A stretch of DNA of 64,000 nucleotides from a bacterium (GTDB taxonomy: Bacteria > Patescibacteriota > Microgenomatia > Levybacterales > UBA12049), in the NCBI GenBank assembly GCA_021780675.1, contig JAJXYH010000004.1:5668-69667 (forward strand). The letters are read 5' to 3'. The notes below the pieces were generated by a model, which was not told the origin of the DNA, did no database searches, and worked only from the letters and a program-made list of their open reading frames with translations. How positions within the stretch are numbered: the stretch's first letter is position 1; each line of letters opens with the position of its first letter. This document shows positions 1 through 64,000 of this stretch, piece after piece. The translations under genes and the position numbers were made by a program.

Positions 1-107
1 AGCCCACCACTTTATAACATGATCTGGGTCTATCCAGGCTTCAAAAACCAAATCTCTTGGTGCATTAAATTCCCTTGTTAAAACAACTTCTTTTATTACC
101 TCCATGC
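1..107 (-). CDS. SRPBCC/AHSA1 (activator of Hsp90 ATPase-like) domain protein, N-terminal part only (gene runs off window start)
   Basis: Reverse translation from the ATG at 105-107 gives MEVIKEVVLTREFNAPRDLVFEAWIDPDHVIKWWA, the typical AHSA1/SRPBCC N-terminus. A GGAGG RBS lies upstream at 113-120. Confidence 0.55.
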
Positions 108-152
108 AAATTCACCTCCTCCTATGAGATAGAGAAAACGCATCTCATTGGA

Positions 153-181
153 TCCCGTTAGATATGAAACTGTCTAACGGG
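153..181. other. 9-bp stem hairpin (cccgttaga...tctaacggg) between two minus-strand genes; possible terminator but no U-tract
   Basis: Perfect inverted repeat seen in the sequence. No flanking T-run on either strand. Confidence 0.3.
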
Positions 182-200
182 ACTACTACGCTATAAATTT

Positions 201-617
201 TTAACTCACCGCTTTTTTAATAAGCCTTACGATTTCCGCTTCCTCTTTTGCCGTTATTTTTAAAAGCGCAAAACCGGTCGGCCACATATTGCCATCGTCT
301 AAATTCGCATCGTGCTGAAACCCTAAGGTTGCGTACCTAACTTTAAATTTAACCGCATCCTGAAAAAAACAAACCACTTTACCCTGCGAGTTAGTATACG
401 CAGGCATTCCGTACCAGGTTCTTACTCCCAGTTCCGGTGCGTTTTTCCTAACCAATTCATGAATTTTTGTGGCCAAAACCTTGTCTGAACCCTTCATGGT
501 GGCAATTTTTGCTAAAACCGCTTCTTCACCGTTTCCCTTATTTGCCATAAGCTCCAAAGCACGCTGTTTCATGGCTGTTTGCTCTTCTTTTGAAAATCCT
601 TTTGCTTTTGTTGTCAT
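201..617 (-). CDS. DUF1801 (YdhG-like) domain protein
   Basis: 138 aa. Its start overlaps the upstream ArsR gene stop as ATGA. Conserved C-terminal KITAKEEAEIVRLIKKA is reminiscent of DUF1801 proteins that commonly sit beside ArsR/SRPBCC genes. Confidence 0.45.
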   Translation of the reverse strand: MTTKAKGFSKEEQTAMKQRALELMANKGNGEEAVLAKIATMKGSDKVLATKIHELVRKNAPELGVRTWYGMPAYTNSQGKVVCFFQDAVKFKVRYATLGFQHDANLDDGNMWPTGFALLKITAKEEAEIVRLIKKAVS

Positions 618-931
618 TATTTTTTCACCTCCTTTTTAACATGCTTTTCTAATCTGTCCAGTTGCGCTTCCCAAAGCCTGCGGAAATTTGCTATCCAGGT
701 ATCGATTTCTTCAAATTTCTCCGCGTTAAGCGAATAAATGCGCTGTTGAGCATCCTTTTCTACCTCCACTACCCCATAATCTGCCAAAACCTTTAAGTGT
801 TTGGAAGTTTGGGGTTGGCTCATATGGAGTTTATGCGAAATTTCACCTACGGGCGAAGGGCCACCTAAAAGGTATTCAACAATATTAAACCTGTTAACTT
901 CCGATATTATAGCCAGAGTTGAGGGGTTCAT
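617..931 (-). CDS. ArsR/SmtB family HTH transcriptional regulator
   Basis: 104 aa. Motif SHKLHMSQPQTSKHLKVLADYGVV is a classic ArsR-type winged HTH. Confidence 0.7.
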   Translation of the reverse strand: MNPSTLAIISEVNRFNIVEYLLGGPSPVGEISHKLHMSQPQTSKHLKVLADYGVVEVEKDAQQRIYSLNAEKFEEIDTWIANFRRLWEAQLDRLEKHVKKEVKK

Positions 932-1051
932 GCGGATATATTACCACACGCGTATATTCCTGTCAAGGCATATACAATTTATTCCTATAGTTTGCTGCTT
1001 TTTGTTTTTATTTATCAATAAGATTGACATACTGTGCTAAACTAATAGTTA

Positions 1052-1561
1052 ATGAGTGGAGATAGGTTTTTTGCAATTTTTGGTAAATTAGCTGTTGTTT
1101 TAATTCTGGTTGGTATTATTGCCGGCGGGGCTTACTATTTGGGAGCTAAAAACCAACCCCAAAAGGAAACCCAAACGAAAAACACTGTTAAAACTACAGT
1201 TACTCCGACAATCACCCCTCAAGTTACAACTGCGGCAAATATAACTCCAGAGCCAACCGTTGATGAAACTGCTGCTTTAAGCTTAGCCATTAAAAATGCT
1301 CTAGTTACAGAACATGGAAGCGTTGCAAACGACTTAAACATTACCGTATCTAAAATTAAAGGCGATTATGCCTCCGGCGCTGCATCGCAGCAAGGCGGAG
1401 GCGGTATATGGTATGCGGCTAAGGTAAACGGTGTTTGGAAACTGGTATGGGACGGAAATGGATTTATCTCCTGCTCTAACTTAACTAATTATCCAAACTT
1501 TCCTACCAGCATGATTCCCCAGTGCTACAACGATCAAGCTAAAGCAATCGTAAATAGATAA
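1052..1561 (+). CDS. hypothetical membrane-anchored/secreted protein with Thr/Pro-rich linker
   Basis: N-terminal hydrophobic segment, then TVKTTVTPTITPQVTT low-complexity linker, then a Cys-containing C-terminal domain. Confidence 0.4.
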   Translation: MSGDRFFAIFGKLAVVLILVGIIAGGAYYLGAKNQPQKETQTKNTVKTTVTPTITPQVTTAANITPEPTVDETAALSLAIKNALVTEHGSVANDLNITVSKIKGDYASGAASQQGGGGIWYAAKVNGVWKLVWDGNGFISCSNLTNYPNFPTSMIPQCYNDQAKAIVNR

Positions 1562-1927
1562 TTATTTAGAAGTTTTAGAAGACTTTACAAACCAAACCGC
1601 AAGAGGCAACAGAAATGTTAATCCGTAGTAAATAATCACATCTAATTTATAATAATCTACAGGGTGTAAAAGTTTTACCAAGAAAACATAATCAAACGTT
1701 ACGGCGACAACCAGCCAAACAATTGCAATGGATAAATAATATTCCAAGTCTTTTTCTTTAATTTTTTTAAACAAAATCCAAAGCGTTAATGCTATGCCAA
1801 ACGGCATAATTGCCAAACCTAAGTAATTTTGGGGCAAGAAGGTAAAAAAGATAATACCGAGGATGTAACCAAACAGCCAAAGCAAGAATCCGTAGCCAAA
1901 TGCATGGAATAAGAATTTCTTGTCCAT
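1562..1927 (-). CDS. small polytopic membrane protein, unknown function
   Basis: 121 aa with 4 predicted hydrophobic helices. Confidence 0.4.
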   Translation of the reverse strand: MDKKFLFHAFGYGFLLWLFGYILGIIFFTFLPQNYLGLAIMPFGIALTLWILFKKIKEKDLEYYLSIAIVWLVVAVTFDYVFLVKLLHPVDYYKLDVIIYYGLTFLLPLAVWFVKSSKTSK

Positions 1928-1973
1928 AAAGCTAAGATCTATTATAACAAATTAAATATGATAAGATAGTTGC

Positions 1974-2483
1974 ATGAAATTTTGGCTAACGTACGTATTA
2001 ATAATTGGTGTGTTAGTTATAAGCTCAACGTCTTTATACATTGATTCCCAAAAAAAGCCTCAAATTGCCTCACCTTTAATTATAAATGTAAATTCGTTCC
2101 CCCCAACCCTTACCCCAACGCCTACACCCACTCCTACGCCAACACCAACGCCTACACCCACTCCTACGCCAACACCAACGCCGATTCCCATCACGTCTTC
2201 CGATCTTGATTCGCTTTTTACTAAATATGGAAACTACTATAGTGTTGATGTAAATTTACTTAAGAAAATTGCTGCCTGTGAATCAGGCTTTAATCCAAAT
2301 GCTATATATGGCGATTATCTGGGGATGTTCCAATTTTCTTCGGGCGCCTGGATAAACAGCCGCGCTTTAATGGGACAGGATTCAAATTTAGATTTAAGAA
2401 GAAATCCCGAAGAATCAATTAAAACCGCTGCTTTTAAAATCTCGAGGGGCGAAGCATCAGCCTGGCCGGTGTGCGGAAAATAG
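1974..2483 (+). CDS. Rpf/transglycosylase-like domain protein (membrane-anchored, (TP)n linker)
   Basis: Motif AACESGFNPNAIYGDYLGMFQFSSGAW resembles the resuscitation-promoting-factor/lysozyme-like transglycosylase domain (CESGG...GLFQFS...W). N-terminal TM plus TPTPTP repeat linker. Confidence 0.6.
   Translation: MKFWLTYVLIIGVLVISSTSLYIDSQKKPQIASPLIINVNSFPPTLTPTPTPTPTPTPTPTPTPTPTPTPIPITSSDLDSLFTKYGNYYSVDVNLLKKIAACESGFNPNAIYGDYLGMFQFSSGAWINSRALMGQDSNLDLRRNPEESIKTAAFKISRGEASAWPVCGK
2113..2180 (+). repeat. tandem 30-nt coding repeat encoding the (TP)n linker
   Basis: aacgcctacacccactcctacgccaacacc repeated twice in tandem inside the Rpf-like CDS. Confidence 0.6.
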
Positions 2484-2505
2484 GCCTTAAGCAGTTTTTC
2501 CCATA

Positions 2506-3266
2506 CTACGTGCTATAGCAAATCTGGTTAATTAATGTTACATTATTTGTAGTAATAATAATTCTCCCGCCTTTCTTAATTACGCTTAATGCATCTTTTG
2601 GTCTGTTTATTGTCCACACATTTATAGGAAAATCTACACCTTTAGAACTGTTAAAACTAAGAATTTCATCCGTTACGTTGTTTCCAATTTCTACTGTTGC
2701 TCCGCGTCCAACTACACCCCCTCTAATCCAGTTTTCCGCCCTTTGAAAATAATCTTCAATATTGGATTCATCTACGTTAAAAACGACTAATTTTTGAGGA
2801 GAACTTTCAATTTCATCCAAAAAAGAAAATGTTCCGCCCGAATATGTAACTAAACTGTCTTTGGGCATAAGAAGATCTACTTGTTGTTTAAATAATTTAA
2901 ATCCCTTCTGGTCGTTTCCGCCTATTTTAATATCCAAAGCTATGCCCTTGCCAGAACCGAGAACTTTTTCCAAAACTGTTTTGAAAGCCTGTTCTTTTTT
3001 TGCAACTTACTTAAGGCGTTAAAATCACCCAATGTGTGCACAACATATAATCCATTACTATTCCCCACATCTACCTCAATTAACCCTGATTTATCATCAA
3101 GGGCTGTATTCAGTAACTCCAGATTATCGGCTGCGTTATGAGCAGAGGTATAAACATTTGGATTTTGTTTTAATGCTTCATAAAATTGCTCTAAACTAAC
3201 CGTCTCGTAATCTTGCGAACCCTTAAGAAAAAAGAGCAGCGAGACAGCTGCTACACCTAGCAGCAA
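2506..3266 (-). pseudogene. glycerophosphodiester phosphodiesterase (GDPD) family gene disrupted by a frameshift in an A7 homopolymer
   Basis: Two overlapping ORFs (2940-3266 and 2506-2973) in different frames. The N-terminal part has HNAADNLELLNTALDDKSGLIEVDV...VVHTLGD (GDPD-like). The C-terminal part has VDFPINVWTINRPKDA...GGRIIITTN (GDPD C-terminal WTVN...GVDGIITD-like). The frames join at the run of 7 A at 2995-3001 (minus strand); one extra A would restore a ~253 aa protein. Confidence 0.55.
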
Positions 3267-3340
3267 TGCTTTCCTTCTTGAAATAGGTAAATTTAAAGCA
3301 TTAAAAAGTGCTTATGAATAATTTGTAGGCTTTTCGTTCA

Positions 3341-4477
3341 TTAAGCTTTGTTATTAATTATTTTACTAAGCGGTTCCAATGTTATCAGAAAAAAAGTAAT
3401 TAAGGTTGCTAAAAACTGCGAGCTATCCAGAAAATTTTTAATTAATCCTCCGCCCGAAAGCAAATTGCCGTTAAAACTAATAAGAAGAAGCGGCAAAATA
3501 AATATCCATCTTTTTTGCCCTAATTTAATGATTAAAAATGGTAAAATCACGGCAAAATAATATTGCCAGGGAGTCGGGAAAATTAACAACAAAAGGCAAA
3601 GTAAAGCAATTGCAATTTCAACTTGATTATTGCTCTTTATTTTTTTCACTTGATATAAAAAAATCAGCAGTAAACTAAATATACCAAGCGCAAATGCAAT
3701 ATACCCGAATGATAAAAATTTAATTTCTATACCAAGCCTTGCAAAAGAAGATGAAAAAGATTGGTTAACAATAGCAGGATCAACCGCAGTCGAAACTCTT
3801 GAAGTTACTCCCTGAATTTCTTTTAAATAATAACTCCAGATGTTTAATGGCAAAATAATTATGCTTATTACCAAACCCAATACCAAACTTGCCAGCGGCA
3901 TTAAAATATCTTTAAGTTTTGTTTTACCAAAAAGAAGTCCCGGTATTACCACAGCCGGATAAATTTTTAATAGCACCGAAACTGTAAAAAAGAATTGTCT
4001 TAAATACTTATTTTTAAAAATCCAAAGACTGTAAATCCCTAAGGTAACCAAACCCATCGGATTTCCCCCACCCAACGAATAAGTTAGAGGAAATGAAAAT
4101 GAAATTAATGAAAGTAAAATCCAAAACAACGGTGTGATTTTTTTTAAAAAATGTTTCCAAAGTAAATAGAAAACAATAAAGAAACTTGCCAAATTAACAA
4201 AAGTAATAAGCACTTCTGCAATTTTTAAAGAAAAAATGGTAAAGGGAAGAAATGGCAATAATACAAATGGCGGACCGAAAGAATTATGAACTATGTAGGA
4301 AAGATCGGGACTAACACTAAATAAATTATGAATTACGCGGTAATAACCGTAGAAATCAGGCAAAATGCCAATCTTGAAAATTATTTCAATTAGTTTGTAT
4401 AAACGTATACTCCAAAAAACCAGGAAGATAAAAAATGAAATTTTAATTAATACTTCTTGGTTAAATTTTGCTTTCAC
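3341..4477 (-). CDS. polytopic membrane protein, possibly GT-C type glycosyltransferase (DUF2029/PMT-like)
   Basis: 378 aa with >10 hydrophobic helices. No catalytic motif could be verified by eye. Confidence 0.35.
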   Translation of the reverse strand: MKAKFNQEVLIKISFFIFLVFWSIRLYKLIEIIFKIGILPDFYGYYRVIHNLFSVSPDLSYIVHNSFGPPFVLLPFLPFTIFSLKIAEVLITFVNLASFFIVFYLLWKHFLKKITPLFWILLSLISFSFPLTYSLGGGNPMGLVTLGIYSLWIFKNKYLRQFFFTVSVLLKIYPAVVIPGLLFGKTKLKDILMPLASLVLGLVISIIILPLNIWSYYLKEIQGVTSRVSTAVDPAIVNQSFSSSFARLGIEIKFLSFGYIAFALGIFSLLLIFLYQVKKIKSNNQVEIAIALLCLLLLIFPTPWQYYFAVILPFLIIKLGQKRWIFILPLLLISFNGNLLSGGGLIKNFLDSSQFLATLITFFLITLEPLSKIINNKA

Positions 4478-4512
4478 TTCCCAAATTATAGCACGGGAAG
4501 AATTTTACTGTA

Positions 4513-4767
4513 CTAACTTAAATCTTTTTTTAATTGTTCAAACTCTTTTTTATTTATTTCCCCCTTTGCGTAACGTACTTTTATTATGTCTATATATGAA
4601 TATTCCTCAATAAGATCGTTTTCTTCCTTTCTTTCCCCTTTATGAGAAAAGAAGAAAGAAAAAAATAAAATTGCAAGAATAATAAAAATTACAAATATAA
4701 ATACTCCTGGAAGAAAAGATGAATATTGCGGGTAAGCATATTGTGGGTAAGTGTAATAATGCATCAT
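4513..4767 (-). CDS. SHOCT domain membrane protein
   Basis: C-terminal IDIIKVRYAKGEINKKEFEQLKKDL matches the SHOCT short C-terminal motif. N-terminal TM. Confidence 0.6.
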   Translation of the reverse strand: MMHYYTYPQYAYPQYSSFLPGVFIFVIFIILAILFFSFFFSHKGERKEENDLIEEYSYIDIIKVRYAKGEINKKEFEQLKKDLS

Positions 4768-4850
4768 TTTTGTTTCACCTCCTTTAAACTCAAAATAGCT
4801 TAACTTTCTGAGAAAACGCTGAACATGAAATTAAAAATAGTATTAAATCT

Positions 4851-5021
4851 TTAGAGGTTATGAAAAAACCTTAAGTAAAAAGCTATAAACACCAATACGA
4901 TTCCAACATTTACTATTAGCCGTTCCCAAAAGTGATTTCTAAAAAATAATAAATCCACAGAAACTATAACAACTATTATCAGCAAAATTACTACTGAAAC
5001 AATTGGTTTAACCGAACCCAT
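4851..5021 (-). CDS. unannotated small membrane protein (56 aa), hypothetical
   Basis: ORF below the 60-aa track cutoff: MGSVKPIVSVVILLIIVVIVSVDLLFFRNHFWERLIVNVGIVLVFIAFYLRFFHNL. Two hydrophobic helices. Confidence 0.3.
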   Translation of the reverse strand: MGSVKPIVSVVILLIIVVIVSVDLLFFRNHFWERLIVNVGIVLVFIAFYLRFFHNL

Positions 5022-5372
5022 ACAGATAATTTATATCTAAAACGTGGTACTGTCAACAATAATGCTCCCACTCCTACCCCAAGTCCAATACCTACGCCTA
5101 TTACCTCAAACGATCTGGATTCACTTTTTACAAAATATGGTAACTTTTATAGCGTTGATGTAAATTTACTTAAGAAAATTGCTGCCTGTGAATCAGGCTT
5201 TAATCCAAATGCTATATATGGCGATTATCTGGGAATGTTTCAATTTTCATCAGGAGCATGGATAAACAGCCGCGCTTTAATGGGACAGGATTCAAATTTA
5301 GATTTAAGAAGAAATCCGAAGGAATCAATAAAAACCGCTGGTTTTAATTGCATCAAGAGTATTCATAAATAA
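4998..5372 (+). pseudogene. 5'-truncated duplicate of the Rpf/transglycosylase-like gene (no start codon or signal peptide)
   Basis: 5060-5345 is ~95% identical at nucleotide level to 2170-2440. The reading frame is open from the TGA at 4995 to the TAA at 5370-5372, with no in-frame ATG/GTG/TTG before the domain. The C-terminal end diverges from the first copy. Confidence 0.6.
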
Positions 5373-5457
5373 GTAATTAATAGAGAATAATCGTTAACGG
5401 GGGAAAGTGTAAGTGATTTTAAAAGTCTATTGCTCTTAAAGGCACATTGGGGCAAGG

Positions 5458-5889
5458 TTAAAATTTATCTGTTTTAGGTTCAGAAATTCCTTCTATCCAT
5501 AGCGGTATTTTGTCTTTTGGGTCTCCATTATTATAGTTAAATGTTATTTCGTCATTTTTTTTAATATTATTTAATGCAATAAAATCAATTGTTTTGTTTT
5601 TTTGTCTAATCCTGTATTTTGCATTTGGTTTATATGTATGGTTATATATTGACCCAAAACCCAAAGCAATTGCCAGACGTTCTTTATTTTTACCAAAATA
5701 GAAAAAATAAGTAACCAAAATACTTTCATTTAGATTAGCCATGTCAAATTTTGGCAGTTCAATAATTGGGCATCTTTCGATAATTTCATCTTTCTTTATA
5801 TCACGTCTGGCAAAAACCCCCAGCCCCGCATTAAGAATTTTTGATTTATCTACATAAACCTTATCCGATGCTGCAATTTTATTCATCAT
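5458..5889 (-). CDS. SET domain protein (lysine methyltransferase-like)
   Basis: Motifs GLGVFARRDIKKDEII, NHTYKPNAKY (NHSCxPN-like) and DEITFNY are typical of the SET domain. Confidence 0.65.
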   Translation of the reverse strand: MMNKIAASDKVYVDKSKILNAGLGVFARRDIKKDEIIERCPIIELPKFDMANLNESILVTYFFYFGKNKERLAIALGFGSIYNHTYKPNAKYRIRQKNKTIDFIALNNIKKNDEITFNYNNGDPKDKIPLWIEGISEPKTDKF

Positions 5890-5917
5890 AAGATTATAAC
5901 AGAAGTTGAATTAAGGC

Positions 5918-6050
5918 TAATTTGCTCCGTGACTAGGGCTTCCTTCGCGCAAGGCACTCAGGATTGCTTCTTGGAAGTTTACTTCTCGTCCTAGTCAAAA
6001 TCACAAAAATAGCCACCACATGGATTGAGCTCTGCGATCCTAGAATTATT
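5918..6050 (+). repeat. repeat element A: begins with a 14-nt exact copy of the tRNA-Asn 3' end (gctccgtgactagg at 5924-5937); homologous to element B at 7048-7200
   Basis: Shared scaffold with element B: taa-ttgctccg-gactagg, ..., tcctag-aaa-cacaaaaa-ag-cacc, ..., gagctc-g-g. GACTAGG/CCTAGTC form a long-range inverted repeat. Confidence 0.5.
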
Positions 6051-6150
6051 ATAACTGCAAAAGTAATAGAATCCTTCCAGAATCTAAGCTATATCGGGGA
6101 ATTGAGGCAGAGGTGGAAGGAGATTAAAAAGCTACAATTAAACCCTGCTT

Positions 6151-6981
6151 TTATTGCGCGAATTTGAAAGTAGAAAGAATTTCTTGAAATTTAGCAAGAT
6201 TACTAGGGTCATTACTTAAAACCTCAATTAAATATGTCTTCCCATCTTTATAGACCACTACGACTTTACCTTCTAATTTAATTAGACCATCAGTTCCACC
6301 AAGATTTTCAATAACAGCTGGTATTCCGCCTACAGTTATCTGGTTTGGTTGTGATACTGTTTTAGGGTTTTGTTTACTAAGAGCATCATTTAAGGATTTA
6401 TCGCCTGTATTTACACTAATAGAACCAATGCCAAGGTCATTTAAGAAAGTTTCACCAAAAATTATGTCACTTTTTGAATAAGAACTTATTTTTGCTTTCC
6501 ATGGGCTTGGTAGTATAAAACTATAACCTCCATCGTTATTAATAATTCTATTTCCCTCAATAATAACAGGGGTTGTAGGTTTTGGCGAAACTTCATATAC
6601 ACCAGGGGTGACACTAGTTGATTTAGAAATATTTCGTGAACCTATAAGCGCAGCGGAAAATATTACAACTATTCCTACTATTATCAAAATAACTGGCAAC
6701 AAAGTTAATAATAACTTAACCCATCTAGGCCATTTTGTTGCAAACCACATAACAATTAATCCCATTGGATATATAGACAAAAGCAAAAATATAGCTATTA
6801 AGGTTCCAAAAATGTTATTTTGGTGGGATTCAGGAACGGAAGGGGTACTAGGGCTTGGAGGTTGACCATTTAGTGCCTGCGTACCTTGAGGCGGAATAGT
6901 TTCATTTTCAACAATAATAGGGTTTGGCACTTGAGTTGTAGCTTGAACAGAATTTTCTTCCATAAGGTAATCATCAAACAA
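6151..6981 (-). CDS. membrane-anchored protein with extracytoplasmic domain, hypothetical
   Basis: 276 aa. Pro/Ser-rich N-terminus, one long hydrophobic region, then a soluble C-terminal domain. Confidence 0.4.
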   Translation of the reverse strand: MFDDYLMEENSVQATTQVPNPIIVENETIPPQGTQALNGQPPSPSTPSVPESHQNNIFGTLIAIFLLLSIYPMGLIVMWFATKWPRWVKLLLTLLPVILIIVGIVVIFSAALIGSRNISKSTSVTPGVYEVSPKPTTPVIIEGNRIINNDGGYSFILPSPWKAKISSYSKSDIIFGETFLNDLGIGSISVNTGDKSLNDALSKQNPKTVSQPNQITVGGIPAVIENLGGTDGLIKLEGKVVVVYKDGKTYLIEVLSNDPSNLAKFQEILSTFKFAQ

Positions 6982-7047
6982 TTTTATTAATAAATCAAGC
7001 TCGAAGTTATAATAAAGGGCTGATAGTTACCCTTAAGGGTGGTAAAT

Positions 7048-7200
7048 ATAACTTGCTCCGCGACTAAGTTCTTAGGAGAATCTTCATTCGCTACGCTCAT
7101 TTCGAGACTCGGTCTTGCGATAATTCCTATCCTAGAAACCACAAAAAAAGTCACCGAAATGGTGACTTGTTTTGTGAGCTCCGAGGGATAGACGACGTTA
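7048..7200 (+). repeat. repeat element B: starts with a degenerate copy of the tRNA-Asn 3' end (gctccgcgactaag at 7055-7068); homologous to element A
   Basis: See element A. It contains the terminator hairpin at 7143-7175. Confidence 0.45.
7143..7175 (-). terminator. rho-independent terminator downstream of the Nudix gene (bidirectional hairpin)
   Basis: gtcacc-gaaat-ggtgac stem-loop flanked by a T-run on the minus strand (aaaaaaa on plus just upstream) and by ttgttttgt on plus. Confidence 0.5.
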
Positions 7201-7204
7201 GAAC

Positions 7205-7588
7205 CTATTTAAACAATTCAGGAAACCAGTCTCTGTTATCAGCAAACATTTGATTATAGGGAATCTTGTCAAAGTCAAACCATTTAAGTTCCTTTATACT
7301 TATTTCTTTGGGTTTAATTTCTCCATCCCATGTACTTGTTTTAAAGATAATCAATTTAATGTCTGAATTTAGTTCTTTAACTTTTGTTAAATCTTCCCTG
7401 TTTATTTTAATAAATGTTTCTTCGTTAAACTCTCTTGCCACTGCATCTTCAAGAGATTCCCCCTTATTAACAAATCCGCCAATGCCATTCCATTTCTGGT
7501 CATTTGAAGAATAATGAATTTTAGCAAGAAGAATTTTTTTATCTTTAACAATAAAACATACAACACCAATTCTTTTATCCATAAACAA
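7205..7588 (-). CDS. Nudix hydrolase
   Basis: Nudix box GGFVNKGESLEDAVAREFNEETFI (GX5EX7REUXEEXGU). Confidence 0.75.
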   Translation of the reverse strand: MFMDKRIGVVCFIVKDKKILLAKIHYSSNDQKWNGIGGFVNKGESLEDAVAREFNEETFIKINREDLTKVKELNSDIKLIIFKTSTWDGEIKPKEISIKELKWFDFDKIPYNQMFADNRDWFPELFK

Positions 7589-7627
7589 ATTATATCAGAG
7601 GTTCTAATATACTACTCGGGGTGAACC

Positions 7628-7702
7628 TGGCTCCGTGACTAGGACTCGAACCTAGAACCTTGTCGTTAACAGCGACCTGCTCTACCATTGAGCTATCACG
7701 GA
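7628..7702 (-). tRNA. tRNA-Asn (anticodon GTT), CCA encoded
   Basis: Manual fold: acceptor TCCGTGA/TCACGGA, D-arm GCTC-AATGGTA-GAGC, anticodon loop CTGTTAA, T-arm CTAGG-TTCGAGT-CCTAG, 3' GCCA. Confidence 0.8.
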
Positions 7703-7754
7703 ATGTATTAAGATTTTATCAATTATAAGTTTTAAAATCTAGTATTTTAATGTT

Positions 7755-8327
7755 TTATCTTTCAACTACTGAAAACCTTACTTTAAAAGGGAGTCTTCCA
7801 TCTGGAATAGGGTCTCTTGGATATGGACTTACAAATCTAACAATAATGATTTGGTTAATCGGAATGTGGATTCTTGGGAATTCATGATCCTCAACGCCTG
7901 AATCTAACAAAACATCATTAAGAAGACCAGGTAGTAAATCCGGGTCTTCCCTAAATCTTTCTAAAAGAGATACGAATCCTTCTACTTTTCTATGCAATCC
8001 ATTACTTCTGCCGGATTTAAATTCTACCATTTCCATTAAACAAAAATTTCTGCTTAAAAGAAGTGCATCTGGTCTAGCTTCTGCTGAAAGATGACGCCTT
8101 CCCAAAGCCTCGTCAAGCATATGTGGACCCACACCAATAAAACGCTGGTTTCTTTTCATTATTTCAACAAACCCCTCTTCTTCATATGAATCTCCGTTGG
8201 AATGCGTTCTTTTACCAATTAGATCTATTCCTTTTGAAACAATAATTAATTTGGGGCAAATAGTTTCCGCAGTTTGATATGCAGTTCTATGCTGTGGCAG
8301 GCCGATATCTTGTTCTCTTTCCGACAC
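7755..8327 (-). CDS. hypothetical protein (no recognisable family)
   Basis: 190 aa ORF adjacent to tRNA-Asn. Composition looks less AT-rich than neighbours. Confidence 0.35.
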   Translation of the reverse strand: MSEREQDIGLPQHRTAYQTAETICPKLIIVSKGIDLIGKRTHSNGDSYEEEGFVEIMKRNQRFIGVGPHMLDEALGRRHLSAEARPDALLLSRNFCLMEMVEFKSGRSNGLHRKVEGFVSLLERFREDPDLLPGLLNDVLLDSGVEDHEFPRIHIPINQIIIVRFVSPYPRDPIPDGRLPFKVRFSVVER

Positions 8328-8415
8328 TTACAATAAAAATATAAATAAATAGAGTGAGTTTGACAAGGGGCAAAATCAACTTGACAAACATATAAAAAGA
8401 TATCAATATTTAAAT

Positions 8416-8991
8416 ATGGAGTCTTCCAGACGAATTGAGGCGGGAAATGATGGTTTTCACCCGAAGCCTGAATTAACTACTGTGCCCAAGCAACCAGCAA
8501 AAATAACCATATTCAAAGCTCCCAGACCAATATTAACAGACACTGCAACACATGAGCCAATATATGCCGGATTAATTACACCGGAGGGGTTTAATAGTTT
8601 AGAGGGAAATATGCAAGAAGCGGTTTTACTAAATTTAATGGAAACCGATAATAAAGATCAAATCAGAAAATTAAGGCCGGATTTTGAAATAGATAGACCA
8701 TTAACTTACGATGAAAAAAGACTTTCCGAATGGACAGCAAGCATTACTTCGCATGAAGAACCGATTCTTGCCCCACGGATAGAAATAGAGGATGGATTAT
8801 TCGCTCAAATTCATCATACAGTTTATTATGATTTTGAAAAAAGAGAAGATTTAGCGGTAGTCTTAGAAAGAGAAAGACAAAGAAGAATACAGTTTACGCC
8901 GGGACAATTTGCACCATCTGAAAATTTAGGTAAATACTCCGCAGCAATTCGTTATCGCGGAAACCTTGAAAGACAAATTCAAAATAAATAA
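8416..8991 (+). CDS. hypothetical protein
   Basis: 191 aa ORF divergent from 7755-8327. Confidence 0.35.
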   Translation: MESSRRIEAGNDGFHPKPELTTVPKQPAKITIFKAPRPILTDTATHEPIYAGLITPEGFNSLEGNMQEAVLLNLMETDNKDQIRKLRPDFEIDRPLTYDEKRLSEWTASITSHEEPILAPRIEIEDGLFAQIHHTVYYDFEKREDLAVVLERERQRRIQFTPGQFAPSENLGKYSAAIRYRGNLERQIQNK

Positions 8992-9043
8992 TAGACAGGT
9001 AGAACTTCAAAAAGCTGCTTAAGCATAGTCTTTACACAAAAGT

Positions 9044-10501
9044 TTGTTTGGCATACAATATTCTTTTATGAAAAAGTTAACTAAGATTGTGGCAACTATT
9101 GGTCCATCCTCCGACTCCCCCGAGAAAATCGAAAAATTAATAAATCTTGGTGTTAATATTTTTAGATTCAATTATAAACATGCAGATACTAATTGGCACC
9201 GGGAAAGACTTAAGCTATTAAAAAAAGTTTGCAAGGAAAAAAATCTTAGAACTGCAACGCTTTTAGATTTACAGGGTCCTGAGGTAAGACTTAAAATGCC
9301 CTTTGATAGTATTGAGCTTGATGAGGGCGAAAAAATCTTCCTTTCGCAAGAAGTATTTAAAAATAAAGAAAAAGGCTTTAGCTTATCTGTCCCCGAAATT
9401 ATCGAAAATTTAGACGAAGATCAACAAATATCAGCTGATGACGGGTTATTCGAGTTTACAGTAAAAAAAGAGGATGGCAAAACTTACCTTTTATCTTATT
9501 CTTCGGGAACTCTTTTAAATAATAAGGCTGTTTCTATTGTTGATCTTGATTATGACTTTCCAACCATCCATGAAAAGGATAGAGAGGGTTTACATTTGGC
9601 AAAGGCGGAAGGAATTGATTTTATCGCCCTTTCTTTTGTTAGGAATGCAAAGGATTTAGAAAACCTAAAAAATGAGATGGGTAAAATCGGCTTAAACGCA
9701 AAAATTGTTGCCAAAATCGAAACTGCAAAGGCCACGCAAAATATAGATGAAATTATTGATGCAACCGATGCAGTTATGGTGGCAAGAGGCGATTTGGGTG
9801 TTGAGATGCCCATGGAACAGGTGCCATTCTGGCAAAAGGAAATTATTAGAAAGTGCTTGCAAAAAGGCGTTCCTGTAATAACAGCAACGCAAATGCTTGA
9901 GTCAATGACACATAACTCTATTCCAACACGTGCAGAGGTTTCGGATGTTTCCAATGCTGTTTATGATTTTACGGATGCAGTTATGCTTTCGGGAGAAACC
10001 GCGAATGGGAAATACCCGGAAGAGGCAGTAGATGTTATGGCAAAAATTATCAAATTCTCCGAAGAAAAAACTCACGTGCCGGATATCAGAACCCTTTTTA
10101 AATATGAACTTAATGATATATCGGAAATGATTTGCGATAGTGCTTTTAATTTATACAAGGCTTTAAAATCTAAAGAGCAAAAAATTAAAGGATTTTTAGT
10201 ATTTACCGAGTCAGGAAAAACTGCCCGAATGCTATCCAGATACCGACCGCATGTTGCAATTTATTCATTTTGCCCAAATGAAGAACTCGTTAATAAACTT
10301 GCTATTAATTACGCCGTAAAACCTATTTTCCAAAAATCCCTTAAAAGCAAAAACGAAATTGTAAAAGATGATATTAGAGAGGCTCTTGAGATTTTAAAAA
10401 ATGCAGGGTCTTGCCAAGACGGAGACAGGTTTATAGTTCTTCATGGAGATTATTGGACCTCTGAATCGGGGACTTCAACAATAAGAGTGATAAGCGCTTA
10501 A
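9044..10501 (+). CDS. pyk: pyruvate kinase
   Basis: [20 protein letters not shown] and the C-terminal regulatory domain are present. The true start may be the ATG at 9068 (MKKLTKIV...). Confidence 0.9.
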
Positions 10502-11574
10502 CCTAAATAATCTTTAAGTTTATTGCCTCTAGACGGATGTCTTAATTTGCGAAGTGCTTTTGCTTCGATTTGCCTGATTCTTTCTCTGGTTACCGCAAAC
10601 ATTTTACCAACTTCCTCTAAAGTTTTTGATCTACCGTCTTTTAGACCAAACCTTTCAACCAAAACTCTTTTTTCCCTATCGGAAAGCGTTGATAAAACCT
10701 GGTCTATTTGTTCTTTTAAAAGTTCTCTAGATGCCGTATCAAAAAGCGTTGGTGCCGATGAATCGTGGATAAAGTCTCCAAGCCTTGAGTCTTCTTCGTC
10801 TCCAACCGGAGATTCCAAACTTGCAGGCTCCTGAGAAATTTTAATTATTTCCAAAGCCTTATCCGGTTCAATACCCAATGCTTTAGCAACTTCTTCTGGA
10901 GTTGGCTCCCTACCTAATTCCTGCATTAATTTTCTTGAAGCTCTTAAAAATCTGTTGATATTTTCAACCATGTGAACAGGAATTCTAATTGTTCTTGCCT
11001 GGTCGGCAATTGCACGGGTAATAGATTGTCTTATCCACCAAGTGGCATAGGTTGAGAACTTATATCCTCTTCTCCAATCGTATTTTTCTACAGCTCTAAT
11101 TAAACCCTGGTTTCCTTCCTGGATTAAATCTAAAAGTGTAAGTCCTCTTCCCACATATTTTTTGGCAATAGAAACAACTAATCTTAAATTAGAATTAATT
11201 AGTTTTTGCTTGGCATGTTTATCCCCTTTTTCCACCTTTTTAGCCAAAGTTATTTCTTGGTCAAAAGTTAAAAGCGGAATTCTACCTATTTCTTTTAAAT
11301 ACATCCTTACAGGATCTGAAACTGTTCCTTCTGTTAGAACTGTTAAGGCTTCTAGTTCTTTTTCTAAAACCTCAATTGGTTTTTCTTCGTCGGATTCTGC
11401 TGCTACGGATTCAAATACATCGATTTCAGAACGCATCAGCTTATCGTAAAGCTTATCTAATTCCGAAATGTGTTCTTCAGGGTGCGGAAAGATAGAAAGA
11501 ATTTCTTCCTGGGTTATGTAACCTCTTTTTTTAGCACCAGAAACAATTTCTGTAAGTAAGTTGGGCTGTTTCAT
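10498..11574 (-). CDS. rpoD: RNA polymerase sigma-70 factor RpoD
   Basis: Regions 2-4 are conserved ([24 protein letters not shown], region 4 [31 protein letters not shown]). It lies downstream of dnaG. Confidence 0.9.
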
Positions 11575-11626
11575 ATAGTAATTTTAACAGAAAATGGGTA
11601 TAAATAAAACCAGAGCCTTAAATTTA

Positions 11627-13327
11627 TTAAGTTTTACGCTTAATTTTGTCTTTTAAGTGATATTCTTTAAGCCTATTAACTCTTTTTACAATCTCCTGAT
11701 TATATTTTGAATCCTTGGGATTTTCAAGCCCATATTTTGATAACGGATAAAGTAAACATACATCAAGAGATGATATTAATTCCTTAGGTAAATTCTGAGA
11801 AAATTTAGTTTCATCGAATTTTTTATTTATATCAATAAAATCAAATAAAAGGTTTATTATTTTACCCAAAGCCTGTGTTTCAAATTCATATACTTTAAAA
11901 AAACTTTTGTAACTTTCAAGCAAACTACTAACATCTCCGCTTTGCAAAATTAATGACAGAAGAAACTCTTCTGCCAATTCCCGCTCGCTTCTTTTGTTTT
12001 TAGGCTTAACAACTACTACTTGATCTTCAATCTTTTTCATAGTTTTATGCTTTTGCAATTCTTTTTCCAGACTATCCATTGATACGTCCAAAAGATTGCT
12101 TAAATTTTTTAAATAATGTTCTTTTATTATTTCATTTGAGATATTTGCAAATAATGGAAGCAAATTGTCTGTAATTTCCTTTTTACCTTCAGCTGTCTCT
12201 AACTTGTTTTCCGATGAAAATTTATTAATCATAAAATCATAGATACCAACCTTTTCTTTAAGTGCTTTTTTAAAAGAAATTGGATTCTGTTTTATTGCCT
12301 CATCGGGGTCTTTTGCATCTTTTAATATAATCGTGTCTGTTGTTAATCCCTTTTTCTCGATAACCTCTAAGCTTCTTTTTGTTGCTTCAAATCCTGCGGA
12401 GTCTTGATCTAAACATAGGGTTACACGTGGAGTAAACCTAGATAGCAAACTAACCTGGCTTTCGGTTAATGCTGTTCCTTTGATAGCAACTACATTTTTA
12501 ATGTTCTCTTCAAAAAGCGATATTACATCAAATTCCCCCTCTACAATAATTGCATCCTGTTTTTGTTTTATTTCTTCCTTTGCAACATTAAGGCCAAAAA
12601 ACATGCTTCCCTTGTGGTAGACTGAGGTTTCTTTTGTGTTAATGTATTTAGGCATATCCGTTTCATTTAAAGCCCTTCCTGAAAAACCGGTCACATTTCC
12701 CCGATGATCAAATAATGGAAACATGAGTCTGCCTCTAAAAAAATCGACTGTCTCACCATTTTTTTCTATTGCTACACCTGCTAAAAATAAATCGTTTTTA
12801 GTAAATTTTTTCTTCTTTATTAAAAATTCTGAAAGCGAAGATTTTGAATTTGGAGAAAATCCCAACTCAAAAGTTAAAATTGATGCTTTGGTAATTTTTC
12901 TTTTATCGGTTAAATATTTTAGTGCGTTTTTTCCCGCATTATGCTCTGCAAGTAAATAATGATAAAACTTTAACGTTAAATTATTTATTTCAAAAATTTT
13001 TTCTTTTTCCGAATACTGATTCTGCCTATATGAGCTTTCTCTTAAGGTCACTCCCGCCCTTTTTGCCAAGGCTCTTAGACTTTCAGGAAATTCCATGTTC
13101 TCATATTCCATTAAGAAAGTAAAAATATCTCCGCCTTTTCCGCAACCGAAACAATGCCAAATTTGTCGCTCGGGCGAAACTATAAAAGACGGCGTGCTTT
13201 CGTTATGAAATGGACAATTTGCCTTAAAATTTCTGCCCATTTTTTTAAGCGGGAGGTACTCCGATATAAAGGCGACAATATCTAATTTTTCTCTAATTTC
13301 CTGCGCTTGGTCCATAGCTTCTCGCAT
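11627..13327 (-). CDS. dnaG: DNA primase DnaG
   Basis: Zinc finger CPFHNESTPSFIVSPERQIWHCFGCGKGGD plus a Toprim domain. Classic dnaG-rpoD arrangement. Confidence 0.9.
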   Translation of the reverse strand: MREAMDQAQEIREKLDIVAFISEYLPLKKMGRNFKANCPFHNESTPSFIVSPERQIWHCFGCGKGGDIFTFLMEYENMEFPESLRALAKRAGVTLRESSYRQNQYSEKEKIFEINNLTLKFYHYLLAEHNAGKNALKYLTDKRKITKASILTFELGFSPNSKSSLSEFLIKKKKFTKNDLFLAGVAIEKNGETVDFFRGRLMFPLFDHRGNVTGFSGRALNETDMPKYINTKETSVYHKGSMFFGLNVAKEEIKQKQDAIIVEGEFDVISLFEENIKNVVAIKGTALTESQVSLLSRFTPRVTLCLDQDSAGFEATKRSLEVIEKKGLTTDTIILKDAKDPDEAIKQNPISFKKALKEKVGIYDFMINKFSSENKLETAEGKKEITDNLLPLFANISNEIIKEHYLKNLSNLLDVSMDSLEKELQKHKTMKKIEDQVVVVKPKNKRSERELAEEFLLSLILQSGDVSSLLESYKSFFKVYEFETQALGKIINLLFDFIDINKKFDETKFSQNLPKELISSLDVCLLYPLSKYGLENPKDSKYNQEIVKRVNRLKEYHLKDKIKRKT

Positions 13328-13373
13328 ATTGTATCACTTTTGCTTCTTGCTTTTACTATAGAATTTTGTTTAA

Positions 13374-14660
<1,287 letters not shown>

Positions 14661-14715
14661 GTTTAACAATATTTGTTGTACGTTCTTCAAAAAATACACG
14701 AAACGGAAAAAGAAA

Positions 14716-15831
14716 TTATTTTCTATTGGTTTTTTTATATTTTCTGGATGACGGCACTACTTTACTTTTTTCCAACTCATGATACAAAGATAAAAACAAA
14801 TCATATCCCATACTTGTTCCTGAAATTTCATAAAGTTTTCTAACGCTTACTCTTCCATTATATTTGTGTAAATTTTCATAACCTAATTTAGAAATTAAAC
14901 CTGTCAACTCATTTTTATACTTTTCTCTTCCCCACCTTGTCCTTAGCGCATCCGATTTACTGATAGGATCAATTAGTCCTACCCAAAGTAAAAACTTAGC
15001 GGCATCTTCAACTTTAAATAATGTAATGTTTAGTTTCTGGGCAATAGCCTGGTTACCTAATCCTTCTGATCTTAAATGTAATACTTTTCTAATAAAATCG
15101 TTTTGCCCCACAGTTTCCTTTGCTCTTAATTTATGCGGTGGTAGTATATCGAAAAATACAAATGCTCTGGTTAGATTATCAACGTCATGAATACTCTCTC
15201 CAACTCTTTGAACAATTTGTCTGTTATTTAAACCCTCCTTTTTAAACTCTAAAATATCTACGGAATGAACATGTTTTTCCAACAGTAAAGACAGTAGCAA
15301 GTCTTGGGCATCGGAATTATTAATATTTGCTGTCTCAACCGCTTGAAAACGCGAAATTCCTCTTTTTATTTCTGCTATGAATAATTCATACGAAGTTTGC
15401 GTATCAATCTTTTGCGCAAGGAACTGATCAATTTCCGCTTCAGCAGCTGCATCTTCAATGGTCATTCCACTTCTTCTTAATCTTTTAAATTCCGGAATTC
15501 TTTCATTACTGGTGCGTTTTAAAAATTCTGAATGAAATACGGCATATTTTTCCGTTAATAAATTATTGCCTTCAACTCTTACTAAAACCCTGTCAACCTC
15601 ATCCTCCCTAATTTCACCAACTAAATATTTAATCTTTTGAAGAGCGCTACCTCTATCCTGATGCCATAAATGGTAAAAGTATAAATCCCTCATTTGTGGA
15701 ATATGTAACCCTTCTAATCCGTTTATTACATCCATCGCAGTTTCTTCTCTTGCAGGTATTTCTCTTTGCCCAAAACTATCTCTCAAGTTTTGTGGGACAT
15801 ATGGTTTTTGTCTTTCGGATATTACTGTCAT
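14716..15831 (-). CDS. hypothetical protein with C-terminal HTH-like segments
   Basis: 371 aa. LRSEGLGNQAIAQKLNITLFKVEDA resembles a sigma-70 region 4/LuxR-type HTH. Confidence 0.3.
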   Translation of the reverse strand: MTVISERQKPYVPQNLRDSFGQREIPAREETAMDVINGLEGLHIPQMRDLYFYHLWHQDRGSALQKIKYLVGEIREDEVDRVLVRVEGNNLLTEKYAVFHSEFLKRTSNERIPEFKRLRRSGMTIEDAAAEAEIDQFLAQKIDTQTSYELFIAEIKRGISRFQAVETANINNSDAQDLLLSLLLEKHVHSVDILEFKKEGLNNRQIVQRVGESIHDVDNLTRAFVFFDILPPHKLRAKETVGQNDFIRKVLHLRSEGLGNQAIAQKLNITLFKVEDAAKFLLWVGLIDPISKSDALRTRWGREKYKNELTGLISKLGYENLHKYNGRVSVRKLYEISGTSMGYDLFLSLYHELEKSKVVPSSRKYKKTNRK

Positions 15832-15878
15832 TACGCCACCGATTATACCATTTGAATTAAAAATGTTATTACATTTTT

Positions 15879-16109
15879 ATGCTTTCAAAATTTTTTTCAG
15901 CGGCAATTGTAGGCTTAGAGGGATTACCCGTTGAAGTTGAAGTTGACATCCAAAACCAAGGGCTACCGTCATTTACAATTGTTGGACTTCCAAACAAGGC
16001 GGTTGAAGAAGCAAGAACCATTGCAGATTTGGAAGGTTTTTTAGAAATAAAACCAAATCATATTACAGAAAGTCTTCAATACCGGCCAAAAACAGAAAAT
16101 GCTTATTGA
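15879..16109 (+). pseudogene. truncated remnant of comM/yifB (Mg-chelatase-like competence protein), N-terminal ~50 aa only
   Basis: MLSKFFSAAIVGLEGLPVEVEVDIQNQGLPSFTIVGLPNKAVEEAR matches the ComM/YifB N-terminus (…VEVDIS.GLPSFTIVGLPDTAVKESRERV…). Similarity is then lost, and the ORF stops after 76 aa with no AAA domain. Confidence 0.5.
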
Positions 16110-16144
16110 CAGTTAATTGACCTTTAAATAAACTGAAAATATAA

Positions 16145-16594
16145 ATGTCGTTACCCCTAGAAGCACGAGAAGATCTGCCAGAAGCAAAACGAGATTTTAC
16201 TGCGCAAATAACCCCCATCGAAATTATTGATTCTCTGGCTAGTGATGCGCCACGCGAGCTCATATTGTTTGAACAGGCAGAAACTGATAGAAAATTTTTA
16301 ATTCCCGGCCACTCGATTGAACAAAGAGTAGATACAAGATTAAATCCCTGGTCCCACCTACCAAAAGAGGCGTTTTATATAGAAAATGGAATTGTAGTTA
16401 ATGCTTCAGAACCTGAACCTATAAACAGACGAGCAAGAGAAGATGCTACAGCATCACAGGATACAGACAATCTTGTGTTTACAAGCAGTAAAAGACAAGC
16501 CGCTACTCACCGAGCAAAAACAAATACAAGACGCGGTTCGGGACTTTCTAAGCGACGCGAGCGTCCAAGACCCCAGCAAAGTAGAAGACAATAG
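16145..16594 (+). CDS. hypothetical protein with basic C-terminal tail
   Basis: 149 aa ORF. Arg/Lys-rich C-terminus. Confidence 0.3.
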   Translation: MSLPLEAREDLPEAKRDFTAQITPIEIIDSLASDAPRELILFEQAETDRKFLIPGHSIEQRVDTRLNPWSHLPKEAFYIENGIVVNASEPEPINRRAREDATASQDTDNLVFTSSKRQAATHRAKTNTRRGSGLSKRRERPRPQQSRRQ

Positions 16595-16640
16595 TAAAAA
16601 ACATCACATACTTTAAAAAACTAAGTGTTATAATGCATAC

Positions 16641-17300
16641 ATGGAAAACATAAATTGGTTCGGACATGCTTCATTTTACTTTATTGATGAAAACGGCAAT
16701 AATATTTATTTTGTTGACCCTTTTCAACTTAATAACCGTACAAAAGAAAAAGCAGATATTATTTTTATAACCCACACCCATCCCGATCATTTTTCCCAAA
16801 GTGATATCGACCAAATCATAAAAGAAACTACTATAATTGTTGCTCCACCTGATATTTTGGAAAAAATTGATATTGAAAACGAAAGAAAAATATCTGTAAG
16901 ACCAAATGAAAAATTTAATATTAAAGATTTTAAATTCCAAACTATTCCGGCCTACAACACTCATCCCGACAAATTGAATTTTCACCCTAAATCAAATAAC
17001 TGGGTTGGATATATTTTTGAGTTAAATGGACAAAAAGTTTATCACGCAGGGGACACGGATTTTACTGTGGAAATGAAGAAGTTAAAAAATTTGAATTTAG
17101 ATATTGCGCTTCTTCCTATGGATGGTATTTATTGTATGGGGTCGGAAGAAGCTGCTGATGCTGCAAACACAATTGCTGCCAAAGTTACTATTCCAATGCA
17201 CTACCGAAACCAAAATCCCGGCAATTATCAAGAACTTGAAGAAAAATTTAAAAACCTGGTGAAAAATTCAAAGGTAGTTATTCTTGAGGAGTTAAAGTAA
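16641..17300 (+). CDS. metallo-beta-lactamase fold hydrolase
   Basis: HTHPDH (HxHxDH) motif plus downstream His/Asp ligands (HAGDTD). Confidence 0.7.
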   Translation: MENINWFGHASFYFIDENGNNIYFVDPFQLNNRTKEKADIIFITHTHPDHFSQSDIDQIIKETTIIVAPPDILEKIDIENERKISVRPNEKFNIKDFKFQTIPAYNTHPDKLNFHPKSNNWVGYIFELNGQKVYHAGDTDFTVEMKKLKNLNLDIALLPMDGIYCMGSEEAADAANTIAAKVTIPMHYRNQNPGNYQELEEKFKNLVKNSKVVILEELK

Positions 17301-17679
17301 TATTTTCGGGATGATCTTCCCATGTTAAACTTTCTTTTTCCAACCAATCAATCTCCTCTCTGTGTTTTCTCACATTTCTCGCCGAGAATACAACTCCGGC
17401 AGCAGGAATGGCAGAGATTACAACAAGTTTTTTAGATCTTTCTCTTATCGCTTCAGCAAAAAGTATCGCTGCTGTTGCTATATTTAACCCCAAATTAATC
17501 TTACTCTCTCTTAAAGATTCGTACGCTCTTTGCGACCTTTCGCTAATAATTTTATCAACAGACTCTAAAGGATGGCTTTCATGAGAAATTGATGAATTTC
17601 CTTCTCCAATTCTCCAAATATCCAGCACCTCTCCCCTTGTTTGCAAGTATACTCGTGACTCACTAGTATTTAATGCCAT
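17278..17679 (-). CDS. hypothetical protein
   Basis: 133 aa ORF. Confidence 0.3.
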   Translation of the reverse strand: MALNTSESRVYLQTRGEVLDIWRIGEGNSSISHESHPLESVDKIISERSQRAYESLRESKINLGLNIATAAILFAEAIRERSKKLVVISAIPAAGVVFSARNVRKHREEIDWLEKESLTWEDHPENITLTPQE

Positions 17680-17718
17680 AATCGAAAAAGTTTATCATGG
17701 AGAAAATCCCGTGTCAAT

Positions 17719-18753
17719 CTAAAGTAACTTAGATTGCCCTTCTTTTGAGGATTTAGGAAGCTCTATGCCTAGATGATGATATACAGACTCTGTTGCCACA
17801 CGGCCTCTTGTAGTTTTTTTTATAAATCCTATTTGCATTAGATATGGCTCAATTACTTCTTCAACTGTTCCAATATCTTCGGATATTGTTGAAGCTATAG
17901 TTTCTATTCCAACCGGACCGCCGTTATGTTTTTCAATAATTGAGCGAAGATATCTTATATCTGATGAGTCTAGTCCTACTTCGTCAACTTCCAGCAAATT
18001 TAGCGCTTGTTTTATATTTCCTTTCTCAAGCTTTCCCTCGGCTTTTACCTGAACAAAATCCCTAGCCCTTTTTAATATTTTAAGTGCAATCCTGGGTGTT
18101 CCTCTTGCTCTTTTGGCAATCTCCGCAATTGATGCATTATCAACCGGCACTTTAAGTTTTTTTGCTGCCTTTTCAATAATTTCCTCTAACTCCTTAGGGT
18201 CGTAAAATGAAAGCCTATGAATTACTCCAAACCTGTCCCGAAGGGGTGCCGACATTAAACCAATTCTGGTTGTTGCCCCAATAATTGTAAACGGTGGCAA
18301 ATCCAAACGCACTGTTCTTGCACTTGGACCCTTACCTATTACAATATCTAGAGCATAATCTTCCATCGCGGGATACAAAGTCTCCTCAACTGTTTTTTGA
18401 AGCCTATGGATTTCATCAATAAATAAAACGTCTCCTTTTTCCAAGTTTGTTAAAATCGACGCCAAATCTCCGGCTCTTTCTATCGCAGGACCTGAAGTTA
18501 TACGAATATTAACACCCATTTCTTTAGCTACCAAATGCGAAAGAGTTGTTTTACCAAGACCGGGCGGACCATATAAAAGTATGTGTTCAATCGGCTCTTT
18601 TCGTTTTTTAGCAGCGGCTATTGCAATCTTTAAAGACTCTTTTACGTTTTTTTGTCCGTAAAACTCACCCCAATCACCTGCTCTTAATGAGGTAAATAAA
18701 ATTTCTTCTTCCGGTTCGATTTCTTCTACTGGTTGTTTTTTATTTTTTACCAT
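17719..18753 (-). CDS. ruvB: Holliday junction helicase RuvB
   Basis: Walker [12 protein letters not shown] plus the sensor and winged-helix regions of RuvB. Confidence 0.9.
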
Positions 18754-19332
18754 TTATTTCCTTCCCAAGTATTTTAACGATAGTCTTATTTTTTCTTCCA
18801 TTGATAAATCTCCCTGTTTAATTTCTCTAAGTGCCTTTTGCGATTCTGAAATAGAAAAACCAAAAGTCTTTAAAGCATCTATTACATCTTTATTTTGTTC
18901 ATGGTCTTTTCCTGAAAGATCAATGTCCGATACTCCTCCCATTTTATTTTTAAGCTCAATTATAATCCTTTGTGCATTTTTAGTACCAAGTCTTGGTACC
19001 GATGTAAAAAAGGAGGTGTCTGCTCTAATGATTGCGTTTTCAATATCTTTTTTTGTTCCAAATGAGAAAATATTTAATGCGGTTTTGGGACCAATTCCAG
19101 AAACTCCAATCAATTGTTCAAATAATTTAAGGTCCTCAGGGTTTAAAAAGCCAAAAAGAGAAATTTCATCTTCTCTTACATGGGTGTGAATAAAAAACTT
19201 TATATTATCCCCTTGTTTTAGCTCTGAATAAGTTTTATCTGACACTAAAACTTTGTAACCAACCCCTGAAACATCAACATAAACATGAGGGTTTAGGAGC
19301 AGTTCTATTTTTCCGTTTAAGGAGCCAATCAT
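18754..19332 (-). CDS. ruvA: Holliday junction DNA-binding protein RuvA
   Basis: MIGSLNGKI...GVGYKV start plus HhH motifs (GIGPKTA). Confidence 0.85.
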   Translation of the reverse strand: MIGSLNGKIELLLNPHVYVDVSGVGYKVLVSDKTYSELKQGDNIKFFIHTHVREDEISLFGFLNPEDLKLFEQLIGVSGIGPKTALNIFSFGTKKDIENAIIRADTSFFTSVPRLGTKNAQRIIIELKNKMGGVSDIDLSGKDHEQNKDVIDALKTFGFSISESQKALREIKQGDLSMEEKIRLSLKYLGRK

Positions 19333-19388
19333 AAAAATTACTTATCCTGAGAAAATCGTAAGGATAATTTAACTGATTATAACATAAG

Positions 19389-19877
19389 CTATCTGGAAGA
19401 ATTAATGAACTTGCTGGAAAACGCATGAGTAAGCGATACAGCCAGAGCATCGGCAGTATCATCGGGTTTTGGAATTTCGCTTAAACTAAGTAACACCTTT
19501 ACCATTTTGCCTACTTGATCTTTCTCAGCCCTTCCATATCCAGTTAAAGCAATTTTAACCTGTAAAGGAGTATAAATTGAAATTGTCATCTTATTTTGCG
19601 ATGCTGCCAGTAGTATTACACCCCTTGCCTGTCCAACCATAAAAGCTGTTTTTGCATTTGTGTTAAAGAATAACTCCTCTATCGCCAAGGCATCCGGTGA
19701 GTAAATCTTAATTATCTTAATAATTTCTTTATAAATTATTTCAAGACGCTTGGGAACTTCTAAATCTGAGGATGTTTCAATGCAGCCAAATTTTAATGCT
19801 TTATGTCTTGAACCCTGTACATCAACGACCCCCCATCCACATCTACCAATTCCCGGGTCTATACCTAAAATTTTCAT
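19389..19877 (-). CDS. ruvC: crossover junction endodeoxyribonuclease RuvC
   Basis: MKILGIDPGIGRCGWGVVD RNase H-like fold start. Operon order ruvC-ruvA-ruvB. Confidence 0.85.
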   Translation of the reverse strand: MKILGIDPGIGRCGWGVVDVQGSRHKALKFGCIETSSDLEVPKRLEIIYKEIIKIIKIYSPDALAIEELFFNTNAKTAFMVGQARGVILLAASQNKMTISIYTPLQVKIALTGYGRAEKDQVGKMVKVLLSLSEIPKPDDTADALAVSLTHAFSSKFINSSR

Positions 19878-19932
19878 ACACCAATAATATCATACTTGTG
19901 TTTATAACCAGTTTCATATAAAATATCTTCTT

Positions 19933-20640
19933 ATGAAGCACACAAAGCTATTGGCAGAAAAAAGAAAAGTTTTAGGGAAAAAAGTTAAAAAACTCCGAAG
20001 AGAAGGTATTACCCCGGCTAACGTTTATGGAAAGCACATTAAATCACAATCCGTACAGGTTAAAACCGATGAATTTTTAAAAGTCTATGATGAGGTTGGC
20101 GAAACCGGGATTGTAGATTTAACAATTGGAGAAGATGTAACTCCTGTTCTTATTCAAAATGTTAACACGAACTTTAGAAATGTAATACTTCACGCTGATT
20201 TTTACGCGGTAAATCTTAAAGAGAAAGTTAAAGCAGAAGTCCCACTTGAGGTAGTTGGTGAACCTAAGGCTGTTGCAGACAAAATTGGACTTTTAATGAA
20301 TATTATTTCGGAAGTTGAGGTTCAAGCTCTTCCTGAAGAGCTACCTGAAAATATTGAAGTTGATGTTACACATCTTGCAAATATTGACGATCAAATAACT
20401 GTAGGTGAGCTTAAAGTTCCAGTAGGGATAGAAATCTTAACCGACAAAGAGCAGGTTATTGCTAAGATTGAAGAGTTGGTTACCAAAGAAGCTCAGGAAG
20501 AAGCAGCCCAAGAAGCAGCAGAAGCTGAAGCCGCCAAAGCAGAAGGATCAGAAGCGGGTGGAGAAGCTGCGGCTCAGGGCGAAGAAGCTGTATCCACAGA
20601 AGAAGCAAAATCCGAAACTCCAAAAGAATCTACAGAATAA
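19933..20640 (+). CDS. rplY: 50S ribosomal protein L25/general stress protein Ctc with long acidic Ala/Glu-rich C-terminal tail
   Basis: N-terminal L25 domain (EKRKVLGKKVKKLRREGITPANVYG) and beta-barrel domain, followed by a ~60 aa EAAQEAAEAEAAKAEG tail. Confidence 0.8.
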   Translation: MKHTKLLAEKRKVLGKKVKKLRREGITPANVYGKHIKSQSVQVKTDEFLKVYDEVGETGIVDLTIGEDVTPVLIQNVNTNFRNVILHADFYAVNLKEKVKAEVPLEVVGEPKAVADKIGLLMNIISEVEVQALPEELPENIEVDVTHLANIDDQITVGELKVPVGIEILTDKEQVIAKIEELVTKEAQEEAAQEAAEAEAAKAEGSEAGGEAAAQGEEAVSTEEAKSETPKESTE

Positions 20641-21081
20641 CTACTTATTTAGTAAGCCTTGTAACTTTTTAGCATCATTATAATTCGGATCTAAAAATAA
20701 AGCCTTATTGTCATATATCTTTGCTTGGGCTAAGTCCCCAAGCTGGTACTCTAAAACCGCAATTTGAAAGTACGCATCTTTGTAGCCGTCATAATGTTGA
20801 GTAACCGATTTCCAGAAATTAATTTTTGAATTAATAATATTCCTTTCATTATAAATTTTTGCCAATTTATTGGAGTTATTATACAAGCTGGCTATTAAAA
20901 TTATTATTAAAACAATAAATAATGCACTTAAAAATATAGAGCTTGCTGCAAACAAGTAAAAAAGTGGCTTGGATTTTATGATTTTTTTAAAGATTTTCGC
21001 TTCGGGAATAAATCGGAATATATTCGGGAATTGTTCAATGTAATTATTTAGTGCTTTCTTCATAAGGCCATTTGCTGACAA
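20641..21081 (-). CDS. membrane protein with C-terminal TPR-like repeat, hypothetical
   Basis: One hydrophobic helix. A YFQIAVLEYQLGDLAQAKIYDNKALFLDPNY TPR-like segment. Confidence 0.35.
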   Translation of the reverse strand: MSANGLMKKALNNYIEQFPNIFRFIPEAKIFKKIIKSKPLFYLFAASSIFLSALFIVLIIILIASLYNNSNKLAKIYNERNIINSKINFWKSVTQHYDGYKDAYFQIAVLEYQLGDLAQAKIYDNKALFLDPNYNDAKKLQGLLNK

Positions 21082-23155
21082 TTAAATAATCGCCTGTTCC
21101 CCACAATTTTTTGTAAATTTCTTCTGTAATAAACGGCATAAAGGGGTGAAGTAGTTTTAAAAAAATAAGGTAATTATCAAGTAGATTTGTGTATGTTTTT
21201 GTATTTATTCTTTGTTTGACATCCTCTATGTACTTATCTGCAAATTCATGCCAAATATACTCATATAAATTTTGGGCTGCATGATTAAAATCATATAAAT
21301 TAAGAAGTCTGGTAATATCTTTTGCCAATGCTTTTGTTTTTTCGGAAACTTCCTTATCGCCAGCCGACAAATCACCATCTTTTTTACTTTCTTTCCTTTT
21401 CATTTCAATAAATCTTGCCATATTCCAAAGTTTATTGGTGAATTTTCTGGCTGCATCAAGTTTGGGATAAGAAAGTGATTGATCATTACCAAGTGCGGTT
21501 CCATAAACTAAGGAAAACCTAACAGCATCTGCTCCGTACTGATCTACCAATTCTAATGGATCAACAACGTTTCCCTTTGATTTGCTCATTTTTTTACCAA
21601 GTGGGTCGTTAACCAAACCATGCAAAACCACGTTTTGAAATGGGATTTGCTTACTTTCGTTTTCCACTTCGAGTTTTTTTTGCACATACAACCCTAAAAC
21701 TACCATGCGTGCAACCCACCAACGTAAAATATCATATCCTGTTTCCATTACTGTTGTTGGATAATATTCTTGGTTGTTCGTGGTTTTTAAAGTTGCATAC
21801 GGCCATTGTCCTGATGAAAACCATGTATCAAATGTGTCTTCGTCTTGTATTAAATTTTTGGATGAGCAATTCGTGCATTTTTCAGGTGCATCACCCTCTG
21901 TTACTACCCAACTCTTACAATCTTTACATTGCCATGCAGGAATTCTAATCCCCCAAACAATTTGACGTGAAATATTCCAATCCTTAATATTTTCCAGAAA
22001 CTGAAAATACATTTTTTCCATGTCTTTAGGATATATTTTTATAGCACCTTTCTTTACTGCTTTTATTGCCGGCTCTGCCAGCGGCTTCATCTTTATAAAC
22101 CACTGTTCAAGTGGTAATGGTTCAATCGGATTTTTACATTTATAGCAAAGGCCAATTCTATGTTTGTAATTTTCATCTATGTGGTCTATTAGCCCTTTTT
22201 CCTGCATTTCTTCAACAATAGCTTTTCTTGCTTGCCTTACATACATGCCTGAAAATTTTCCTGCCCTTTCACCCATTGTTCCGTCGTAATTAATTACTTG
22301 AACCATTGGTAGATTATGTCTTAACGAAACTTCATAATCATTAAAGTCATGTGCTGGTGTTATTTTTACAACTCCTGTTCCAAATTCCATATCAACCATT
22401 TCATCGGCCACGACCTTAATTTTTGATTTTCCCAAAACAGTTTCTATTTCCAGTTCTTTGCCGATATATTTTTGGTATCTTTTATCTTTGGGGTTAACCG
22501 CAACTGCCGTATCACCAAATTTAGTCTCAGGCCTTGTGGTAGCTAAAACCAACGGGCCATATTTAATATAATAAAGCGGGTTTTGGCGCTCTTCATAAAT
22601 TACTTCAAGGTCTGAAAAGGAGGTTCCATCAAAAGTACAATAATTTACCAATCTTTTTGCTCTATATAAAAGTCCATCGTCATAGAGATTCTTAAAGGTT
22701 TTATAAACAATTTTTACAATATCATCATCCAAAGTAAATTTTCTATTAGACCAGTCAAGTGAAAAGCCTAATCTTTTTAGTTGTCCTTCCATAACCGGTC
22801 TATTTCCCTGTACAAAATCCCAAATCATTTTATATAAAGTTTCCCTATCGTAATCAAAGCGTGACTTTCCGTCTTGCTGTAACTTTTTTTCAAATACAAA
22901 TTGTGTTTCAAACCCTGCATGATCTGCACCGGGTAACCAAAGCGCCCTCCGGCCCTGCATTCTTTTAAATCTAATTAAAATATCCTCAATCACATACATT
23001 GCATGCCCAAAATGTAAAGGAGCGTTAGCGTTTGGTGGTGGTAAAATTATTGAGTATTCTTTCCCTTTATTAACTTCCGGTGAAAAAAATCCTTTTTCTT
23101 CCCATGTTTTGTAAATTTTCTCTTCAATACCCTGCTGATTATAAACTTTATCCAT
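21044..23155 (-). CDS. valS: valyl-tRNA synthetase (compact, no long C-terminal coiled coil)
   Basis: HIGH-type motif PNANAPLHFGHA and KMSKSKGN. The TRPETKFGDTAVAVNPKDKRY segment is typical of ValRS. Confidence 0.8.
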   Translation of the reverse strand: MDKVYNQQGIEEKIYKTWEEKGFFSPEVNKGKEYSIILPPPNANAPLHFGHAMYVIEDILIRFKRMQGRRALWLPGADHAGFETQFVFEKKLQQDGKSRFDYDRETLYKMIWDFVQGNRPVMEGQLKRLGFSLDWSNRKFTLDDDIVKIVYKTFKNLYDDGLLYRAKRLVNYCTFDGTSFSDLEVIYEERQNPLYYIKYGPLVLATTRPETKFGDTAVAVNPKDKRYQKYIGKELEIETVLGKSKIKVVADEMVDMEFGTGVVKITPAHDFNDYEVSLRHNLPMVQVINYDGTMGERAGKFSGMYVRQARKAIVEEMQEKGLIDHIDENYKHRIGLCYKCKNPIEPLPLEQWFIKMKPLAEPAIKAVKKGAIKIYPKDMEKMYFQFLENIKDWNISRQIVWGIRIPAWQCKDCKSWVVTEGDAPEKCTNCSSKNLIQDEDTFDTWFSSGQWPYATLKTTNNQEYYPTTVMETGYDILRWWVARMVVLGLYVQKKLEVENESKQIPFQNVVLHGLVNDPLGKKMSKSKGNVVDPLELVDQYGADAVRFSLVYGTALGNDQSLSYPKLDAARKFTNKLWNMARFIEMKRKESKKDGDLSAGDKEVSEKTKALAKDITRLLNLYDFNHAAQNLYEYIWHEFADKYIEDVKQRINTKTYTNLLDNYLIFLKLLHPFMPFITEEIYKKLWGTGDYLIVSKWPYEESTK

Positions 23156-23190
23156 TAAGCAATTTTAACACAAGGCTATGTAAGCTTCAA

Positions 23191-24492
23191 TTAAGGTTTA
23201 ATTAATTTGAATCCTCTTGTTTTTACTGTCTGTAGTTCAAAATTACTTTTTTGCAGTTTTAATTTTGTCCTTACTCTTCCCGCCAACTTATCAATTGCCC
23301 AGTCTGAAATTCCAAGCTCTGTTGCCTCCGGCCAAACAGTTTCTACAATTTTGTCCCTTTCACAGATTTGATTTTCATTTTCTTTTAAGTAATCAAAAAA
23401 TAGAAGTTCTTTTTTACTGAACTCTGCTCCGCTGTCTTTTGCCTCTTCCGTTACTCTTTCTTTAACAAAATATGAAAATAATGGGCTAAATATGTTATTT
23501 ATACCTGATCTTTGTATTACCATACCAACGTCCCAAAGATATGAAGCTTTATCTTTTTCCTGTTTTGAAACTCTATTGCCAGAGGAAATTTTAACCAATA
23601 TTTTTTGCTCATTCGTTGTTAAACTTTCCCAAATTTCTTCCGATTGAAGTCTAATTCTTTCATCACCAAGAAGAATTCGCTTTATGTCTTCTTGTTTTGA
23701 TATTTTAATCTCAGGATTGTGAAGTGCAATTAATCCAAGCTGGGCGTACTGAAAGTGACCATCAACAAGTTTTAAAAAGAATTTTTCAAGATCATCTGTT
23801 AATTTAACTTCATATCTTTTTTTATAAAGCCTTAATAAAATTAAACTATCGTCTTCTGCTGAAGGTTTAAAATAAATATTTTTGTAAAGAATTGATAAAG
23901 AAGAATTTTTATTAAGCTCGGGAGACAGATCGTTAAATGGAAGAAAACTGGTAAAAACATAGGTAAGCTGATAATGGGTAAATTCTCTAAGCCCTTCAAG
24001 GTTTGCAAATAATTGTGGTGTTAAAGCATTTTTTAACCTGTCAAACTTAATAAAAAATATTGTAGGAAGAAATCCTTCTTCTATAATTTTTTTAATAGAA
24101 AGCCTTACCGAGTCAATCGTAAAGAATAAATCTTGCAGCTGTATGCTTTCTAAAAAAAGTCCTCTAATTTCATTTTTTACACCCTCGTTAATATTTGAAT
24201 TTTCAATTGAGTCTACAACCCTTTTTAATGTAAGTGTCCAAAAGGGAGCTATGTCGCATTCTATTAAATCGTTTAAATTAACCGGTATAAAAAGGTGTTT
24301 GTCAGAATCTTGGAAATAGTTCTGAACTACATCCTTTCGGTTAATAAAAAAACTTAAAAAATTACCAATCCCAACTCTGGTAATGCCGATTAAAACAATT
24401 GATCTCCTGTTTGAAATATGTCCTGCCAAATCTTTAGCATCTTGGTATCTAAATATTAACGGTTGTTTATAGAGTACAGATGTCTTATCCAT
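23191..24492 (-). CDS. transcriptional regulator: N-terminal AAA-like NTPase domain (degenerate Walker A) fused to C-terminal OmpR/PhoB-type winged helix; paralog of 40480-41913
   Basis: C-terminal DKIVETVWPE...DWAIDKLAGRVRTKL...LQTVKTRGFKL is a trans_reg_C-like wHTH. N-terminal GITRVGIGNFL and FFIKFDRL resemble Walker A/B. Confidence 0.5.
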   Translation of the reverse strand: MDKTSVLYKQPLIFRYQDAKDLAGHISNRRSIVLIGITRVGIGNFLSFFINRKDVVQNYFQDSDKHLFIPVNLNDLIECDIAPFWTLTLKRVVDSIENSNINEGVKNEIRGLFLESIQLQDLFFTIDSVRLSIKKIIEEGFLPTIFFIKFDRLKNALTPQLFANLEGLREFTHYQLTYVFTSFLPFNDLSPELNKNSSLSILYKNIYFKPSAEDDSLILLRLYKKRYEVKLTDDLEKFFLKLVDGHFQYAQLGLIALHNPEIKISKQEDIKRILLGDERIRLQSEEIWESLTTNEQKILVKISSGNRVSKQEKDKASYLWDVGMVIQRSGINNIFSPLFSYFVKERVTEEAKDSGAEFSKKELLFFDYLKENENQICERDKIVETVWPEATELGISDWAIDKLAGRVRTKLKLQKSNFELQTVKTRGFKLIKP

Positions 24493-24931
24493 AATCCGTA
24501 TATTTTAAATGTATCTTCAAATATAATCAACTTTGTCAGGTTTTTGTCAAAAAGGAGTCCCTTAATAGTCAAGCTATAATATCTCTGTGTTTATAAAATA
24601 ACTTAAACATGAATACTGTAGAAACAAGAAAATATTATCTTCAAATGAACAATCTCATTGCCCGCACAGAGGCAAGAAGAAAGGCTGAAAAGGAAAAGGC
24701 CACCGCAACAGAAGGTCACGTAAAAAGTTCTTTGTCTATCGCCGAGACACCACCCCACATGAATACATCTTTAAACGGGCCTGTATTTGAAGCTTAATTT
24801 ATTTAGAATATTTATCCTCCAATACTTAAAAATTATTAGAATGTTTTTCAAATAACTTAATTATTTGTGATTTCTGTTTTAACCCTTAATAAACTATTAA
24901 ATTTATTTTTGTAAATAATCAAATAAAATCC

Positions 24932-25098
24932 TTGACAAAAGTTTTAAATATTAATCAAGAAACCTGGACAAAGTGTTTTAAATGTTGGACAAATTATTTT
25001 TTAGCTTCGGGGTTTTTATTAAAGTTTTTCGAGCCATCAAGCTTCTAAAATGATTTAAACAAAAAATATTCGAAACGGAAACTTAAAACTTAAGGACA
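24932..25098 (+). promoter_or_regulatory. direct repeats T(T/G)GACA...TTTTAAAT upstream of the regulator gene; possible OmpR-family binding sites
   Basis: TTGACA at 24932, TGGACA at 24965 and 24986, GGACA at 25094. Spacings of 33, 21 and ~107 bp approximate integral helical turns. Confidence 0.3.
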
Positions 25099-25120
25099 TT
25101 TGTTAAACAAGATTTTAAAT

Positions 25121-26833
25121 TTATAATCCAATTAGGTTAAAAATAGCTTGTTCGTTTTTGTTGTTAAAAATAATTATCATGTTTTTTTCTTTTATCTGAT
25201 TAATAACATAATTTACAAGTTCTAAACTTAAATATTTTTTAGGGCTAGCGTTTTGTTTTGTCAAAATTTTATTAAACTGATTTTGGAAATCCTTGTTAAC
25301 AATAATTAAACCTTGAATTTTATCTTGCGGGTTTAAATTTGTTAAAACTGCTGATAGACTTGCTTTGTTTGATAAATTATTGGGGTTAAAATTTTCTATT
25401 TTACCATTTTTCATATCAAACGTTGCATATGATGACAAAATGCTATTTCGAGAAAAAGATTTTGGATTTTCTGTAACAAGCAGTAGGTAGCTACTGCTTG
25501 TGTTATAAGCGATATTGTCTGCCCAAAAATCCGTTGTGGGGGTTAGTGAATATAAATTAGTTAAACTTGTTGTTCTATTTGTATTTCCTAATAAATACAA
25601 ATTGTAGTGTGCATTCTTGTAAAGTAGCATCGAACTCGCCAGATCTCTACCTACGTTTTTAGACTGTCCTGTTAATATATTCGAAAATGTAATTAAGAAA
25701 TTTGAGGTTTGACCGTACACATCTTCCAAAGCGGTATAATTATTAAAATTATTTTCTAGGTTTTTAAAGGTATTACCATTGTTAAAAAAACCAAACTCTG
25801 TTTTTAAAATATTATCGGAAACTATAAAAACAGGTTGTAAAAATTTTGTACTTTGATAAATAATGCTTGTGTATTCTAAATTTCCGTTGTCAAGTTGTGT
25901 TTTTGTATATCCAGTAATTATTTTTTGAGTGAAGCTTAATAAGGCAACAAAAATAAGCGGTAGAATAACCAAACTAAACAAAAATACGGTAGTTAAAAAA
26001 ATTGAGTTTTTATTTTTTATTTTTTTTACTTGTGGTTTTAATTGAATTTGATCCGTGGGGTCAAGATCTATTTTTTTTATCTTGTCTATTAGACTGTAAT
26101 TTTCTCCCAAAATGTACCTGCCGGTTAATTGTGGAAGTCCTTTCTTTTGGCGTTTTGCTTCTTCTACAAAATTTAATCTTATTTCTGGATGAATTTTTTT
26201 AAATGCTGCGGCAAAGGTCAGTAATGTAATCTTGTTTTGAGGATAAATTAGAAACAGTTTCTCTTTATTCTCAGAAAAACTAATTTCCAGGATTGCGTCT
26301 ATTAAATCGTCAATTAAAACAGGGTAAACCTCTCCTGTTCCGTCTCCCGGAATATTAATTTTCCATTCCCTTTTTATTCCCTCCAGTATTGTATTTATGG
26401 TGTTATTAAAACCTATTACGCTTTTCGTGCCAAAAACATCCCCATAAACACCGATTTTGAATTGCTCCTGCTCAAAAGCAGAAGCTAAATACGTTTTACT
26501 ATTTAATTGTTCATAATCAACGATAAAAAGCAAAAGAGAATTATCTTTTTTTGCTCTCTTTATAAAAAAATCTACTGTCTTTTTGTCGTATTCGATTTTT
26601 TCATCTATAACAATTATGTGGGAGAATACATTATCAGGAATCTGATGTAAATTATTTTTATATGGAATATGTATTATTTTATTTAGAGATGGTTTTTTAG
26701 GGCTTACTAAAATAACTTCTATTTCTTGCTGTATTTTAGCTGCCAGGTTTTCACCAATTAATCCTTTTGTGTCAACGATTAATATTGGGTTATTTTTATT
26801 GTCAACTGTAGTAAAAAAGGCGGAGCGGCTCAT
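25121..26833 (-). CDS. membrane protein: N-terminal cytoplasmic Rossmann-like domain, one TM, large extracytoplasmic domain; hypothetical
   Basis: 570 aa. ILIVDTKGLIGENLAAKI GxxGxxG-like start. TM at about residue 275. Confidence 0.35.
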   Translation of the reverse strand: MSRSAFFTTVDNKNNPILIVDTKGLIGENLAAKIQQEIEVILVSPKKPSLNKIIHIPYKNNLHQIPDNVFSHIIVIDEKIEYDKKTVDFFIKRAKKDNSLLLFIVDYEQLNSKTYLASAFEQEQFKIGVYGDVFGTKSVIGFNNTINTILEGIKREWKINIPGDGTGEVYPVLIDDLIDAILEISFSENKEKLFLIYPQNKITLLTFAAAFKKIHPEIRLNFVEEAKRQKKGLPQLTGRYILGENYSLIDKIKKIDLDPTDQIQLKPQVKKIKNKNSIFLTTVFLFSLVILPLIFVALLSFTQKIITGYTKTQLDNGNLEYTSIIYQSTKFLQPVFIVSDNILKTEFGFFNNGNTFKNLENNFNNYTALEDVYGQTSNFLITFSNILTGQSKNVGRDLASSMLLYKNAHYNLYLLGNTNRTTSLTNLYSLTPTTDFWADNIAYNTSSSYLLLVTENPKSFSRNSILSSYATFDMKNGKIENFNPNNLSNKASLSAVLTNLNPQDKIQGLIIVNKDFQNQFNKILTKQNASPKKYLSLELVNYVINQIKEKNMIIIFNNKNEQAIFNLIGL

Positions 26834-26843
26834 TTACCTTATT

Positions 26844-27272
26844 TTAGGGATTATTTAATTTATTGTCTAGCGCAATATTAACAAGGGCATCTGCTTGTTT
26901 ATTTTTTTCTCTTGGAATGTGGTTATAAAAAATTGGGACGGAAAGTATATTCTCAAGTGTTTTTACTTCAAAAACCAAACTTCTAATTGATTCATTTTTG
27001 ACCTTATAAAGACCTGTAAGCTGAGAGTAGGCGAGTTGGGAATCCATATAAAAAGTAATCTTGTTTATATTTTCTTTTTGTTTATTTTCTACAGCCCAAT
27101 CAAGTCCGCTAATTATCGCCTGATATTCGGCAGTATTATTTGTAGTTTCGCCAATATATTTGGCAATTTTGGCAAGTGGTATACCCTCCGAATTAGTTAT
27201 ATATGCTCCGAGCGCAGCAGGACCCGGGTTTCCTCTTGATCCTCCGTCTGTGTAAATTATAATATCGGCCAT
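26844..27272 (-). CDS. rnhA: ribonuclease HI
   Basis: IYTDGGSRGNPGPAALG, TNNTAEYQAII and YMDSQL catalytic DEDD motifs. Confidence 0.8.
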   Translation of the reverse strand: MADIIIYTDGGSRGNPGPAALGAYITNSEGIPLAKIAKYIGETTNNTAEYQAIISGLDWAVENKQKENINKITFYMDSQLAYSQLTGLYKVKNESIRSLVFEVKTLENILSVPIFYNHIPREKNKQADALVNIALDNKLNNP

Positions 27273-27311
27273 ATTGCAGTTTATTAAATTAAGCTCAAAA
27301 TATAAATGAGG

Positions 27312-27755
27312 CTATTTAGGCTTTACAATTAAAACCCTGTTTTTTCCTTCTCCGCTGGATTCCGTTAAAACTTCATCGTCATTTTGCAAAACCATATGAA
27401 CAACTCTTCTTTCCCAGGCTTTTAAATCTGTTAAGTAAACTTCTTTTTGACCAAATAGGGCTTTTTCTTTTGCATCCAGTGCTAATTTCTCAAGCCACTC
27501 TTCGCGGTTTTTTTTATAATCTCCAACTTCTATTGAAACTCTCTTAAAAACTCCTGTTTCTTTTGCCAAAATTAAAGCTAAAATAATTTGTAAAGCTTCT
27601 AGGGTTTCTCCGTGGTAACCAATTATTATCCCCGAGTCTTCGGTTTCTAAATTTACAAATATTGTTTCATCTTCTTCTTTTACTTCGGTTTTTGCATTCA
27701 GTCCTAAAAGTTCAAGAAATTTCTTTATTGTATTTTCTGGTTTATTTTTTGCCAT
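27312..27755 (-). CDS. jag: Jag/KhpB-type RNA-binding protein (KH + R3H domains)
   Basis: GIIIGYHGETLEALQ (KH) and a C-terminal R3H-like segment. Conserved position downstream of yidC. Confidence 0.65.
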   Translation of the reverse strand: MAKNKPENTIKKFLELLGLNAKTEVKEEDETIFVNLETEDSGIIIGYHGETLEALQIILALILAKETGVFKRVSIEVGDYKKNREEWLEKLALDAKEKALFGQKEVYLTDLKAWERRVVHMVLQNDDEVLTESSGEGKNRVLIVKPK

Positions 27756-28572
27756 ATATTTTATCTATCCATTCTTTAAGCCCACCCAGGCCTGAAACTT
27801 TATACTGCTGTATGATACCAAAAATAGTGAAAGTATTCCAGTATAGCGATAGACCAATAGGGAAGTTGTAGGAAAAAAATCCAATCATTACAGGCATAAG
27901 ATAAGTCATTTGCGTTTGCATGGCGGATGTGAAATCCTCACTTCCTTTTTCTCCCTTTTTAGCAAGTTTGTTTTTTTCTTCTGCAGTTTTTGGAGCTGCC
28001 GTAATCATCATTTTTGACTGAATTAACTGAAAAACGCCGGTAAGTATTGGAACCAATAAGACCATCCAACCCATTGTTAAAATAAGGTGTGATGGGTTTT
28101 GACCAAGCGGAAGTCCAAAAAAAGTTAAATCCCAAGCCTTTGTGAGCTTAAGCTGTTCAGAATATAAAACTTTATTTACCGATGCTATATTGTATTTAAC
28201 AACATCTTGTAAAACATTATATAAAGCGTATATGAGCGGAAGCTGTATAAGAAGAGGTAGACACCCTGCCATTGGATTAACACCAAATTCTTTGTAAAGC
28301 TTCATTGTTTCTGCCTGTAGTGTTTTAGCGTCATCTTTATGTTTTTCTTTAAGTTTTGCAAGGTGAGGATTTAATTCCTGCATTTTTTTTGTTGCCTTAA
28401 GCTGAGATGTGGTAAGGGGATACAAAACTAATCTAATTACAATTGTTAACACTATTATGGAAAATCCCAGGGCAAACGGAATGTGTAGAAAATTTAAAGA
28501 TTGATAAATTACTACTATTACGTTTATTAATGGGTGAGACAGATAAAGAAAATTTGAAATATCTCCGTTCAT
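27742..28572 (-). CDS. yidC: membrane protein insertase YidC
   Basis: 276 aa. Conserved GCLPLLIQLPLIYALY and a C-terminal basic tail. Confidence 0.85.
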   Translation of the reverse strand: MNGDISNFLYLSHPLINVIVVIYQSLNFLHIPFALGFSIIVLTIVIRLVLYPLTTSQLKATKKMQELNPHLAKLKEKHKDDAKTLQAETMKLYKEFGVNPMAGCLPLLIQLPLIYALYNVLQDVVKYNIASVNKVLYSEQLKLTKAWDLTFFGLPLGQNPSHLILTMGWMVLLVPILTGVFQLIQSKMMITAAPKTAEEKNKLAKKGEKGSEDFTSAMQTQMTYLMPVMIGFFSYNFPIGLSLYWNTFTIFGIIQQYKVSGLGGLKEWIDKIYGKK

Positions 28573-28574
28573 AA

Positions 28575-28787
28575 TTAATATCCTTTATAAAATGGTTGGC
28601 ATTTTAAAAGCCTTAAAACCGATAAATAAGATCCTTTAATCGTACCATGCTTGCTAATTGAGGTTTTTGCATATTCGGAGCATGTTACTGAAAACCTACA
28701 GCCACTATTTACCCCAAAAAGCTGCACAAACGCTGGTGAGATAAGTTTTTGATACAAATTTATTGTTTTAATAATTAATGTTTTCAT
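28575..28787 (-). CDS. yidD: membrane protein insertion efficiency factor YidD
   Basis: YQKLISP...CRFSVTCSEYA motif. Confidence 0.8.
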   Translation of the reverse strand: MKTLIIKTINLYQKLISPAFVQLFGVNSGCRFSVTCSEYAKTSISKHGTIKGSYLSVLRLLKCQPFYKGY

Positions 28788-29112
28788 TCAAAATTCCTGC
28801 TTTTTTAAAAATCTTTCCCATTTGTAAAAGAATATCTTCCTCGTCTTTAAATTCAAGAATTGTTTTTGCAATAACAATTATACTTATTCCCGGTTTAAAG
28901 TTTTTAATAAAGCTTTTAATCGCTTTTTTTAAAACCCTTTTTGTCTTGTTTCTATCAACTGCCCTTTGGGCTGTTTTTTTAGAAATGACAAACATGTGAT
29001 CTTTATTACCTTCTTTATTTAGATAAATTTTTATCCTAAATAGGGAAGTGTCAAAAATTTCCGCTTTTTCTTTATTATTTAAATAAAACGGGCGGTTTGT
29101 TTTTTTAAGCAT
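28768..29112 (-). CDS. rnpA: ribonuclease P protein component
   Basis: 114 aa basic protein with KTAQRAVDRNKTKRVLKKA. Position between rpmH and yidD. Confidence 0.8.
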   Translation of the reverse strand: MLKKTNRPFYLNNKEKAEIFDTSLFRIKIYLNKEGNKDHMFVISKKTAQRAVDRNKTKRVLKKAIKSFIKNFKPGISIIVIAKTILEFKDEEDILLQMGKIFKKAGILNENINY

Positions 29113-29247
29113 TTAAACTGTTAGTTTTTTTCTGTTTGCCGATTTTCTTCTTTTTAAAAGCTTTTTTCCCGAGTGTGTTTTTGATCTTTGCAAAAACCCG
29201 TGTTTTTTTGCTCTTTTTCCTTTCTTTAAAGTTATAAATTTTTCCAT
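29113..29247 (-). CDS. rpmH: 50S ribosomal protein L34 (not in ORF track, 44 aa)
   Basis: Reverse translation gives MEKFITLKKGKRAKKHGFLQRSKTHSGKKLLKRRKSANRKKLTV, the L34 signature (...THGF..R......G...L..RR.KGR..LTV). Confidence 0.85.
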   Translation of the reverse strand: MEKFITLKKGKRAKKHGFLQRSKTHSGKKLLKRRKSANRKKLTV

Positions 29248-29370
29248 TCTCAAAGTATACCAGAACTTAACATTGTTTTAAAGACGCTGTGTATTTTGAA
29301 AACGATATAGTTTTATCCACTTTTGTTATCTTGACAAAAAGTTATCCACATTATTAAACTGCATAACACA
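29248..29370. promoter_or_regulatory. oriC-type region: DnaA boxes between rpmH and dnaA
   Basis: TTATCCACt at 29313-29321 and a perfect TTATCCACA at 29342-29350. Confidence 0.6.
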
Positions 29371-30729
29371 ATGCAAGACTATAAAGATACTTGGAATAAG
29401 ATTCTAGCAGAGGTTGAACTGGAGGTATCCAGAGCTAACTTTCTTACGCTTTTTAAAAGAACGCAAATCCTGTCTATTGAAGACGGGGTAGTGACAATTG
29501 CCGCACCGTCCGCAATGATTGTCGATCTTTTGCAACGAAGGTTTTATGAAGTAATTAAAAAATCAACCGATAAGCATGTTGGGGAAAACTCAAAGCTTGT
29601 TTTTGTTCCAAAAACAATCGCTGAAAATATTGAAAAAGTACATGATGATCCCAATACTCTTTTTGCCAACAGTGGTGTTCAAAAGACAAGTTCTGTGGCA
29701 AGACCCCCAAGAGTAAGAGTAGATTATACTTTTGAAAACATGGCAGTTTCTTCGAGTAATCAACTCGCTTTTGTTAGTGCCTCAACTGTTGCAAAAAAAC
29801 CGGGCGATACCTATAACCCCTTGTTTATTTATGGCCCAACAGGGGTTGGAAAAACCCACCTTATGCAGGCAATTGCAAATGAAGTTTTTAAAAATAAACC
29901 AAATGGTAAGATTTTGTATACGACCAGCGAAGAGTTTACCAACGAAGTTGTTGAGGCCATAAGAACCAACAATACACAAAACATGAAGAAAAAATTTAGA
30001 GATTTGGATTTACTTATTATCGATGACATTCAGTTTGTAGCCGGCAAAGAGAGGGTTCAAGAAGAGCTATTTCACACCTTTAACACGCTCGTTGATAAAA
30101 ATTCACAGATTGTTCTTTCATCCGATAGAAGGCCTGAAGAAATTAAACAGGTTGAAAAAAGGCTTATTTCTCGGTTTTCCGGAGGTTTAACTGTTGACGT
30201 TGATATTCCGGATTTTGAACTTCGAACTGCAATACTTTTAATAAAGGCTAAAAAATATGATTGTGAGTTAAGCATAGATGCTGCAAAACTTATTGCACAA
30301 AAAGCCTCTGATGCAAGGGGATTAGAAGGACTTTTATTAAGAATAATTACCCAGGCACAAGCGCTTAATAAAGATATCGACGAAAGTTTAATCTCTTCTG
30401 TTTTGTCTCTTAGTAGGGACGAAAAAATTAACTCTTTTCATCCCGATGAATTAATTAAAAACATTTGTAATTACTACAATGTTAAACCAACACAGCTTAA
30501 AAGCCCCAAGAGGGATGCTTTTTTGGTTAGACCAAGACAAATTGCAATGTATTTATTAAAAAAAGAGGTTGGCTTAACATTTGTTGAAATTGGTAACCTT
30601 TTGGGGGGGAGAGACCACACAACTGTTATGCACGGAGTTGAAAAGGTGGAAAACCTTTTGGAAAACCCCTTAGTTTCAGAGGATATCATGAGGATAAGTA
30701 AAAATATTGTTGATAAAAATGTGGATTAA
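29371..30729 (+). CDS. dnaA: chromosomal replication initiator DnaA
   Basis: Walker A GPTGVGKTHL, Walker B LLIIDDIQF, C-terminal DNA-binding domain (GGRDHTTVMHG). Confidence 0.9.
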   Translation: MQDYKDTWNKILAEVELEVSRANFLTLFKRTQILSIEDGVVTIAAPSAMIVDLLQRRFYEVIKKSTDKHVGENSKLVFVPKTIAENIEKVHDDPNTLFANSGVQKTSSVARPPRVRVDYTFENMAVSSSNQLAFVSASTVAKKPGDTYNPLFIYGPTGVGKTHLMQAIANEVFKNKPNGKILYTTSEEFTNEVVEAIRTNNTQNMKKKFRDLDLLIIDDIQFVAGKERVQEELFHTFNTLVDKNSQIVLSSDRRPEEIKQVEKRLISRFSGGLTVDVDIPDFELRTAILLIKAKKYDCELSIDAAKLIAQKASDARGLEGLLLRIITQAQALNKDIDESLISSVLSLSRDEKINSFHPDELIKNICNYYNVKPTQLKSPKRDAFLVRPRQIAMYLLKKEVGLTFVEIGNLLGGRDHTTVMHGVEKVENLLENPLVSEDIMRISKNIVDKNVD

Positions 30730-30857
30730 TAGAATTGTCTTTTAACCCCCTTTTTTTACACATTCTTATCAACTCTTTATCCACATTTTTTTGAGGTTGC
30801 CTTCTTGCTTTTTTCCACTTTTCAATATAAACTACTACAACTACAAATAGTAAATAT
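30730..30857. promoter_or_regulatory. dnaA-dnaN intergenic DnaA-box/AT-rich region (second part of origin)
   Basis: TTATCAACT at 30766-30774, a perfect TTATCCACA at 30777-30785, then an AT-rich stretch at 30800-30857. Confidence 0.55.
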
Positions 30858-31964
30858 ATGAAAGTATCTTTTCTTTCAGATAAACTTCAAGAGAAGCTTG
30901 CCTTTTTAAACCATGCTGTTTCCATAAGAGGACAGCTTCCAATCCTTTCTTGTTTTTTAATAGAAGCAGGTAAAGGAAAACTTCATATAAGCTCAACGGA
31001 CCTAGAAATAGGAATAACTTCAAGCATAGCCGCAAATGTTGAAAAAGAGGGAAAGGTTGCAATACCAGCAAAAAATTTTACAGATCTTTTATCTAATCTG
31101 GAAAATAAAAAAATAACTCTGGTTCAGGAAGGAGAGGTTTTAAATTTGACAGGAGAAAAAGTTAAAGCGTCGTTTCAGATTATGAATAACGAAGAATTCC
31201 CCAAGCTATACGAAGACGAAGGAGAAATGATAGTATCGTTAAAACCTGAAGAAATAATGAAATACTTTCAAAGAGTAGGGTTTGCTGCATCTTCTGTTGA
31301 GACCTCTCGCCCGGCACTATCGGGGGTTCTTTTCGACAAGGAGAAAGAAGGGGTAGTTGTGGTAGCAACGGACAGTTACAGGCTTTCTTTACAGAAAAAC
31401 GTTTTCAAGACAACACAAAGCCTTAAAAAGCCACTTGTAATACCGTCTAGAGTAATTAGAGAATTAATGTCGATAAAAACAGATGGAACAATAAAAGTAC
31501 ATGTTTCCGAAAAGAATAATCAAGTTTTGTTTTTAACTCAGGAAACAGTTTTGGTGGGAAGACTCATAGAAGCGGAATACCCCGAATATCAGAAAATAAT
31601 TCCAAACGAATTTTCAACAAAAACAGAAGTAGGAAGAGAGGATCTTCTTAAAGCAGTTAGAATTGCATCTGTTTTTGCAAGAGAGACAGCAAACATCGTG
31701 AGGTTAATAATTGAAAAGTCAAAAATTACTGTTTCTGCAAATTCACCGTCGGTTGGGGAGGATGCCGTAGAAATTGAAGCTAAAACTACGGGGGAAAACA
31801 ATGAAATTGCATTTAACGCAAAATACCTTTTAGATATACTTTCAATTCTTGACGTAGAAGAAGTTGTATTTGAAATGAATAATCCTTTAAGCTCGGGGGT
31901 TTTTAAAATTAAAGGAGACAACTCCTTTCTACATCTTATAATGCCGATTAGGGTACAGGGGTAG
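30858..31964 (+). CDS. dnaN: DNA polymerase III beta sliding clamp
   Basis: 368 aa, three-domain clamp. Conserved LSGVLF, ATDSYRL and IMPIR motifs. Confidence 0.9.
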   Translation: MKVSFLSDKLQEKLAFLNHAVSIRGQLPILSCFLIEAGKGKLHISSTDLEIGITSSIAANVEKEGKVAIPAKNFTDLLSNLENKKITLVQEGEVLNLTGEKVKASFQIMNNEEFPKLYEDEGEMIVSLKPEEIMKYFQRVGFAASSVETSRPALSGVLFDKEKEGVVVVATDSYRLSLQKNVFKTTQSLKKPLVIPSRVIRELMSIKTDGTIKVHVSEKNNQVLFLTQETVLVGRLIEAEYPEYQKIIPNEFSTKTEVGREDLLKAVRIASVFARETANIVRLIIEKSKITVSANSPSVGEDAVEIEAKTTGENNEIAFNAKYLLDILSILDVEEVVFEMNNPLSSGVFKIKGDNSFLHLIMPIRVQG

Positions 31965-31965
31965 T

Positions 31966-32361
31966 TTACTGAGTGTTTATGAGTGGAGGGGTTTTATATA
32001 TTGTTATTAAATTATTGAACCAATTTCTAGTTAAACCACCGTTAGAAGTTAAAAATTCCTCAAACTCTTTGTTTCCGGCATCTTTGTTTGATGGATTAAT
32101 ATATAAAGTAAATTCATTTTTTGCATAACTATAATATAGAGAAAAGTTTTTTCCACGATAAGGAAGTTTATTTAAAAGATTACCGGCGCTTACTCCCTTG
32201 TCTTGTTGAGATTGCTGCCCTTTTGTAATTGGGTTATTGTTTACAGGTTTAGCTGTGACGGGAGGCTTAGGACCAGAGTTTAGATACAAAACAATTCCAA
32301 TCAAGCAAATAATTAAAACAACTGACATCGCAAAGAGTGCGTATAAAGCTTTATTACTCAT
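31966..32361 (-). CDS. membrane-anchored hypothetical protein (last gene of T4SS-like operon)
   Basis: 131 aa, one N-terminal TM. Confidence 0.35.
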   Translation of the reverse strand: MSNKALYALFAMSVVLIICLIGIVLYLNSGPKPPVTAKPVNNNPITKGQQSQQDKGVSAGNLLNKLPYRGKNFSLYYSYAKNEFTLYINPSNKDAGNKEFEEFLTSNGGLTRNWFNNLITIYKTPPLINTQ

Positions 32362-32370
32362 ATTTACATT

Positions 32371-33510
32371 TTACTGTATCGGCCTAACCGGTACAAGCCA
32401 GTACCAACCAGTACCACCTAGGTATGCAGAATACCATTTAAATTCATTAGACAAAGACGTACAGCCATTTGGATCTCTCACGTGTATATCCACACCTCCT
32501 GAGGAATTAATTCTAACATCATCAACAACAAAAGAATGACCTCCATTAATTGGGGGCCAATAAGCACCAGCAAACAATAGATATCCATTGCTCAAATAAC
32601 TTTTAGCTTGTGTGTAATTTATTGATTGAGAACCAGACTTTAGATTTACGTGTGGATCTTCATATCCAAGAGACTTAAACCAGTTATCTTTTTGGGTAGA
32701 AAATGTCCAAAAACTTGTTCCCGTACGACCGCTTCCCGGTAGGTTGGACCACCCGTTTGTGTCAAAATCAGCCGCAATTTCTGCAGGTCCATGCGTGTCG
32801 CAATAGCTACTCATAATCATTGCCAAGCTGGTTGGGCCACAACCGGTACTAGCAATTGTTCCCGAATCAAAACGCCTACTTGAATAACTTTGCCCCCACT
32901 GACAATAAAATTTATTTGTTGGAGAAGCTTTGCAACCCGAACCTGGTGGTGTGGATGAGGACCCCGAACCGGGAGGCAGGCAACAGATTAAACCCTGCCC
33001 ACAAACTAACCCTCCGGTATCTTGTACCATTGGGGGAGTCAAGGTTGTGCAATCAGTGCCGGCAGGCTTACATAAAGAACCTGTAACGGATGAGCATTGT
33101 GTTGATTGGTTATTAGCTGTTGTTGTTGGTTGACCAGTAATAACAGTTATGATTGCAGTAAAAATGATTACCACCAGTATAACTACTACCACAATTAAAA
33201 CAGGAATAATCCAGGCAGGTGCAGAAGAGACAATTACCGTAGCAATTCGTCTTTTAACCTCTTTTTTTACCCTATCTTCCAGTTTGTTTTTTGCAGCACC
33301 ACCGATATTTCTTAACGTTCCTCCTCCTGGAATGTTGCCACCACTCTGTCTTCCAGACGCTTCGTCGTTGGTGTTACCGCTCCCTATATTTCCCGTAAGA
33401 TTTCTGGACAACCTATTAATTTTAACACCCTGTTTTAAAGTGTTTGGTTTATTTACGCCCTGTTTTAAGGTGTTAGGTGTAGGTTTTCCCGAACTACTAC
33501 TGTCTGCCAT
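32371..33510 (-). CDS. membrane-anchored C39-like/CHAP-like cysteine peptidase domain protein (candidate cell-wall hydrolase of the T4SS-like locus)
   Basis: CQWGQSY...STGCGPTSLAMIMSSY (Cys nucleophile in a C39/CHAP-like context) and a downstream GGHSFVVDDV His. N-terminal tandem repeat KPNTLKQGV x2, one TM, Cys-rich linker. Confidence 0.5.
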   Translation of the reverse strand: MADSSSSGKPTPNTLKQGVNKPNTLKQGVKINRLSRNLTGNIGSGNTNDEASGRQSGGNIPGGGTLRNIGGAAKNKLEDRVKKEVKRRIATVIVSSAPAWIIPVLIVVVVILVVIIFTAIITVITGQPTTTANNQSTQCSSVTGSLCKPAGTDCTTLTPPMVQDTGGLVCGQGLICCLPPGSGSSSTPPGSGCKASPTNKFYCQWGQSYSSRRFDSGTIASTGCGPTSLAMIMSSYCDTHGPAEIAADFDTNGWSNLPGSGRTGTSFWTFSTQKDNWFKSLGYEDPHVNLKSGSQSINYTQAKSYLSNGYLLFAGAYWPPINGGHSFVVDDVRINSSGGVDIHVRDPNGCTSLSNEFKWYSAYLGGTGWYWLVPVRPIQ

Positions 33511-33529
33511 AAATTAATAATACCAGATT

Positions 33530-35392
33530 TTAATCATTTACAATGTTTGGATGTGGTGAAGACGCAGGCATTGGGTCCGGAAGCTCAATGGGTTCTTCTT
33601 GCGGATTTTCTTCAACAACATCCTCAACCTCTTGCGGCTTCTTATCCTTATCTTGCGGATTAGTAGAAATCATATCATGTTCAAAAGGCGCTGCAACTAC
33701 TTGCATTGCAACGTGATTTTGCCCTGCGAAAAACAAACCCTCACCAATATTTGCAGACAGGAGTAGTTGCTTTTCTCCAACAGTTAAATAAAAAATATCA
33801 GCAATCATATCAACCTCTGCAGGACTTTGTTTTAAAAGCATTTGGATAGAAGAGTTGGAAAGCACAGCTTTTCCATAGTCGGTTGATAAAAAATCTTCGG
33901 CATCTTGAGTTGCTGTAGTTAATGCAAGATAGTATTTTCTTGCTCTTTTAGCAACACCATACACAAATGAGGCGGAATCTTCATGCTTCATCATATACCA
34001 GGCTTCATCAAGAATTAATAAGCGTTTTTTTAGGGTTTTTCTTACCTTTGTCCAAACAAAATCTAAAATTATATGCATTGCAATTGGTCTTAATTCATCC
34101 TCCAAAGCCTTAATATTAAAAACCGTAAAAGGATTGGTAATATCAAAGTTCGACTGTTGGTTAAAAAGGCCGCTTAGGCTTCCTTTAATAAATCTTTCCA
34201 GGCGTAAAGCAAGGTCTTTAGCCGCGTTATCTTCCATTCCCAAAAGAACTTTATAAAGATCTTCCATTAGTGGTGGGGTTTTCTTTTGTGTTTCAGGGTC
34301 GGTGGTAATTCCTTTTAATCTGTATGTTTCAACGAGTGCCCTATCTAAAATTGCATCATGTTGAGCATCAAGCTCACCAAGGACTATTTTTAAAAGTCCG
34401 TGTAGGGATAAGATTTTTAAACCAAGTTCATTTTCATCTTTTTCATAAAGTCCGGAAAGATCAAATGGGTTGATTTTTATATTTGAGCTTGATGCAAAAG
34501 TTACCTCCTCGCCACCCACAAGCTCTGATAATTTAGAATATTCACCTTCAGGATCTATGATTATGATTTCTGCACCAAACATAAAATTTCTTAATGCCTC
34601 AAGCTTAATTAAATATGATTTTCCCGCCCCCGATTTTCCAAACACAACTTCATTCGCGTTTTCCAAACTGAATCTATCAAAAATGATTAATGAACCGTTT
34701 TGTTGGTTTATCCCATACATGATTCCTTTATCTTGGGCCAAAATGGCTGAGGTAAAAGGAAAGGTTGAAGCAAGCGATGTGGTATCCATATTCCTGGTTA
34801 TAAAAAGCTTATCTTGACCAAGTGGGATGGTAGACTTAAACCCTTCTTCCATTTGAAGGGTTGCGGGTTTTGGAACCATAAGGATTGAGCTTAGTGTGGT
34901 TGTAAGTTTTTTAGAAGCTTCGTTTAAGTCCTCCAATTTTTCGGAAAAAAGCGTAATATAAAGACTAAATTGGAAAAATCTTTCCATGCCTTTAGCAAGT
35001 TCTTCTTGAACCGCAAGAGCATCTTCTAAAGAGGCGGAAACCTTTGGGTCTACCTGAAGACCTTCTTCTTCCTGAGAATAGATAGTCGCCTCCATTTCGG
35101 TAATTTTTCTTCTAAGATCTGATAAAACATCTGCAGAAGAAGTTGGATATAAGAACATAGAGACATTCATTGAATGATCAAAATTAATTAATGGCTCGAG
35201 CCAGTTTGCGGAAACAAACCTCGGATACCCAACAACAAACAAAGTTTTGTAATATTTTTCTCCTACGCGAATATGGTTAAAGTCTACTTCAACAGAAGGA
35301 GGCGCGATAACATCAGGAATAGAAACCAAATCTCGCTTGATATCTGGTTGTGCATCGTCGTTTTTTACAGTATTTTTTTTGCCGAAAGTCAT
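33530..35392 (-). CDS. virB4: VirB4/TrbE/CagE-family type IV secretion ATPase (ATPase part)
   Basis: IRVGEKYYKTLFVVGYPRFVSANWLEPL motif, Walker A FGKSGAGKSY, Walker B LLILDEAWYMM (DEAW). Confidence 0.75.
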   Translation of the reverse strand: MTFGKKNTVKNDDAQPDIKRDLVSIPDVIAPPSVEVDFNHIRVGEKYYKTLFVVGYPRFVSANWLEPLINFDHSMNVSMFLYPTSSADVLSDLRRKITEMEATIYSQEEEGLQVDPKVSASLEDALAVQEELAKGMERFFQFSLYITLFSEKLEDLNEASKKLTTTLSSILMVPKPATLQMEEGFKSTIPLGQDKLFITRNMDTTSLASTFPFTSAILAQDKGIMYGINQQNGSLIIFDRFSLENANEVVFGKSGAGKSYLIKLEALRNFMFGAEIIIIDPEGEYSKLSELVGGEEVTFASSSNIKINPFDLSGLYEKDENELGLKILSLHGLLKIVLGELDAQHDAILDRALVETYRLKGITTDPETQKKTPPLMEDLYKVLLGMEDNAAKDLALRLERFIKGSLSGLFNQQSNFDITNPFTVFNIKALEDELRPIAMHIILDFVWTKVRKTLKKRLLILDEAWYMMKHEDSASFVYGVAKRARKYYLALTTATQDAEDFLSTDYGKAVLSNSSIQMLLKQSPAEVDMIADIFYLTVGEKQLLLSANIGEGLFFAGQNHVAMQVVAAPFEHDMISTNPQDKDKKPQEVEDVVEENPQEEPIELPDPMPASSPHPNIVND

Positions 35393-36051
35393 TTTTCCAA
35401 TACCTCCTGCTCTGATGGCTTAACTAAATTTTCCGCCTGCTCAAAGTTAATATTGGCATCGTTAAATATTTCATAAAAAAGTTTTACTAATTTTTCCTTT
35501 CCCAGTATTTCAGCTCTTAAATTAACTCTTCCTATTTGGTTTAATAATCCTTCTGCTTTTGAGTGTAGGGCAGATTTTGCGCCAACCGCAAATAAATTTT
35601 GCTCAGAATTGACTCCCATTTGTTGAGAAACTCCACCGATACCGCTTTCCAAAGAAGAATAATAAATCACAATATAGAATTTTTTGTCAAGAATGGTATT
35701 AACCTTCACAAGTTCGGAGATAAAATCTTTATACATTGAGATATATTTTGAGAATAATGGATTTTTTGATTGTTGTGCCTCGTCTGCTAAGAGCTTTATA
35801 TACGATGAAATATTTACCCTTTTACTTCTTATGATTATTTGTACAGGGTAGGATATTGAATTCAAAAGCGCAGCATAAGCATAAATTTTAGCATCCTGTT
35901 CGTCAGGTGAAAGAAGTGCAAAGTTCGTGGCACTTATTTCAAGGACAATACATGCATAACCACCATTTAAAATTACCACATCATCAACAATATCCTGGAT
36001 TTCGGTAAATTTTTGGGTTGAGTTAGATAATTTTTGGGCAGAGCCTTTCAT
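35389..36051 (-). CDS. VirB4 N-terminal-domain-like protein (probable split N-terminal part of VirB4)
   Basis: The pattern VDDVVILNGGYACIVLEISATNFALLSPDEQDAKIYAYAALLNSISYPVQIIIRSKRV follows the CagE_TrbE_VirB N-domain logic. ATGA overlap with the downstream ATPase ORF. Combined length ~840 aa, close to canonical VirB4. Confidence 0.4.
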   Translation of the reverse strand: MKGSAQKLSNSTQKFTEIQDIVDDVVILNGGYACIVLEISATNFALLSPDEQDAKIYAYAALLNSISYPVQIIIRSKRVNISSYIKLLADEAQQSKNPLFSKYISMYKDFISELVKVNTILDKKFYIVIYYSSLESGIGGVSQQMGVNSEQNLFAVGAKSALHSKAEGLLNQIGRVNLRAEILGKEKLVKLFYEIFNDANINFEQAENLVKPSEQEVLEK

Positions 36052-37382
36052 TAATTAAAAAGAGACCTCCTTAATTCTTCTCTTGTATCTATTGATATAA
36101 TTTCAAGCGGCATAATTATTTCACCGGACGCTTTAAATCCTACCGTTTCAAACTTATTTTGTCCTCTTGGATCTTCAAATTCTATACTATAGTCACCGTC
36201 TGTAAGAGCAGTTGCAGAAGCAAATTGTCCCAAAGCGTTTGTTTTAAATGCCCTGACGGCATTTCCCTGTAAATCTTTTACCTCAACCAATATATTTGGT
36301 AGGGGGTTTCCTCTTGGATCTTTAACGATACCAGAAATAACATTTGGAAATTCAGGGGCAGCAACTAAACCAACACTTTTGGTTAAGTTTTGCGGAATAC
36401 TTCTCACTAATTTTGCTTCCTGTGGTTGTAGTTGTGCAATTTGTGGTATAGCAATATTTTGATTTTGCGAAGTCATTTGCTTTTGAATTTGTACTAATTT
36501 ATCTTCAAGTTGTTGTTTTTGAAGCTGCATATCGCTTAAGCTTTGCTGAAGTTCTAAAACTTTTTGATGGGCTTCTAAAAATTGTTTTTCATCTTGCTGC
36601 GAAACTGTTTGTAATGGCGCAGGTTGCGGCGGAGCGGGTAGTGGAGTAGTGGCTGTATCCGGTTTAGGCTTTAACTGCTGTGAGACGTCTTGAATTATTT
36701 CCGGAGTTTTTATTGTGGTGTCTATGGTATTTATAGCTGCTGCTGGTTTAACAGGGCTTGTAATATTGGGTAAAGTTGCCAGCTGTTCCACCGCTTCAGG
36801 TTGCGGAGCTTGATTTGAGTATGCGTGCTGCGGAATATAGCTCGGTAGGTTAACAGGCGTTCCACTTTTTTGATAATGATCAACATTTTGTAAAAACACC
36901 ATTTCTTTTTGGTCAAGCTTGCTGGCTGATTTGGGAAGTGTTTTCAAAAAACTTTGAAGCTGCTGATCGGACATATCAGAAATAGTTTGACGTTTTTTTG
37001 CAAAGTCACTAATTTTTTTTACCTCTTGTTCTTGTAACCCCTCCGAACCCTGTTGATAAATATATTGAGTAGGCTTAGTTAGGGCTTTTATTAAATGCGT
37101 TATCATTACATCAAGCGGCCTTCCGTCTATTGGTAAAAATGCCAAAGAGGCTCCCATAGCGGCAGAAAGAACAGCAAGGGGTATTTTAAGTAGAAAAAAA
37201 AGCGGAGAAATGTAAAAAACCCAAGCAACTATAAATCCCGCAGTAAGGTAGCCGAATTGTTTTATGGTCATACTCCCAATTAGTTTAAACTGGAATCCCG
37301 TAATGTCTTGTGGTATCGGATGGTTTTCGATGTCCATATAAAAAAGCATATAACGTGAAAAATCTGGTTTCAAGAGAATCAA
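36051..37382 (-). CDS. PrgI/VirB3-like membrane protein fused to Q/P-rich coiled region and a C-terminal carboxypeptidase-regulatory-like (transthyretin-fold) domain
   Basis: N-terminal IPQDITGFQFKLIGSMTIKQFGYLTAGFIVAWVF resembles the PrgI family. C-terminal GIVKDPRGNPLPNILVEVKDLQGNAVRAFKTNALGQFASATALTDGDYSIEFEDPRG resembles the CarboxypepD_reg fold. ATGA/ATG overlap with the next gene. Confidence 0.45.
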   Translation of the reverse strand: MILLKPDFSRYMLFYMDIENHPIPQDITGFQFKLIGSMTIKQFGYLTAGFIVAWVFYISPLFFLLKIPLAVLSAAMGASLAFLPIDGRPLDVMITHLIKALTKPTQYIYQQGSEGLQEQEVKKISDFAKKRQTISDMSDQQLQSFLKTLPKSASKLDQKEMVFLQNVDHYQKSGTPVNLPSYIPQHAYSNQAPQPEAVEQLATLPNITSPVKPAAAINTIDTTIKTPEIIQDVSQQLKPKPDTATTPLPAPPQPAPLQTVSQQDEKQFLEAHQKVLELQQSLSDMQLQKQQLEDKLVQIQKQMTSQNQNIAIPQIAQLQPQEAKLVRSIPQNLTKSVGLVAAPEFPNVISGIVKDPRGNPLPNILVEVKDLQGNAVRAFKTNALGQFASATALTDGDYSIEFEDPRGQNKFETVGFKASGEIIMPLEIISIDTREELRRSLFN

Positions 37383-37431
37383 AGTGGGTCAAAAGTCTTT
37401 GAAAGTATATCTAAATTTCCGTGAAAAATTC

Positions 37432-37752
37432 TTATCCGCAAGTTCTGAATGAGAATTCAAATGAAGTGGTGTCAATACACCCAACCCCTGTTACACTTCC
37501 TATAAATTTAATGATGAAAAATGACAGCATTACTAAAACTAACCCTAACACGGCAAAGGCAATTGTTTTTCTGGCTTGGTCAAGTTTCTTGGGATCACCC
37601 CCCGAAACTAAAAACCGTATTCCACCTATGATAATAACAATTACGGCAATAGATCCGGACAGTAAAATTCCCCAGTAAATAAAATTTAATATTATTATTG
37701 GTATACAACTAATTGTTGCAACCCCATTAGAACTACACGTTCTCCAGTCCAT
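37432..37752 (-). CDS. VirB2/TrbC-type T4SS pilin-like protein (short paralog)
   Basis: Shared C-terminal module: TM...SGGDPKKLDQARKTIAFAVLGLVLVML. Confidence 0.55.
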   Translation of the reverse strand: MDWRTCSSNGVATISCIPIIILNFIYWGILLSGSIAVIVIIIGGIRFLVSGGDPKKLDQARKTIAFAVLGLVLVMLSFFIIKFIGSVTGVGCIDTTSFEFSFRTCG

Positions 37753-37803
37753 GATTTAAGCTTAAAAGAAATAAAAACAAATTGCAAGTAGGTTTAGTTA
37801 TGT

Positions 37804-38202
37804 TTAGAAAGCTGTGGAGCCATTAATGTTTGGAATGACGACATTAGACAATGTATTAAGTCCAAAGAACTGGAGTATTAAGTTCAAAACCAAGTATGAA
37901 AGGAATATGATTACCAAACCAACGATTGCTGCAACAATATGTTCTCTAGCCGAAGCAACAGCTTGTTTGTCTCCGCCGGATGTTAACCATTTAAATCCTC
38001 CCCAAACAAGATAGAGAAGTGCAACTAAAATTGCTACTGCAAAAATTAAAGCAATCACAGTACCAACGATTGAACCGATATTATTGGAGCTTAAAGCACA
38101 AAGATGATTATATGGTCCTGCACATGCATCAACAGCAAAAGCAGGAACTGTAACTGTAAGAAATACTGCTGCGGGGGTAACCAGTGCGATTGCTTTTTTC
38201 AT
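37804..38202 (-). CDS. VirB2/TrbC-type T4SS pilin-like protein
   Basis: Signal peptide (AFA-VD). C-terminal LYLVWGGFKWLTSGGDKQAVASAREHIVAAIVGLVIIFLSY. Confidence 0.6.
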   Translation of the reverse strand: MKKAIALVTPAAVFLTVTVPAFAVDACAGPYNHLCALSSNNIGSIVGTVIALIFAVAILVALLYLVWGGFKWLTSGGDKQAVASAREHIVAAIVGLVIIFLSYLVLNLILQFFGLNTLSNVVIPNINGSTAF

Positions 38203-38271
38203 GTATATATTTATACTAATAAAGTTTTGATTTGTTTGTCAAGTACCAATTTAGCTTCAATTTAACATTAA

Positions 38272-39003
38272 TTAAAGAGTCGGTACGTTAAAAAACTGTA
38301 AGATAAGATTTACAATCAAAGCAGCAAGAAATACTATAATCAAACCAACGATTGCAAAAATAACTTTTTGTCTGGCAGAGGTTAAAGTCTGTTTGTTTCC
38401 ACCGGACATTAACCAGTCAAATCCTCCCCAGACCAGGTAAAAAAGCGCAAGAAGAATTGCAATTACAAACAAAATGTTTATTCCGAAGGCAAGAGCAGTA
38501 TTGTATTTTACAATAGGTACTCCGCCCGGCTGTCGCGCTTTAAAGAAATTTGCCAAAGTATCTAAAGCAACTGCGGGATTAACTTCGCCCCAATTCCCCC
38601 AACTGTTACCGGTTTGAGTACCATTATTATTTGAAATACATCCTGCAGAATGATCACATTTGTCTCCGGTTGAGCAGGTTAATGTTATTATATTGCAGGT
38701 TGTTCCTTGTGGGGCACCACTGCTTGGAAAGCAATTCTGAGTGGTTCCTTCCCAGTTGCAGTTTTGTGGACAGGTTTTACAATTCCCGCCAGAAGCAACA
38801 CAACAAACTCCCAATCCACCCTGACCACCTAATGAACAGACCCTAGTACTATCAACATATTGATTCGCTTGGCCACAAGTTGTTACACCGTTTGCTACGC
38901 AATCCAGGCATCCTGGAGGAAGGAGCGCTCCTTGGGCAACAGGGGTTTTAATCACGAAAATAAATAATAATAAAAAACTAAAAAAATAAAATAATTTTTT
39001 CAT
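38272..39003 (-). CDS. VirB2/TrbC-type pilin-like protein with Cys-rich N-terminal ectodomain
   Basis: Signal peptide, ~25 Cys in the ectodomain. C-terminal FYLVWGGFDWLMSGGNKQTLTSARQKVIFAIVGLIIVFLAAL. Confidence 0.6.
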   Translation of the reverse strand: MKKLFYFFSFLLLFIFVIKTPVAQGALLPPGCLDCVANGVTTCGQANQYVDSTRVCSLGGQGGLGVCCVASGGNCKTCPQNCNWEGTTQNCFPSSGAPQGTTCNIITLTCSTGDKCDHSAGCISNNNGTQTGNSWGNWGEVNPAVALDTLANFFKARQPGGVPIVKYNTALAFGINILFVIAILLALFYLVWGGFDWLMSGGNKQTLTSARQKVIFAIVGLIIVFLAALIVNLILQFFNVPTL

Positions 39004-39005
39004 AA

Positions 39006-40454
39006 TTATTGATTAAAAATATTTAATATATCAACTCCAATGAAATTCATAAGGGTAAATGTAAAAATTATTAGAACCAGTCCTACAATTGCTGCAGTTA
39101 ATTGCTCCTGCGCATCTTTAGTTTTTTCGGGGTTTCCTTGTGAAACTATTAATTTATAAGCGGAGTAAATTATTAAAAGTGTTGCGATTCCGCCTGCAAT
39201 AGATAAAATAATTGAAAAGATTTTTGAAACTAACCCCTGAGAATCAGTGCTAAAATTACCAAATGCTGTTGGGCAAGTTGTTATATATTTCCCGTTCACA
39301 AGGGTTGTCGTGCAGGGAAGTTGACCGTTGGTAAATCCAGAACCAAGCCCCCCTCCACAACCAACCCCTTCAACGCACTGACTGGAGCTACAGCTTTGGT
39401 AAGTTGGAGAAGTAGTCAAAGCGGGTATATCTGGATGACTTTGTCTAGTACATTTTTGATTTTCCTGATTGGCAAGACTATTAAAAGTATAACCGCTAGG
39501 GCAGACAGCACAGTCTGTTCCTCCTCCTCTGCAGTGTGTTGCAGTACAGTCTGAAGCGCTGGTATAAGCCCCTGTCCCCGTACCTGTATGCACTACGCAT
39601 CCATATTGTGTGCAGTCATACCCGCCGCGGTTTGCATCAGCAGACCAAGTGCAACAGGTTTGAGTTGCGGCGCTTTGGCTTTTGCAGTAGGCGTTTCCAC
39701 TTGAGGTTATAATTCCCCCTGCTTGATGGCAGACGTTATTATTAGCTACACACTCTCCATCTCCTCCAGCGGGTGCAAAAGACTGGCAGGTTGGCGGTTC
39801 ACACTTGTTGGTTTTTAAATTACAGGTGTAACCTGTGTTTGCCCCACTACAGCTTCCATCAGCATTAGCGCTACAGGAGACTGTTAAATTGCAGTTCTTA
39901 TTGTAAACTAATCCACAATTTTTTGTGCCGCAAATTGCTGCTTGAGTGCAGCTTGGTGAAACGCATTTGCCGCTTCCCTGGTCCCATGAATAACCAGAAC
40001 TGCAAAGGCATTCTAAAATCGGTACCGCACCCGATTGGTTTGAATCTATACAGTTTAAACCAAGATTTGGTTTACATTGATACGTTCCATCGCAAGATTG
40101 ACCATAAGTTTTGTAATATGTGCAAACTCCAGTAGTTTTATTGGTATAAGCGAGAATAGAATTGCACGTACACATGCCATTTGGAGTGTAATATGTGGTG
40201 CAAGTTTGTTTACCTGTTGTGGGGTCGGTGACACATGTTTCATGTGAAGTATCTGTAGGGTTACTACAATACGTTGGGTAGCAACAAATACCAGGTGTTG
40301 CACCGCACGGCGCATTGGTGTTGGGCGTGCAATCTACCGCGGCAGCTGCCCAGGCATTATTTTTTAAAGGGGCTAAAGTAAAAAATAATATAAATAATAA
40401 AATTGCAGGAAACAAAAACTTAAGCAAACGCTTCATAAAATTATAGTAGAACAA
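39006..40454 (-). CDS. VirB2/TrbC-type pilin-like protein with large (~400 aa) Cys-rich ectodomain
   Basis: Signal peptide, about 60 Cys. C-terminal AYKLIVSQGNPEKTKDAQEQLTAAIVGLVLIIFTF pilin module. Confidence 0.55.
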   Translation of the reverse strand: MFYYNFMKRLLKFLFPAILLFILFFTLAPLKNNAWAAAAVDCTPNTNAPCGATPGICCYPTYCSNPTDTSHETCVTDPTTGKQTCTTYYTPNGMCTCNSILAYTNKTTGVCTYYKTYGQSCDGTYQCKPNLGLNCIDSNQSGAVPILECLCSSGYSWDQGSGKCVSPSCTQAAICGTKNCGLVYNKNCNLTVSCSANADGSCSGANTGYTCNLKTNKCEPPTCQSFAPAGGDGECVANNNVCHQAGGIITSSGNAYCKSQSAATQTCCTWSADANRGGYDCTQYGCVVHTGTGTGAYTSASDCTATHCRGGGTDCAVCPSGYTFNSLANQENQKCTRQSHPDIPALTTSPTYQSCSSSQCVEGVGCGGGLGSGFTNGQLPCTTTLVNGKYITTCPTAFGNFSTDSQGLVSKIFSIILSIAGGIATLLIIYSAYKLIVSQGNPEKTKDAQEQLTAAIVGLVLIIFTFTLMNFIGVDILNIFNQ

Positions 40455-40479
40455 AACTTAAATAAAATGCAAGTATAGT

Positions 40480-41913
40480 TTAGTCTACGAATTTAAAACC
40501 ACGCCCTTTAACAGTTAAAATATGAATTGGGCTGTTAGGGTTATTTTCAATTTTTTTTCTCAACCTAAAAATTAATTGATCTAAAGCCTGGTCGGTTACA
40601 CCCAACGTGGTTTTTTGGTTTCCCCAAACAGCGTTAATGATGTCTTCTTTTTCTAAAATCTTTTCTTTCTGAGAGATTAAAAATTTTAATAACTTAAATT
40701 CGGAAGAAGTTAAATTATCGGAAATTACACCTTCGCCCAGTTTAATTTCATTAGTGTTTTCATCAACAGTTAATTTAAGACCGGTTTTTACAGTTTGGGA
40801 TTTAATAATTGCGTTTTTAATAAATTCTCCAAATAGCGGAATTGTTACTTTTCCACCGGAAACAAGGAAGATTTTTTCTAAAAAAGGTTGTTGTTCTTTG
40901 TTGTCGATAAAATATTGCTGCTCTGAAGGGTTTAAACTGTTCCAGATAGAGAAAAGCGAGCTTCTTACCGGGCGCTGTGAAAGCAAATAAGTTATTAATT
41001 GGTTGTTTTCGGAAATTAATTTTTTTTCGGCGGTAAGTGCCGATTCAAGCGAAAGAATGGTTAGTCTTCCGTGTCCTGCAGTTAATTTTGATATTTCATC
41101 AAGCATTTTTTTATCGACTTTTTTATTGATTATTTTTTCAAGATATGAAATTCTAAAATCAAGACCCGGCTTGTCTAAGATGGGCAAATAGATAATTTTT
41201 TCCGCCAAATATTCAAAAAAATCGGCAAAAAGCATTGGTTCAGTTACATCTTCGAGGGGTTTATTTAAAGAAAATACAGCAGAAAAATAATATTTTGCCC
41301 TGTTTCTTAAAACTCTAAGGTTGGCAAAAAATTCGTTTGTGAGCATCGGAATATATTCTTCGAATCTATCAAAAAGGAGAATCAGTTTTAAATTTCTTTC
41401 AACACATAAATAGTCAATTGTTTTTTTAAGGCCTGCAAAAAGCACCATTTCATCGTTGAACCCGATACTCTCTTTAAAATAGTTATTAATTACTTCGTAC
41501 TCTTTTTTTAAACCTCTTTCGCGCAAGGAATCTAAAATTCCCAAGAAGATAAATTTATTTGCATCAAATAACGGTCTTTTTCTAATTTCGGAAAAGTTTA
41601 AAAGGACAAAATGAAAATTTTTCTGATTTTCCCCAAGATGAATAAGTCTTACTTTTTTATTGTAAGAAAGGAGCCCCAAAAGATTAGATCTGCCAACACC
41701 CGGAATAGATACGACTTGACAGGAATTGCCCTCTTTTATAAATTTGAGAATTTTTTCAATTTCTTCAAATCTTGAATTTTGCGGGTATAAACTTTCGAAA
41801 TGTTCTGTTTCCATAAAGATATTGTAATTTTTTTGTAATACAAATATCAAGCTAAAAAATTCCCGCGGATTTAAAATTTTGGCATATGAAAGAACGCGGA
41901 GATGAATTGACAA
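40480..41913 (-). CDS. transcriptional regulator: AAA-like NTPase domain (GVGRSN Walker A variant) + C-terminal OmpR/PhoB-type winged helix; immediately upstream of pilin operon
   Basis: VVSIPGVGRSNLLGLL, LILLFDRFEE. C-terminal INAVWGNQKTTLGVTDQALDQLIFRLRKKI...ILTVKGRGFKF. The true start is probably the internal METEHF. Confidence 0.5.
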   Translation of the reverse strand: MSIHLRVLSYAKILNPREFFSLIFVLQKNYNIFMETEHFESLYPQNSRFEEIEKILKFIKEGNSCQVVSIPGVGRSNLLGLLSYNKKVRLIHLGENQKNFHFVLLNFSEIRKRPLFDANKFIFLGILDSLRERGLKKEYEVINNYFKESIGFNDEMVLFAGLKKTIDYLCVERNLKLILLFDRFEEYIPMLTNEFFANLRVLRNRAKYYFSAVFSLNKPLEDVTEPMLFADFFEYLAEKIIYLPILDKPGLDFRISYLEKIINKKVDKKMLDEISKLTAGHGRLTILSLESALTAEKKLISENNQLITYLLSQRPVRSSLFSIWNSLNPSEQQYFIDNKEQQPFLEKIFLVSGGKVTIPLFGEFIKNAIIKSQTVKTGLKLTVDENTNEIKLGEGVISDNLTSSEFKLLKFLISQKEKILEKEDIINAVWGNQKTTLGVTDQALDQLIFRLRKKIENNPNSPIHILTVKGRGFKFVD

Positions 41914-44282
41914 ACCAGGCTAATTCCTTTAGTCTTGAAGGAAGAGGAGGTATTATGCCGGACGGAGGAACACCAGAACAACCAGAGCCAAATTTAAGTC
42001 CAGAAATAAGCGGAGATGCGTTAGCGTCGTCAAATAATTCTGTTGCAAGACTTGAAGAGTTAGCGGGAGAAGGCTCCGGAGAGAGAATTAGAGAAGAGCA
42101 AAAAAAATCCCAAAGAAAATTTTTGGAAAGTCAAGAATCCGATAGGCTGCCAAGATCATTTGAAGACTTGGTCGGGAAAATAATGAATTCGGCAGAAGCG
42201 CAGTGGAAAGAAGATGGAGATCAGGCATTAATAGATAAAGAGGGAAATATTAATAAAGAAAATTTTTTAGCCTGGGTAAGAGATAGGATGATGTGGCTTC
42301 ATGATTTTAATTCGGTTACTGAGACCAGCTTTTTTTCCGACGTTAACATAACTGTTGGTTATGCCAAAATTACCCTTTACGATATGATTTTTACCGGTAA
42401 ATACTTTTTACACGAAGTAAAGGGTAATGATGGAAATATTTCTTACCATAAAAGTGATGATCTTGAAAAACTTAAAGATCAGCTTATAAACGAAGCATTT
42501 CTTTTTGGAAATTCCAGAAATAATGATGTTAAGTATAAGTCGATGATGCCTAATGAAGCAGAACTTCCAAAACTCTTGCAACAAATATATTTTGCTAACC
42601 CGTTTTTAAGAGGCAGCAACTTTCAGGATATTTTAACACTTAATTCTGTTGATAAAAATAGAATTCAACAGCTAAGAGATGAATCCGGCAATGTTGCAGA
42701 GTTTGATAAAAACAGGATTAAAAATCTGGTTGAAAAAGATTCAAGTGTTGGAGAAGGGGTAAGAAGAGCACTCCTTGCCTATTACCACATACGTGATATT
42801 GAGATGCTTAAAAAAATATTTGAGGTGGAGGAAGGTAAAAAAATTCAGAATTTAGCTCTTTTTATGGAAGGATACGATGATTATGATTCAAAAACTTTAA
42901 GACTTGCAGTTGATGAAAATGGCGCAAATAAACCTAAGAAAAAGGGTGAAGCAAATCAGGATTTAAAAGACACAGAAGCAGCGGAAAATATCCCCGATGG
43001 GGAAAAAACTTCAGTTGAATACGATAGCGATGGGAAAGTTAAGTTAGATACTAAAGCCCAAATCAAACGATTTACGGATTATATGAATCCATTTAATTTG
43101 GCCAGAAAAGAGGAAAGACAAGAAGGTGAAATTCGGGAAAGAATTAGGCAATCAATAATGCAGGTAACAGGACTTACTTATTCGGAAGCAAAATATGCAG
43201 AGTCATGGGCGTATTCAATGGCCAGATGGACGGGAATTGGCGCAAGAAACGATACGGGAGCCGCTGCATTTGATGCATGGAGTAAACCGCAAAATTTACT
43301 TCCATACAGACTTAAGCAGCTGGAAGATAAAAGACTGGGTGTATTTGGGAATAAGTTTAATCTGGCAGGAATTAAAAGAGCAGGACTTACGATGTTTGAG
43401 GGGATTTCCGATATCCATGGCAGAAATATTATAGAGGCAATTCAGGGAGGACAAGGAATGGAATTTAACGCAGATAATCCGTTTAAAACCACAGATGCAA
43501 AAACAAATCTTGCTTTTGGAAAAGATACAGGAAGCTTTTTTGTTAGTAATCATGTGATGAACTCATTTAAGATCTACGATTTTATAATTAACCATACAGA
43601 CTTTAATATCGAAGATATGATTACATATGATACTTTTGGAAGGCCGATAATCGACCATGAAAAAGCGGATAAAATAATTGATGGTATTCAAAAGGCTATC
43701 AGGTACGCGTATTGCACATGGGATGGGATAAACTACAACAAATCTATAAGAGTTATGGAAAAAGATGTGGATGGAAACGATGAAATAAAAGAAATGCCAC
43801 TTATTGCAGCGATGTTTGGACCCGATATTTTAAAAATGATCCAAAACGATATTAGTGAGAGGGAAGCAAGGCTTAAGCCAGGAGAGTCTTTAACACGGGG
43901 CGTAAGAACTAATATTTGGACAATTGCTCCTGATCACGATAATTTCCAGATGGATATGGAAAAAGTACAATCGAAAGCTGTTAGGGAAGTGCTTTGGAAA
44001 AGTATATTACAGTACTTAATCGCAGAAGAAGTACATTCACATAGAAGCAGGGCCAGTGAAGAAACAAGGTATGGCTATGATATGGTAGAAAAGGTGTACG
44101 ACTTCTTAAGAAGAAAAGGCATTGCCGATAAAGCGGAAATTGATGAGATGCGAAAACTTAGTAATTCTACTCTTAGGGTATTAAATATAGAAGATTTTGT
44201 AATGGAGGCAGGTAAAGGAACACTTAAAGGTTTTTGGAGTATGATGAGAATAATAATGAGCGGTCTTATGACAGGGAAGTAA
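41886..44282 (+). CDS. large soluble hypothetical protein (798 aa), divergent from the regulator
   Basis: No TM and no recognisable catalytic motifs. Acidic N-terminus. The start may be the downstream MPDGGTPEQ. Confidence 0.4.
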   Translation: MKERGDELTNQANSFSLEGRGGIMPDGGTPEQPEPNLSPEISGDALASSNNSVARLEELAGEGSGERIREEQKKSQRKFLESQESDRLPRSFEDLVGKIMNSAEAQWKEDGDQALIDKEGNINKENFLAWVRDRMMWLHDFNSVTETSFFSDVNITVGYAKITLYDMIFTGKYFLHEVKGNDGNISYHKSDDLEKLKDQLINEAFLFGNSRNNDVKYKSMMPNEAELPKLLQQIYFANPFLRGSNFQDILTLNSVDKNRIQQLRDESGNVAEFDKNRIKNLVEKDSSVGEGVRRALLAYYHIRDIEMLKKIFEVEEGKKIQNLALFMEGYDDYDSKTLRLAVDENGANKPKKKGEANQDLKDTEAAENIPDGEKTSVEYDSDGKVKLDTKAQIKRFTDYMNPFNLARKEERQEGEIRERIRQSIMQVTGLTYSEAKYAESWAYSMARWTGIGARNDTGAAAFDAWSKPQNLLPYRLKQLEDKRLGVFGNKFNLAGIKRAGLTMFEGISDIHGRNIIEAIQGGQGMEFNADNPFKTTDAKTNLAFGKDTGSFFVSNHVMNSFKIYDFIINHTDFNIEDMITYDTFGRPIIDHEKADKIIDGIQKAIRYAYCTWDGINYNKSIRVMEKDVDGNDEIKEMPLIAAMFGPDILKMIQNDISEREARLKPGESLTRGVRTNIWTIAPDHDNFQMDMEKVQSKAVREVLWKSILQYLIAEEVHSHRSRASEETRYGYDMVEKVYDFLRRKGIADKAEIDEMRKLSNSTLRVLNIEDFVMEAGKGTLKGFWSMMRIIMSGLMTGK

Positions 44283-44286
44283 TTAT

Positions 44287-46071
44287 TTAAGATCTAATTA
44301 TCGGTTTTCCATTTCGATCAACTAGCCCCGTCCCGCCCGTGTCTGTTCCCCCTGTAATATTAGATTCATTAGGTTTTTTTCCAGTAATTTCTTCATGCAC
44401 CGCTTTTAATTGGTCATGTCTGCCGGAAGCTGTTGCGACTTCTTGCGAGGACGGAGTTCTGGCTACAAAACCGGTTGCTCTTTGCAGTGCATTCCTTTGG
44501 ACTGTTTTAGATGACTCATTATAGTTTCCGGCTGTATATCTTTGTAGCCTGCTTCCAACAAAACCTCTCATTTGATTTGTTCTTGGATCTCTATAGTACA
44601 TTCTGGATGCAACACCCCCGGCAAATCCTGCAACAGCTGCTTGTCCTGTGCCAACGCCGCCCATACTAAGCCCACTACCTCCTGCGCCAAAGGTTTTTCT
44701 AACCTTTTCGACAATGCTGGGTGATGCGAGAATAAAACCAACTGCAATTAAAGCTCCATACATTGTCTGATTCCCTCCACCTGTTACATTTCCAATTATG
44801 GGGGGGTTAAACATTGTACCGGCATTTGACTGCGACAGCGCGTCCATGATAGTTCTTGCGACAATAAATACAAATAAGGTTGCAGGAAATGGCGCAAGAT
44901 TCCCGGCCATATTTTTTATCCAGGAGGTAAAACCTAAGCTCCCACTAGCCCCGGGTATAAGACCACCCAGAATCCATAAAGGAGCCAAGATTGTTCCAAG
45001 CAAAACATTGATAAAACATTTAAGAAGCGCAAACCAAAGCCTAAACAGGGCAACAATAACGGCAATTACAAAAATAAGAAATACAATAATCCCGGCAATA
45101 AAACCAATAAGACTTGCAATTAAATGCCAGAAAGCATCCATAATCGTATTAACCCAACAGCCTAAGAAAAAGCATCCCTGACTAGAATTATTATCGGTCA
45201 TTGCTCCAGAAACTTGGTTGGATGCCAGAACATTATGTACTAGGCTTCCAACACTCGAAGCAGCTGAGGCAGAAAGACCTAAAATTCCACCATCTTTTCC
45301 GCCAAACATATCATTAGTAAATCCAATACTTGACTCCGTTGCCCACTTAGATATATCTACGTGTTGTGCATTAGGAGTTAGCGTATCAATTACCAAAAAA
45401 TTAGTAACCCACATGGCATCTATTAAAAGTCCGGCAATTGCATAGGAAAAAGTGATCATTACAAGCCCGATAATAAGTTTTGGAATTTGGTTTTGGATTG
45501 TCATAACAGTTCGGGGGTCAATTCTTAAGCGTAGCATTATTGCAATCCCTACAATTATAAAAATCACCATCATTAGAAGGTATGCAAGATTTCTAAAAAT
45601 TGTAAACAAACCAAGAACAGGTGATAGTCCTACAAAACCAATACTATTGTCCGCTGCATTTGCAGTTTTTACAATACCGAAATTATTTGCAGCATAGGCA
45701 ATATAATCGGAAGTATGTACGGGTATTAAATAAGTTGCGGTAAGTAAATTTCCCATCATGCCTATTGCTCCTCCACCACTTTCTTTAACAAAGCCGATTC
45801 TTCCGGTATTTTTATCTATTCCGAGACATGATTGTTTTGAATTTATAGGATCAATGCCTGTAAGTTGGCAAATCATAGAAGACATGGTTTCAATCATTAC
45901 ATTTTGAGTCCAGGTATGTAAATTGACCGGAACATTAGGATCCATATTGGATGAAAGCGTTTGCTTAAGTTGAGTGGAAGAGCTCTGAGCAAACGACTTG
46001 TGGGGGCTGATAATAAAAACCAATAAAATAAAGGCAAAAAACAAACCTAAGACCTTGGCAGCAAACCTCAT
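44287..46071 (-). CDS. VirB6/TrbL-like polytopic membrane protein
   Basis: Signal peptide (SFA-QS), at least 7 hydrophobic helices, Gly-rich C-terminal tail. The assignment rests on architecture and context only. Confidence 0.4.
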   Translation of the reverse strand: MRFAAKVLGLFFAFILLVFIISPHKSFAQSSSTQLKQTLSSNMDPNVPVNLHTWTQNVMIETMSSMICQLTGIDPINSKQSCLGIDKNTGRIGFVKESGGGAIGMMGNLLTATYLIPVHTSDYIAYAANNFGIVKTANAADNSIGFVGLSPVLGLFTIFRNLAYLLMMVIFIIVGIAIMLRLRIDPRTVMTIQNQIPKLIIGLVMITFSYAIAGLLIDAMWVTNFLVIDTLTPNAQHVDISKWATESSIGFTNDMFGGKDGGILGLSASAASSVGSLVHNVLASNQVSGAMTDNNSSQGCFFLGCWVNTIMDAFWHLIASLIGFIAGIIVFLIFVIAVIVALFRLWFALLKCFINVLLGTILAPLWILGGLIPGASGSLGFTSWIKNMAGNLAPFPATLFVFIVARTIMDALSQSNAGTMFNPPIIGNVTGGGNQTMYGALIAVGFILASPSIVEKVRKTFGAGGSGLSMGGVGTGQAAVAGFAGGVASRMYYRDPRTNQMRGFVGSRLQRYTAGNYNESSKTVQRNALQRATGFVARTPSSQEVATASGRHDQLKAVHEEITGKKPNESNITGGTDTGGTGLVDRNGKPIIRS

Positions 46072-46305
46072 ATTAATTACAGTTTGTATGATTTTTATTT
46101 GCTTGTCAAGTTTAAGATGAAGAGTAGTATAAATTATTTTATATGCATGCGCGGGATAATTCCTTTCCCAAATAGTATAAGGCAGGATTTAAATACTCTG
46201 TCAAATAGGTTTAAAAAATTATTATATTGCAGAATTTCTGCGGATATTCTGCATAATTTAAGCAACTTATTAAATTTAACAAATAAAAGATAAGGCTTAA
46301 ATTAG

Positions 46306-46392
46306 CGGAGAGGGCGAGATTCGAACTCGCGAAGAGCTTGCACTCTTAGCGGTTTTCAAGACCGCCGCACTAGTCCACTATGCGACCTCTCC
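46306..46392 (-). tRNA. tRNA-Ser (anticodon TGA), class II long variable arm
   Basis: Manual fold: acceptor GGAGAGG/CCTCTCC, anticodon stem GCGGT/ACCGC, loop CTTGAAA, T-arm GCGAG-TTCGAAT-CTCGC. Confidence 0.8.
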
Positions 46393-46525
46393 AAGTGTAT
46401 CGAGGAGATTAGTACCTGCATGAAATGCATGGTACGACCTCTCCGTAATGCTAATTATAATTTAACTTGATGGTTTATGCCAGTATTTACTTGACTATTA
46501 GTTTCTTATCTACTACATTAAATTT

Positions 46526-47056
46526 ATGCCAAGTAAAAAGGATTCAGCCCCAAAAGAAGAAATTAATGAAGCTCAAGATACTACGCTTCTAGAATGGGAG
46601 TCACCTGGAAGACCATTTAAAAAAAGAACAAAACAATATTATTTAACAGCACTTTTAATTACTCTTCTGGTTGAAACCATTCTATTTTTATTCTCAGAAT
46701 ATTTACTAATGTTTGTGGCGGCCTCGCTTTTGTTTGTAACCTTTGCTCTTGCGAGCGTTCCTCCCAAAACTTTCAAATACCGCATATCTACTCAAGGCAT
46801 TCAAATTGAAGACAGGTTTTTTATTTGGCAGGAGTTTTATGATTTCTATTTTTTAAAACGCGAAGACACGGAAACATTGCATATAAGAACCGAAGCCTTT
46901 TTCCCCGGTGAGTTAGTTTTAACTTTCAATGTGGAAAATAAAGAAAAAATTAAAAAAGCATTGATTGACTATATTCCCTTTAGGGAGTACGTTAAATTAA
47001 CTTTTATGGAAAGGTCAGCCGATTGGCTTGCCAGAAATTTTCCCCTGGAAAGTTAA
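46526..47056 (+). CDS. membrane protein, hypothetical
   Basis: 176 aa, two hydrophobic helices after a basic N-terminus. Confidence 0.35.
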   Translation: MPSKKDSAPKEEINEAQDTTLLEWESPGRPFKKRTKQYYLTALLITLLVETILFLFSEYLLMFVAASLLFVTFALASVPPKTFKYRISTQGIQIEDRFFIWQEFYDFYFLKREDTETLHIRTEAFFPGELVLTFNVENKEKIKKALIDYIPFREYVKLTFMERSADWLARNFPLES

Positions 47057-47101
47057 CAATTTGCCCCAAACTATTATATAAAGTAAAATACGAGTATCTT
47101 T

Positions 47102-47174
47102 GTGCCCGTAGTTCAACGGATAGAACACCTGGTTGCGGTCCAGGCGGTTGGAGGTTCGATTCCTCTCGGGCACG
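47102..47174 (+). tRNA. tRNA-Arg (anticodon read as GCG)
   Basis: Acceptor GTGCCCG/CGGGCAC, D-arm GTTC-AACGGATA-GAAC, anticodon stem CCTGG/CCAGG with loop TTGCGGT, T-arm GGAGG-TTCGATT-CCTCT. The isotype is inferred from the anticodon only. Confidence 0.65.
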
Positions 47175-47179
47175 CAAAA

Positions 47180-48901
47180 TCAATTACAATTCCCACCGGA
47201 AACTTTAATATTTTTCAACTGATTATAGAAATTCTGGTAAATATATCCATAATTTTTTATCGTGCAATCGTTCGGGTCATTTTTGTGTAATATAAAGTAG
47301 ACTTGTTTTTCTAAATTTACCCAATTTGCCCGGTCAAAAAAATATAAATAATTAATTAGCGAGTTTGTATCTAAATTTGTACCGATTTTAAACGTGTTTT
47401 TGTCAATTAAATATTTACTAATTAACTTTTTATTCTCGTTATTATTTTTAATTAAAATTAATGAAAAGTCATCCAAATAAATAGGCTTGAAGTCTGAACT
47501 ATTTAAGTAAAATTGAATATTCTTTGAAGATTCATAAGTATAGAACACAAAAATAATATTAACTTTGTATTTTATAAAAATCGGTTTTAATAAGTTGGGG
47601 TTTTGAGTAGCCGGGTAATAAACATTAAGACCGAATTCTTTTGGGTAAGCTTCCGGACGGGCGTCAATAAATACTTTTTCTTTGGGGAACAAAGAGTACG
47701 CCAAATATTGTCCGCTGTCAAAATTATTATAAATTGGTCCATGCAGTTTATTATCCAAATAAAAAGTAATGGAGTTTTTGCCGGGATTATTTGCGCCAAG
47801 GCCTAACATTTGTTGGGAAACGTGTTTAAAAAGAAAAAGAACCAAGCACATACAGATAAAAAATAAGATAAGATTTTCAAAATTAACAATCCTTTTATTG
47901 GATAATGTTTTTTTTGCAAAAATTAACAGATTATTTATAACCAAGCTTAAAATTTTTACCGATGGAATAAAAATTGCATATGCAAAAAAGGCAATGTTCC
48001 GGTTTGCGTAAACCACGCCGAATGTAAAAGTAAAAATCAATAAAAAATCGGATAAAAATAATTTTTTCCGGTAGCGTAAGCCCAACAAAAACATAAAAAT
48101 TCCATAACAAATTGCAGTTAAAAACGGTTGGTAATACATACCGTTTCTAATCATGTAAATTATATTTTGGTTTTCGGCAATTGACACGGAATATCCAAGG
48201 TTAAAACTTAACGGGAATAGTGCGCCATTAATAAAATTTGGGTTTAAAAAAGTAGCTATTATTGATAAGAGAAAAACTTTTGATAAAGTTTTAAATTTTT
48301 GTGAACGGATGGTTTTGCCTGAAAAAAATTCATCAATAGCAAAAATAAAAATTAAAACAAGTCCTAGGACAAAAAAGATATGCAGGTTTACCCATAAGGC
48401 TTCCATTGGGATTAATAGATATATTAGTAAGGTCTTTTTCTCTTTAAATTTATAAAGAATAAGCAAAAACAAAGTGAGTAAAAAATAGCTGAAGATTTCC
48501 GGACGTATTTCGTTTCTCAAGAAGACTAAATTTAAAATTATAAGTGAAGTTAATAATATAGAAATTGGATGGAATCTTTTAATGGAATAAATAATTAAGC
48601 TTAAAAAAGTAAGCAGTGATATTATTTCAATAAAAATAACTAAGCCATTAAACCCCGTAAAGTTTACAATTAAATATAATATGATTTCCGAAAGCCAATG
48701 GGAATTTACATAATGATAATTGGTGTTTGTATAAGAGATTAAATTGGTTTTTATAATCTCGTGTGTTTGTACCATGTACTTACCAAACAAAAGATGTCTT
48801 CCCAGGTCAAGATTAAGCGATGCGGGATGGAAGAAAGCAATAAAAATAAACAGGAAACAAAAAAAATAGGCACAAACTAATAAGATTTTCTTTAATCCCA
48901 T
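47180..48901 (-). CDS. large polytopic membrane protein, possibly GT-C family glycosyltransferase
   Basis: 573 aa with >12 hydrophobic helices. No verifiable motif. Confidence 0.35.
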   Translation of the reverse strand: MGLKKILLVCAYFFCFLFIFIAFFHPASLNLDLGRHLLFGKYMVQTHEIIKTNLISYTNTNYHYVNSHWLSEIILYLIVNFTGFNGLVIFIEIISLLTFLSLIIYSIKRFHPISILLTSLIILNLVFLRNEIRPEIFSYFLLTLFLLILYKFKEKKTLLIYLLIPMEALWVNLHIFFVLGLVLIFIFAIDEFFSGKTIRSQKFKTLSKVFLLSIIATFLNPNFINGALFPLSFNLGYSVSIAENQNIIYMIRNGMYYQPFLTAICYGIFMFLLGLRYRKKLFLSDFLLIFTFTFGVVYANRNIAFFAYAIFIPSVKILSLVINNLLIFAKKTLSNKRIVNFENLILFFICMCLVLFLFKHVSQQMLGLGANNPGKNSITFYLDNKLHGPIYNNFDSGQYLAYSLFPKEKVFIDARPEAYPKEFGLNVYYPATQNPNLLKPIFIKYKVNIIFVFYTYESSKNIQFYLNSSDFKPIYLDDFSLILIKNNNENKKLISKYLIDKNTFKIGTNLDTNSLINYLYFFDRANWVNLEKQVYFILHKNDPNDCTIKNYGYIYQNFYNQLKNIKVSGGNCN

Positions 48902-49000
48902 AAGTTGATAATAGCAAATTTTATTTTAACCGTTTGTCTGTTAAAATATAAAGACCCGGAGGGGTCTTCCTACAAGAGGACTATTCTCCTTGGTAAACCC

Positions 49001-49087
49001 GGAGGGGTCGCATAGTGGACTAGTGCGGCGGTTTCGAAAACCGCTATAGCCGAAAGGTTATCGTGAGTTCGAATCTCACCCTCTCCG
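49001..49087 (+). tRNA. tRNA-Ser (anticodon CGA)
   Basis: Same scaffold as the other Ser tRNAs (GGAGGGGTCGCATAGTGGACTAGTGCGGCGGT). Anticodon loop TTCGAAA. Confidence 0.8.
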
Positions 49088-49193
49088 CACGTCGCAATAA
49101 GACTTTCGCTTTTCACTCCAACATGGTTGGAGCTTAAAATTTTAAGTCTTTTGCCCCTTTTAAAATTATTGCGTAATTTTATAGAATGTTTTT

Positions 49194-49991
49194 ATGGATA
49201 AAATAATTGAAGTTAAAAATCTTATTAAGAAGTTTAAAGATTTTAAAGCGGTAGACGATGTTACTTTTGAAGTTGAAAAAGGAGACATTTTTGCCTTTTT
49301 AGGACCTAATGGTGCAGGTAAAACAACCACCATAAAAATGCTAACCACGCTTTTAAAACCAACAGCAGGAGAAATTTTATTAGATAATATTAATGTAATT
49401 AAACATCCTGAAAACGCAAGAAAAAACTTCGGCATCGTATTTCAAGACCAAAGTTTGGATGATGAATTAACGGCATTAGAAAACATGGAATTCCACGCCG
49501 TTCTTTATGGAGTTGGTAAGAATCTTAGAGAAAAAAGAATTGAAGAACTTTTAAATTACGTTGAACTTTGGGACAGGAGAAAGTCTTTGGTTAAAACATT
49601 TTCCGGTGGGATGAAAAGGCGTTTGGAAATTGCACGCGGACTTTTGCATCATCCCAAAATTCTGTTTTTAGATGAACCGACTTCGGGTTTAGACCCGCAG
49701 ACCAGGAATTATATTTGGGACTATATTGCCAAATTAAACAAAAAAGAGGATATAACGGTGTTTTTTACAACACATTACATTGAAGAGGCGGAAAAATATT
49801 CTAAAACAATTGCCATAATGGATCATGGAAAAATAATTGCCAAGGAGTCCCCGCAGAAGTTAAAAGAGCAGACGAAAACAGACAGTTTGGAAGCAGCATT
49901 TCTGGCATTAACCGGAAATAACATTAGAGATGAAGATGCCAACGGGATAGATCAGCTTAGAAATCATAGAAAAATGTGGAGGGGGCATTAA
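49194..49991 (+). CDS. ABC transporter ATP-binding protein
   Basis: Walker A GPNGAGKTT, signature FSGGMKRRLEIA, Walker B LFLDEPTSGLD. Confidence 0.85.
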   Translation: MDKIIEVKNLIKKFKDFKAVDDVTFEVEKGDIFAFLGPNGAGKTTTIKMLTTLLKPTAGEILLDNINVIKHPENARKNFGIVFQDQSLDDELTALENMEFHAVLYGVGKNLREKRIEELLNYVELWDRRKSLVKTFSGGMKRRLEIARGLLHHPKILFLDEPTSGLDPQTRNYIWDYIAKLNKKEDITVFFTTHYIEEAEKYSKTIAIMDHGKIIAKESPQKLKEQTKTDSLEAAFLALTGNNIRDEDANGIDQLRNHRKMWRGH

Positions 49992-49992
49992 T

Positions 49993-50739
49993 ATGAATGC
50001 AGTTTATATTTTGTGGAAAAGAGAATTGTTAAGATATTTTAGATCACGTGCAAGACTTGCCGGTTCTTTAGGTCAGCCGCTTTTATTTTTAGTAGCTCTG
50101 GGGTTTGGTTTGGGTCCTGTTTTTCAAAAAGCGGGGCAAGGGAATTATTTTGAGTTTTTAGCGCCTGGTGTTGTTTCCATGGGAATATTATTTACGGGAA
50201 TTTTTGCCGGAATTCAGGTTATTTGGGACAGACAATTCGGTTTTTTAAAGGAAACTTTAGTTGCGCCAGTTACCAGGTTTGAAATTGTATTGGGAAAAAC
50301 ACTGGGGGGAGCAACAGTTGCATTTTTACAAGGGCTGATAGTTTTGATTTTAACGCTTCTAATCGGAGTAAAAGTTCATTCCTGGACTTTGTTTCCGTTT
50401 GCGCTTGTAGCAATGTTTTTAATTGCGGTATTTTTTACAGCTTTAGGAATAACTATTGCTTCTCTTTTTGAAGACATGCAGGGATTTCAGCTGGTAATGA
50501 ATTTTGTAGTTCAGCCGACATTCTTTTTGTCCGGAGCTTTATTTCCTCTTACAGGGCTCCCAAACTTTTTAAAAATAATTACCGAAGTTGATCCCCTAAC
50601 TTATGGCGTGGATGCGGTGAGGGGTGCATTAATAAACCAGGGACATTTTCCTCTGTCTACAGATATTGGCGTAATGTTTATTTTAAGCATTGTTGTTTTG
50701 GTAATCGGAAGTTATTTGTTCTCCAAAGTTGAGGTTTAA
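49993..50739 (+). CDS. ABC-2 family transporter permease
   Basis: 248 aa with 6 hydrophobic helices. Immediately follows the ABC ATPase. Confidence 0.7.
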   Translation: MNAVYILWKRELLRYFRSRARLAGSLGQPLLFLVALGFGLGPVFQKAGQGNYFEFLAPGVVSMGILFTGIFAGIQVIWDRQFGFLKETLVAPVTRFEIVLGKTLGGATVAFLQGLIVLILTLLIGVKVHSWTLFPFALVAMFLIAVFFTALGITIASLFEDMQGFQLVMNFVVQPTFFLSGALFPLTGLPNFLKIITEVDPLTYGVDAVRGALINQGHFPLSTDIGVMFILSIVVLVIGSYLFSKVEV

Positions 50740-50742
50740 TTT

Positions 50743-51159
50743 ATGAAATTTGAATTTTCCGCAGGAGGAATAGTTTATAAAAAAGAAAATGGAAAAGTTT
50801 TTATAATTGTTGCAAAACATTCATCGCATCACGGATGGGTTTTTCCAAAAGGATTAATCGGCGATCATATTAAAAACGAAGGAAAAGAAGAAACCGCCGT
50901 TAGAGAGGCGGAAGAGGAAACAGGCGCTAAAGGAAAAATTATTCAGGAGCTTTCCCCCGTGACATTTTGGTATGAATGGGAAGGGGAAAAGCGTAAAAAA
51001 ACAGTTTATTACTTCTTAATGGAATTTATTCGAGGAGATATAAAAAAACACGACTGGGAAATGGAAGAGGTTGAGTGGTTGCCAAAGGATAAAGTTTTAG
51101 ATAGGTTAACTTATGAATCGGATAAAAAAGTCTTCCAAGAAGCACAAAAACTGATATAA
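50743..51159 (+). CDS. Nudix hydrolase
   Basis: Nudix box GLIGDHIKNEGKEETAVREAEEETG. Confidence 0.75.
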   Translation: MKFEFSAGGIVYKKENGKVFIIVAKHSSHHGWVFPKGLIGDHIKNEGKEETAVREAEEETGAKGKIIQELSPVTFWYEWEGEKRKKTVYYFLMEFIRGDIKKHDWEMEEVEWLPKDKVLDRLTYESDKKVFQEAQKLI

Positions 51160-51172
51160 TTACGAATGTCTT

Positions 51173-51262
51173 GGAGGGGTCGCATAGTGGACTAGTGCGC
51201 TTGCTTGGAAAGCAGGTATATCCGCAAGGGTATCGAGGGTTCGAATCCCTCCTCCTCCGCCA
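51173..51262 (+). tRNA. tRNA-Ser (anticodon GGA), CCA encoded
   Basis: Acceptor GGAGGGG/CTCCTCC, anticodon stem CTTGC/GCAGG with loop TTGGAAA, long variable arm, T-arm GAGGG-TTCGAAT-CCCTC. Confidence 0.8.
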
Positions 51263-51264
51263 AG

Positions 51265-52635
51265 CTATTTAATCTTTTCAGAGGCTAGTGTTGTCGCAAC
51301 CACAACAAGAAGTGCCAGAAGACCTAGTCCTTTAGCTCCATTTTTTAATTTACCCAGCGCATCTAATTTTTTGCGTTTTTCCTCCGCCTCCGGGGAGGTA
51401 TCATCTTTTAATTTTTCTTCAGCATCGGCAATAACTGCTTCAATAACCGGTTTAACATCTCCGCTTCTAATTGCATCAGTAATTTTTTTTGCAGTTTCTG
51501 CGGGAATTTCACCGCTTTGTATTTTATTGCCAAAATCTGCAATTAAATCATGTGCGCTTTGTCCACCGTTTGCTTCTAAAACCGTACCCCAATTTTGAAG
51601 CATTGAAGCTTCGTTTTGCAAAGACAATATTTGCTGGCTTATTTGCGCTTTTTGCGCCTCAGTCGTTGCTGTCTCCAATCGTTTACTAAGTTGACTTAAT
51701 TCATTTGGAATTTCTGTGCTTCTTGTTGAAATATCATCGGGAGTAAGATTTGCTCCCATCAGTACGATTTCGGCAAGTGTATTACCTGAAATAATCACTT
51801 CATCGCCCATTGCTTGTCTTGCAGCTTCTATTTGATCAGCAGAAATAGATGATTTTTGAGAATCCAGATAAGTATCAATATCGGATCTTGTAATAAGGTT
51901 TGCTTCTCTTGCTTCTTGTTCAAGTAGATCCCGGGTTCTAGCGATATTTTCATCACTAAACATCTCTTGCGCTAATGCCTGGGCTTTGTTAGGATCTTGC
52001 ATTGTGGCAATATAATAATCTATAAACTGAGCGTCATCTCCTGTAAACATTGCTGTCAATTCCTGCTGTTCGGCAACAATTTGCGCATCAATTAAATCAT
52101 CCCAGGGAACTATTTGAGTTCCTTGTGGTTTTGAACCGGTTGGAAGTTCATAAGCATCCTCGTCTTGTGTATTTTCAAGAATTGCCATAGCTTTTCCGTT
52201 GTCATTTACCACCCCGCTTATTTTTAAGACTCTGACGACCTTTTGTTCTCCATTAAGTGTGATCGTTACATAAATTGGTTTTTCACCTCCTGAATGGTCG
52301 GTAGTTATATCAACGGGTTCTTCTTTTCCATCTTGAGCATTCGTTAACATCACTTTTTCGCCATTTGAATGAGTTAGGGTATCATTTTTTAAGCCCATTA
52401 AGCCCTTAAGTAAATGTCCTGTTTCTCCTCTTTGGAGTGGGGGATCTTTAGTTAGTTTTCTGGCAAGCAAAACTTTTCCAAGTCTAATTGCGTCTTTTTT
52501 TGCAGTATCTCTTATTTCATCTGTTATTACGGGCGCTTCATGATTTTCTGCATCAGGTTGGGCAGTATCATCTGGCAATTCTGGTGCGGCAGTGTCTGGT
52601 TGTGGTTGTGGAGCTTCGGCTCCGGTTTCGCTCAT
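51265..52635 (-). CDS. tail-anchored hypothetical protein (acidic Pro-rich N-terminus, single C-terminal TM)
   Basis: 456 aa. C-terminal GLGLLALLVVVATTLASEKIK. Confidence 0.4.
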   Translation of the reverse strand: MSETGAEAPQPQPDTAAPELPDDTAQPDAENHEAPVITDEIRDTAKKDAIRLGKVLLARKLTKDPPLQRGETGHLLKGLMGLKNDTLTHSNGEKVMLTNAQDGKEEPVDITTDHSGGEKPIYVTITLNGEQKVVRVLKISGVVNDNGKAMAILENTQDEDAYELPTGSKPQGTQIVPWDDLIDAQIVAEQQELTAMFTGDDAQFIDYYIATMQDPNKAQALAQEMFSDENIARTRDLLEQEAREANLITRSDIDTYLDSQKSSISADQIEAARQAMGDEVIISGNTLAEIVLMGANLTPDDISTRSTEIPNELSQLSKRLETATTEAQKAQISQQILSLQNEASMLQNWGTVLEANGGQSAHDLIADFGNKIQSGEIPAETAKKITDAIRSGDVKPVIEAVIADAEEKLKDDTSPEAEEKRKKLDALGKLKNGAKGLGLLALLVVVATTLASEKIK

Positions 52636-52648
52636 AAATTTATATTAG

Positions 52649-55627
52649 TTGATTTTTATTGTCAAATCAATTAATAATAAAGATAGTATGGCTATAGACA
52701 ATATAGACAATGTGTCAACGCGTGGGCCAGATGCTGCAGGTGATAAAAAAAGTAATCAGCCACCAAAAAGAATTGTTCCTTTTTCTCCAACCAGCGATAA
52801 AACCGCAATAGATGCAAATGGAGCGGCTGTTAAGGTTAGAGCATCTGAGTTTTTAACTAGAGTATCTGGATTAGAAACAACAGATAGAGACAGGGTTTTA
52901 ACTGGAAAAGTTGAAAGAGACGAACTTCCGATTAGTGCAGAAGTAGTGACGGGTTTAAGAAATTTTACAGAAAGTTATGTCCGAAAACTTGTCCTACTTA
53001 GAAAAGACGGTGTGTATGACCAAATGAAAAGGCAGCAAGAAAGAGGTAGCGACCAGGCGGATTATTTGGAAGACAAGTATATGCTGGAGCTTTTTACCGA
53101 CAAACAAACTGGTGAAGCTAAAAAATTCGGGGAAATAGAAAATTTAATAACTGAACATCCTCTGATTTTGCAAAATGTAATGCTGGTTGCTGAAAGATAT
53201 GCAAGAGATACGCTGGCAGCTTATGGGTTAAGGGCAGAGATGTATAGGCCTGGGAAAAGAACAGAGCTAACAGATCCAAGACTTGAGCGAACAATTGATC
53301 TTCCGGTTGATCAAGGAGCGTTAAGATCAACTTATAACCGAGTACGAGATTGGACGCAAAGAAGACACGAAGTGGGTGGAAGGCCCGATCCAAACGATCC
53401 CGATTCCAATTTAGATTATTTTTTAAACCATGCCGGTATACCGGTTGGAGCTGGAGCAATTGGTGTTGGAACGATAGGTGGGGTAGTCGGAGCGGTCGGA
53501 GCTTTGTTTGGTGCGGGACCAGGAGAAGTGGGGGGTGCTATTGCCGGTGCTGCAGTTGGCGCGGGTGCTGTTTTGGGTGGGTTAGCGGTCGGTAGATCAT
53601 TCCGGGAGGGTCCAAGATTAAGGTTAGTTGTAGATAATGAAGTTAGAGCGCAGTCTCAAAGAGGAGCAGAAAGACTTAGAATGGAGAGGTTAATTGGTGT
53701 TAACCCGACAAACTTAACAGAATCAACCGACAGCCCTGCTGCAAATGATGCGATTAAAATAATATATCTAAGGCAAATGTATTTAAGGAATTTAGATAAT
53801 TCAGGTGAAGTATTTGATGCCTTTAGCGATCAATTTATAACTAACGGAGGTACGGCAAACCGGTTTGAGGAAACGCGAACGGTTATGGGGTCTAGGGTAA
53901 ATGCGGAATTTCAAAGTTTAAGAGATGCTTATTTAAGAAATCATCCTGATGCAACCCCTACACAACTTAGAGATTTTTACAGAAGAGCGCAGGAAACAGT
54001 TTTATTTAGAAATTTTGAGGAAGTTTCCGAAAAGGTAAGGCCCGAAGAAAACATAGCAGGAAAGTTGCAAACTGCTATTGATGCAAGAAAACCCGAAGGG
54101 TCAGCTCATGTGGAAAGAACAAGAGTTGCAAGTGAAGAAAAAGGCCGTTTGACTACCGAAAAACAAACTCTTGCTGCATCAAGAGAAGCCTTAACAGGAT
54201 ATGAGGGGAAATTACTAACAATAGAAAAAGCGCGTCAGGACCTACAGAGGGAACTTGCAAAAATTAATGGGGGCGGATTGGATTACGCTCATGCATTACA
54301 AGAGCTGCGAATAGCTCAAAGCGCAACCGGAACAACGATTACAATTACAACAGATACGGGTATAGAAACAATTACAGATTTACATAGCGATATATTAGCT
54401 CATAGTCAGGGTCTTGCTAATGATCTTGGGAATATTAGAATTCCAAATCCTGGTGAGGATACAGATGCATATCGAGATTTCCGTAGTGCAGAGGCTGCAA
54501 AGATTCGTTTAGCTCATAAACCCGAAACAGACGAAGACAACAGGAAAACACAACTTATAATAAGTAGAATAACAGAATTAACAAGACTCCAGGGGGTAAT
54601 TGATGAAGCATCAAGGAATTTACTTCAGGCAGAAGAAATAAAAGCCGGTGGGCAAGAATTTGTAAAATTTCAAGAAGCATTTCAGCGTGTTGATTCCCTT
54701 GGTCTTCCAGGGGCATTATTGTTTACCCAAACGCTTGAGCAAAATCTAGCTGATGCAAATAATTTGTTCGATATGGATCCTAATTTCGGCTGGCCTGAAA
54801 GCGAAAACAACCAGATGCGGGAAGTTTTAAGAAGAGCAACTATTCAAGCAAGGGCAAACGATGCAGAAAGGGCAGATCCTATTCTTGCTCCTTTTGAGAA
54901 TAATTTTGATGAATTTAGGGGACTTGGTTTATCTACGGAACAAATTGCCTTAATGAGCCTAGACGACTTAAGAGCAAGATATGTTCGCACACATCCTGCG
55001 GCAACCGGAACCGAAGCAGATAATGCTCAAAGATGGGCTTTGGGACAATTAAGGTTTTTACAAGCGTCTGTTAACCAAGAAGCAACAGTAGTAGATAATT
55101 CTCTTAGGGTACAGGAGAGGTTTATAAACGGAGTTGATCTGACTCAAGAGAGAGAGCAACTGGAAGTTGTAAAAGATATGTGGGATAAAAGAAAAGGCAT
55201 TAGAGCAAGAGCAGTTGATGGGGTGCTTAATAATCGCGCTGGCCTTGAAAATACAGACCACGTTCAAGCAAATACGGAAGGTTTTACTCAGGCAGAGGCA
55301 GATTCACAGCTACCAAGAAATGTTTTGGAGGTTTTAAATATGATTACCGGTTATCAAGACGTAGATAATGCAGACGGTAGAGCTGAAGCTTTTGCTAAAA
55401 TATGGAGAAATTTTGGGCAAAATCCACCAACAGCTGATACACTGTTGTTAGTAAGATTAAGAGATGCGTTTGAGGTTCCGCAAGCTCACGCAAACAGCTT
55501 TAACGAGCTAGCAGCCTATCTTAGGACAAGGTTTAGAAACAATAGGATTAATTCTGGTAACATTGCGCAATACGTAGGAAGAAACGCTGTTTCACAATTT
55601 ACTGAGTGGGGAAGGAGCTTAGGATGA
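52649..55627 (+). CDS. large hypothetical protein (992 aa) with ~55-aa glycine-zipper hydrophobic segment
   Basis: GIPVGAGAIGVGTIGGVVGAVGALFGAGPGEVGGAIAGAAVGAGAVLGGLAVG at about residues 255-310. The rest is soluble, helical and acidic. Locally GC-richer DNA. Confidence 0.45.
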   Translation: MIFIVKSINNKDSMAIDNIDNVSTRGPDAAGDKKSNQPPKRIVPFSPTSDKTAIDANGAAVKVRASEFLTRVSGLETTDRDRVLTGKVERDELPISAEVVTGLRNFTESYVRKLVLLRKDGVYDQMKRQQERGSDQADYLEDKYMLELFTDKQTGEAKKFGEIENLITEHPLILQNVMLVAERYARDTLAAYGLRAEMYRPGKRTELTDPRLERTIDLPVDQGALRSTYNRVRDWTQRRHEVGGRPDPNDPDSNLDYFLNHAGIPVGAGAIGVGTIGGVVGAVGALFGAGPGEVGGAIAGAAVGAGAVLGGLAVGRSFREGPRLRLVVDNEVRAQSQRGAERLRMERLIGVNPTNLTESTDSPAANDAIKIIYLRQMYLRNLDNSGEVFDAFSDQFITNGGTANRFEETRTVMGSRVNAEFQSLRDAYLRNHPDATPTQLRDFYRRAQETVLFRNFEEVSEKVRPEENIAGKLQTAIDARKPEGSAHVERTRVASEEKGRLTTEKQTLAASREALTGYEGKLLTIEKARQDLQRELAKINGGGLDYAHALQELRIAQSATGTTITITTDTGIETITDLHSDILAHSQGLANDLGNIRIPNPGEDTDAYRDFRSAEAAKIRLAHKPETDEDNRKTQLIISRITELTRLQGVIDEASRNLLQAEEIKAGGQEFVKFQEAFQRVDSLGLPGALLFTQTLEQNLADANNLFDMDPNFGWPESENNQMREVLRRATIQARANDAERADPILAPFENNFDEFRGLGLSTEQIALMSLDDLRARYVRTHPAATGTEADNAQRWALGQLRFLQASVNQEATVVDNSLRVQERFINGVDLTQEREQLEVVKDMWDKRKGIRARAVDGVLNNRAGLENTDHVQANTEGFTQAEADSQLPRNVLEVLNMITGYQDVDNADGRAEAFAKIWRNFGQNPPTADTLLLVRLRDAFEVPQAHANSFNELAAYLRTRFRNNRINSGNIAQYVGRNAVSQFTEWGRSLG

Positions 55628-56007
55628 CAACTAAAATTAATACTAAAACAATGATAAATTATTTGCCTTTTCCAAACGAGGTTAAATTAGAATTGTTGGG
55701 TAAATTCGATAATTTATCAAATGATGATCAAACTAAAATTACGGATTTGGTTTGGGATGCATTTGAAATTGTTTACAACAACAAAGTTCAAGAAAATTTA
55801 GATAAATTAATTGCGGAGGCCGATGAGAATGGACAAAAAACAGATGATACATTTTACGGAAAAGCAGTTGATATGACAGACCAGGAAGTTAGAGAAGGTT
55901 TAACATCAACAACAGATGTTGCCGATCTTACCAATGTTAGAAAAAGCATGGAATTAATTGTAAACGAAATAAAAGCCGCACAAAATGAAGGAACGCTGAA
56001 AAAGTAA
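55624..56007 (+). CDS. small acidic hypothetical protein, translationally coupled to the 992-aa gene
   Basis: Start ATG at 55624 overlaps the upstream TGA (ATGA). GGAAGGAG SD at 55611-55618. Confidence 0.4.
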   Translation: MTTKINTKTMINYLPFPNEVKLELLGKFDNLSNDDQTKITDLVWDAFEIVYNNKVQENLDKLIAEADENGQKTDDTFYGKAVDMTDQEVREGLTSTTDVADLTNVRKSMELIVNEIKAAQNEGTLKK

Positions 56008-56009
56008 TT

Positions 56010-57800
56010 TTACCTACTGGTTCTTAATGCATTAATTATTACCGCTACGTCGATTGCTTCTTGTAAAAATGCTCCCATAATTGGTGGAATAAAACCAAAG
56101 GAGGCAAAACCCATTCCCACAATACTAATTCCAATTCCAACAAATATGCTTTGTTTGGCAATTGCAATTGTTCGCCTGGCAATATTTAAACATTCCAATA
56201 CAAGCGAAAAATCTCCTCCCAAAAATACAATGTCCGCAGCCTCGCTGGCAGCAGTTTGCTCTTCGTTACTAAACACCATGCCAACATCTGCCATTGCAAG
56301 AGCAGGTGCGTCATTAATACCATCTCCCACCATAGCGGTTACTTTACCTGCCTTTTTAAGTTTTGTTATTCCTTCCTGTTTATCTTGCGGGGTACTTTCA
56401 GCCATAATATCGATATTTACCCCCAGCATTTCTATTACTTTTTCAGCCGCTTGTTTTTTATCTCCGGTAAAGATTTTAATATCAAATCCCTGGGCAATTA
56501 AATCCTTAATGATTGTTTTTGATTCAATTTTGATTTCATCTTCAAAATGGAACTGGGCAATTTGTTTACCGCCGGTAAACAGTCCGATTTCCATACCATT
56601 ATGACTATTAAGTTTTGATAAAGTAAATTGCTTATTATCAACCGTACCGGTTATCCCAACCCCGATTTTTTCTTCAATTTTTTCTGCACTTTTAAGGTGC
56701 GCCTTTTTAGCGGATGCATACTCAACAATAGCTTTTGCCAAAGGGTGCAAAGAATTTCTTTCGATGCTTTTAGAAATTGCCAAAAGTTCTATTTCACCAA
56801 ATGATTTATCCATAATTTTAAATTCGGTAACATGGGGTCTTCCCAAAGTTATGGTTCCGGTTTTATCAAAAATAATCGCGTTTGCTCTGGATAATACTTC
56901 AAGTCCCGAAAGTTTTTTAACAATCATACGTTTTTTGGAAGCTAAATTTACTCCTCCTAAAAGTGCTATCGGCGTTGCAATAATCAAAGGGCAGGGTGTA
57001 GCGATAGCAAGTACCGAGAGAGCCCGGGTTAAATCAAAACCTGAGTAAGTATAAGCAAAAGCGGTAATTATAAGTGTTATAACCGTAAAATATCCGGAGT
57101 ATTTATCAGCTAGGCGTATAAATGGAGTTTTTTCTTCCTGTGCATTTTTAACCATGGTAACGATTTTGTTGTAAGTTGAATTCTTTTGCTCACTGGTTAC
57201 TTTAATAACAATCGGGTTTCCAATATTTATAGTTCCACTTCTTATCGGGTCGCCTTTTATTTTTTCAATGGTGTAAGGCTCACCCGTTAGCGAAGATTCA
57301 TCGGTCAGTCCGCTGTCGGAAATTAGAATTCCATCAAGACCGATTACTTCACCTTTTCTAACATAGATTTCTTCGCTCTTTTTAACTTTTTCAATTTTTG
57401 TTTTTTCTCCAATTTCATTATTTTTCCAATACAGCACTTCATCGGGGATTCTTTCGGCAAGTTTTGTTAAAGATTTTTTCGCTTGGGACACGCCATAATC
57501 TTCTAAAGTCCTACCCGATGCAATCATTAAAGCTAAAATTGTCGATACCAGATATTCCTGTGTTATAAGTGCAACTACAATTGCCAGGATGGCAATATAA
57601 TCAAGCGCAAATTGTTTTTTAAGAATTGAAGTTACTGTTTCATAAAACAAGCGGTAACTTCCAAGAAGAGTTGCCAAAACCCCAATAATTCCAGCTGGAG
57701 TATTTAATTTAAGAAGAAGTAGGATAACATAAAGAATAATTCCAAAGGTTACAATAAGCGGAACTAAGAATGTTTTAAGCAAATTAATTTTTAGGTTCAT
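56010..57800 (-). CDS. P-type cation-transporting ATPase, P1B-like (CPx motif, no N-terminal metal-binding domain)
   Basis: DKTGTIT phosphorylation motif, GDGINDAPAL hinge, TPCPL in a TM helix. Confidence 0.75.
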   Translation of the reverse strand: MNLKINLLKTFLVPLIVTFGIILYVILLLLKLNTPAGIIGVLATLLGSYRLFYETVTSILKKQFALDYIAILAIVVALITQEYLVSTILALMIASGRTLEDYGVSQAKKSLTKLAERIPDEVLYWKNNEIGEKTKIEKVKKSEEIYVRKGEVIGLDGILISDSGLTDESSLTGEPYTIEKIKGDPIRSGTINIGNPIVIKVTSEQKNSTYNKIVTMVKNAQEEKTPFIRLADKYSGYFTVITLIITAFAYTYSGFDLTRALSVLAIATPCPLIIATPIALLGGVNLASKKRMIVKKLSGLEVLSRANAIIFDKTGTITLGRPHVTEFKIMDKSFGEIELLAISKSIERNSLHPLAKAIVEYASAKKAHLKSAEKIEEKIGVGITGTVDNKQFTLSKLNSHNGMEIGLFTGGKQIAQFHFEDEIKIESKTIIKDLIAQGFDIKIFTGDKKQAAEKVIEMLGVNIDIMAESTPQDKQEGITKLKKAGKVTAMVGDGINDAPALAMADVGMVFSNEEQTAASEAADIVFLGGDFSLVLECLNIARRTIAIAKQSIFVGIGISIVGMGFASFGFIPPIMGAFLQEAIDVAVIINALRTSR

Positions 57801-57853
57801 AAGCTTGTCTAGATTATATCAAGTTTTAAATGGTATAATTGAGTGTAATTCAA

Positions 57854-57942
57854 GGAGGAGTCGCATAGCTAGGTCCATTGCGAGGGTTTGCTAAACCCTT
57901 GAGCTGAATAAGCTCGCGTGAGTTCGAATCTCACCTCCTCCG
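57854..57942 (+). tRNA. tRNA-Ser (anticodon GCT)
   Basis: Acceptor GGAGGAG/CTCCTCC, anticodon stem AGGGT/ACCCT with loop TTGCTAA, long variable arm, T-arm GTGAG-TTCGAAT-CTCAC. Confidence 0.75.
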
Positions 57943-57958
57943 CTACCGCCCGGGGATA

Positions 57959-59125
57959 ATGAGGAAAATATTTTATAGTTTAATTTTTGTTTCTATTTTA
58001 GCCGCTCTTATTGTCAGCATTTTCTTTATTGAAAATCACCATTTATCTTCTAAAGTAAATTTATCAAACACACCAACTCTTAAAAAAGTTGTTTCTAAAA
58101 TCTGTCCGCAGGGATTTATTTTGGTTCCAGGAGATAAGCCATATGGCACCTCTGACTTTTGTGTGATGAAATATGATGCAAAATGTGCGGATATTTCAAA
58201 TCCAAATTTGGGGCTTACTCCACCTGCGGGAAATGTTTGTTCGGGACTTAGTGTTGATGGAGGGTATGGTGGGGTTTATAAAAATAATGGAAAAAATTGT
58301 GCGTGCATGCCGGAAAATAAGCGGGAAATTGTTTCAATAAAAAGTGGTTTTCCGATAACTTATATCGCCATGTCGGACAACACATCTAATAATGCAAAGA
58401 CGTATTGTGAAAGCCGCGGTTGGCATCTGATTAATAATAATGAATGGATGACTATTGCGCGAAATGTTGAGCAAGTTAAGGCAAATTGGTGCGACAAAAA
58501 CGGTACTAACTGTGGTTTTTTGCCGGGAACAAAAGGAAAGATATTGGCAAATGGTCACAACGATAATCTTAATGAACCGGGTGCAAGCGCCGGCGGAATA
58601 GGAGCACTCATAGCAACCGATGATGGTAAGCCTTGTTTTGGGACAACAACAGACGGTTCTAATACATGCGGCGGAAAAAATTCGCAAAAAAGAACACTCA
58701 CTTTAAATAACGGCAATGTTATTTGGGATTTTGCAGGAAATGTATGGCAGTGGGTTGATGCCCAGGTAATGAGAAAAAACGAACCTGAATCTGCGACCAA
58801 CGGAGTAACGGATATTGGTTGGGTTATACGAAGCGAATTTGCTCCCGGTGCCATGTCTAGTGTGCTTACGAATAACGGTTCGGGTACAAATTTAGGATAC
58901 GACCAAATTCGTCCGTCGAACCCTGCATGGAATTCAAATAATGGTGTTGGCCGTGTATATCATTACAGCGATCCAAATGATGCCAGCACAGCGCTGTATG
59001 CCTTTATTCGTGGCGGAAACTGGAGACATTTTGATGATGACGGGGCATTTACGGTTCATATGAGTCCGCCTGCAAACAGGGAAAATATTGATGATGTAGG
59101 GTTTAGGTGCGTTTCTAATTTGTAA
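57959..59125 (+). CDS. secreted/membrane-anchored FGE-sulfatase (SUMF1-like) domain protein
   Basis: GNVWQWVD, FIRGGNW and DVGFRCV hallmarks of the formylglycine-generating-enzyme fold. N-terminal signal anchor. Confidence 0.65.
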   Translation: MRKIFYSLIFVSILAALIVSIFFIENHHLSSKVNLSNTPTLKKVVSKICPQGFILVPGDKPYGTSDFCVMKYDAKCADISNPNLGLTPPAGNVCSGLSVDGGYGGVYKNNGKNCACMPENKREIVSIKSGFPITYIAMSDNTSNNAKTYCESRGWHLINNNEWMTIARNVEQVKANWCDKNGTNCGFLPGTKGKILANGHNDNLNEPGASAGGIGALIATDDGKPCFGTTTDGSNTCGGKNSQKRTLTLNNGNVIWDFAGNVWQWVDAQVMRKNEPESATNGVTDIGWVIRSEFAPGAMSSVLTNNGSGTNLGYDQIRPSNPAWNSNNGVGRVYHYSDPNDASTALYAFIRGGNWRHFDDDGAFTVHMSPPANRENIDDVGFRCVSNL

Positions 59126-59206
59126 CAGTTTCAGACGAAATAGATATTTGAAGCTTGTTATAATTTATTCATCTTTAATAATTTTTGAAACAATTTATTT
59201 TGTCCT

Positions 59207-59767
59207 TTATATTTCGTATTCGTAGATTTTGCCGCGGATATTTTCGTAAGTAGACATATCTTCGTTAGAAAGATGCTCAAAGTGTTTGCGCATTGGTCTA
59301 ATTGAATTGCCGTGTGCCGAGATAAATATTATCTCATCAGGTTTTATACTTGGCAACAGTTCGTCTAAAAAAGACATTACCCTTTTTTCCACCATTTGAA
59401 TGCTTTCTCCATTTGGGGGTGGAACATCGTAGGAGCGATGCCACAATTTATACTGCTGTGGGTTTTCTTTTTCAATCTCGTCTTTATTCTTCCCGGTTAA
59501 ATCACCATAGTCACGCTCCTTAATTCTTGGGTCTGTAAATATGGGAGTGTTGGGGTGATATTTTTCTAACACCAGGCTTAAGGTGTGTTGCGAACGGATT
59601 AAGTCTGACTGATATGCTCTAGTAACTTTTTGGTCTTTTAATTCTTCACCGATTTTTTTTGCTTCTTCAATACCGCTTTCGGTTAAATCCGACTGTCTAA
59701 ACCCCGAGAAGGTGTGGTTAAAATTATCAACTGTTTGACCATGACGAAATATAAAAATTTTAGCCAT
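59207..59767 (-). CDS. histidine phosphatase family protein (phosphoglycerate mutase-like)
   Basis: N-terminal IFRHGQT catalytic His motif. C-terminal SAHGNS. Confidence 0.7.
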   Translation of the reverse strand: MAKIFIFRHGQTVDNFNHTFSGFRQSDLTESGIEEAKKIGEELKDQKVTRAYQSDLIRSQHTLSLVLEKYHPNTPIFTDPRIKERDYGDLTGKNKDEIEKENPQQYKLWHRSYDVPPPNGESIQMVEKRVMSFLDELLPSIKPDEIIFISAHGNSIRPMRKHFEHLSNEDMSTYENIRGKIYEYEI

Positions 59768-59811
59768 ATTGTAAGATATAAGTATAAAGCAAAAAGTTAA
59801 GTGCGTAAACC

Positions 59812-60504
59812 ATGAATTTTTTGGATTTCGTTTTTCCTAAAAGATGTGTTGTTTGCAAAAGAGCGGGAAGTTATCTTTGTGGAAATTGTTTCGTAACCCT
59901 TTCATTTGATGTAAAAAACTTGTGCCTTGTCTATAATAAGCCAACATTTAATAATTTAACTCATCCGGTTTGCAAATCTAAATATGCAATAGACGGGTGT
60001 TTTTCCGCCGTTTCTTACAATAAGACCACTAAAAAATTAGTATCCAGTTTTAAATACAACCCATACTTTACAGATTTTCAATTCTTATTGACAGACCTTT
60101 TTTACGAAAGCCTTATTTAAAATGAATATTTTCAAAAATTAATTTCAAACGGTAACTGGACTTTTGTTCCCATTCCGCTTTTTCCATCAAAGCATAGAAC
60201 GCGGGGTTATAACCAAGCGGAAATTTTGGCAAAAAACTTATCAAAAGTATTTAAAATGCCAGCGGGGAATTTACTTATACGAATAAAAGATACAAAAACA
60301 CAAGTTGGAAAGGGCAATATCGACAGAAAATTAAATATTAAAGGAGCATTCAAAATATCAGACAGTAAATTTTCAATAGCAAATAAAAATATATTTCTGG
60401 TGGACGATGTTATTACAACAGGATCAACTTTAAACGAAGCGGCAAATGTCTTAAAAAGGGAAGGGGCGAGAAAAGTAATAGGAATAACTTTTGCAAGAGA
60501 TTAA
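59812..60504 (+). pseudogene. comFC: comFC-like (ComF family phosphoribosyltransferase) gene interrupted by an in-frame TAA at 60118-60120
   Basis: N-terminal zinc finger CVVCKRAGSYLCGNC...C. The region after the stop reads NWTFVPIPLFPSKHRTRGYNQAEILAK (the ComF signature), then the PRTase motif IFLVDDVITTGSTL. Both ORF-track pieces (59812-60120, 60226-60504) are in the same frame. Confidence 0.6.
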
Positions 60505-60505
60505 T

Positions 60506-60534
60506 AAAAAACCACCTTCAAAAAGGTGGTTTTA
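60506..60534 (+). terminator. rho-independent terminator after comFC (bidirectional)
   Basis: aaaaaccacctt-caaaa-aggtggtttt hairpin with a U-tract on plus and an A-tract upstream. Confidence 0.6.
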
Positions 60535-60660
60535 TGTGGACACAATCCAAATAAATTGGAATCAAATAGAAGACTATGTTTTTAAGTGGTATCCAATATT
60601 GCAGAGAAGAAGCCTAGCTTCGCTTTAAATAATTTTAGGAGATATCACAAGGTGTTATTT
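60535..60660 (+). repeat. direct repeat R1 (~125 bp), near-identical to R2 at 61636-61765
   Basis: tgtggacacaatccaaataaattggaatcaaatagaagactatgtttttaagtggtatccaatattg(c/t)agagaagaagcctagcttcgctttaa is shared; ~95% identical over the first ~100 bp. Confidence 0.7.
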
Positions 60661-60669
60661 GAACTTAAT

Positions 60670-60909
60670 TTAAATTAATCTGCTAACAAAAAGAACAATT
60701 AATGCTCCGCCAATTGCAACCGCAAAGGAAACTAAATTAAACCCCGTTACTCCAACATTTAAAAACATTTCTCCTAAATATCCACCAACTACAGCACCTA
60801 TCACGCCCAATATAATTGACCCTATTATTCCACCTCTAAATCCAGGAGAAATAAAATTTGCTATGGTTCCAGTAATTAATCCAAAAATTAACCAATAAAT
60901 TATACTCAT
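60670..60909 (-). CDS. GlsB/YeaQ/YmgE family transglycosylase-associated small membrane protein
   Basis: 79 aa, Gly-rich TM helices (ITGTIANFI...GGIIGSIILGVIGAVVGGYLG). Confidence 0.65.
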   Translation of the reverse strand: MSIIYWLIFGLITGTIANFISPGFRGGIIGSIILGVIGAVVGGYLGEMFLNVGVTGFNLVSFAVAIGGALIVLFVSRLI

Positions 60910-60958
60910 ATTCTTTTCACATCCTTTCTAAAACCTAATTTTAAAAACAACAAGCTAC

Positions 60959-61348
60959 TTAAGCCTGTTGTTTTTTACCTGAAAGTATTCTTAATAACTT
61001 TACAATCCCTACTGCTAATACTGCATATACAACTACTGCAACTATTGTCGCTGGCTCTAAGACTGCTGTTGTGACCGCACCTTGTCCTGTGGCTTGTTGA
61101 AATATTCCCTGAAAGGGAACTACAAAAATACTCGTAATACCATAAATAAAACCTACAAAAACGCTATATCCATTGGCTCCTGTTAGTCTTAATATTAACC
61201 TAAAAATTAATAGTATTTCTAATGCACCAAATATAAAATAAATTAAATATTCTATTGTTTGATAGCTTGTTGCTTGTTCACTACTCGTTGAAACCGCAAC
61301 TGGAGTATTATTCTGTGTGTTTACTGTCTCTTTTACTAATTCTGCCAT
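60959..61348 (-). CDS. YggT-like small membrane protein
   Basis: ILLIFRLILRL and a second TM repeat. Assignment tentative. Confidence 0.4.
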   Translation of the reverse strand: MAELVKETVNTQNNTPVAVSTSSEQATSYQTIEYLIYFIFGALEILLIFRLILRLTGANGYSVFVGFIYGITSIFVVPFQGIFQQATGQGAVTTAVLEPATIVAVVVYAVLAVGIVKLLRILSGKKQQA

Positions 61349-61592
61349 TCTTTTTCACATCCTCTCTTATATCAACTTTTTTGATAATTGTTTCTTTTGG
61401 TAAATACTGAATTAATGCTTTTTCTACAAGGCCGGTAAGCGTCAAGTCTTCAATGATTGCTTGAGCCTTAGCCTGCTTTGCGATTGAGGAATTAATAAAA
61501 AGAGTTACTCTTTGGATGTTGTTAGTTGTCATACTTGATATATTACAACTAATTGAAGTACTTGTCAATGTATCAATACTGCCTTTTGCCAA
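61308..61592 (-). CDS. small hypothetical protein, possibly ribbon-helix-helix; true start probably the internal Met (~61532)
   Basis: MTTNNIQRVTLFINSSIAKQAKAQAIIEDLTLTGLVEKALIQYL resembles a CopG/RHH fold. The N-terminal 20 aa overlap the upstream gene. Confidence 0.3.
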   Translation of the reverse strand: MAKGSIDTLTSTSISCNISSMTTNNIQRVTLFINSSIAKQAKAQAIIEDLTLTGLVEKALIQYLPKETIIKKVDIREDVKKNGRISKRDSKHTE

Positions 61593-61641
61593 ATAAAAAA
61601 GGATTAGATTGTATTATCAACCTAATCCTTTAATTTGTGGA
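61591..61641 (+). repeat. 51-bp copy of the tmRNA terminator hairpin plus the last 10 nt of the tmRNA 3' end (direct repeat of 62575-62625)
   Basis: aaataaaaaaggattagattgtattatcaacctaatcctttaatttgtgga is identical at both sites. Confidence 0.75.
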
Positions 61642-61765
61642 CACAATCCAAATAAATTGGAATCAAATAGAAGACTATGTTTTTAAGTGGTATCCAATAT
61701 TGTAGAGAAGAAGCCTAGCTTCGCTTTAAGTTATTTAAGTTGTTATCACAGGGTGGTGTTGGAAC
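61636..61765 (+). repeat. direct repeat R2 (see R1)
   Basis: See R1. Confidence 0.7.
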
Positions 61766-61805
61766 TGTTGATAAAGATAGTTAATTTATTTATACTCGTA
61801 GTATT

Positions 61806-62576
61806 ATGACCGATGGACAAGAAATACCACAATATCTTCCTCTCCCAGAGTTTATGAAGCAAATTGAAAGTGGTGATTTTGACCTTGCTCAACTTAGAAC
61901 AACAGTAGGTCAGTTAAGCGAGACGACATTTGGACAAAATTTAAATAAATACCTTGATTTTGTAACCAGCAATACTGGGGCACACGCTATATTAAGAGGA
62001 GAGCTGCATCCACGAGGCGTAGAGTCAGAGTTTGCCCACGGCAACTTACCTATTAGACAAGAAGTTGCAAGACGCATTGAGCAGAGCACTGGTTTTCATT
62101 TTGACCCTGCAGTATCAACACCTGAGCAAAGAGAAGAAATTTGGGGAGCACTTCAAGAATTTACAGGAGTTCAAGTTGATGGTGCAACAAGAGAAAAAAT
62201 AAATTTAGGAATACCAGATAAGTTTCCACCAAGTGTTTATAGAATACCTTGGATAGGGGAAGACGAGGTTATTATTAGACAAGATGAGATTTATGCAATT
62301 GATAGAGATGTTAAGCCTGGTCATATTCTTAATGCATCAGAACATACATACACTGTGTTTAAGGGCGGAGCCTTGAAAGGTGTTCTCTCTATGACAGAAT
62401 TAAGTGATTATGAAAAAGAGAAGGGTAAGAGTACTGTCTATGCAAGAGTTTCGCCTAAACCTCTTTCTCAAACTTATTTTACTGATAAAATCTCTGGTAA
62501 AGCGAGAAATGAATTTGTTTATCTAAATTCTAGTTCACCTTATTTGCAGCCAGCAAGACCTCATACAGGCGCTTAA
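61806..62576 (+). CDS. hypothetical protein carried between the two 51-bp direct repeats at the tmRNA 3' end
   Basis: 256 aa, no recognisable motifs. Composition less AT-rich than the flanks. Confidence 0.4.
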   Translation: MTDGQEIPQYLPLPEFMKQIESGDFDLAQLRTTVGQLSETTFGQNLNKYLDFVTSNTGAHAILRGELHPRGVESEFAHGNLPIRQEVARRIEQSTGFHFDPAVSTPEQREEIWGALQEFTGVQVDGATREKINLGIPDKFPPSVYRIPWIGEDEVIIRQDEIYAIDRDVKPGHILNASEHTYTVFKGGALKGVLSMTELSDYEKEKGKSTVYARVSPKPLSQTYFTDKISGKARNEFVYLNSSSPYLQPARPHTGA

Positions 62577-62625
62577 ATAAAAAAGGATTAGATTGTATTA
62601 TCAACCTAATCCTTTAATTTGTGGA
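62575..62625 (+). repeat. 51-bp direct repeat copy 2: tmRNA terminator hairpin (62581-62617) plus tmRNA 3' end
   Basis: See 61591-61641. Confidence 0.75.
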
Positions 62626-63032
62626 GATGTCGGGAAGTGATCCCGAGTCCAAGAATGTAATGTAAAAAAATCTACAAGCTTATTCTACTTTTAAAAGTCG
62701 CAATATTTTTTTCCAGTAGAAGGGAATAAATACTGCCAAGATTATAAATTCGATAAGGACTCAATCAAATTCCTTATTAATTCTTAGGCTAAGTTTATGC
62801 CCAAAATTTTCCACCTAAGCGAGAAAATAAAGGACATCTCAAAGCTTACTTAAGCAGCTAGTGCTAAAGCAGGTCGAGAACCATAAAGTTCGGCGAGAAT
62901 TGCGTCTCTTTCCGCCTTTAAGGCTGAAATGCTATTTTTAGCATTTATTGTTTGATTATTCTTTAGCGTCTATTAATCAAAGACGGCTTGCGTTTTTTAA
63001 AGTGCGAATCTTGTCGATGCAATTGCATCCCC
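62622..63032 (-). ncRNA. ssrA: tmRNA (ssrA)
   Basis: On the minus strand: 5' GGGGATG pairs with 3' CATCTCC-A (tRNA-like acceptor), T-arm-like CGGG-ATCACTT-CCCG. An internal tag reading frame ends ...GCT TTA GCA CTA GCT GCT TAA = ...ALALAA*. Adjacent to smpB. Confidence 0.7.
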
Positions 63033-63093
63033 GTAACAAGTATTATAGCTTATAATACGCTTTATTGTCAAGTTTTCTAGCCTCAAATTAGCC

Positions 63094-63525
63094 TCAAGAT
63101 AATTCCTGGTCTAGTCGGCGTTTTATGTCCCGTTTTTTAATGCTTTCCCGCTTTTCGTATTTTTTCTTGCCCTTCCCAAGCGCAAGCTCAAGTTTTACAA
63201 ATCCGTGTTTAAGATATAAAGACACCGGCACAACCGAAAGGTTTGCGCCGTCGGTTTTTGTTTTTAAAGCAATTATTTCTTTCTTATGAAGCAGTAATTT
63301 TCTGGTCCGCCTATCGTCATATCCTTCTATTTGTCCGGGCTGGTAGGCAAAAATCTTGGCATTTACCAAATATGCTTCGCTTCCGATAACACGGACAAAG
63401 CTTCCGTTTAAATCCGCCTTGCCAAGTCTTACGGATTTTACTTCGTGTCCAAATAAATTAATTCCGGCTTCAAACCGGTCTTGCAATTGATAGTCAAAAA
63501 ACGCTTTTCGGTTGGTAATTTTCAT
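63094..63525 (-). CDS. smpB: SsrA-binding protein SmpB
   Basis: FDYQLQDRFEAGINLFGHEVKS...C-terminal basic tail KKRDIKRRL. Confidence 0.85.
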   Translation of the reverse strand: MKITNRKAFFDYQLQDRFEAGINLFGHEVKSVRLGKADLNGSFVRVIGSEAYLVNAKIFAYQPGQIEGYDDRRTRKLLLHKKEIIALKTKTDGANLSVVPVSLYLKHGFVKLELALGKGKKKYEKRESIKKRDIKRRLDQELS

Positions 63526-63564
63526 AACTTCATGATACTTTATAAATTGTAAAATGTAAATTTG

Positions 63565-64000
63565 ATGAATAGATTCAGCAAATATCTTAATTTTTTAATC
63601 TTATTAATCTTCGCGGCAACTGTTTTTTTTAGAGGTGTGGTAATTATCGACCCCGATCTTGGTTGGCATTTAAGAGAAGGGCAGTTGATTTTACAAAGCG
63701 GAATTCCGGCAACCGACCCCTTTTCTTATACAATGTCAAGCTACGCTTTTATTGACCACGAGTGGATGCAAAATGTAATAATGTACTCGGTTTTTAATAG
63801 TTTCGGAATGTTTGGTTTAGCGTTTTTTTATGCGGTTATTTTTGCAGGAATCTTCTTCGTAATTTCAACCAATAAATTTAATAACTTTACACCCATTCCG
63901 CTGCTTTTAACAGGGCTGATAATGCTGGATTTTACAGGAGTAAGGACACAAGAAGTAACCTGGCTTTTTTTGGCAATTCTTTTAAGGATAATTTTAGATA
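63565..64000 (+). CDS. polytopic membrane protein, N-terminal part (runs off window end)
   Basis: ATG at 63565, then MNRFSKYLNFLILLIFAATVFF... with several hydrophobic helices. No stop before 64000. Confidence 0.4.
   Translation, partial: MNRFSKYLNFLILLIFAATVFFRGVVIIDPDLGWHLREGQLILQSGIPATDPFSYTMSSYAFIDHEWMQNVIMYSVFNSFGMFGLAFFYAVIFAGIFFVISTNKFNNFTPIPLLLTGLIMLDFTGVRTQEVTWLFLAILLRIILD

Follow-up and report, generated by a model that had tools for sequence, protein, structure and literature searches.

The window, by which we mean the whole stretch of 64,000 nucleotides that was analysed, is a stretch of Patescibacteria (Levybacteria-like) chromosome, compact and low in GC (about 35%), and the source labels of its close homologues are likewise Patescibacteria or Levybacteria. 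It carries the rnpA-yidC-jag and dnaA-dnaN origin neighbourhood, together with genes for primase, a sigma-70 factor, pyk, purA, ruvABC, valyl-tRNA synthetase (ValRS), tmRNA and smpB, as well as a T4SS-like cluster. Two of its loci, comFC and comM, belong to the natural-transformation pathway. No second comF or comM copy was detected by tblastn within the window, Pfam scans of about 70 window ORFs revealed no other competence gene (comEA, comEC, dprA, pilins or yraN), and the large intergenic gaps between window genes hold small ORFs only.

The comFC locus (59812-60504, forward strand) is a single ComF-family reading frame, comprising a double zinc ribbon and a phosphoribosyltransferase (PRTase) domain, which is split by a TAA codon. 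Read in one frame, 59812-60507 comprises 102 codons, the TAA at 60118-60120 and 127 further codons and ends in TAA TAA, with the native stop of the gene at 60502-60504. The 5' segment (59812..60117, +, codons 1-102) encodes the double zinc ribbon, extends into the "hood" region and aligns one-to-one with relatives of 227-245 aa, while the 3' segment (60121..60504, +) encodes the PRTase domain, including VPIPL...RGYNQAE and the PRPP-loop sequence VDDVITTGST. Pfam DZR_2 was matched at residues 3-48 before the stop (35.8 bits against a cutoff of 27) and Pribosyltran after it (38.5-40.4 bits against a cutoff of 26.3), the PRTase domain and the VDDVITTGST motif being found only downstream of the stop. 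When the two segments were joined with an X at the stop position, all 190 positions of NCBIfam TIGR00201 (1-190) were covered by one alignment that spans the stop (E 1.3e-31), although the score of 110 bits lies below the curated cutoff of 233.55. Because the family model aligns end to end and the two Pfam domains flank the stop, the segments are not a chance pair of ORFs, and the ComF relatives carry the source annotation ComF or ComFC. The locus thus lacks the single uninterrupted two-domain polypeptide by which a ComF protein is recognised. As well, no in-frame ATG, GTG or TTG follows the stop before 60226 (TTG, codon 139), which lies within the PRTase domain, downstream of its VPIPL...RGYNQAE motif, so the PRTase domain could not be produced separately in a meaningful form. 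A terminator-like hairpin (60508..60533, AAAAAACCACCTTCAAAAAGGTGGTTTT) lies directly 3' of comFC and is also present after comFC in L063, the closest relative by this gene.

More than 100 uninterrupted relatives of comFC were retrieved, which are full-length at 227-245 aa and share 59-71% identity with the window gene. The premature stop at codon 103 (60118..60120, +) arose from a Gln codon, CAA, through a single C>T transition; its context in the window is ATT TAA AAT, compared with ATT CAA AAT in L063 (70% protein identity) and in a further relative, L004. In 14 genes CAA is the commoner Gln codon (113 CAA versus 73 CAG), making CAA>TAA an expected route to a nonsense mutation. The stop is accompanied by other changes. 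The N-terminal Cys4 finger (C12, C15, C23 and C26), which is invariant in relatives, is present, while the ligand set of the second ribbon, which in close relatives consists of C38, C41, H51 and C54, is incomplete. Codon 41 (TAT, 59932..59934, +) encodes Tyr in place of the second Cys of the double zinc ribbon's second CxxC motif, a TGT>TAT change at a zinc-ligand position which is Cys (TGT or TGC) in at least 95% of 120 relatives. The C41Y substitution is likely a second disabling change in comFC.

The extent of such changes was assessed by a leave-one-out comparison of 121 sequences, considering each column at which at least 95% of the other sequences agree. The window comFC departs at nine of 97 conserved columns (C41Y, I77V, K83N, L86F, L89F, Q103*, K130T, L225I and L227F), while the 120 relatives depart at a mean of 1.41 columns (sd 1.49, maximum 8), and those as divergent as the window gene depart at 1-6. 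An intact MBL-fold gene of the same genome, which was used as a control, is changed at one of 83 conserved columns against a mean of 1.03, so the excess of substitutions is specific to comFC and is not a long-branch effect. We read this as a sign that selection on comFC has been relaxed for some time, and, by rough inference, its neutral divergence would amount to roughly a few percent, with no indel so far.

The TAA lies only one base from the CAA of relatives, and consensus assemblies alone underlie the stop call, so that a sequencing or assembly error in a gene that is really intact has to be considered. This reading is extremely improbable. An identical 102-aa ORF is present in the NCBI MAG GCA_021833605.1 (99.93% DNA identity), in Logan SRR13178630 (100%) and in ENA ERZ27236847 (100%), which come from different assemblers, and an intact comFC allele of the window species was absent from a collection of 5.8 billion proteins, where the best match showed 70% identity. 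Moreover, comFC carries C41Y and seven other conserved-site changes, compared with one in the control gene, and comFC is the sole window gene split by an in-frame stop, the other same-frame neighbours being separate genes or non-coding frames. The species of the window was also absent from a genome-contig collection scanned for comFC alleles (best match 64%), a search of JGI metagenome contigs for the exact sequence around the stop, in which the first base of the stop codon was left as N, returned 0 matches, and a literature search on the sample and assembly accessions found no mention of them. Readthrough or recoding of the TAA as Gln, whether by a suppressor tRNA or by a reassigned code, would equally yield a full-length ComFC. 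Gln is the amino acid assigned to TAA/TAG codons in some eukaryotes and phages, it is the residue expected at this very position, and the comFC frame is perfectly conserved past the stop. Nevertheless, of the 64 long ORFs in the window, 49 terminate in TAA, among them purA, dnaA, pyk and ruvB, whose ends coincide with those of their Pfam models; the conserved genes of the window hold no other in-frame TAA; no suppressor tRNA or other tRNA with the anticodon UUA occurs among the seven tRNA/tmRNA genes of the window; and CAA is the majority Gln codon. Within the window, the hallmarks of stop reassignment (avoidance of TAA as a terminator, many in-frame TAA codons and a cognate tRNA) were not found, and recoding can be regarded as hardly conceivable. 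The original prediction, made from the window sequence, had described a comFC frame that continues through the TAA with the ComF signature and the PRTase motif, which the end-to-end TIGR00201 alignment confirms, and had rightly considered recoding unlikely. It had left a nonsense allele and a sequencing error side by side, of which the former is upheld, while the latter is contradicted by the three other assemblies, C41Y and the excess of conserved-site changes. Two of the checks proposed with it gave clear answers: Gln stands at the stop column in 28 of 28 aligned full-length relatives, with no shared stop, and the search for a suppressor tRNA among the window RNA genes was negative.

The second locus is a 76-aa ORF at 15879..16109 (+), in which ComM residues ~1-46 are joined in frame to the last ~30 residues of the protein and the AAA+ core is gone. 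Matches to Pfam were below the cutoffs, with ChlI positions 1-27 (of 121) at residues 20-47 and Mg_chelatase_C positions 69-94 (of 94) at residues 44-69, and PF01078, the AAA+ Mg_chelatase core that carries Walker A and B, gave no match in this ORF. In Legionella pneumophila ComM (PDB 8rxd), residues 10-46 and 469-497 were matched. When 1.84 billion representatives were searched exhaustively with HMMER, using the 76-aa query, the best match was a 512-aa ComM, aligned in two stretches, and the top 150 matches were mostly ComM proteins of 480-560 aa with the same two-stretch alignment. When the 446-aa ComM core was searched against the window by tblastn, only its last 38 residues (15993-16106) and a weak match to ruvB were recovered.

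The corresponding contigs of relatives were located via the neighbouring MBL-fold gene. At the orthologous position comM encodes 510 aa in L062 and at least 496 aa in L061, where the contig end cuts the gene, and in both the gene order after comM (small ORF, MBL, ruvB, ruvA, ruvC, L25 and TPR) is that of the window. Window positions 15864-16014 align with 1946-2096 of L062 at 78% DNA identity and 16012-16110 with 3396-3494 at 83%; the segment missing from the window is ~2097-3398 of L062, that is 1,302 bp or 434 codons, which agrees with the size of the remnant (510 - 434 = 76). The two alignments overlap at GCAAGAA (16011..16017, +), a microhomology at which the N-terminal ...GAA GCA A(A/G)A... 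joins the C-terminal ...(T)CA AGA AC..., corresponding to the Ala-(Lys/Arg) codons of ...AVEEAKER and the Ser/Ala-Arg codons of ...(S/A)RTIADLE, respectively. Such a junction is typical of slippage or illegitimate recombination. In the L062 translation, the deleted part contains Walker A (GPPGAGKT), Walker B, CPCG and the greater part of the lid. Since little of the Lon-like N-domain or the lid and nothing of the AAA+ motor is left, the predicted fusion peptide cannot be a branch-migration helicase.

Around comM, the flanking ORFs gave no Pfam match, and a 371-aa protein (14716-15831, -) with a weak match to "wHTH-PRTase associated" is encoded between purA and the stub. This protein is not found at that position in a second species, L055, in which purA directly precedes the stub.

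Lesions of comM recur in related genomes. L055 carries a syntenic 67-aa stub (280-483) with a different junction, AVEEAKE|IKPQH, and AAAGAA microhomology, compared with AVEEAR|TIADLEG in the window. In L059 (1733-3264) one base pair of the same purine tract is missing, which splits the gene into parts of 64 and 446 aa, and in L060 (5001-5162) a slip in an AG repeat is found at the same place. Independent lesions of four Levybacteria-like lineages, namely two different microhomology deletions and two frameshifts, start in the ...AVEEAKER... tract. These observations suggest that comM is often lost in the Levybacteria-like group, where the lesions of relatives could include assembly errors. The purine-rich tract (residues ~43-50) may be a mutational weak spot of comM. 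That it provides a recurrent, perhaps selected, switch-off of transformation in which the gene ends stay in frame and the downstream operon is spared, or that the mini-ComM peptides are functional, is very unlikely.

It is similarly unlikely that the remnants are retained for a function, either as a free ComFC zinc-ribbon fragment and a "mini-ComM" micro-protein or as comM ends kept in frame to protect downstream expression. Both remnants are open, and the 67-aa stub of L055 occupies the same locus. Among the 172 sequences retrieved with the comM stub (P0121-P0292), which include 85 full-length proteins and 57 N-terminal pieces, 29 are short in-frame N-C fusions, 16 of which break at residues 43-63. 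However, searches based on a stub favour in-frame N-C fusions by construction, so that these counts are a lead that may reflect ascertainment bias, and the fusions keep widely varying parts of the protein (N-terminal end at 43-332, C-terminal start at 269-485). The junctions also differ between species, comM is full-length in the closest syntenic relatives, and every catalytic motif is missing from the stubs; owing to the species-specific junctions and the full gene in the closest relatives, "mini-ComM" as a conserved small-protein family was rejected as the main reading. As for downstream expression, a promoter-like sequence TTGACA-17-TAAACT (10/12; 16106-16134) overlaps the comM stop upstream of the next gene, which starts at 16145, but matches to the promoter consensus are no more frequent than in shuffled sequence (2 versus a mean of 1.5). 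The window, L061 and L062 share the final 15 nt of comM (GAAAATGCTTATTGA) without a difference, and the promoter-like site might be the reason for the survival of the comM 3' end.

The loss of function in both genes, that is, the reading of comFC and comM as pseudogenes of the natural-transformation pathway which are fixed in the species and arose after its split from the nearest sampled relative, is very probable. L063, the best comFC match, and L061, the second-closest MBL/comM contig, both come from sample SRR34018680, and their proteins share 75% (His-phosphatase), 80% (SmpB), 80% (MBL) and 70% (ComF) identity with those of the window. If L061 and L063 belong to one organism, the nearest relative found apparently keeps both comFC and comM intact, which would make the decay lineage-specific, with both losses on the terminal branch of the window species. 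The comM pieces are 78-83% identical to L062 at the DNA level, while the MBL gene reaches 77% and ruvB with its neighbours 70%. That both remnants are still open and as similar to relatives as their functional neighbours would fit a recent loss, with residual constraint as a possibility. The comM stub occurs on 10 contigs from at least six samples at 99.9-100% identity, and the deletion is, judged from consensus assemblies that may conceal a minority intact allele, fixed in the sampled populations. Accordingly, the decay of two competence genes proposed in the original prediction is established by the nonsense codon and C41Y in comFC and by the 1,302-bp deletion in comM, while its alternative of strain-specific decay finds no backing, as the comM deletion is present in every sampled population (at least six samples) and no intact comFC allele of the species was found. 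Its view that 15879-16109 encodes only the first ~50 residues of ComM was correct as to the ComM origin but has to be amended, since the last ~30 residues are fused in frame. It had also pointed to the losses beside an intact T4SS-like locus; that locus (32371-40454) is indeed uninterrupted, while no evidence links it to the losses.

Several further features of the window were recorded. A segment of ~2.08 kb downstream of comFC (60541-62618) is missing in L063, where the comFC terminator abuts the tmRNA 3' end. It contains a Transgly_assoc-like gene (60670-60909, -), two small genes (60959-61348, -, and 61308-61592, -) and a 256-aa ORF without a Pfam match (61806-62576), and no integrase is present in it. 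The 3' end of tmRNA is a classic insertion site of genomic islets. A direct repeat of ~135 bp with ~92% identity is found at 60536-60670 and 61637-61770 inside the inserted segment, the first copy lying right after the comFC terminator; the two copies share a core 39-mer exactly (chance expectation 0 copies), and the 135-bp repeat beside comFC matched no Rfam family.

All genes of the T4SS-like cluster (32371-40454) are uninterrupted. They encode a C39-like peptidase, a 620-aa ATPase of the VirB4/TraG type, a protein of the PrgI family and, in four ORFs, proteins with a T4SS_pilin domain at the end. Two large proteins possess an OmpR-type Trans_reg_C winged-helix end, one of which (40480-41913) adjoins the T4SS-like cluster, while the other (23191-24492) lies ~8 kb off, across the origin region. 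Very large ORFs of 798, 594, 573, 456 and 992 aa without a Pfam match at E<=1e-5 occupy 41886-48901 and 51265-56007, and four tRNA-Ser genes with different anticodons are interspersed among them. The ValRS gene (21044-23155, -) encodes 703 aa and ends after the anticodon-binding domain, without the C-terminal coiled coil of Thermus thermophilus ValRS (862 aa), and the ORF that overlaps it encodes an unrelated TPR protein. This overlap of ValRS with a 146-aa ORF was the sole suspicious one in the window; as the two are separate genes without a frameshift, general assembly sloppiness and genome-wide decay were rejected.

The events at the two loci can be envisaged as follows. In comFC, CAA>TAA at codon 103 would stop translation after the zinc-ribbon/hood region, leaving a 102-aa product without the PRTase domain, and once selection had stopped, the gene would gather changes at conserved positions, including C41Y. 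In comM, illegitimate recombination or slippage between short direct repeats (GCAAGAA-type microhomology) would have deleted 1,302 bp, leaving the 76-aa in-frame fusion of both gene ends.

In conceptual read-through, the window comFC resembles the ComFC/ComF family (TIGR00201; Helicobacter pylori ComFC, PDB 7P0H; Escherichia coli GntX) in its N-terminal Cys4 finger, its second ribbon and its type I PRTase with VDDVITTGST; its C12, C15, C23 and C26 align with C3, C6, C15 and C18 of H. pylori ComFC, and it is syntenic with the intact comFC of the closest relative (His_Phos - comFC - tmRNA - smpB). It differs from the family in the TAA at codon 103, the Tyr at C41, the nine conserved-column deviations and the low TIGR00201 score. 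Likewise, the comM remnant shares with ComM/YifB, an AAA+ Mg-chelatase-like branch-migration helicase (L. pneumophila, PDB 8RXD), the first ~46 and last ~30 residues and, as in relatives, its chromosomal position, but it lacks 434 of 510 codons together with Walker A/B, the arginine finger and the CPCG zinc motif.

According to previous studies, transformation of H. pylori in vivo requires both domains of ComFC, its zinc finger and its PRT domain, and ssDNA transport and hand-off to DprA fail without ComFC (PMC9005727). ComM is a transformation-specific hexameric helicase, in the absence of which D-loop extension is impaired (PMC6158740, PMC11612176). Judged from these two genes within the window, the organism is most likely non-transformable, with imported DNA no longer integrated, because the loss of ComFC would stop the hand-off of ssDNA and the loss of ComM would impair D-loop extension. 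The com genes of Patescibacteria (ComEC, DprA and ComFC) were described as a conserved core which is broadly retained and on which natural transformation of the one cultivated model depends, while in a cultivated saccharibacterium comEC was required for transformation and com genes were dispensable for fitness (PMC10633639), making a loss of transformation plausible.

Competence loss through decay or disruption of com genes has been documented in other phyla. For instance, comM is disrupted by AbaR islands in Acinetobacter baumannii (PMC11441513), transformation varies or is lost within L. pneumophila and A. baumannii (PMC11472951), and Aggregatibacter (PMC3484387) and Haemophilus (PMC2689351) include lineages that are not competent. 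As in those cases, core transformation genes of the window are inactivated while the remaining genome is compact and intact. The window differs from them in that comFC was hit by a point mutation and comM by a deletion at a microhomology, with no mobile element in either gene, and in that the host belongs to uncultured Patescibacteria. The case is one of ordinary gene loss and a new instance of it in an uncultured CPR lineage.

For annotation, both loci should be treated as pseudogenes and not as two hypothetical proteins and a "magnesium chelatase" fragment. A natural lineage in which both cytoplasmic steps, the hand-off of ssDNA by ComFC and D-loop extension by ComM, have been lost adds a small piece of evidence that some free-living populations of Patescibacteria can do without transformation. 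Nucleotide synthesis is absent from Patescibacteria (CPR). If the uptake genes located elsewhere are intact, the species would provide a natural test of "DNA as food" versus "DNA for recombination".

Follow-up and report, generated by a model that had tools for sequence, protein, structure and literature searches.

Two recombinase-less gene cassettes in tandem at the tmRNA gene of a Levybacteria-like bacterium, with ends homologous to a large serine recombinase gene

The comFC–ssrA spacer

The window analysed here is the whole 64,000-nt (64-kb) stretch of DNA from a Levybacteria-like candidate-phylum bacterium. The spacer between its comFC-like gene and its tmRNA gene (ssrA) holds two gene cassettes arranged in tandem where the tmRNA gene ends, at 60535-61635 (~1.1 kb) and 61636-62619 (~1.0 kb), neither with a recombinase gene. 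The features of the locus are as follows, where R and T denote the repeats at the cassette ends and LSR a large serine recombinase.

59812-60504, plus strand: comFC-like gene, left flank of the array (Pfam DZR_2 and Pribosyltran)
60508-60533, no strand assigned: host terminator hairpin 3' of comFC, terminator-like on the minus strand, directly after the comFC stop codon
60535-60665, plus strand: R1; 60536-60628 is an apparent relic of a 31-codon LSR C-terminal tail (VDTIQINWNQIEDYVFKWYPILQRRSLASL and stop), followed by a 37-nt spacer
60536-60540: putative crossover core GTGGA, copy 1
60670-60909, minus strand: cassette 1, 79-aa membrane protein of the Transgly_assoc / GlsB-YeaQ family (Pfam PF04226, E = 1.5e-9)
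60959-61348, minus strand: cassette 1, 129-aa YGGT-like membrane protein (PF02325, 26.1 bits, slightly below the cutoff of 27; E = 1.2e-5)
61308-61532, minus strand: cassette 1, small protein, possibly ribbon-helix-helix (weak DUF6364 match, E = 0.0034)
61591-61635, no strand assigned: T1, A-run and 14-bp hairpin (61598-61631)
61636-61766, plus strand: R2, apparent LSR tail relic as in R1, with a CAG-to-TAG change at 61703-61705
61637-61641: putative crossover core GTGGA, copy 2
61768-61796, plus strand: promoter-like site TTGATA-17-TATACT for ORF256
61806-62576, plus strand: cassette 2, ORF256 (no Pfam or PADLOC match)
62575-62619, no strand assigned: T2, identical to T1; predicted intrinsic terminator immediately 3' of the tmRNA gene
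62621-62625: putative crossover core GTGGA, copy 3 (placed by Rfam alignment)
62621-63032, minus strand: tmRNA gene (ssrA), the presumed integration target (ARAGORN; Rfam RF00023, 102.8 bits)
63094-63525, minus strand: smpB (Pfam SmpB on the same protein in L001)

On the left, the comFC-like gene contains an in-frame TAA at 60118-60120, and the identical stop is found in L001, a contig of the same species, while the comFC gene of L020/L034 is intact (231 aa). In the leftmost junction (attL), the hairpin that follows the gene forms the B arm, on the host side. On the right, the tmRNA 3' end (62621) is joined straight to T2, and ssrA has a consensus promoter at 63071-63042. Read on the minus strand, the third core copy is TCCAC, which comprises the last three acceptor-stem bases of the tmRNA, the discriminator A and the next C. 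The order of three genes, ORF256 and tmRNA recurs in independent assemblies (L002/L008, L009 and L010).

The GTGGA core is common to every junction of the window and to about 26 related junctions. The first-pass annotation had described each repeat as starting at a tgtgga junction, and TGTGGA is indeed found at all three (60535-60540, 61636-61641 and 62620-62625), the segment repeated at 60535, 61636 and 62620 being GTGGA (5 bp) or TGTGGA (6 bp).

Repeats at the cassette ends

Two pairs of direct repeats had been reported from the sequence, and both were recovered. The 51-nt pair (61591-61641 and 62575-62625) is exact, and the longer pair extends to 131 nt (60535-60665 and 61636-61766) with 92% identity; over the first 94 nt the identity reaches 98.9%, whereas the final 37 nt have diverged far more. 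BLAST within the 64-kb window gives the two pairs E-values of 8e-25 and 1e-47 and no further copy of either repeat. The same annotation placed the last 10 nt of the tmRNA inside the 51-nt block; only 5 nt (62621-62625, TCCAC) belong to it, or 7 nt by the Rfam boundary. Given that only GTGGA is common to the gene and the repeats, the repeats are not a duplicated 3' end of ssrA, as had been proposed. Beyond the core, the 51-nt repeat consists of a hairpin borne by the element, and the 131-nt repeat of a recombinase 3' coding tail and a spacer.

By its sequence, R would be the far (P') arm of attP, carrying the last 31 codons of an LSR gene. A 31-codon reading frame tail beginning at the core (GTG GAC) was found in 31 distinct copies from about 28 loci. 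Variability at the three codon positions, outside the search pattern, is 0.79/0.63/0.91, and synonymous substitutions make up 44% of the single-base codon changes. In L052, L053 and L054 this frame continues LSR reading frames, and R is homologous to, and in frame with, the LSR tails of P0011, P0059, P0077, P0086, P0089, P0094 and P0108. The spacers of R1 and R2 differ, and the tail relic of R2 is inactivated by its CAG-to-TAG change. Several R copies elsewhere are also decayed by stop codons or frameshifts; the set therefore includes at least some dead relics.

The minus strand of the window's R resembles, by eye, a T-arm and acceptor, and R was considered as the displaced 3' half of a tmRNA or tRNA. 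This was ruled out: neither the tmRNA nor the tRNA model of Rfam matches it, the hairpin is missing from other R copies, and the folds are no better than those of shuffled sequences. In an Islander-type test, R presented no tmRNA similarity beyond the core, against an expected displaced fragment of typically at least 15-20 nt.

T1 is probably a relic of the LSR 3' coding region that also serves as a predicted bidirectional terminator. It was aligned to the LAYP(I/V)KLI codons of the LSR genes in L034, L021 and L042, and matches the L034 gene at 22 of 28 bases at the homologous position, a score reached by none of 2,000 shuffles. T is 100% identical across species whose flanking proteins are only 64-77% identical. 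The ~21 nt of T nearest the core are unlike every LSR P arm seen, and hence T, core and R together perhaps do not form a working attP.

Neither the exact R pattern in the viral and genome contigs scanned nor the T pattern in the viral contigs scanned gave a match, and the T pattern matched one genome (L020). A profile search with the R peptide returned only four spurious small ORFs and missed seven full-length LSRs with R tails, which were recovered through an LSR query.

Recombinases in the window and in related elements

A Pfam scan of the 38 window ORFs with 170 aa or more found no LSR or other recombinase, and neither did tblastn, which agrees with the earlier observation that no integrase is present. 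Full LSR-bearing elements occupy the identical comFC–ssrA site in L034 and L021. An LSR gene adjoining ssrA, with its reading frame over the att site, is seen in L021, L034 and L042 and not in the window; given this lack of an LSR, the window units are derivatives rather than complete members of the LSR element family. The three LSRs have 514-516 aa, Resolvase and Recombinase domains and a weak Zn-ribbon match, and their frames read across the core into antisense tmRNA. An upstream protein of 52 aa, which is conserved, is a candidate directionality factor. (The tmRNA genes of L021 and L034 were missed by ARAGORN and found with Rfam.) Of ~120 LSR homologues, the majority have a peptide of antisense tmRNA or tRNA as their end, and seven have the R-type tail. 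Neither the island and the window nor the related elements examined yielded a tyrosine recombinase.

The contig L052 (4.2 kb) has identical 55-nt ends and no tmRNA, and its intact 531-aa LSR runs into the R tail. It is likely a free circle in the expected attP form, its circularity being deduced from the end overlap alone. As a side observation, R-type ORF fragments and LSR ORFs that enter antisense tmRNA are at present mis-called as small or extended proteins (P0004-P0007).

Cargo genes and their variation

Of the three small genes reported for the first cassette, the Transgly_assoc assignment is solid, the YGGT one lies just under its cutoff, and the ribbon-helix-helix one rests on the weak DUF6364 match. 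The last protein has 74 aa when read from ATG, while the mechanical ORF reaches 61592 from a TTG; a promoter-like site for this region lies on the minus strand at 61568-61540.

ORF256 has three homologues among 5.8 billion clusters, and its AF2 model (mean pLDDT 38.6) is unusable. The first-pass annotation considered the gene atypical in composition; its GC content is 0.387, in comparison with 0.356 for the window and 0.403 for smpB, which does not set it apart. A role for ORF256 as a recombinase was rejected given the lack of domain matches, the three homologues and the unrelated context of one distant homologue (L017). PADLOC presented no matches for six cargo proteins.

Between comFC and ssrA, the relatives carry other genes with the same flanking repeats (L020/L034, L025, L032, L040, L041 and others). 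R and T ends at the ssrA site bracket ORF178, a 286-aa, a 246-aa and a 252-aa protein, among other cargo, and more than 12 cargo sets share these ends. Many R–cargo–T cassettes without an LSR occur in related genomes, and in L034 such a cassette stands in tandem with a full LSR element. In another organism (L019), the ORF256 cassette lies at a tRNA-Ala gene, with an 85% identical copy of ORF256 and with precise TGTGGAC junctions on its flanks.

In L001, exactly one unit, the three-gene cassette, is absent, a polymorphism that is based on one metagenomic contig. This single-cassette form is explained most simply by recombination between R1 and R2. The deletion endpoints may fall anywhere in the first 69 identical bases of R, and homologous recombination within these bases explains the form equally well.

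Proposed origin of the cassettes and alternative explanations

The first-pass annotation proposed tandem integrase-less islands at ssrA, and this part of its interpretation is upheld by the variable R/T-flanked cargo of relatives, by L001 and L019, and by the LSR elements of L034 and L021. With a probability of roughly 0.8, the locus consists of two recombinase-less tandem mini-islands derived from Patescibacterial LSR integrative elements that target the ends of tmRNA and tRNA-Ala genes. As to the observations, the array has the anatomy described above, R and T each show homology to one side of the LSR gene end, the cargo varies, and both the presence of units and the site they occupy are polymorphic.

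The LSR of the parent elements would insert at GTGGA (TCCAC), with which tmRNA or tRNA-Ala genes end. In the complete elements, the LSR gene converges on ssrA with a reading frame spanning the crossover core, and the free and integrated forms would therefore encode different LSR C-termini. In the excised circle, the LSR would end with a conserved ~30-aa tail (..SWNxIExYxFKWYPxLQ..ASL) encoded by R, which would become the far-end arm once the element integrates; the end of the integrated gene is antisense tmRNA sequence (..VEMSxxExES..). Given that R encodes the tail of the circle form, R1 and R2 would be the P' arms that remain on the left of each unit. T1 and T2 would be what a collapse of the 3' coding part of the LSR gene (the P-side arm) has left, T is also predicted to terminate ssrA and the cargo genes, and T, core and ssrA would together rebuild an attB-like site. 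The cassettes would have arisen through loss of the LSR module, and may travel either in cis with a neighbouring LSR element, by accretion as in L034, or through homologous recombination that uses R and T.

An unlikely alternative is that the units are immobile relics today. The array structure, the 99% identity of R1 and R2 over their first 94 nt and the L001 form would then result from homologous recombination or gene conversion among copies of R and T, and from relatives exchanging the entire comFC–ssrA segment, e.g., by natural transformation, without site-specific recombination of LSR-less units. The homogenisation of R1 and R2 extends over exactly the 94-nt tail, which fits this explanation, as do the freedom of the L001 endpoints within 69 identical bases, the nonsense codon in R2, a T arm unlike authentic P arms and a window without a recombinase. 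It is at odds, however, with the precise TGTGGAC junctions of the ORF256 cassette at tRNA-Ala in another organism, with the complete conservation of T between species whose flanks have diverged, and with more than 12 cargo sets having common ends.

Two other explanations are far less probable. Classical tyrosine-integrase islands, in which the 3' part of ssrA is duplicated and displaced ssrA fragments form the direct repeats, would place an array with direct repeats at the ssrA 3' end, and such integration is common at tmRNA genes (PMC4383910). Yet this is very unlikely here, where the repeated ssrA sequence is only 5 nt, R is an LSR reading frame tail not matched by the Rfam models, and the window and the related elements examined contain no tyrosine recombinase. 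The scar is therefore not the classical integrase one that was first suggested, in which a tyrosine integrase displaces a tRNA or tmRNA fragment: the recombinase of the related elements is an LSR. It is most improbable that R is a functional unit of its own (a small RNA, a GTG-start micro-protein gene or a dispersed intergenic repeat) located near ssrA by chance. Its peptide is conserved and every copy begins with GTG, but its RNA folds no better than shuffled sequences (z from 0.09 to -0.93) and belongs to no Rfam family, a terminator hairpin lies upstream in most copies, and several copies are broken by stop codons or frameshifts. Moreover, copies with a readable upstream region mostly abut the core by a tRNA/tmRNA site or a T hairpin, and the frame joins LSR ORFs in L052-L054. 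An IS200/IS605-like hairpin-ended ssDNA transposon was also considered and rejected: there is no TnpA, and pieces of an LSR gene make up the ends.

Comparison with known systems

The closest precedent for the LSR-derived cassettes is given by the Dehalococcoides ssrA islands (DsiB; PMC3146451), compared here by layout. Reported in 2011, these are tandem islands downstream of ssrA in which the LSR gene converges on ssrA and its ORF, at the 3' end, invariably extends over the att site or ssrA (PMC3146451). Its authors proposed that DsiB is perhaps complete only on the circle or beside an adjacent island, reported that DsiB C-termini are divergent, and read the islands, about half of which have no integration module, as cis-mobilisable, accreting units (PMC3146451). 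The window array likewise abuts the ssrA 3' end, and its boundary sequences R and T are homologous to the att arms of LSR-bearing elements. It differs in the shared ssrA segment (5-7 bp here, in comparison with 20 bp in Dehalococcoides), in unit size (0.6-1.5 kb with one to three genes, in comparison with multi-kb rdhA islands), in that none of the DsiA, ParB and Mom module was seen, and in the host, which belongs to the Patescibacteria. Furthermore, the displaced 3' fragment of the gene shows strong protein-level conservation here, whereas the DsiB C-termini are divergent.

Cis-mobilisable elements (CIMEs) and accretion-mobilisation, familiar from Streptococcus ICESt1/3, are a second comparison. 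Each window unit is similarly bounded by cores with R and T arms and lacks recombination and transfer genes, as CIMEs are att-flanked units without either. As with CIMEs, a cassette can stand in tandem with a complete element on one shared site (L034), and joint excision is therefore possible. However, CIMEs are defined for tyrosine-recombinase ICEs, while the enzyme here is an LSR and mobilisation is putative; both CIMEs and the accretion-mobilisation of integrative elements are reviewed in PMC5704250.

Integron arrays resemble the cassettes in their small, mostly single-gene units with conserved boundaries and variable cargo, and in a recombinase encoded outside them. They differ in that the present cassettes have no IntI, attC structure or attI/Pc platform, carry their own promoters, occur in both orientations and derive their boundaries from a recombinase gene; integron cassettes were thus ruled out, there being no IntI and the boundary sequences being LSR gene fragments.

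An attP located inside a gene, such that integration alters the protein, is known from the archaeal virus SSV1 and from the integration-dependent immunity of mycobacteriophages. Integration splits the tyrosine integrase gene of SSV1 into two fragments, and the truncated gene of BPs/Brujita is the repressor. The likeness lies in an attP within an ORF whose free and integrated forms have different protein ends, and the difference in that the swap here is limited to the last ~30 codons of a serine recombinase.

A further reading, tentative and probably not correct in full, is that the tail swap is a built-in switch of LSR activity, stability or directionality, with ssrA as an integron-like platform that stockpiles 1-kb cassettes. 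The conserved tail (SWNxIExYxFKWYPxL) would be made solely from the circle, or with the R of another island downstream, and an antisense-tmRNA peptide would take its place after integration. The T hairpin would rebuild the ssrA site after every event, in very small genomes.

Significance

This kind of island is already known in Dehalococcoides, of which the Patescibacterial cassettes are a variant with a short core and a conserved tail. The genomes of candidate-phyla (CPR) bacteria are tiny, and few mobile elements are recognised in them. An ssrA hotspot that collects one-to-three-gene cassettes with many cargos would be a route of accessory-gene exchange for these bacteria. The conserved displaced tail is direct sequence support for a recombinase that is complete only on the circle, an idea that is speculative for the DsiB of Dehalococcoides, and raises the question of a C-terminal swap as a control of integration versus excision. 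Finally, given that these LSRs recognise a short and nearly universal target, the end of tmRNA or tRNA-Ala genes, they may interest those who build integrase tools.

Organization of the array

The repeat search of the window recovered the two direct-repeat pairs reported by the first-pass annotation, and no further copies of either repeat exist elsewhere in the 64 kb. These elements and the neighboring tmRNA gene are as follows:

60535-60665 and 61636-61766, direct pair: 131-nt repeat R (R1 and R2), 92% identical overall, with 98.9% identity over the first 94 nt and the last 37 nt far more diverged
61591-61641 and 62575-62625, direct pair: exact 51-nt repeat
62621-63032, minus strand: tmRNA gene, ssrA (ARAGORN; Rfam 102.8 bits)

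On the plus strand, comFC and its terminator hairpin are followed by TGTGGA, then by a first unit (R1, three minus-strand genes, the 45-nt hairpin T1 and TGTGGA), a second unit (R2, ORF256 at 61806-62576, the hairpin T2 and TGTGGA), the minus-strand tmRNA gene and smpB. The common TGTGGA noted previously was read at all three window junctions. The crossover core, GTGGA, bounds both units; the left end of each is the P' arm of attP including the recombinase tail (i.e., R), the right end is a remnant of the recombinase 3' end, and each unit has a promoter-like site of its own.

The annotation was right about tandem integrase-less integrations at ssrA, yet not about a duplicated tmRNA 3' end: the repeats are serine recombinase gene fragments plus a 5-bp core. 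The overlap of the 51-nt repeat with the tmRNA gene is GTGGA only, rather than ten nucleotides; on the tmRNA strand this TCCAC comprises the final three bases of the acceptor stem, the discriminator A and the C after it. As annotated, no recombinase was found in the island or among the 38 window ORFs of at least 170 aa. ORF256, described as atypical in composition, is not clearly so: its GC is 0.387, and the values for the window and smpB are 0.356 and 0.403.

Regarding the surroundings, comFC has an in-frame TAA at 60118-60120, giving 102-aa and 127-aa parts. The TAA is also present in the independent contig L001, and the gene is intact (231 aa) in loci L020/L034; unless the TAA is read through, the split comFC is a pseudogene. 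Four tRNA-Ser genes and a tRNA-Arg gene are clustered upstream of comFC (46305-57943), an arrangement kept in the Levyibacteriota loci L020 and L034. The window also takes in dnaA and dnaN and hence probably covers the origin of replication. After these genes comes a type-IV-secretion-like cluster that encodes a TraG/VirB4-type P-loop ATPase, a PrgI-family protein and a pair of proteins with T4SS-pilin domains; dnaA, dnaN and the cluster together occupy 29371-31961 and 33533-40454.

Origin of the repeats

Across its copies, R changes as coding sequence does. Its frame, read from the GTG GAC of the core, encodes VD..(I/L).W..IE.Y.FKWYPILQ..ASL and a stop. Variability by codon position is 0.79/0.63/0.91 (outside bases fixed by the search pattern), and 44% of the codon differences that involve one base leave the amino acid unchanged. 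In R2 the frame is broken by a nonsense change from CAG to TAG (61703-61705), and a few copies elsewhere have stops or frameshifts.

A search with the R peptide yielded contigs L021 and L022, ordered terminator-TGTGGAC-R-four small genes-516-aa protein-TGTGGAG-tmRNA. The 516-aa protein matches the Resolvase N-terminal domain and, weakly, a zinc ribbon; its L034 homologue has the Recombinase domain as well. The N-terminus of the 516-aa protein, IYCRVSSQRQ, fits the serine-recombinase catalytic motif. Its ORF crosses the core in frame and stops within the antisense tmRNA (the tmRNA itself being confirmed by Rfam); the large serine recombinases (LSRs) of L034 and L042 likewise cross the core in frame. 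When the ends of L021/L022 are joined as in a circle, the frame continues as …RSGS and then VDISDLSWNRIQDYIFKWYPIL…. Judged from this continuous frame, R is the natural 3' end of the recombinase gene in the excised element, and attP lies within the gene. The tmRNA genes at L021 4475-4839 and L034 12259-12617 were missed by ARAGORN and found by Rfam (98-100 bits).

T (GGATTAGATTGTATTATCAACCTAATCC) aligns with the LAYP(I/V)KLI codons just upstream of the core in LSR genes, lacking the ~21 nt these have between hairpin and core. In the L034 LSR gene (1545 nt), the best T match is the homologous spot, with 22/28 positions, a value reached by none of 2000 shuffles. Next to the core, T-core-R does not have the bases of authentic P arms and may not be a recombination substrate. 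Read on the minus strand, T is predicted to be a good intrinsic terminator right after the tmRNA 3' end. Its identity between the window and L020/L034 is 100%, versus 64-77% for flanking proteins and ~82% for the tmRNAs. Other cassettes are terminated by different hairpins, one of which (AAAAAGCCTCCCGTTAAGGAGGCT) corresponds to the last codons (TKKPPVKEA) of another LSR subfamily.

The recombinase family

The LSR has ~2000 homologues, the named ones belonging to Patescibacteria. Most of the best ~120 end in …VEMSGSEPESE, VEMPGVEPGSEK, VELTGLEPVTSS or similar, peptides that arise when the 3' end of a tmRNA or tRNA gene is translated in antisense; seven of the ~120 (P0011, P0059, P0077, P0086, P0089, P0094 and P0108) have R-type tails after the same junction. 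The ends of P0026, P0061, P0074 and P0093, such as VELTGLEPVTSS or VDPRGIEPLISS, are antisense of ordinary tRNA 3' ends, hence, in addition to tmRNA, several tRNA genes appear to be targets of the family.

One R-tailed LSR resides in L052, a 4224-nt contig with 55-nt identical ends and no tmRNA, which matches the expectation for a free circular element. This putative circle also carries a tRNA-Ser(tga) gene (3916-4006). Another R-tailed LSR, in L054, lies in a chromosome and is followed by a tandem cassette. Directly upstream of the LSR is a 52-aa protein (L021 2808-2966; L034 10599-10754; L042 8867-9022), 77-87% identical across elements versus 57-61% for the LSRs; this protein is a candidate excision or directionality factor. 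In the L034 element, a LOOT RNA (RF03000, 81 bits) sits within the cargo region at 9177-9290.

Distribution and variation among genomes

A degenerate DNA scan of metagenomes yielded 25 more loci. In most copies with readable upstream sequence, R starts with (T)GTGGA(C/G), preceded by either a host terminator or a T hairpin, and many loci have the form terminator-core-R-cargo-T-core-tmRNA. Arrays occur at several (L020/L034, L037, L041, L048 and L049). The cargo is highly varied: besides ORF178 it includes a 286-aa protein bearing an HxH…S..D motif and others with lengths of 246, 252, 117, 108+165, 175, 431, 297 and 302 aa. L034 belongs to the species of L020, a Candidatus Levyibacteriota MAG found by the T pattern. 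It reads comFC-terminator-core-R-ORF178-T-core-R-3.8 kb-LSR-core-tmRNA, so a cassette that lacks a recombinase stands here in tandem with a complete element, and the site is the one occupied in the window. In L045, an identical comFC terminator hairpin plus core (~38 nt; ~3800-3838 and ~4915-4953) lies on both cassette sides, replacing the T hairpin.

Exact-protein look-ups located the same species in several assemblies. The order three genes-T1-R2-ORF256-T2-tmRNA was confirmed in independent contigs L002/L008, L009 and L010. L001 is ~100% identical to the window except for the absence of exactly 60666-61635, which is one unit, and keeps a single R, of R2 type. Comparing the ssrA neighborhood in relatives thus agrees with the annotated insertions: one unit may be missing, and other cargo occupies the same site between the same ends. 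Homologous recombination through R and T, instead of the recombinase, suffices for the L001 deletion because its endpoints may fall anywhere within 69 identical bases, and it also accounts for the homogenized 94-nt tails of R1 and R2.

Of the window cargo, ORF256 alone recurs in other loci, in L019. There, in another organism, an R–ORF256–T cassette (85% identical) lies at the 3' end of a tRNA-Ala(CGC) gene, with TGTGGAC on either side. Given tRNA-Ala and tmRNA share the …TCCA acceptor end, these are related targets between which the cassette has moved. ORF256 has a single distant homologue, P0003 (60% identity, 202 aa; L017 2725-3333); its context is a different one, of HTH, protein kinase and Uma2 genes, and no tRNA or tmRNA gene was found on contig L017.

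Discussion

In Dehalococcoides, tandem islands occur at ssrA with the LSR DsiB adjoining it; 15 of 31 islands have no integration module and were read as cis-mobilisable accreted units, and a tRNA-like gene is carried there too, as in L052 (McMurdie et al. 2011, PMC3146451). The logic is the same and the likeness is one of layout. However, the host clade here is Patescibacteria, the common core is only 5-7 bp rather than 20 bp, the cassettes are ~1 kb, the DsiA/ParB/Mom module is absent, and the displaced tail is strongly conserved as protein, even in LSRs only ~50% identical to the query. The defining features of classical tyrosine-integrase tRNA/tmRNA islands (PMC4383910) were not found here, nor were those of integrons.

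The window units would have arisen from LSR elements by deletion and would resemble cis-mobilisable elements. The L034 layout implies that T-core-tmRNA would restore an attB at which a further element can integrate. Once in place, an LSR element could leave by itself or, via the outer attL, take the neighboring cassette along; cassettes would in this way be carried to new sites and later stranded, and L019 could be accounted for likewise. As a tentative and rather unlikely extension, swapping of the tail could regulate the recombinase, and the ssrA site could be an integron-like cassette platform in genomes of candidate-phyla bacteria.
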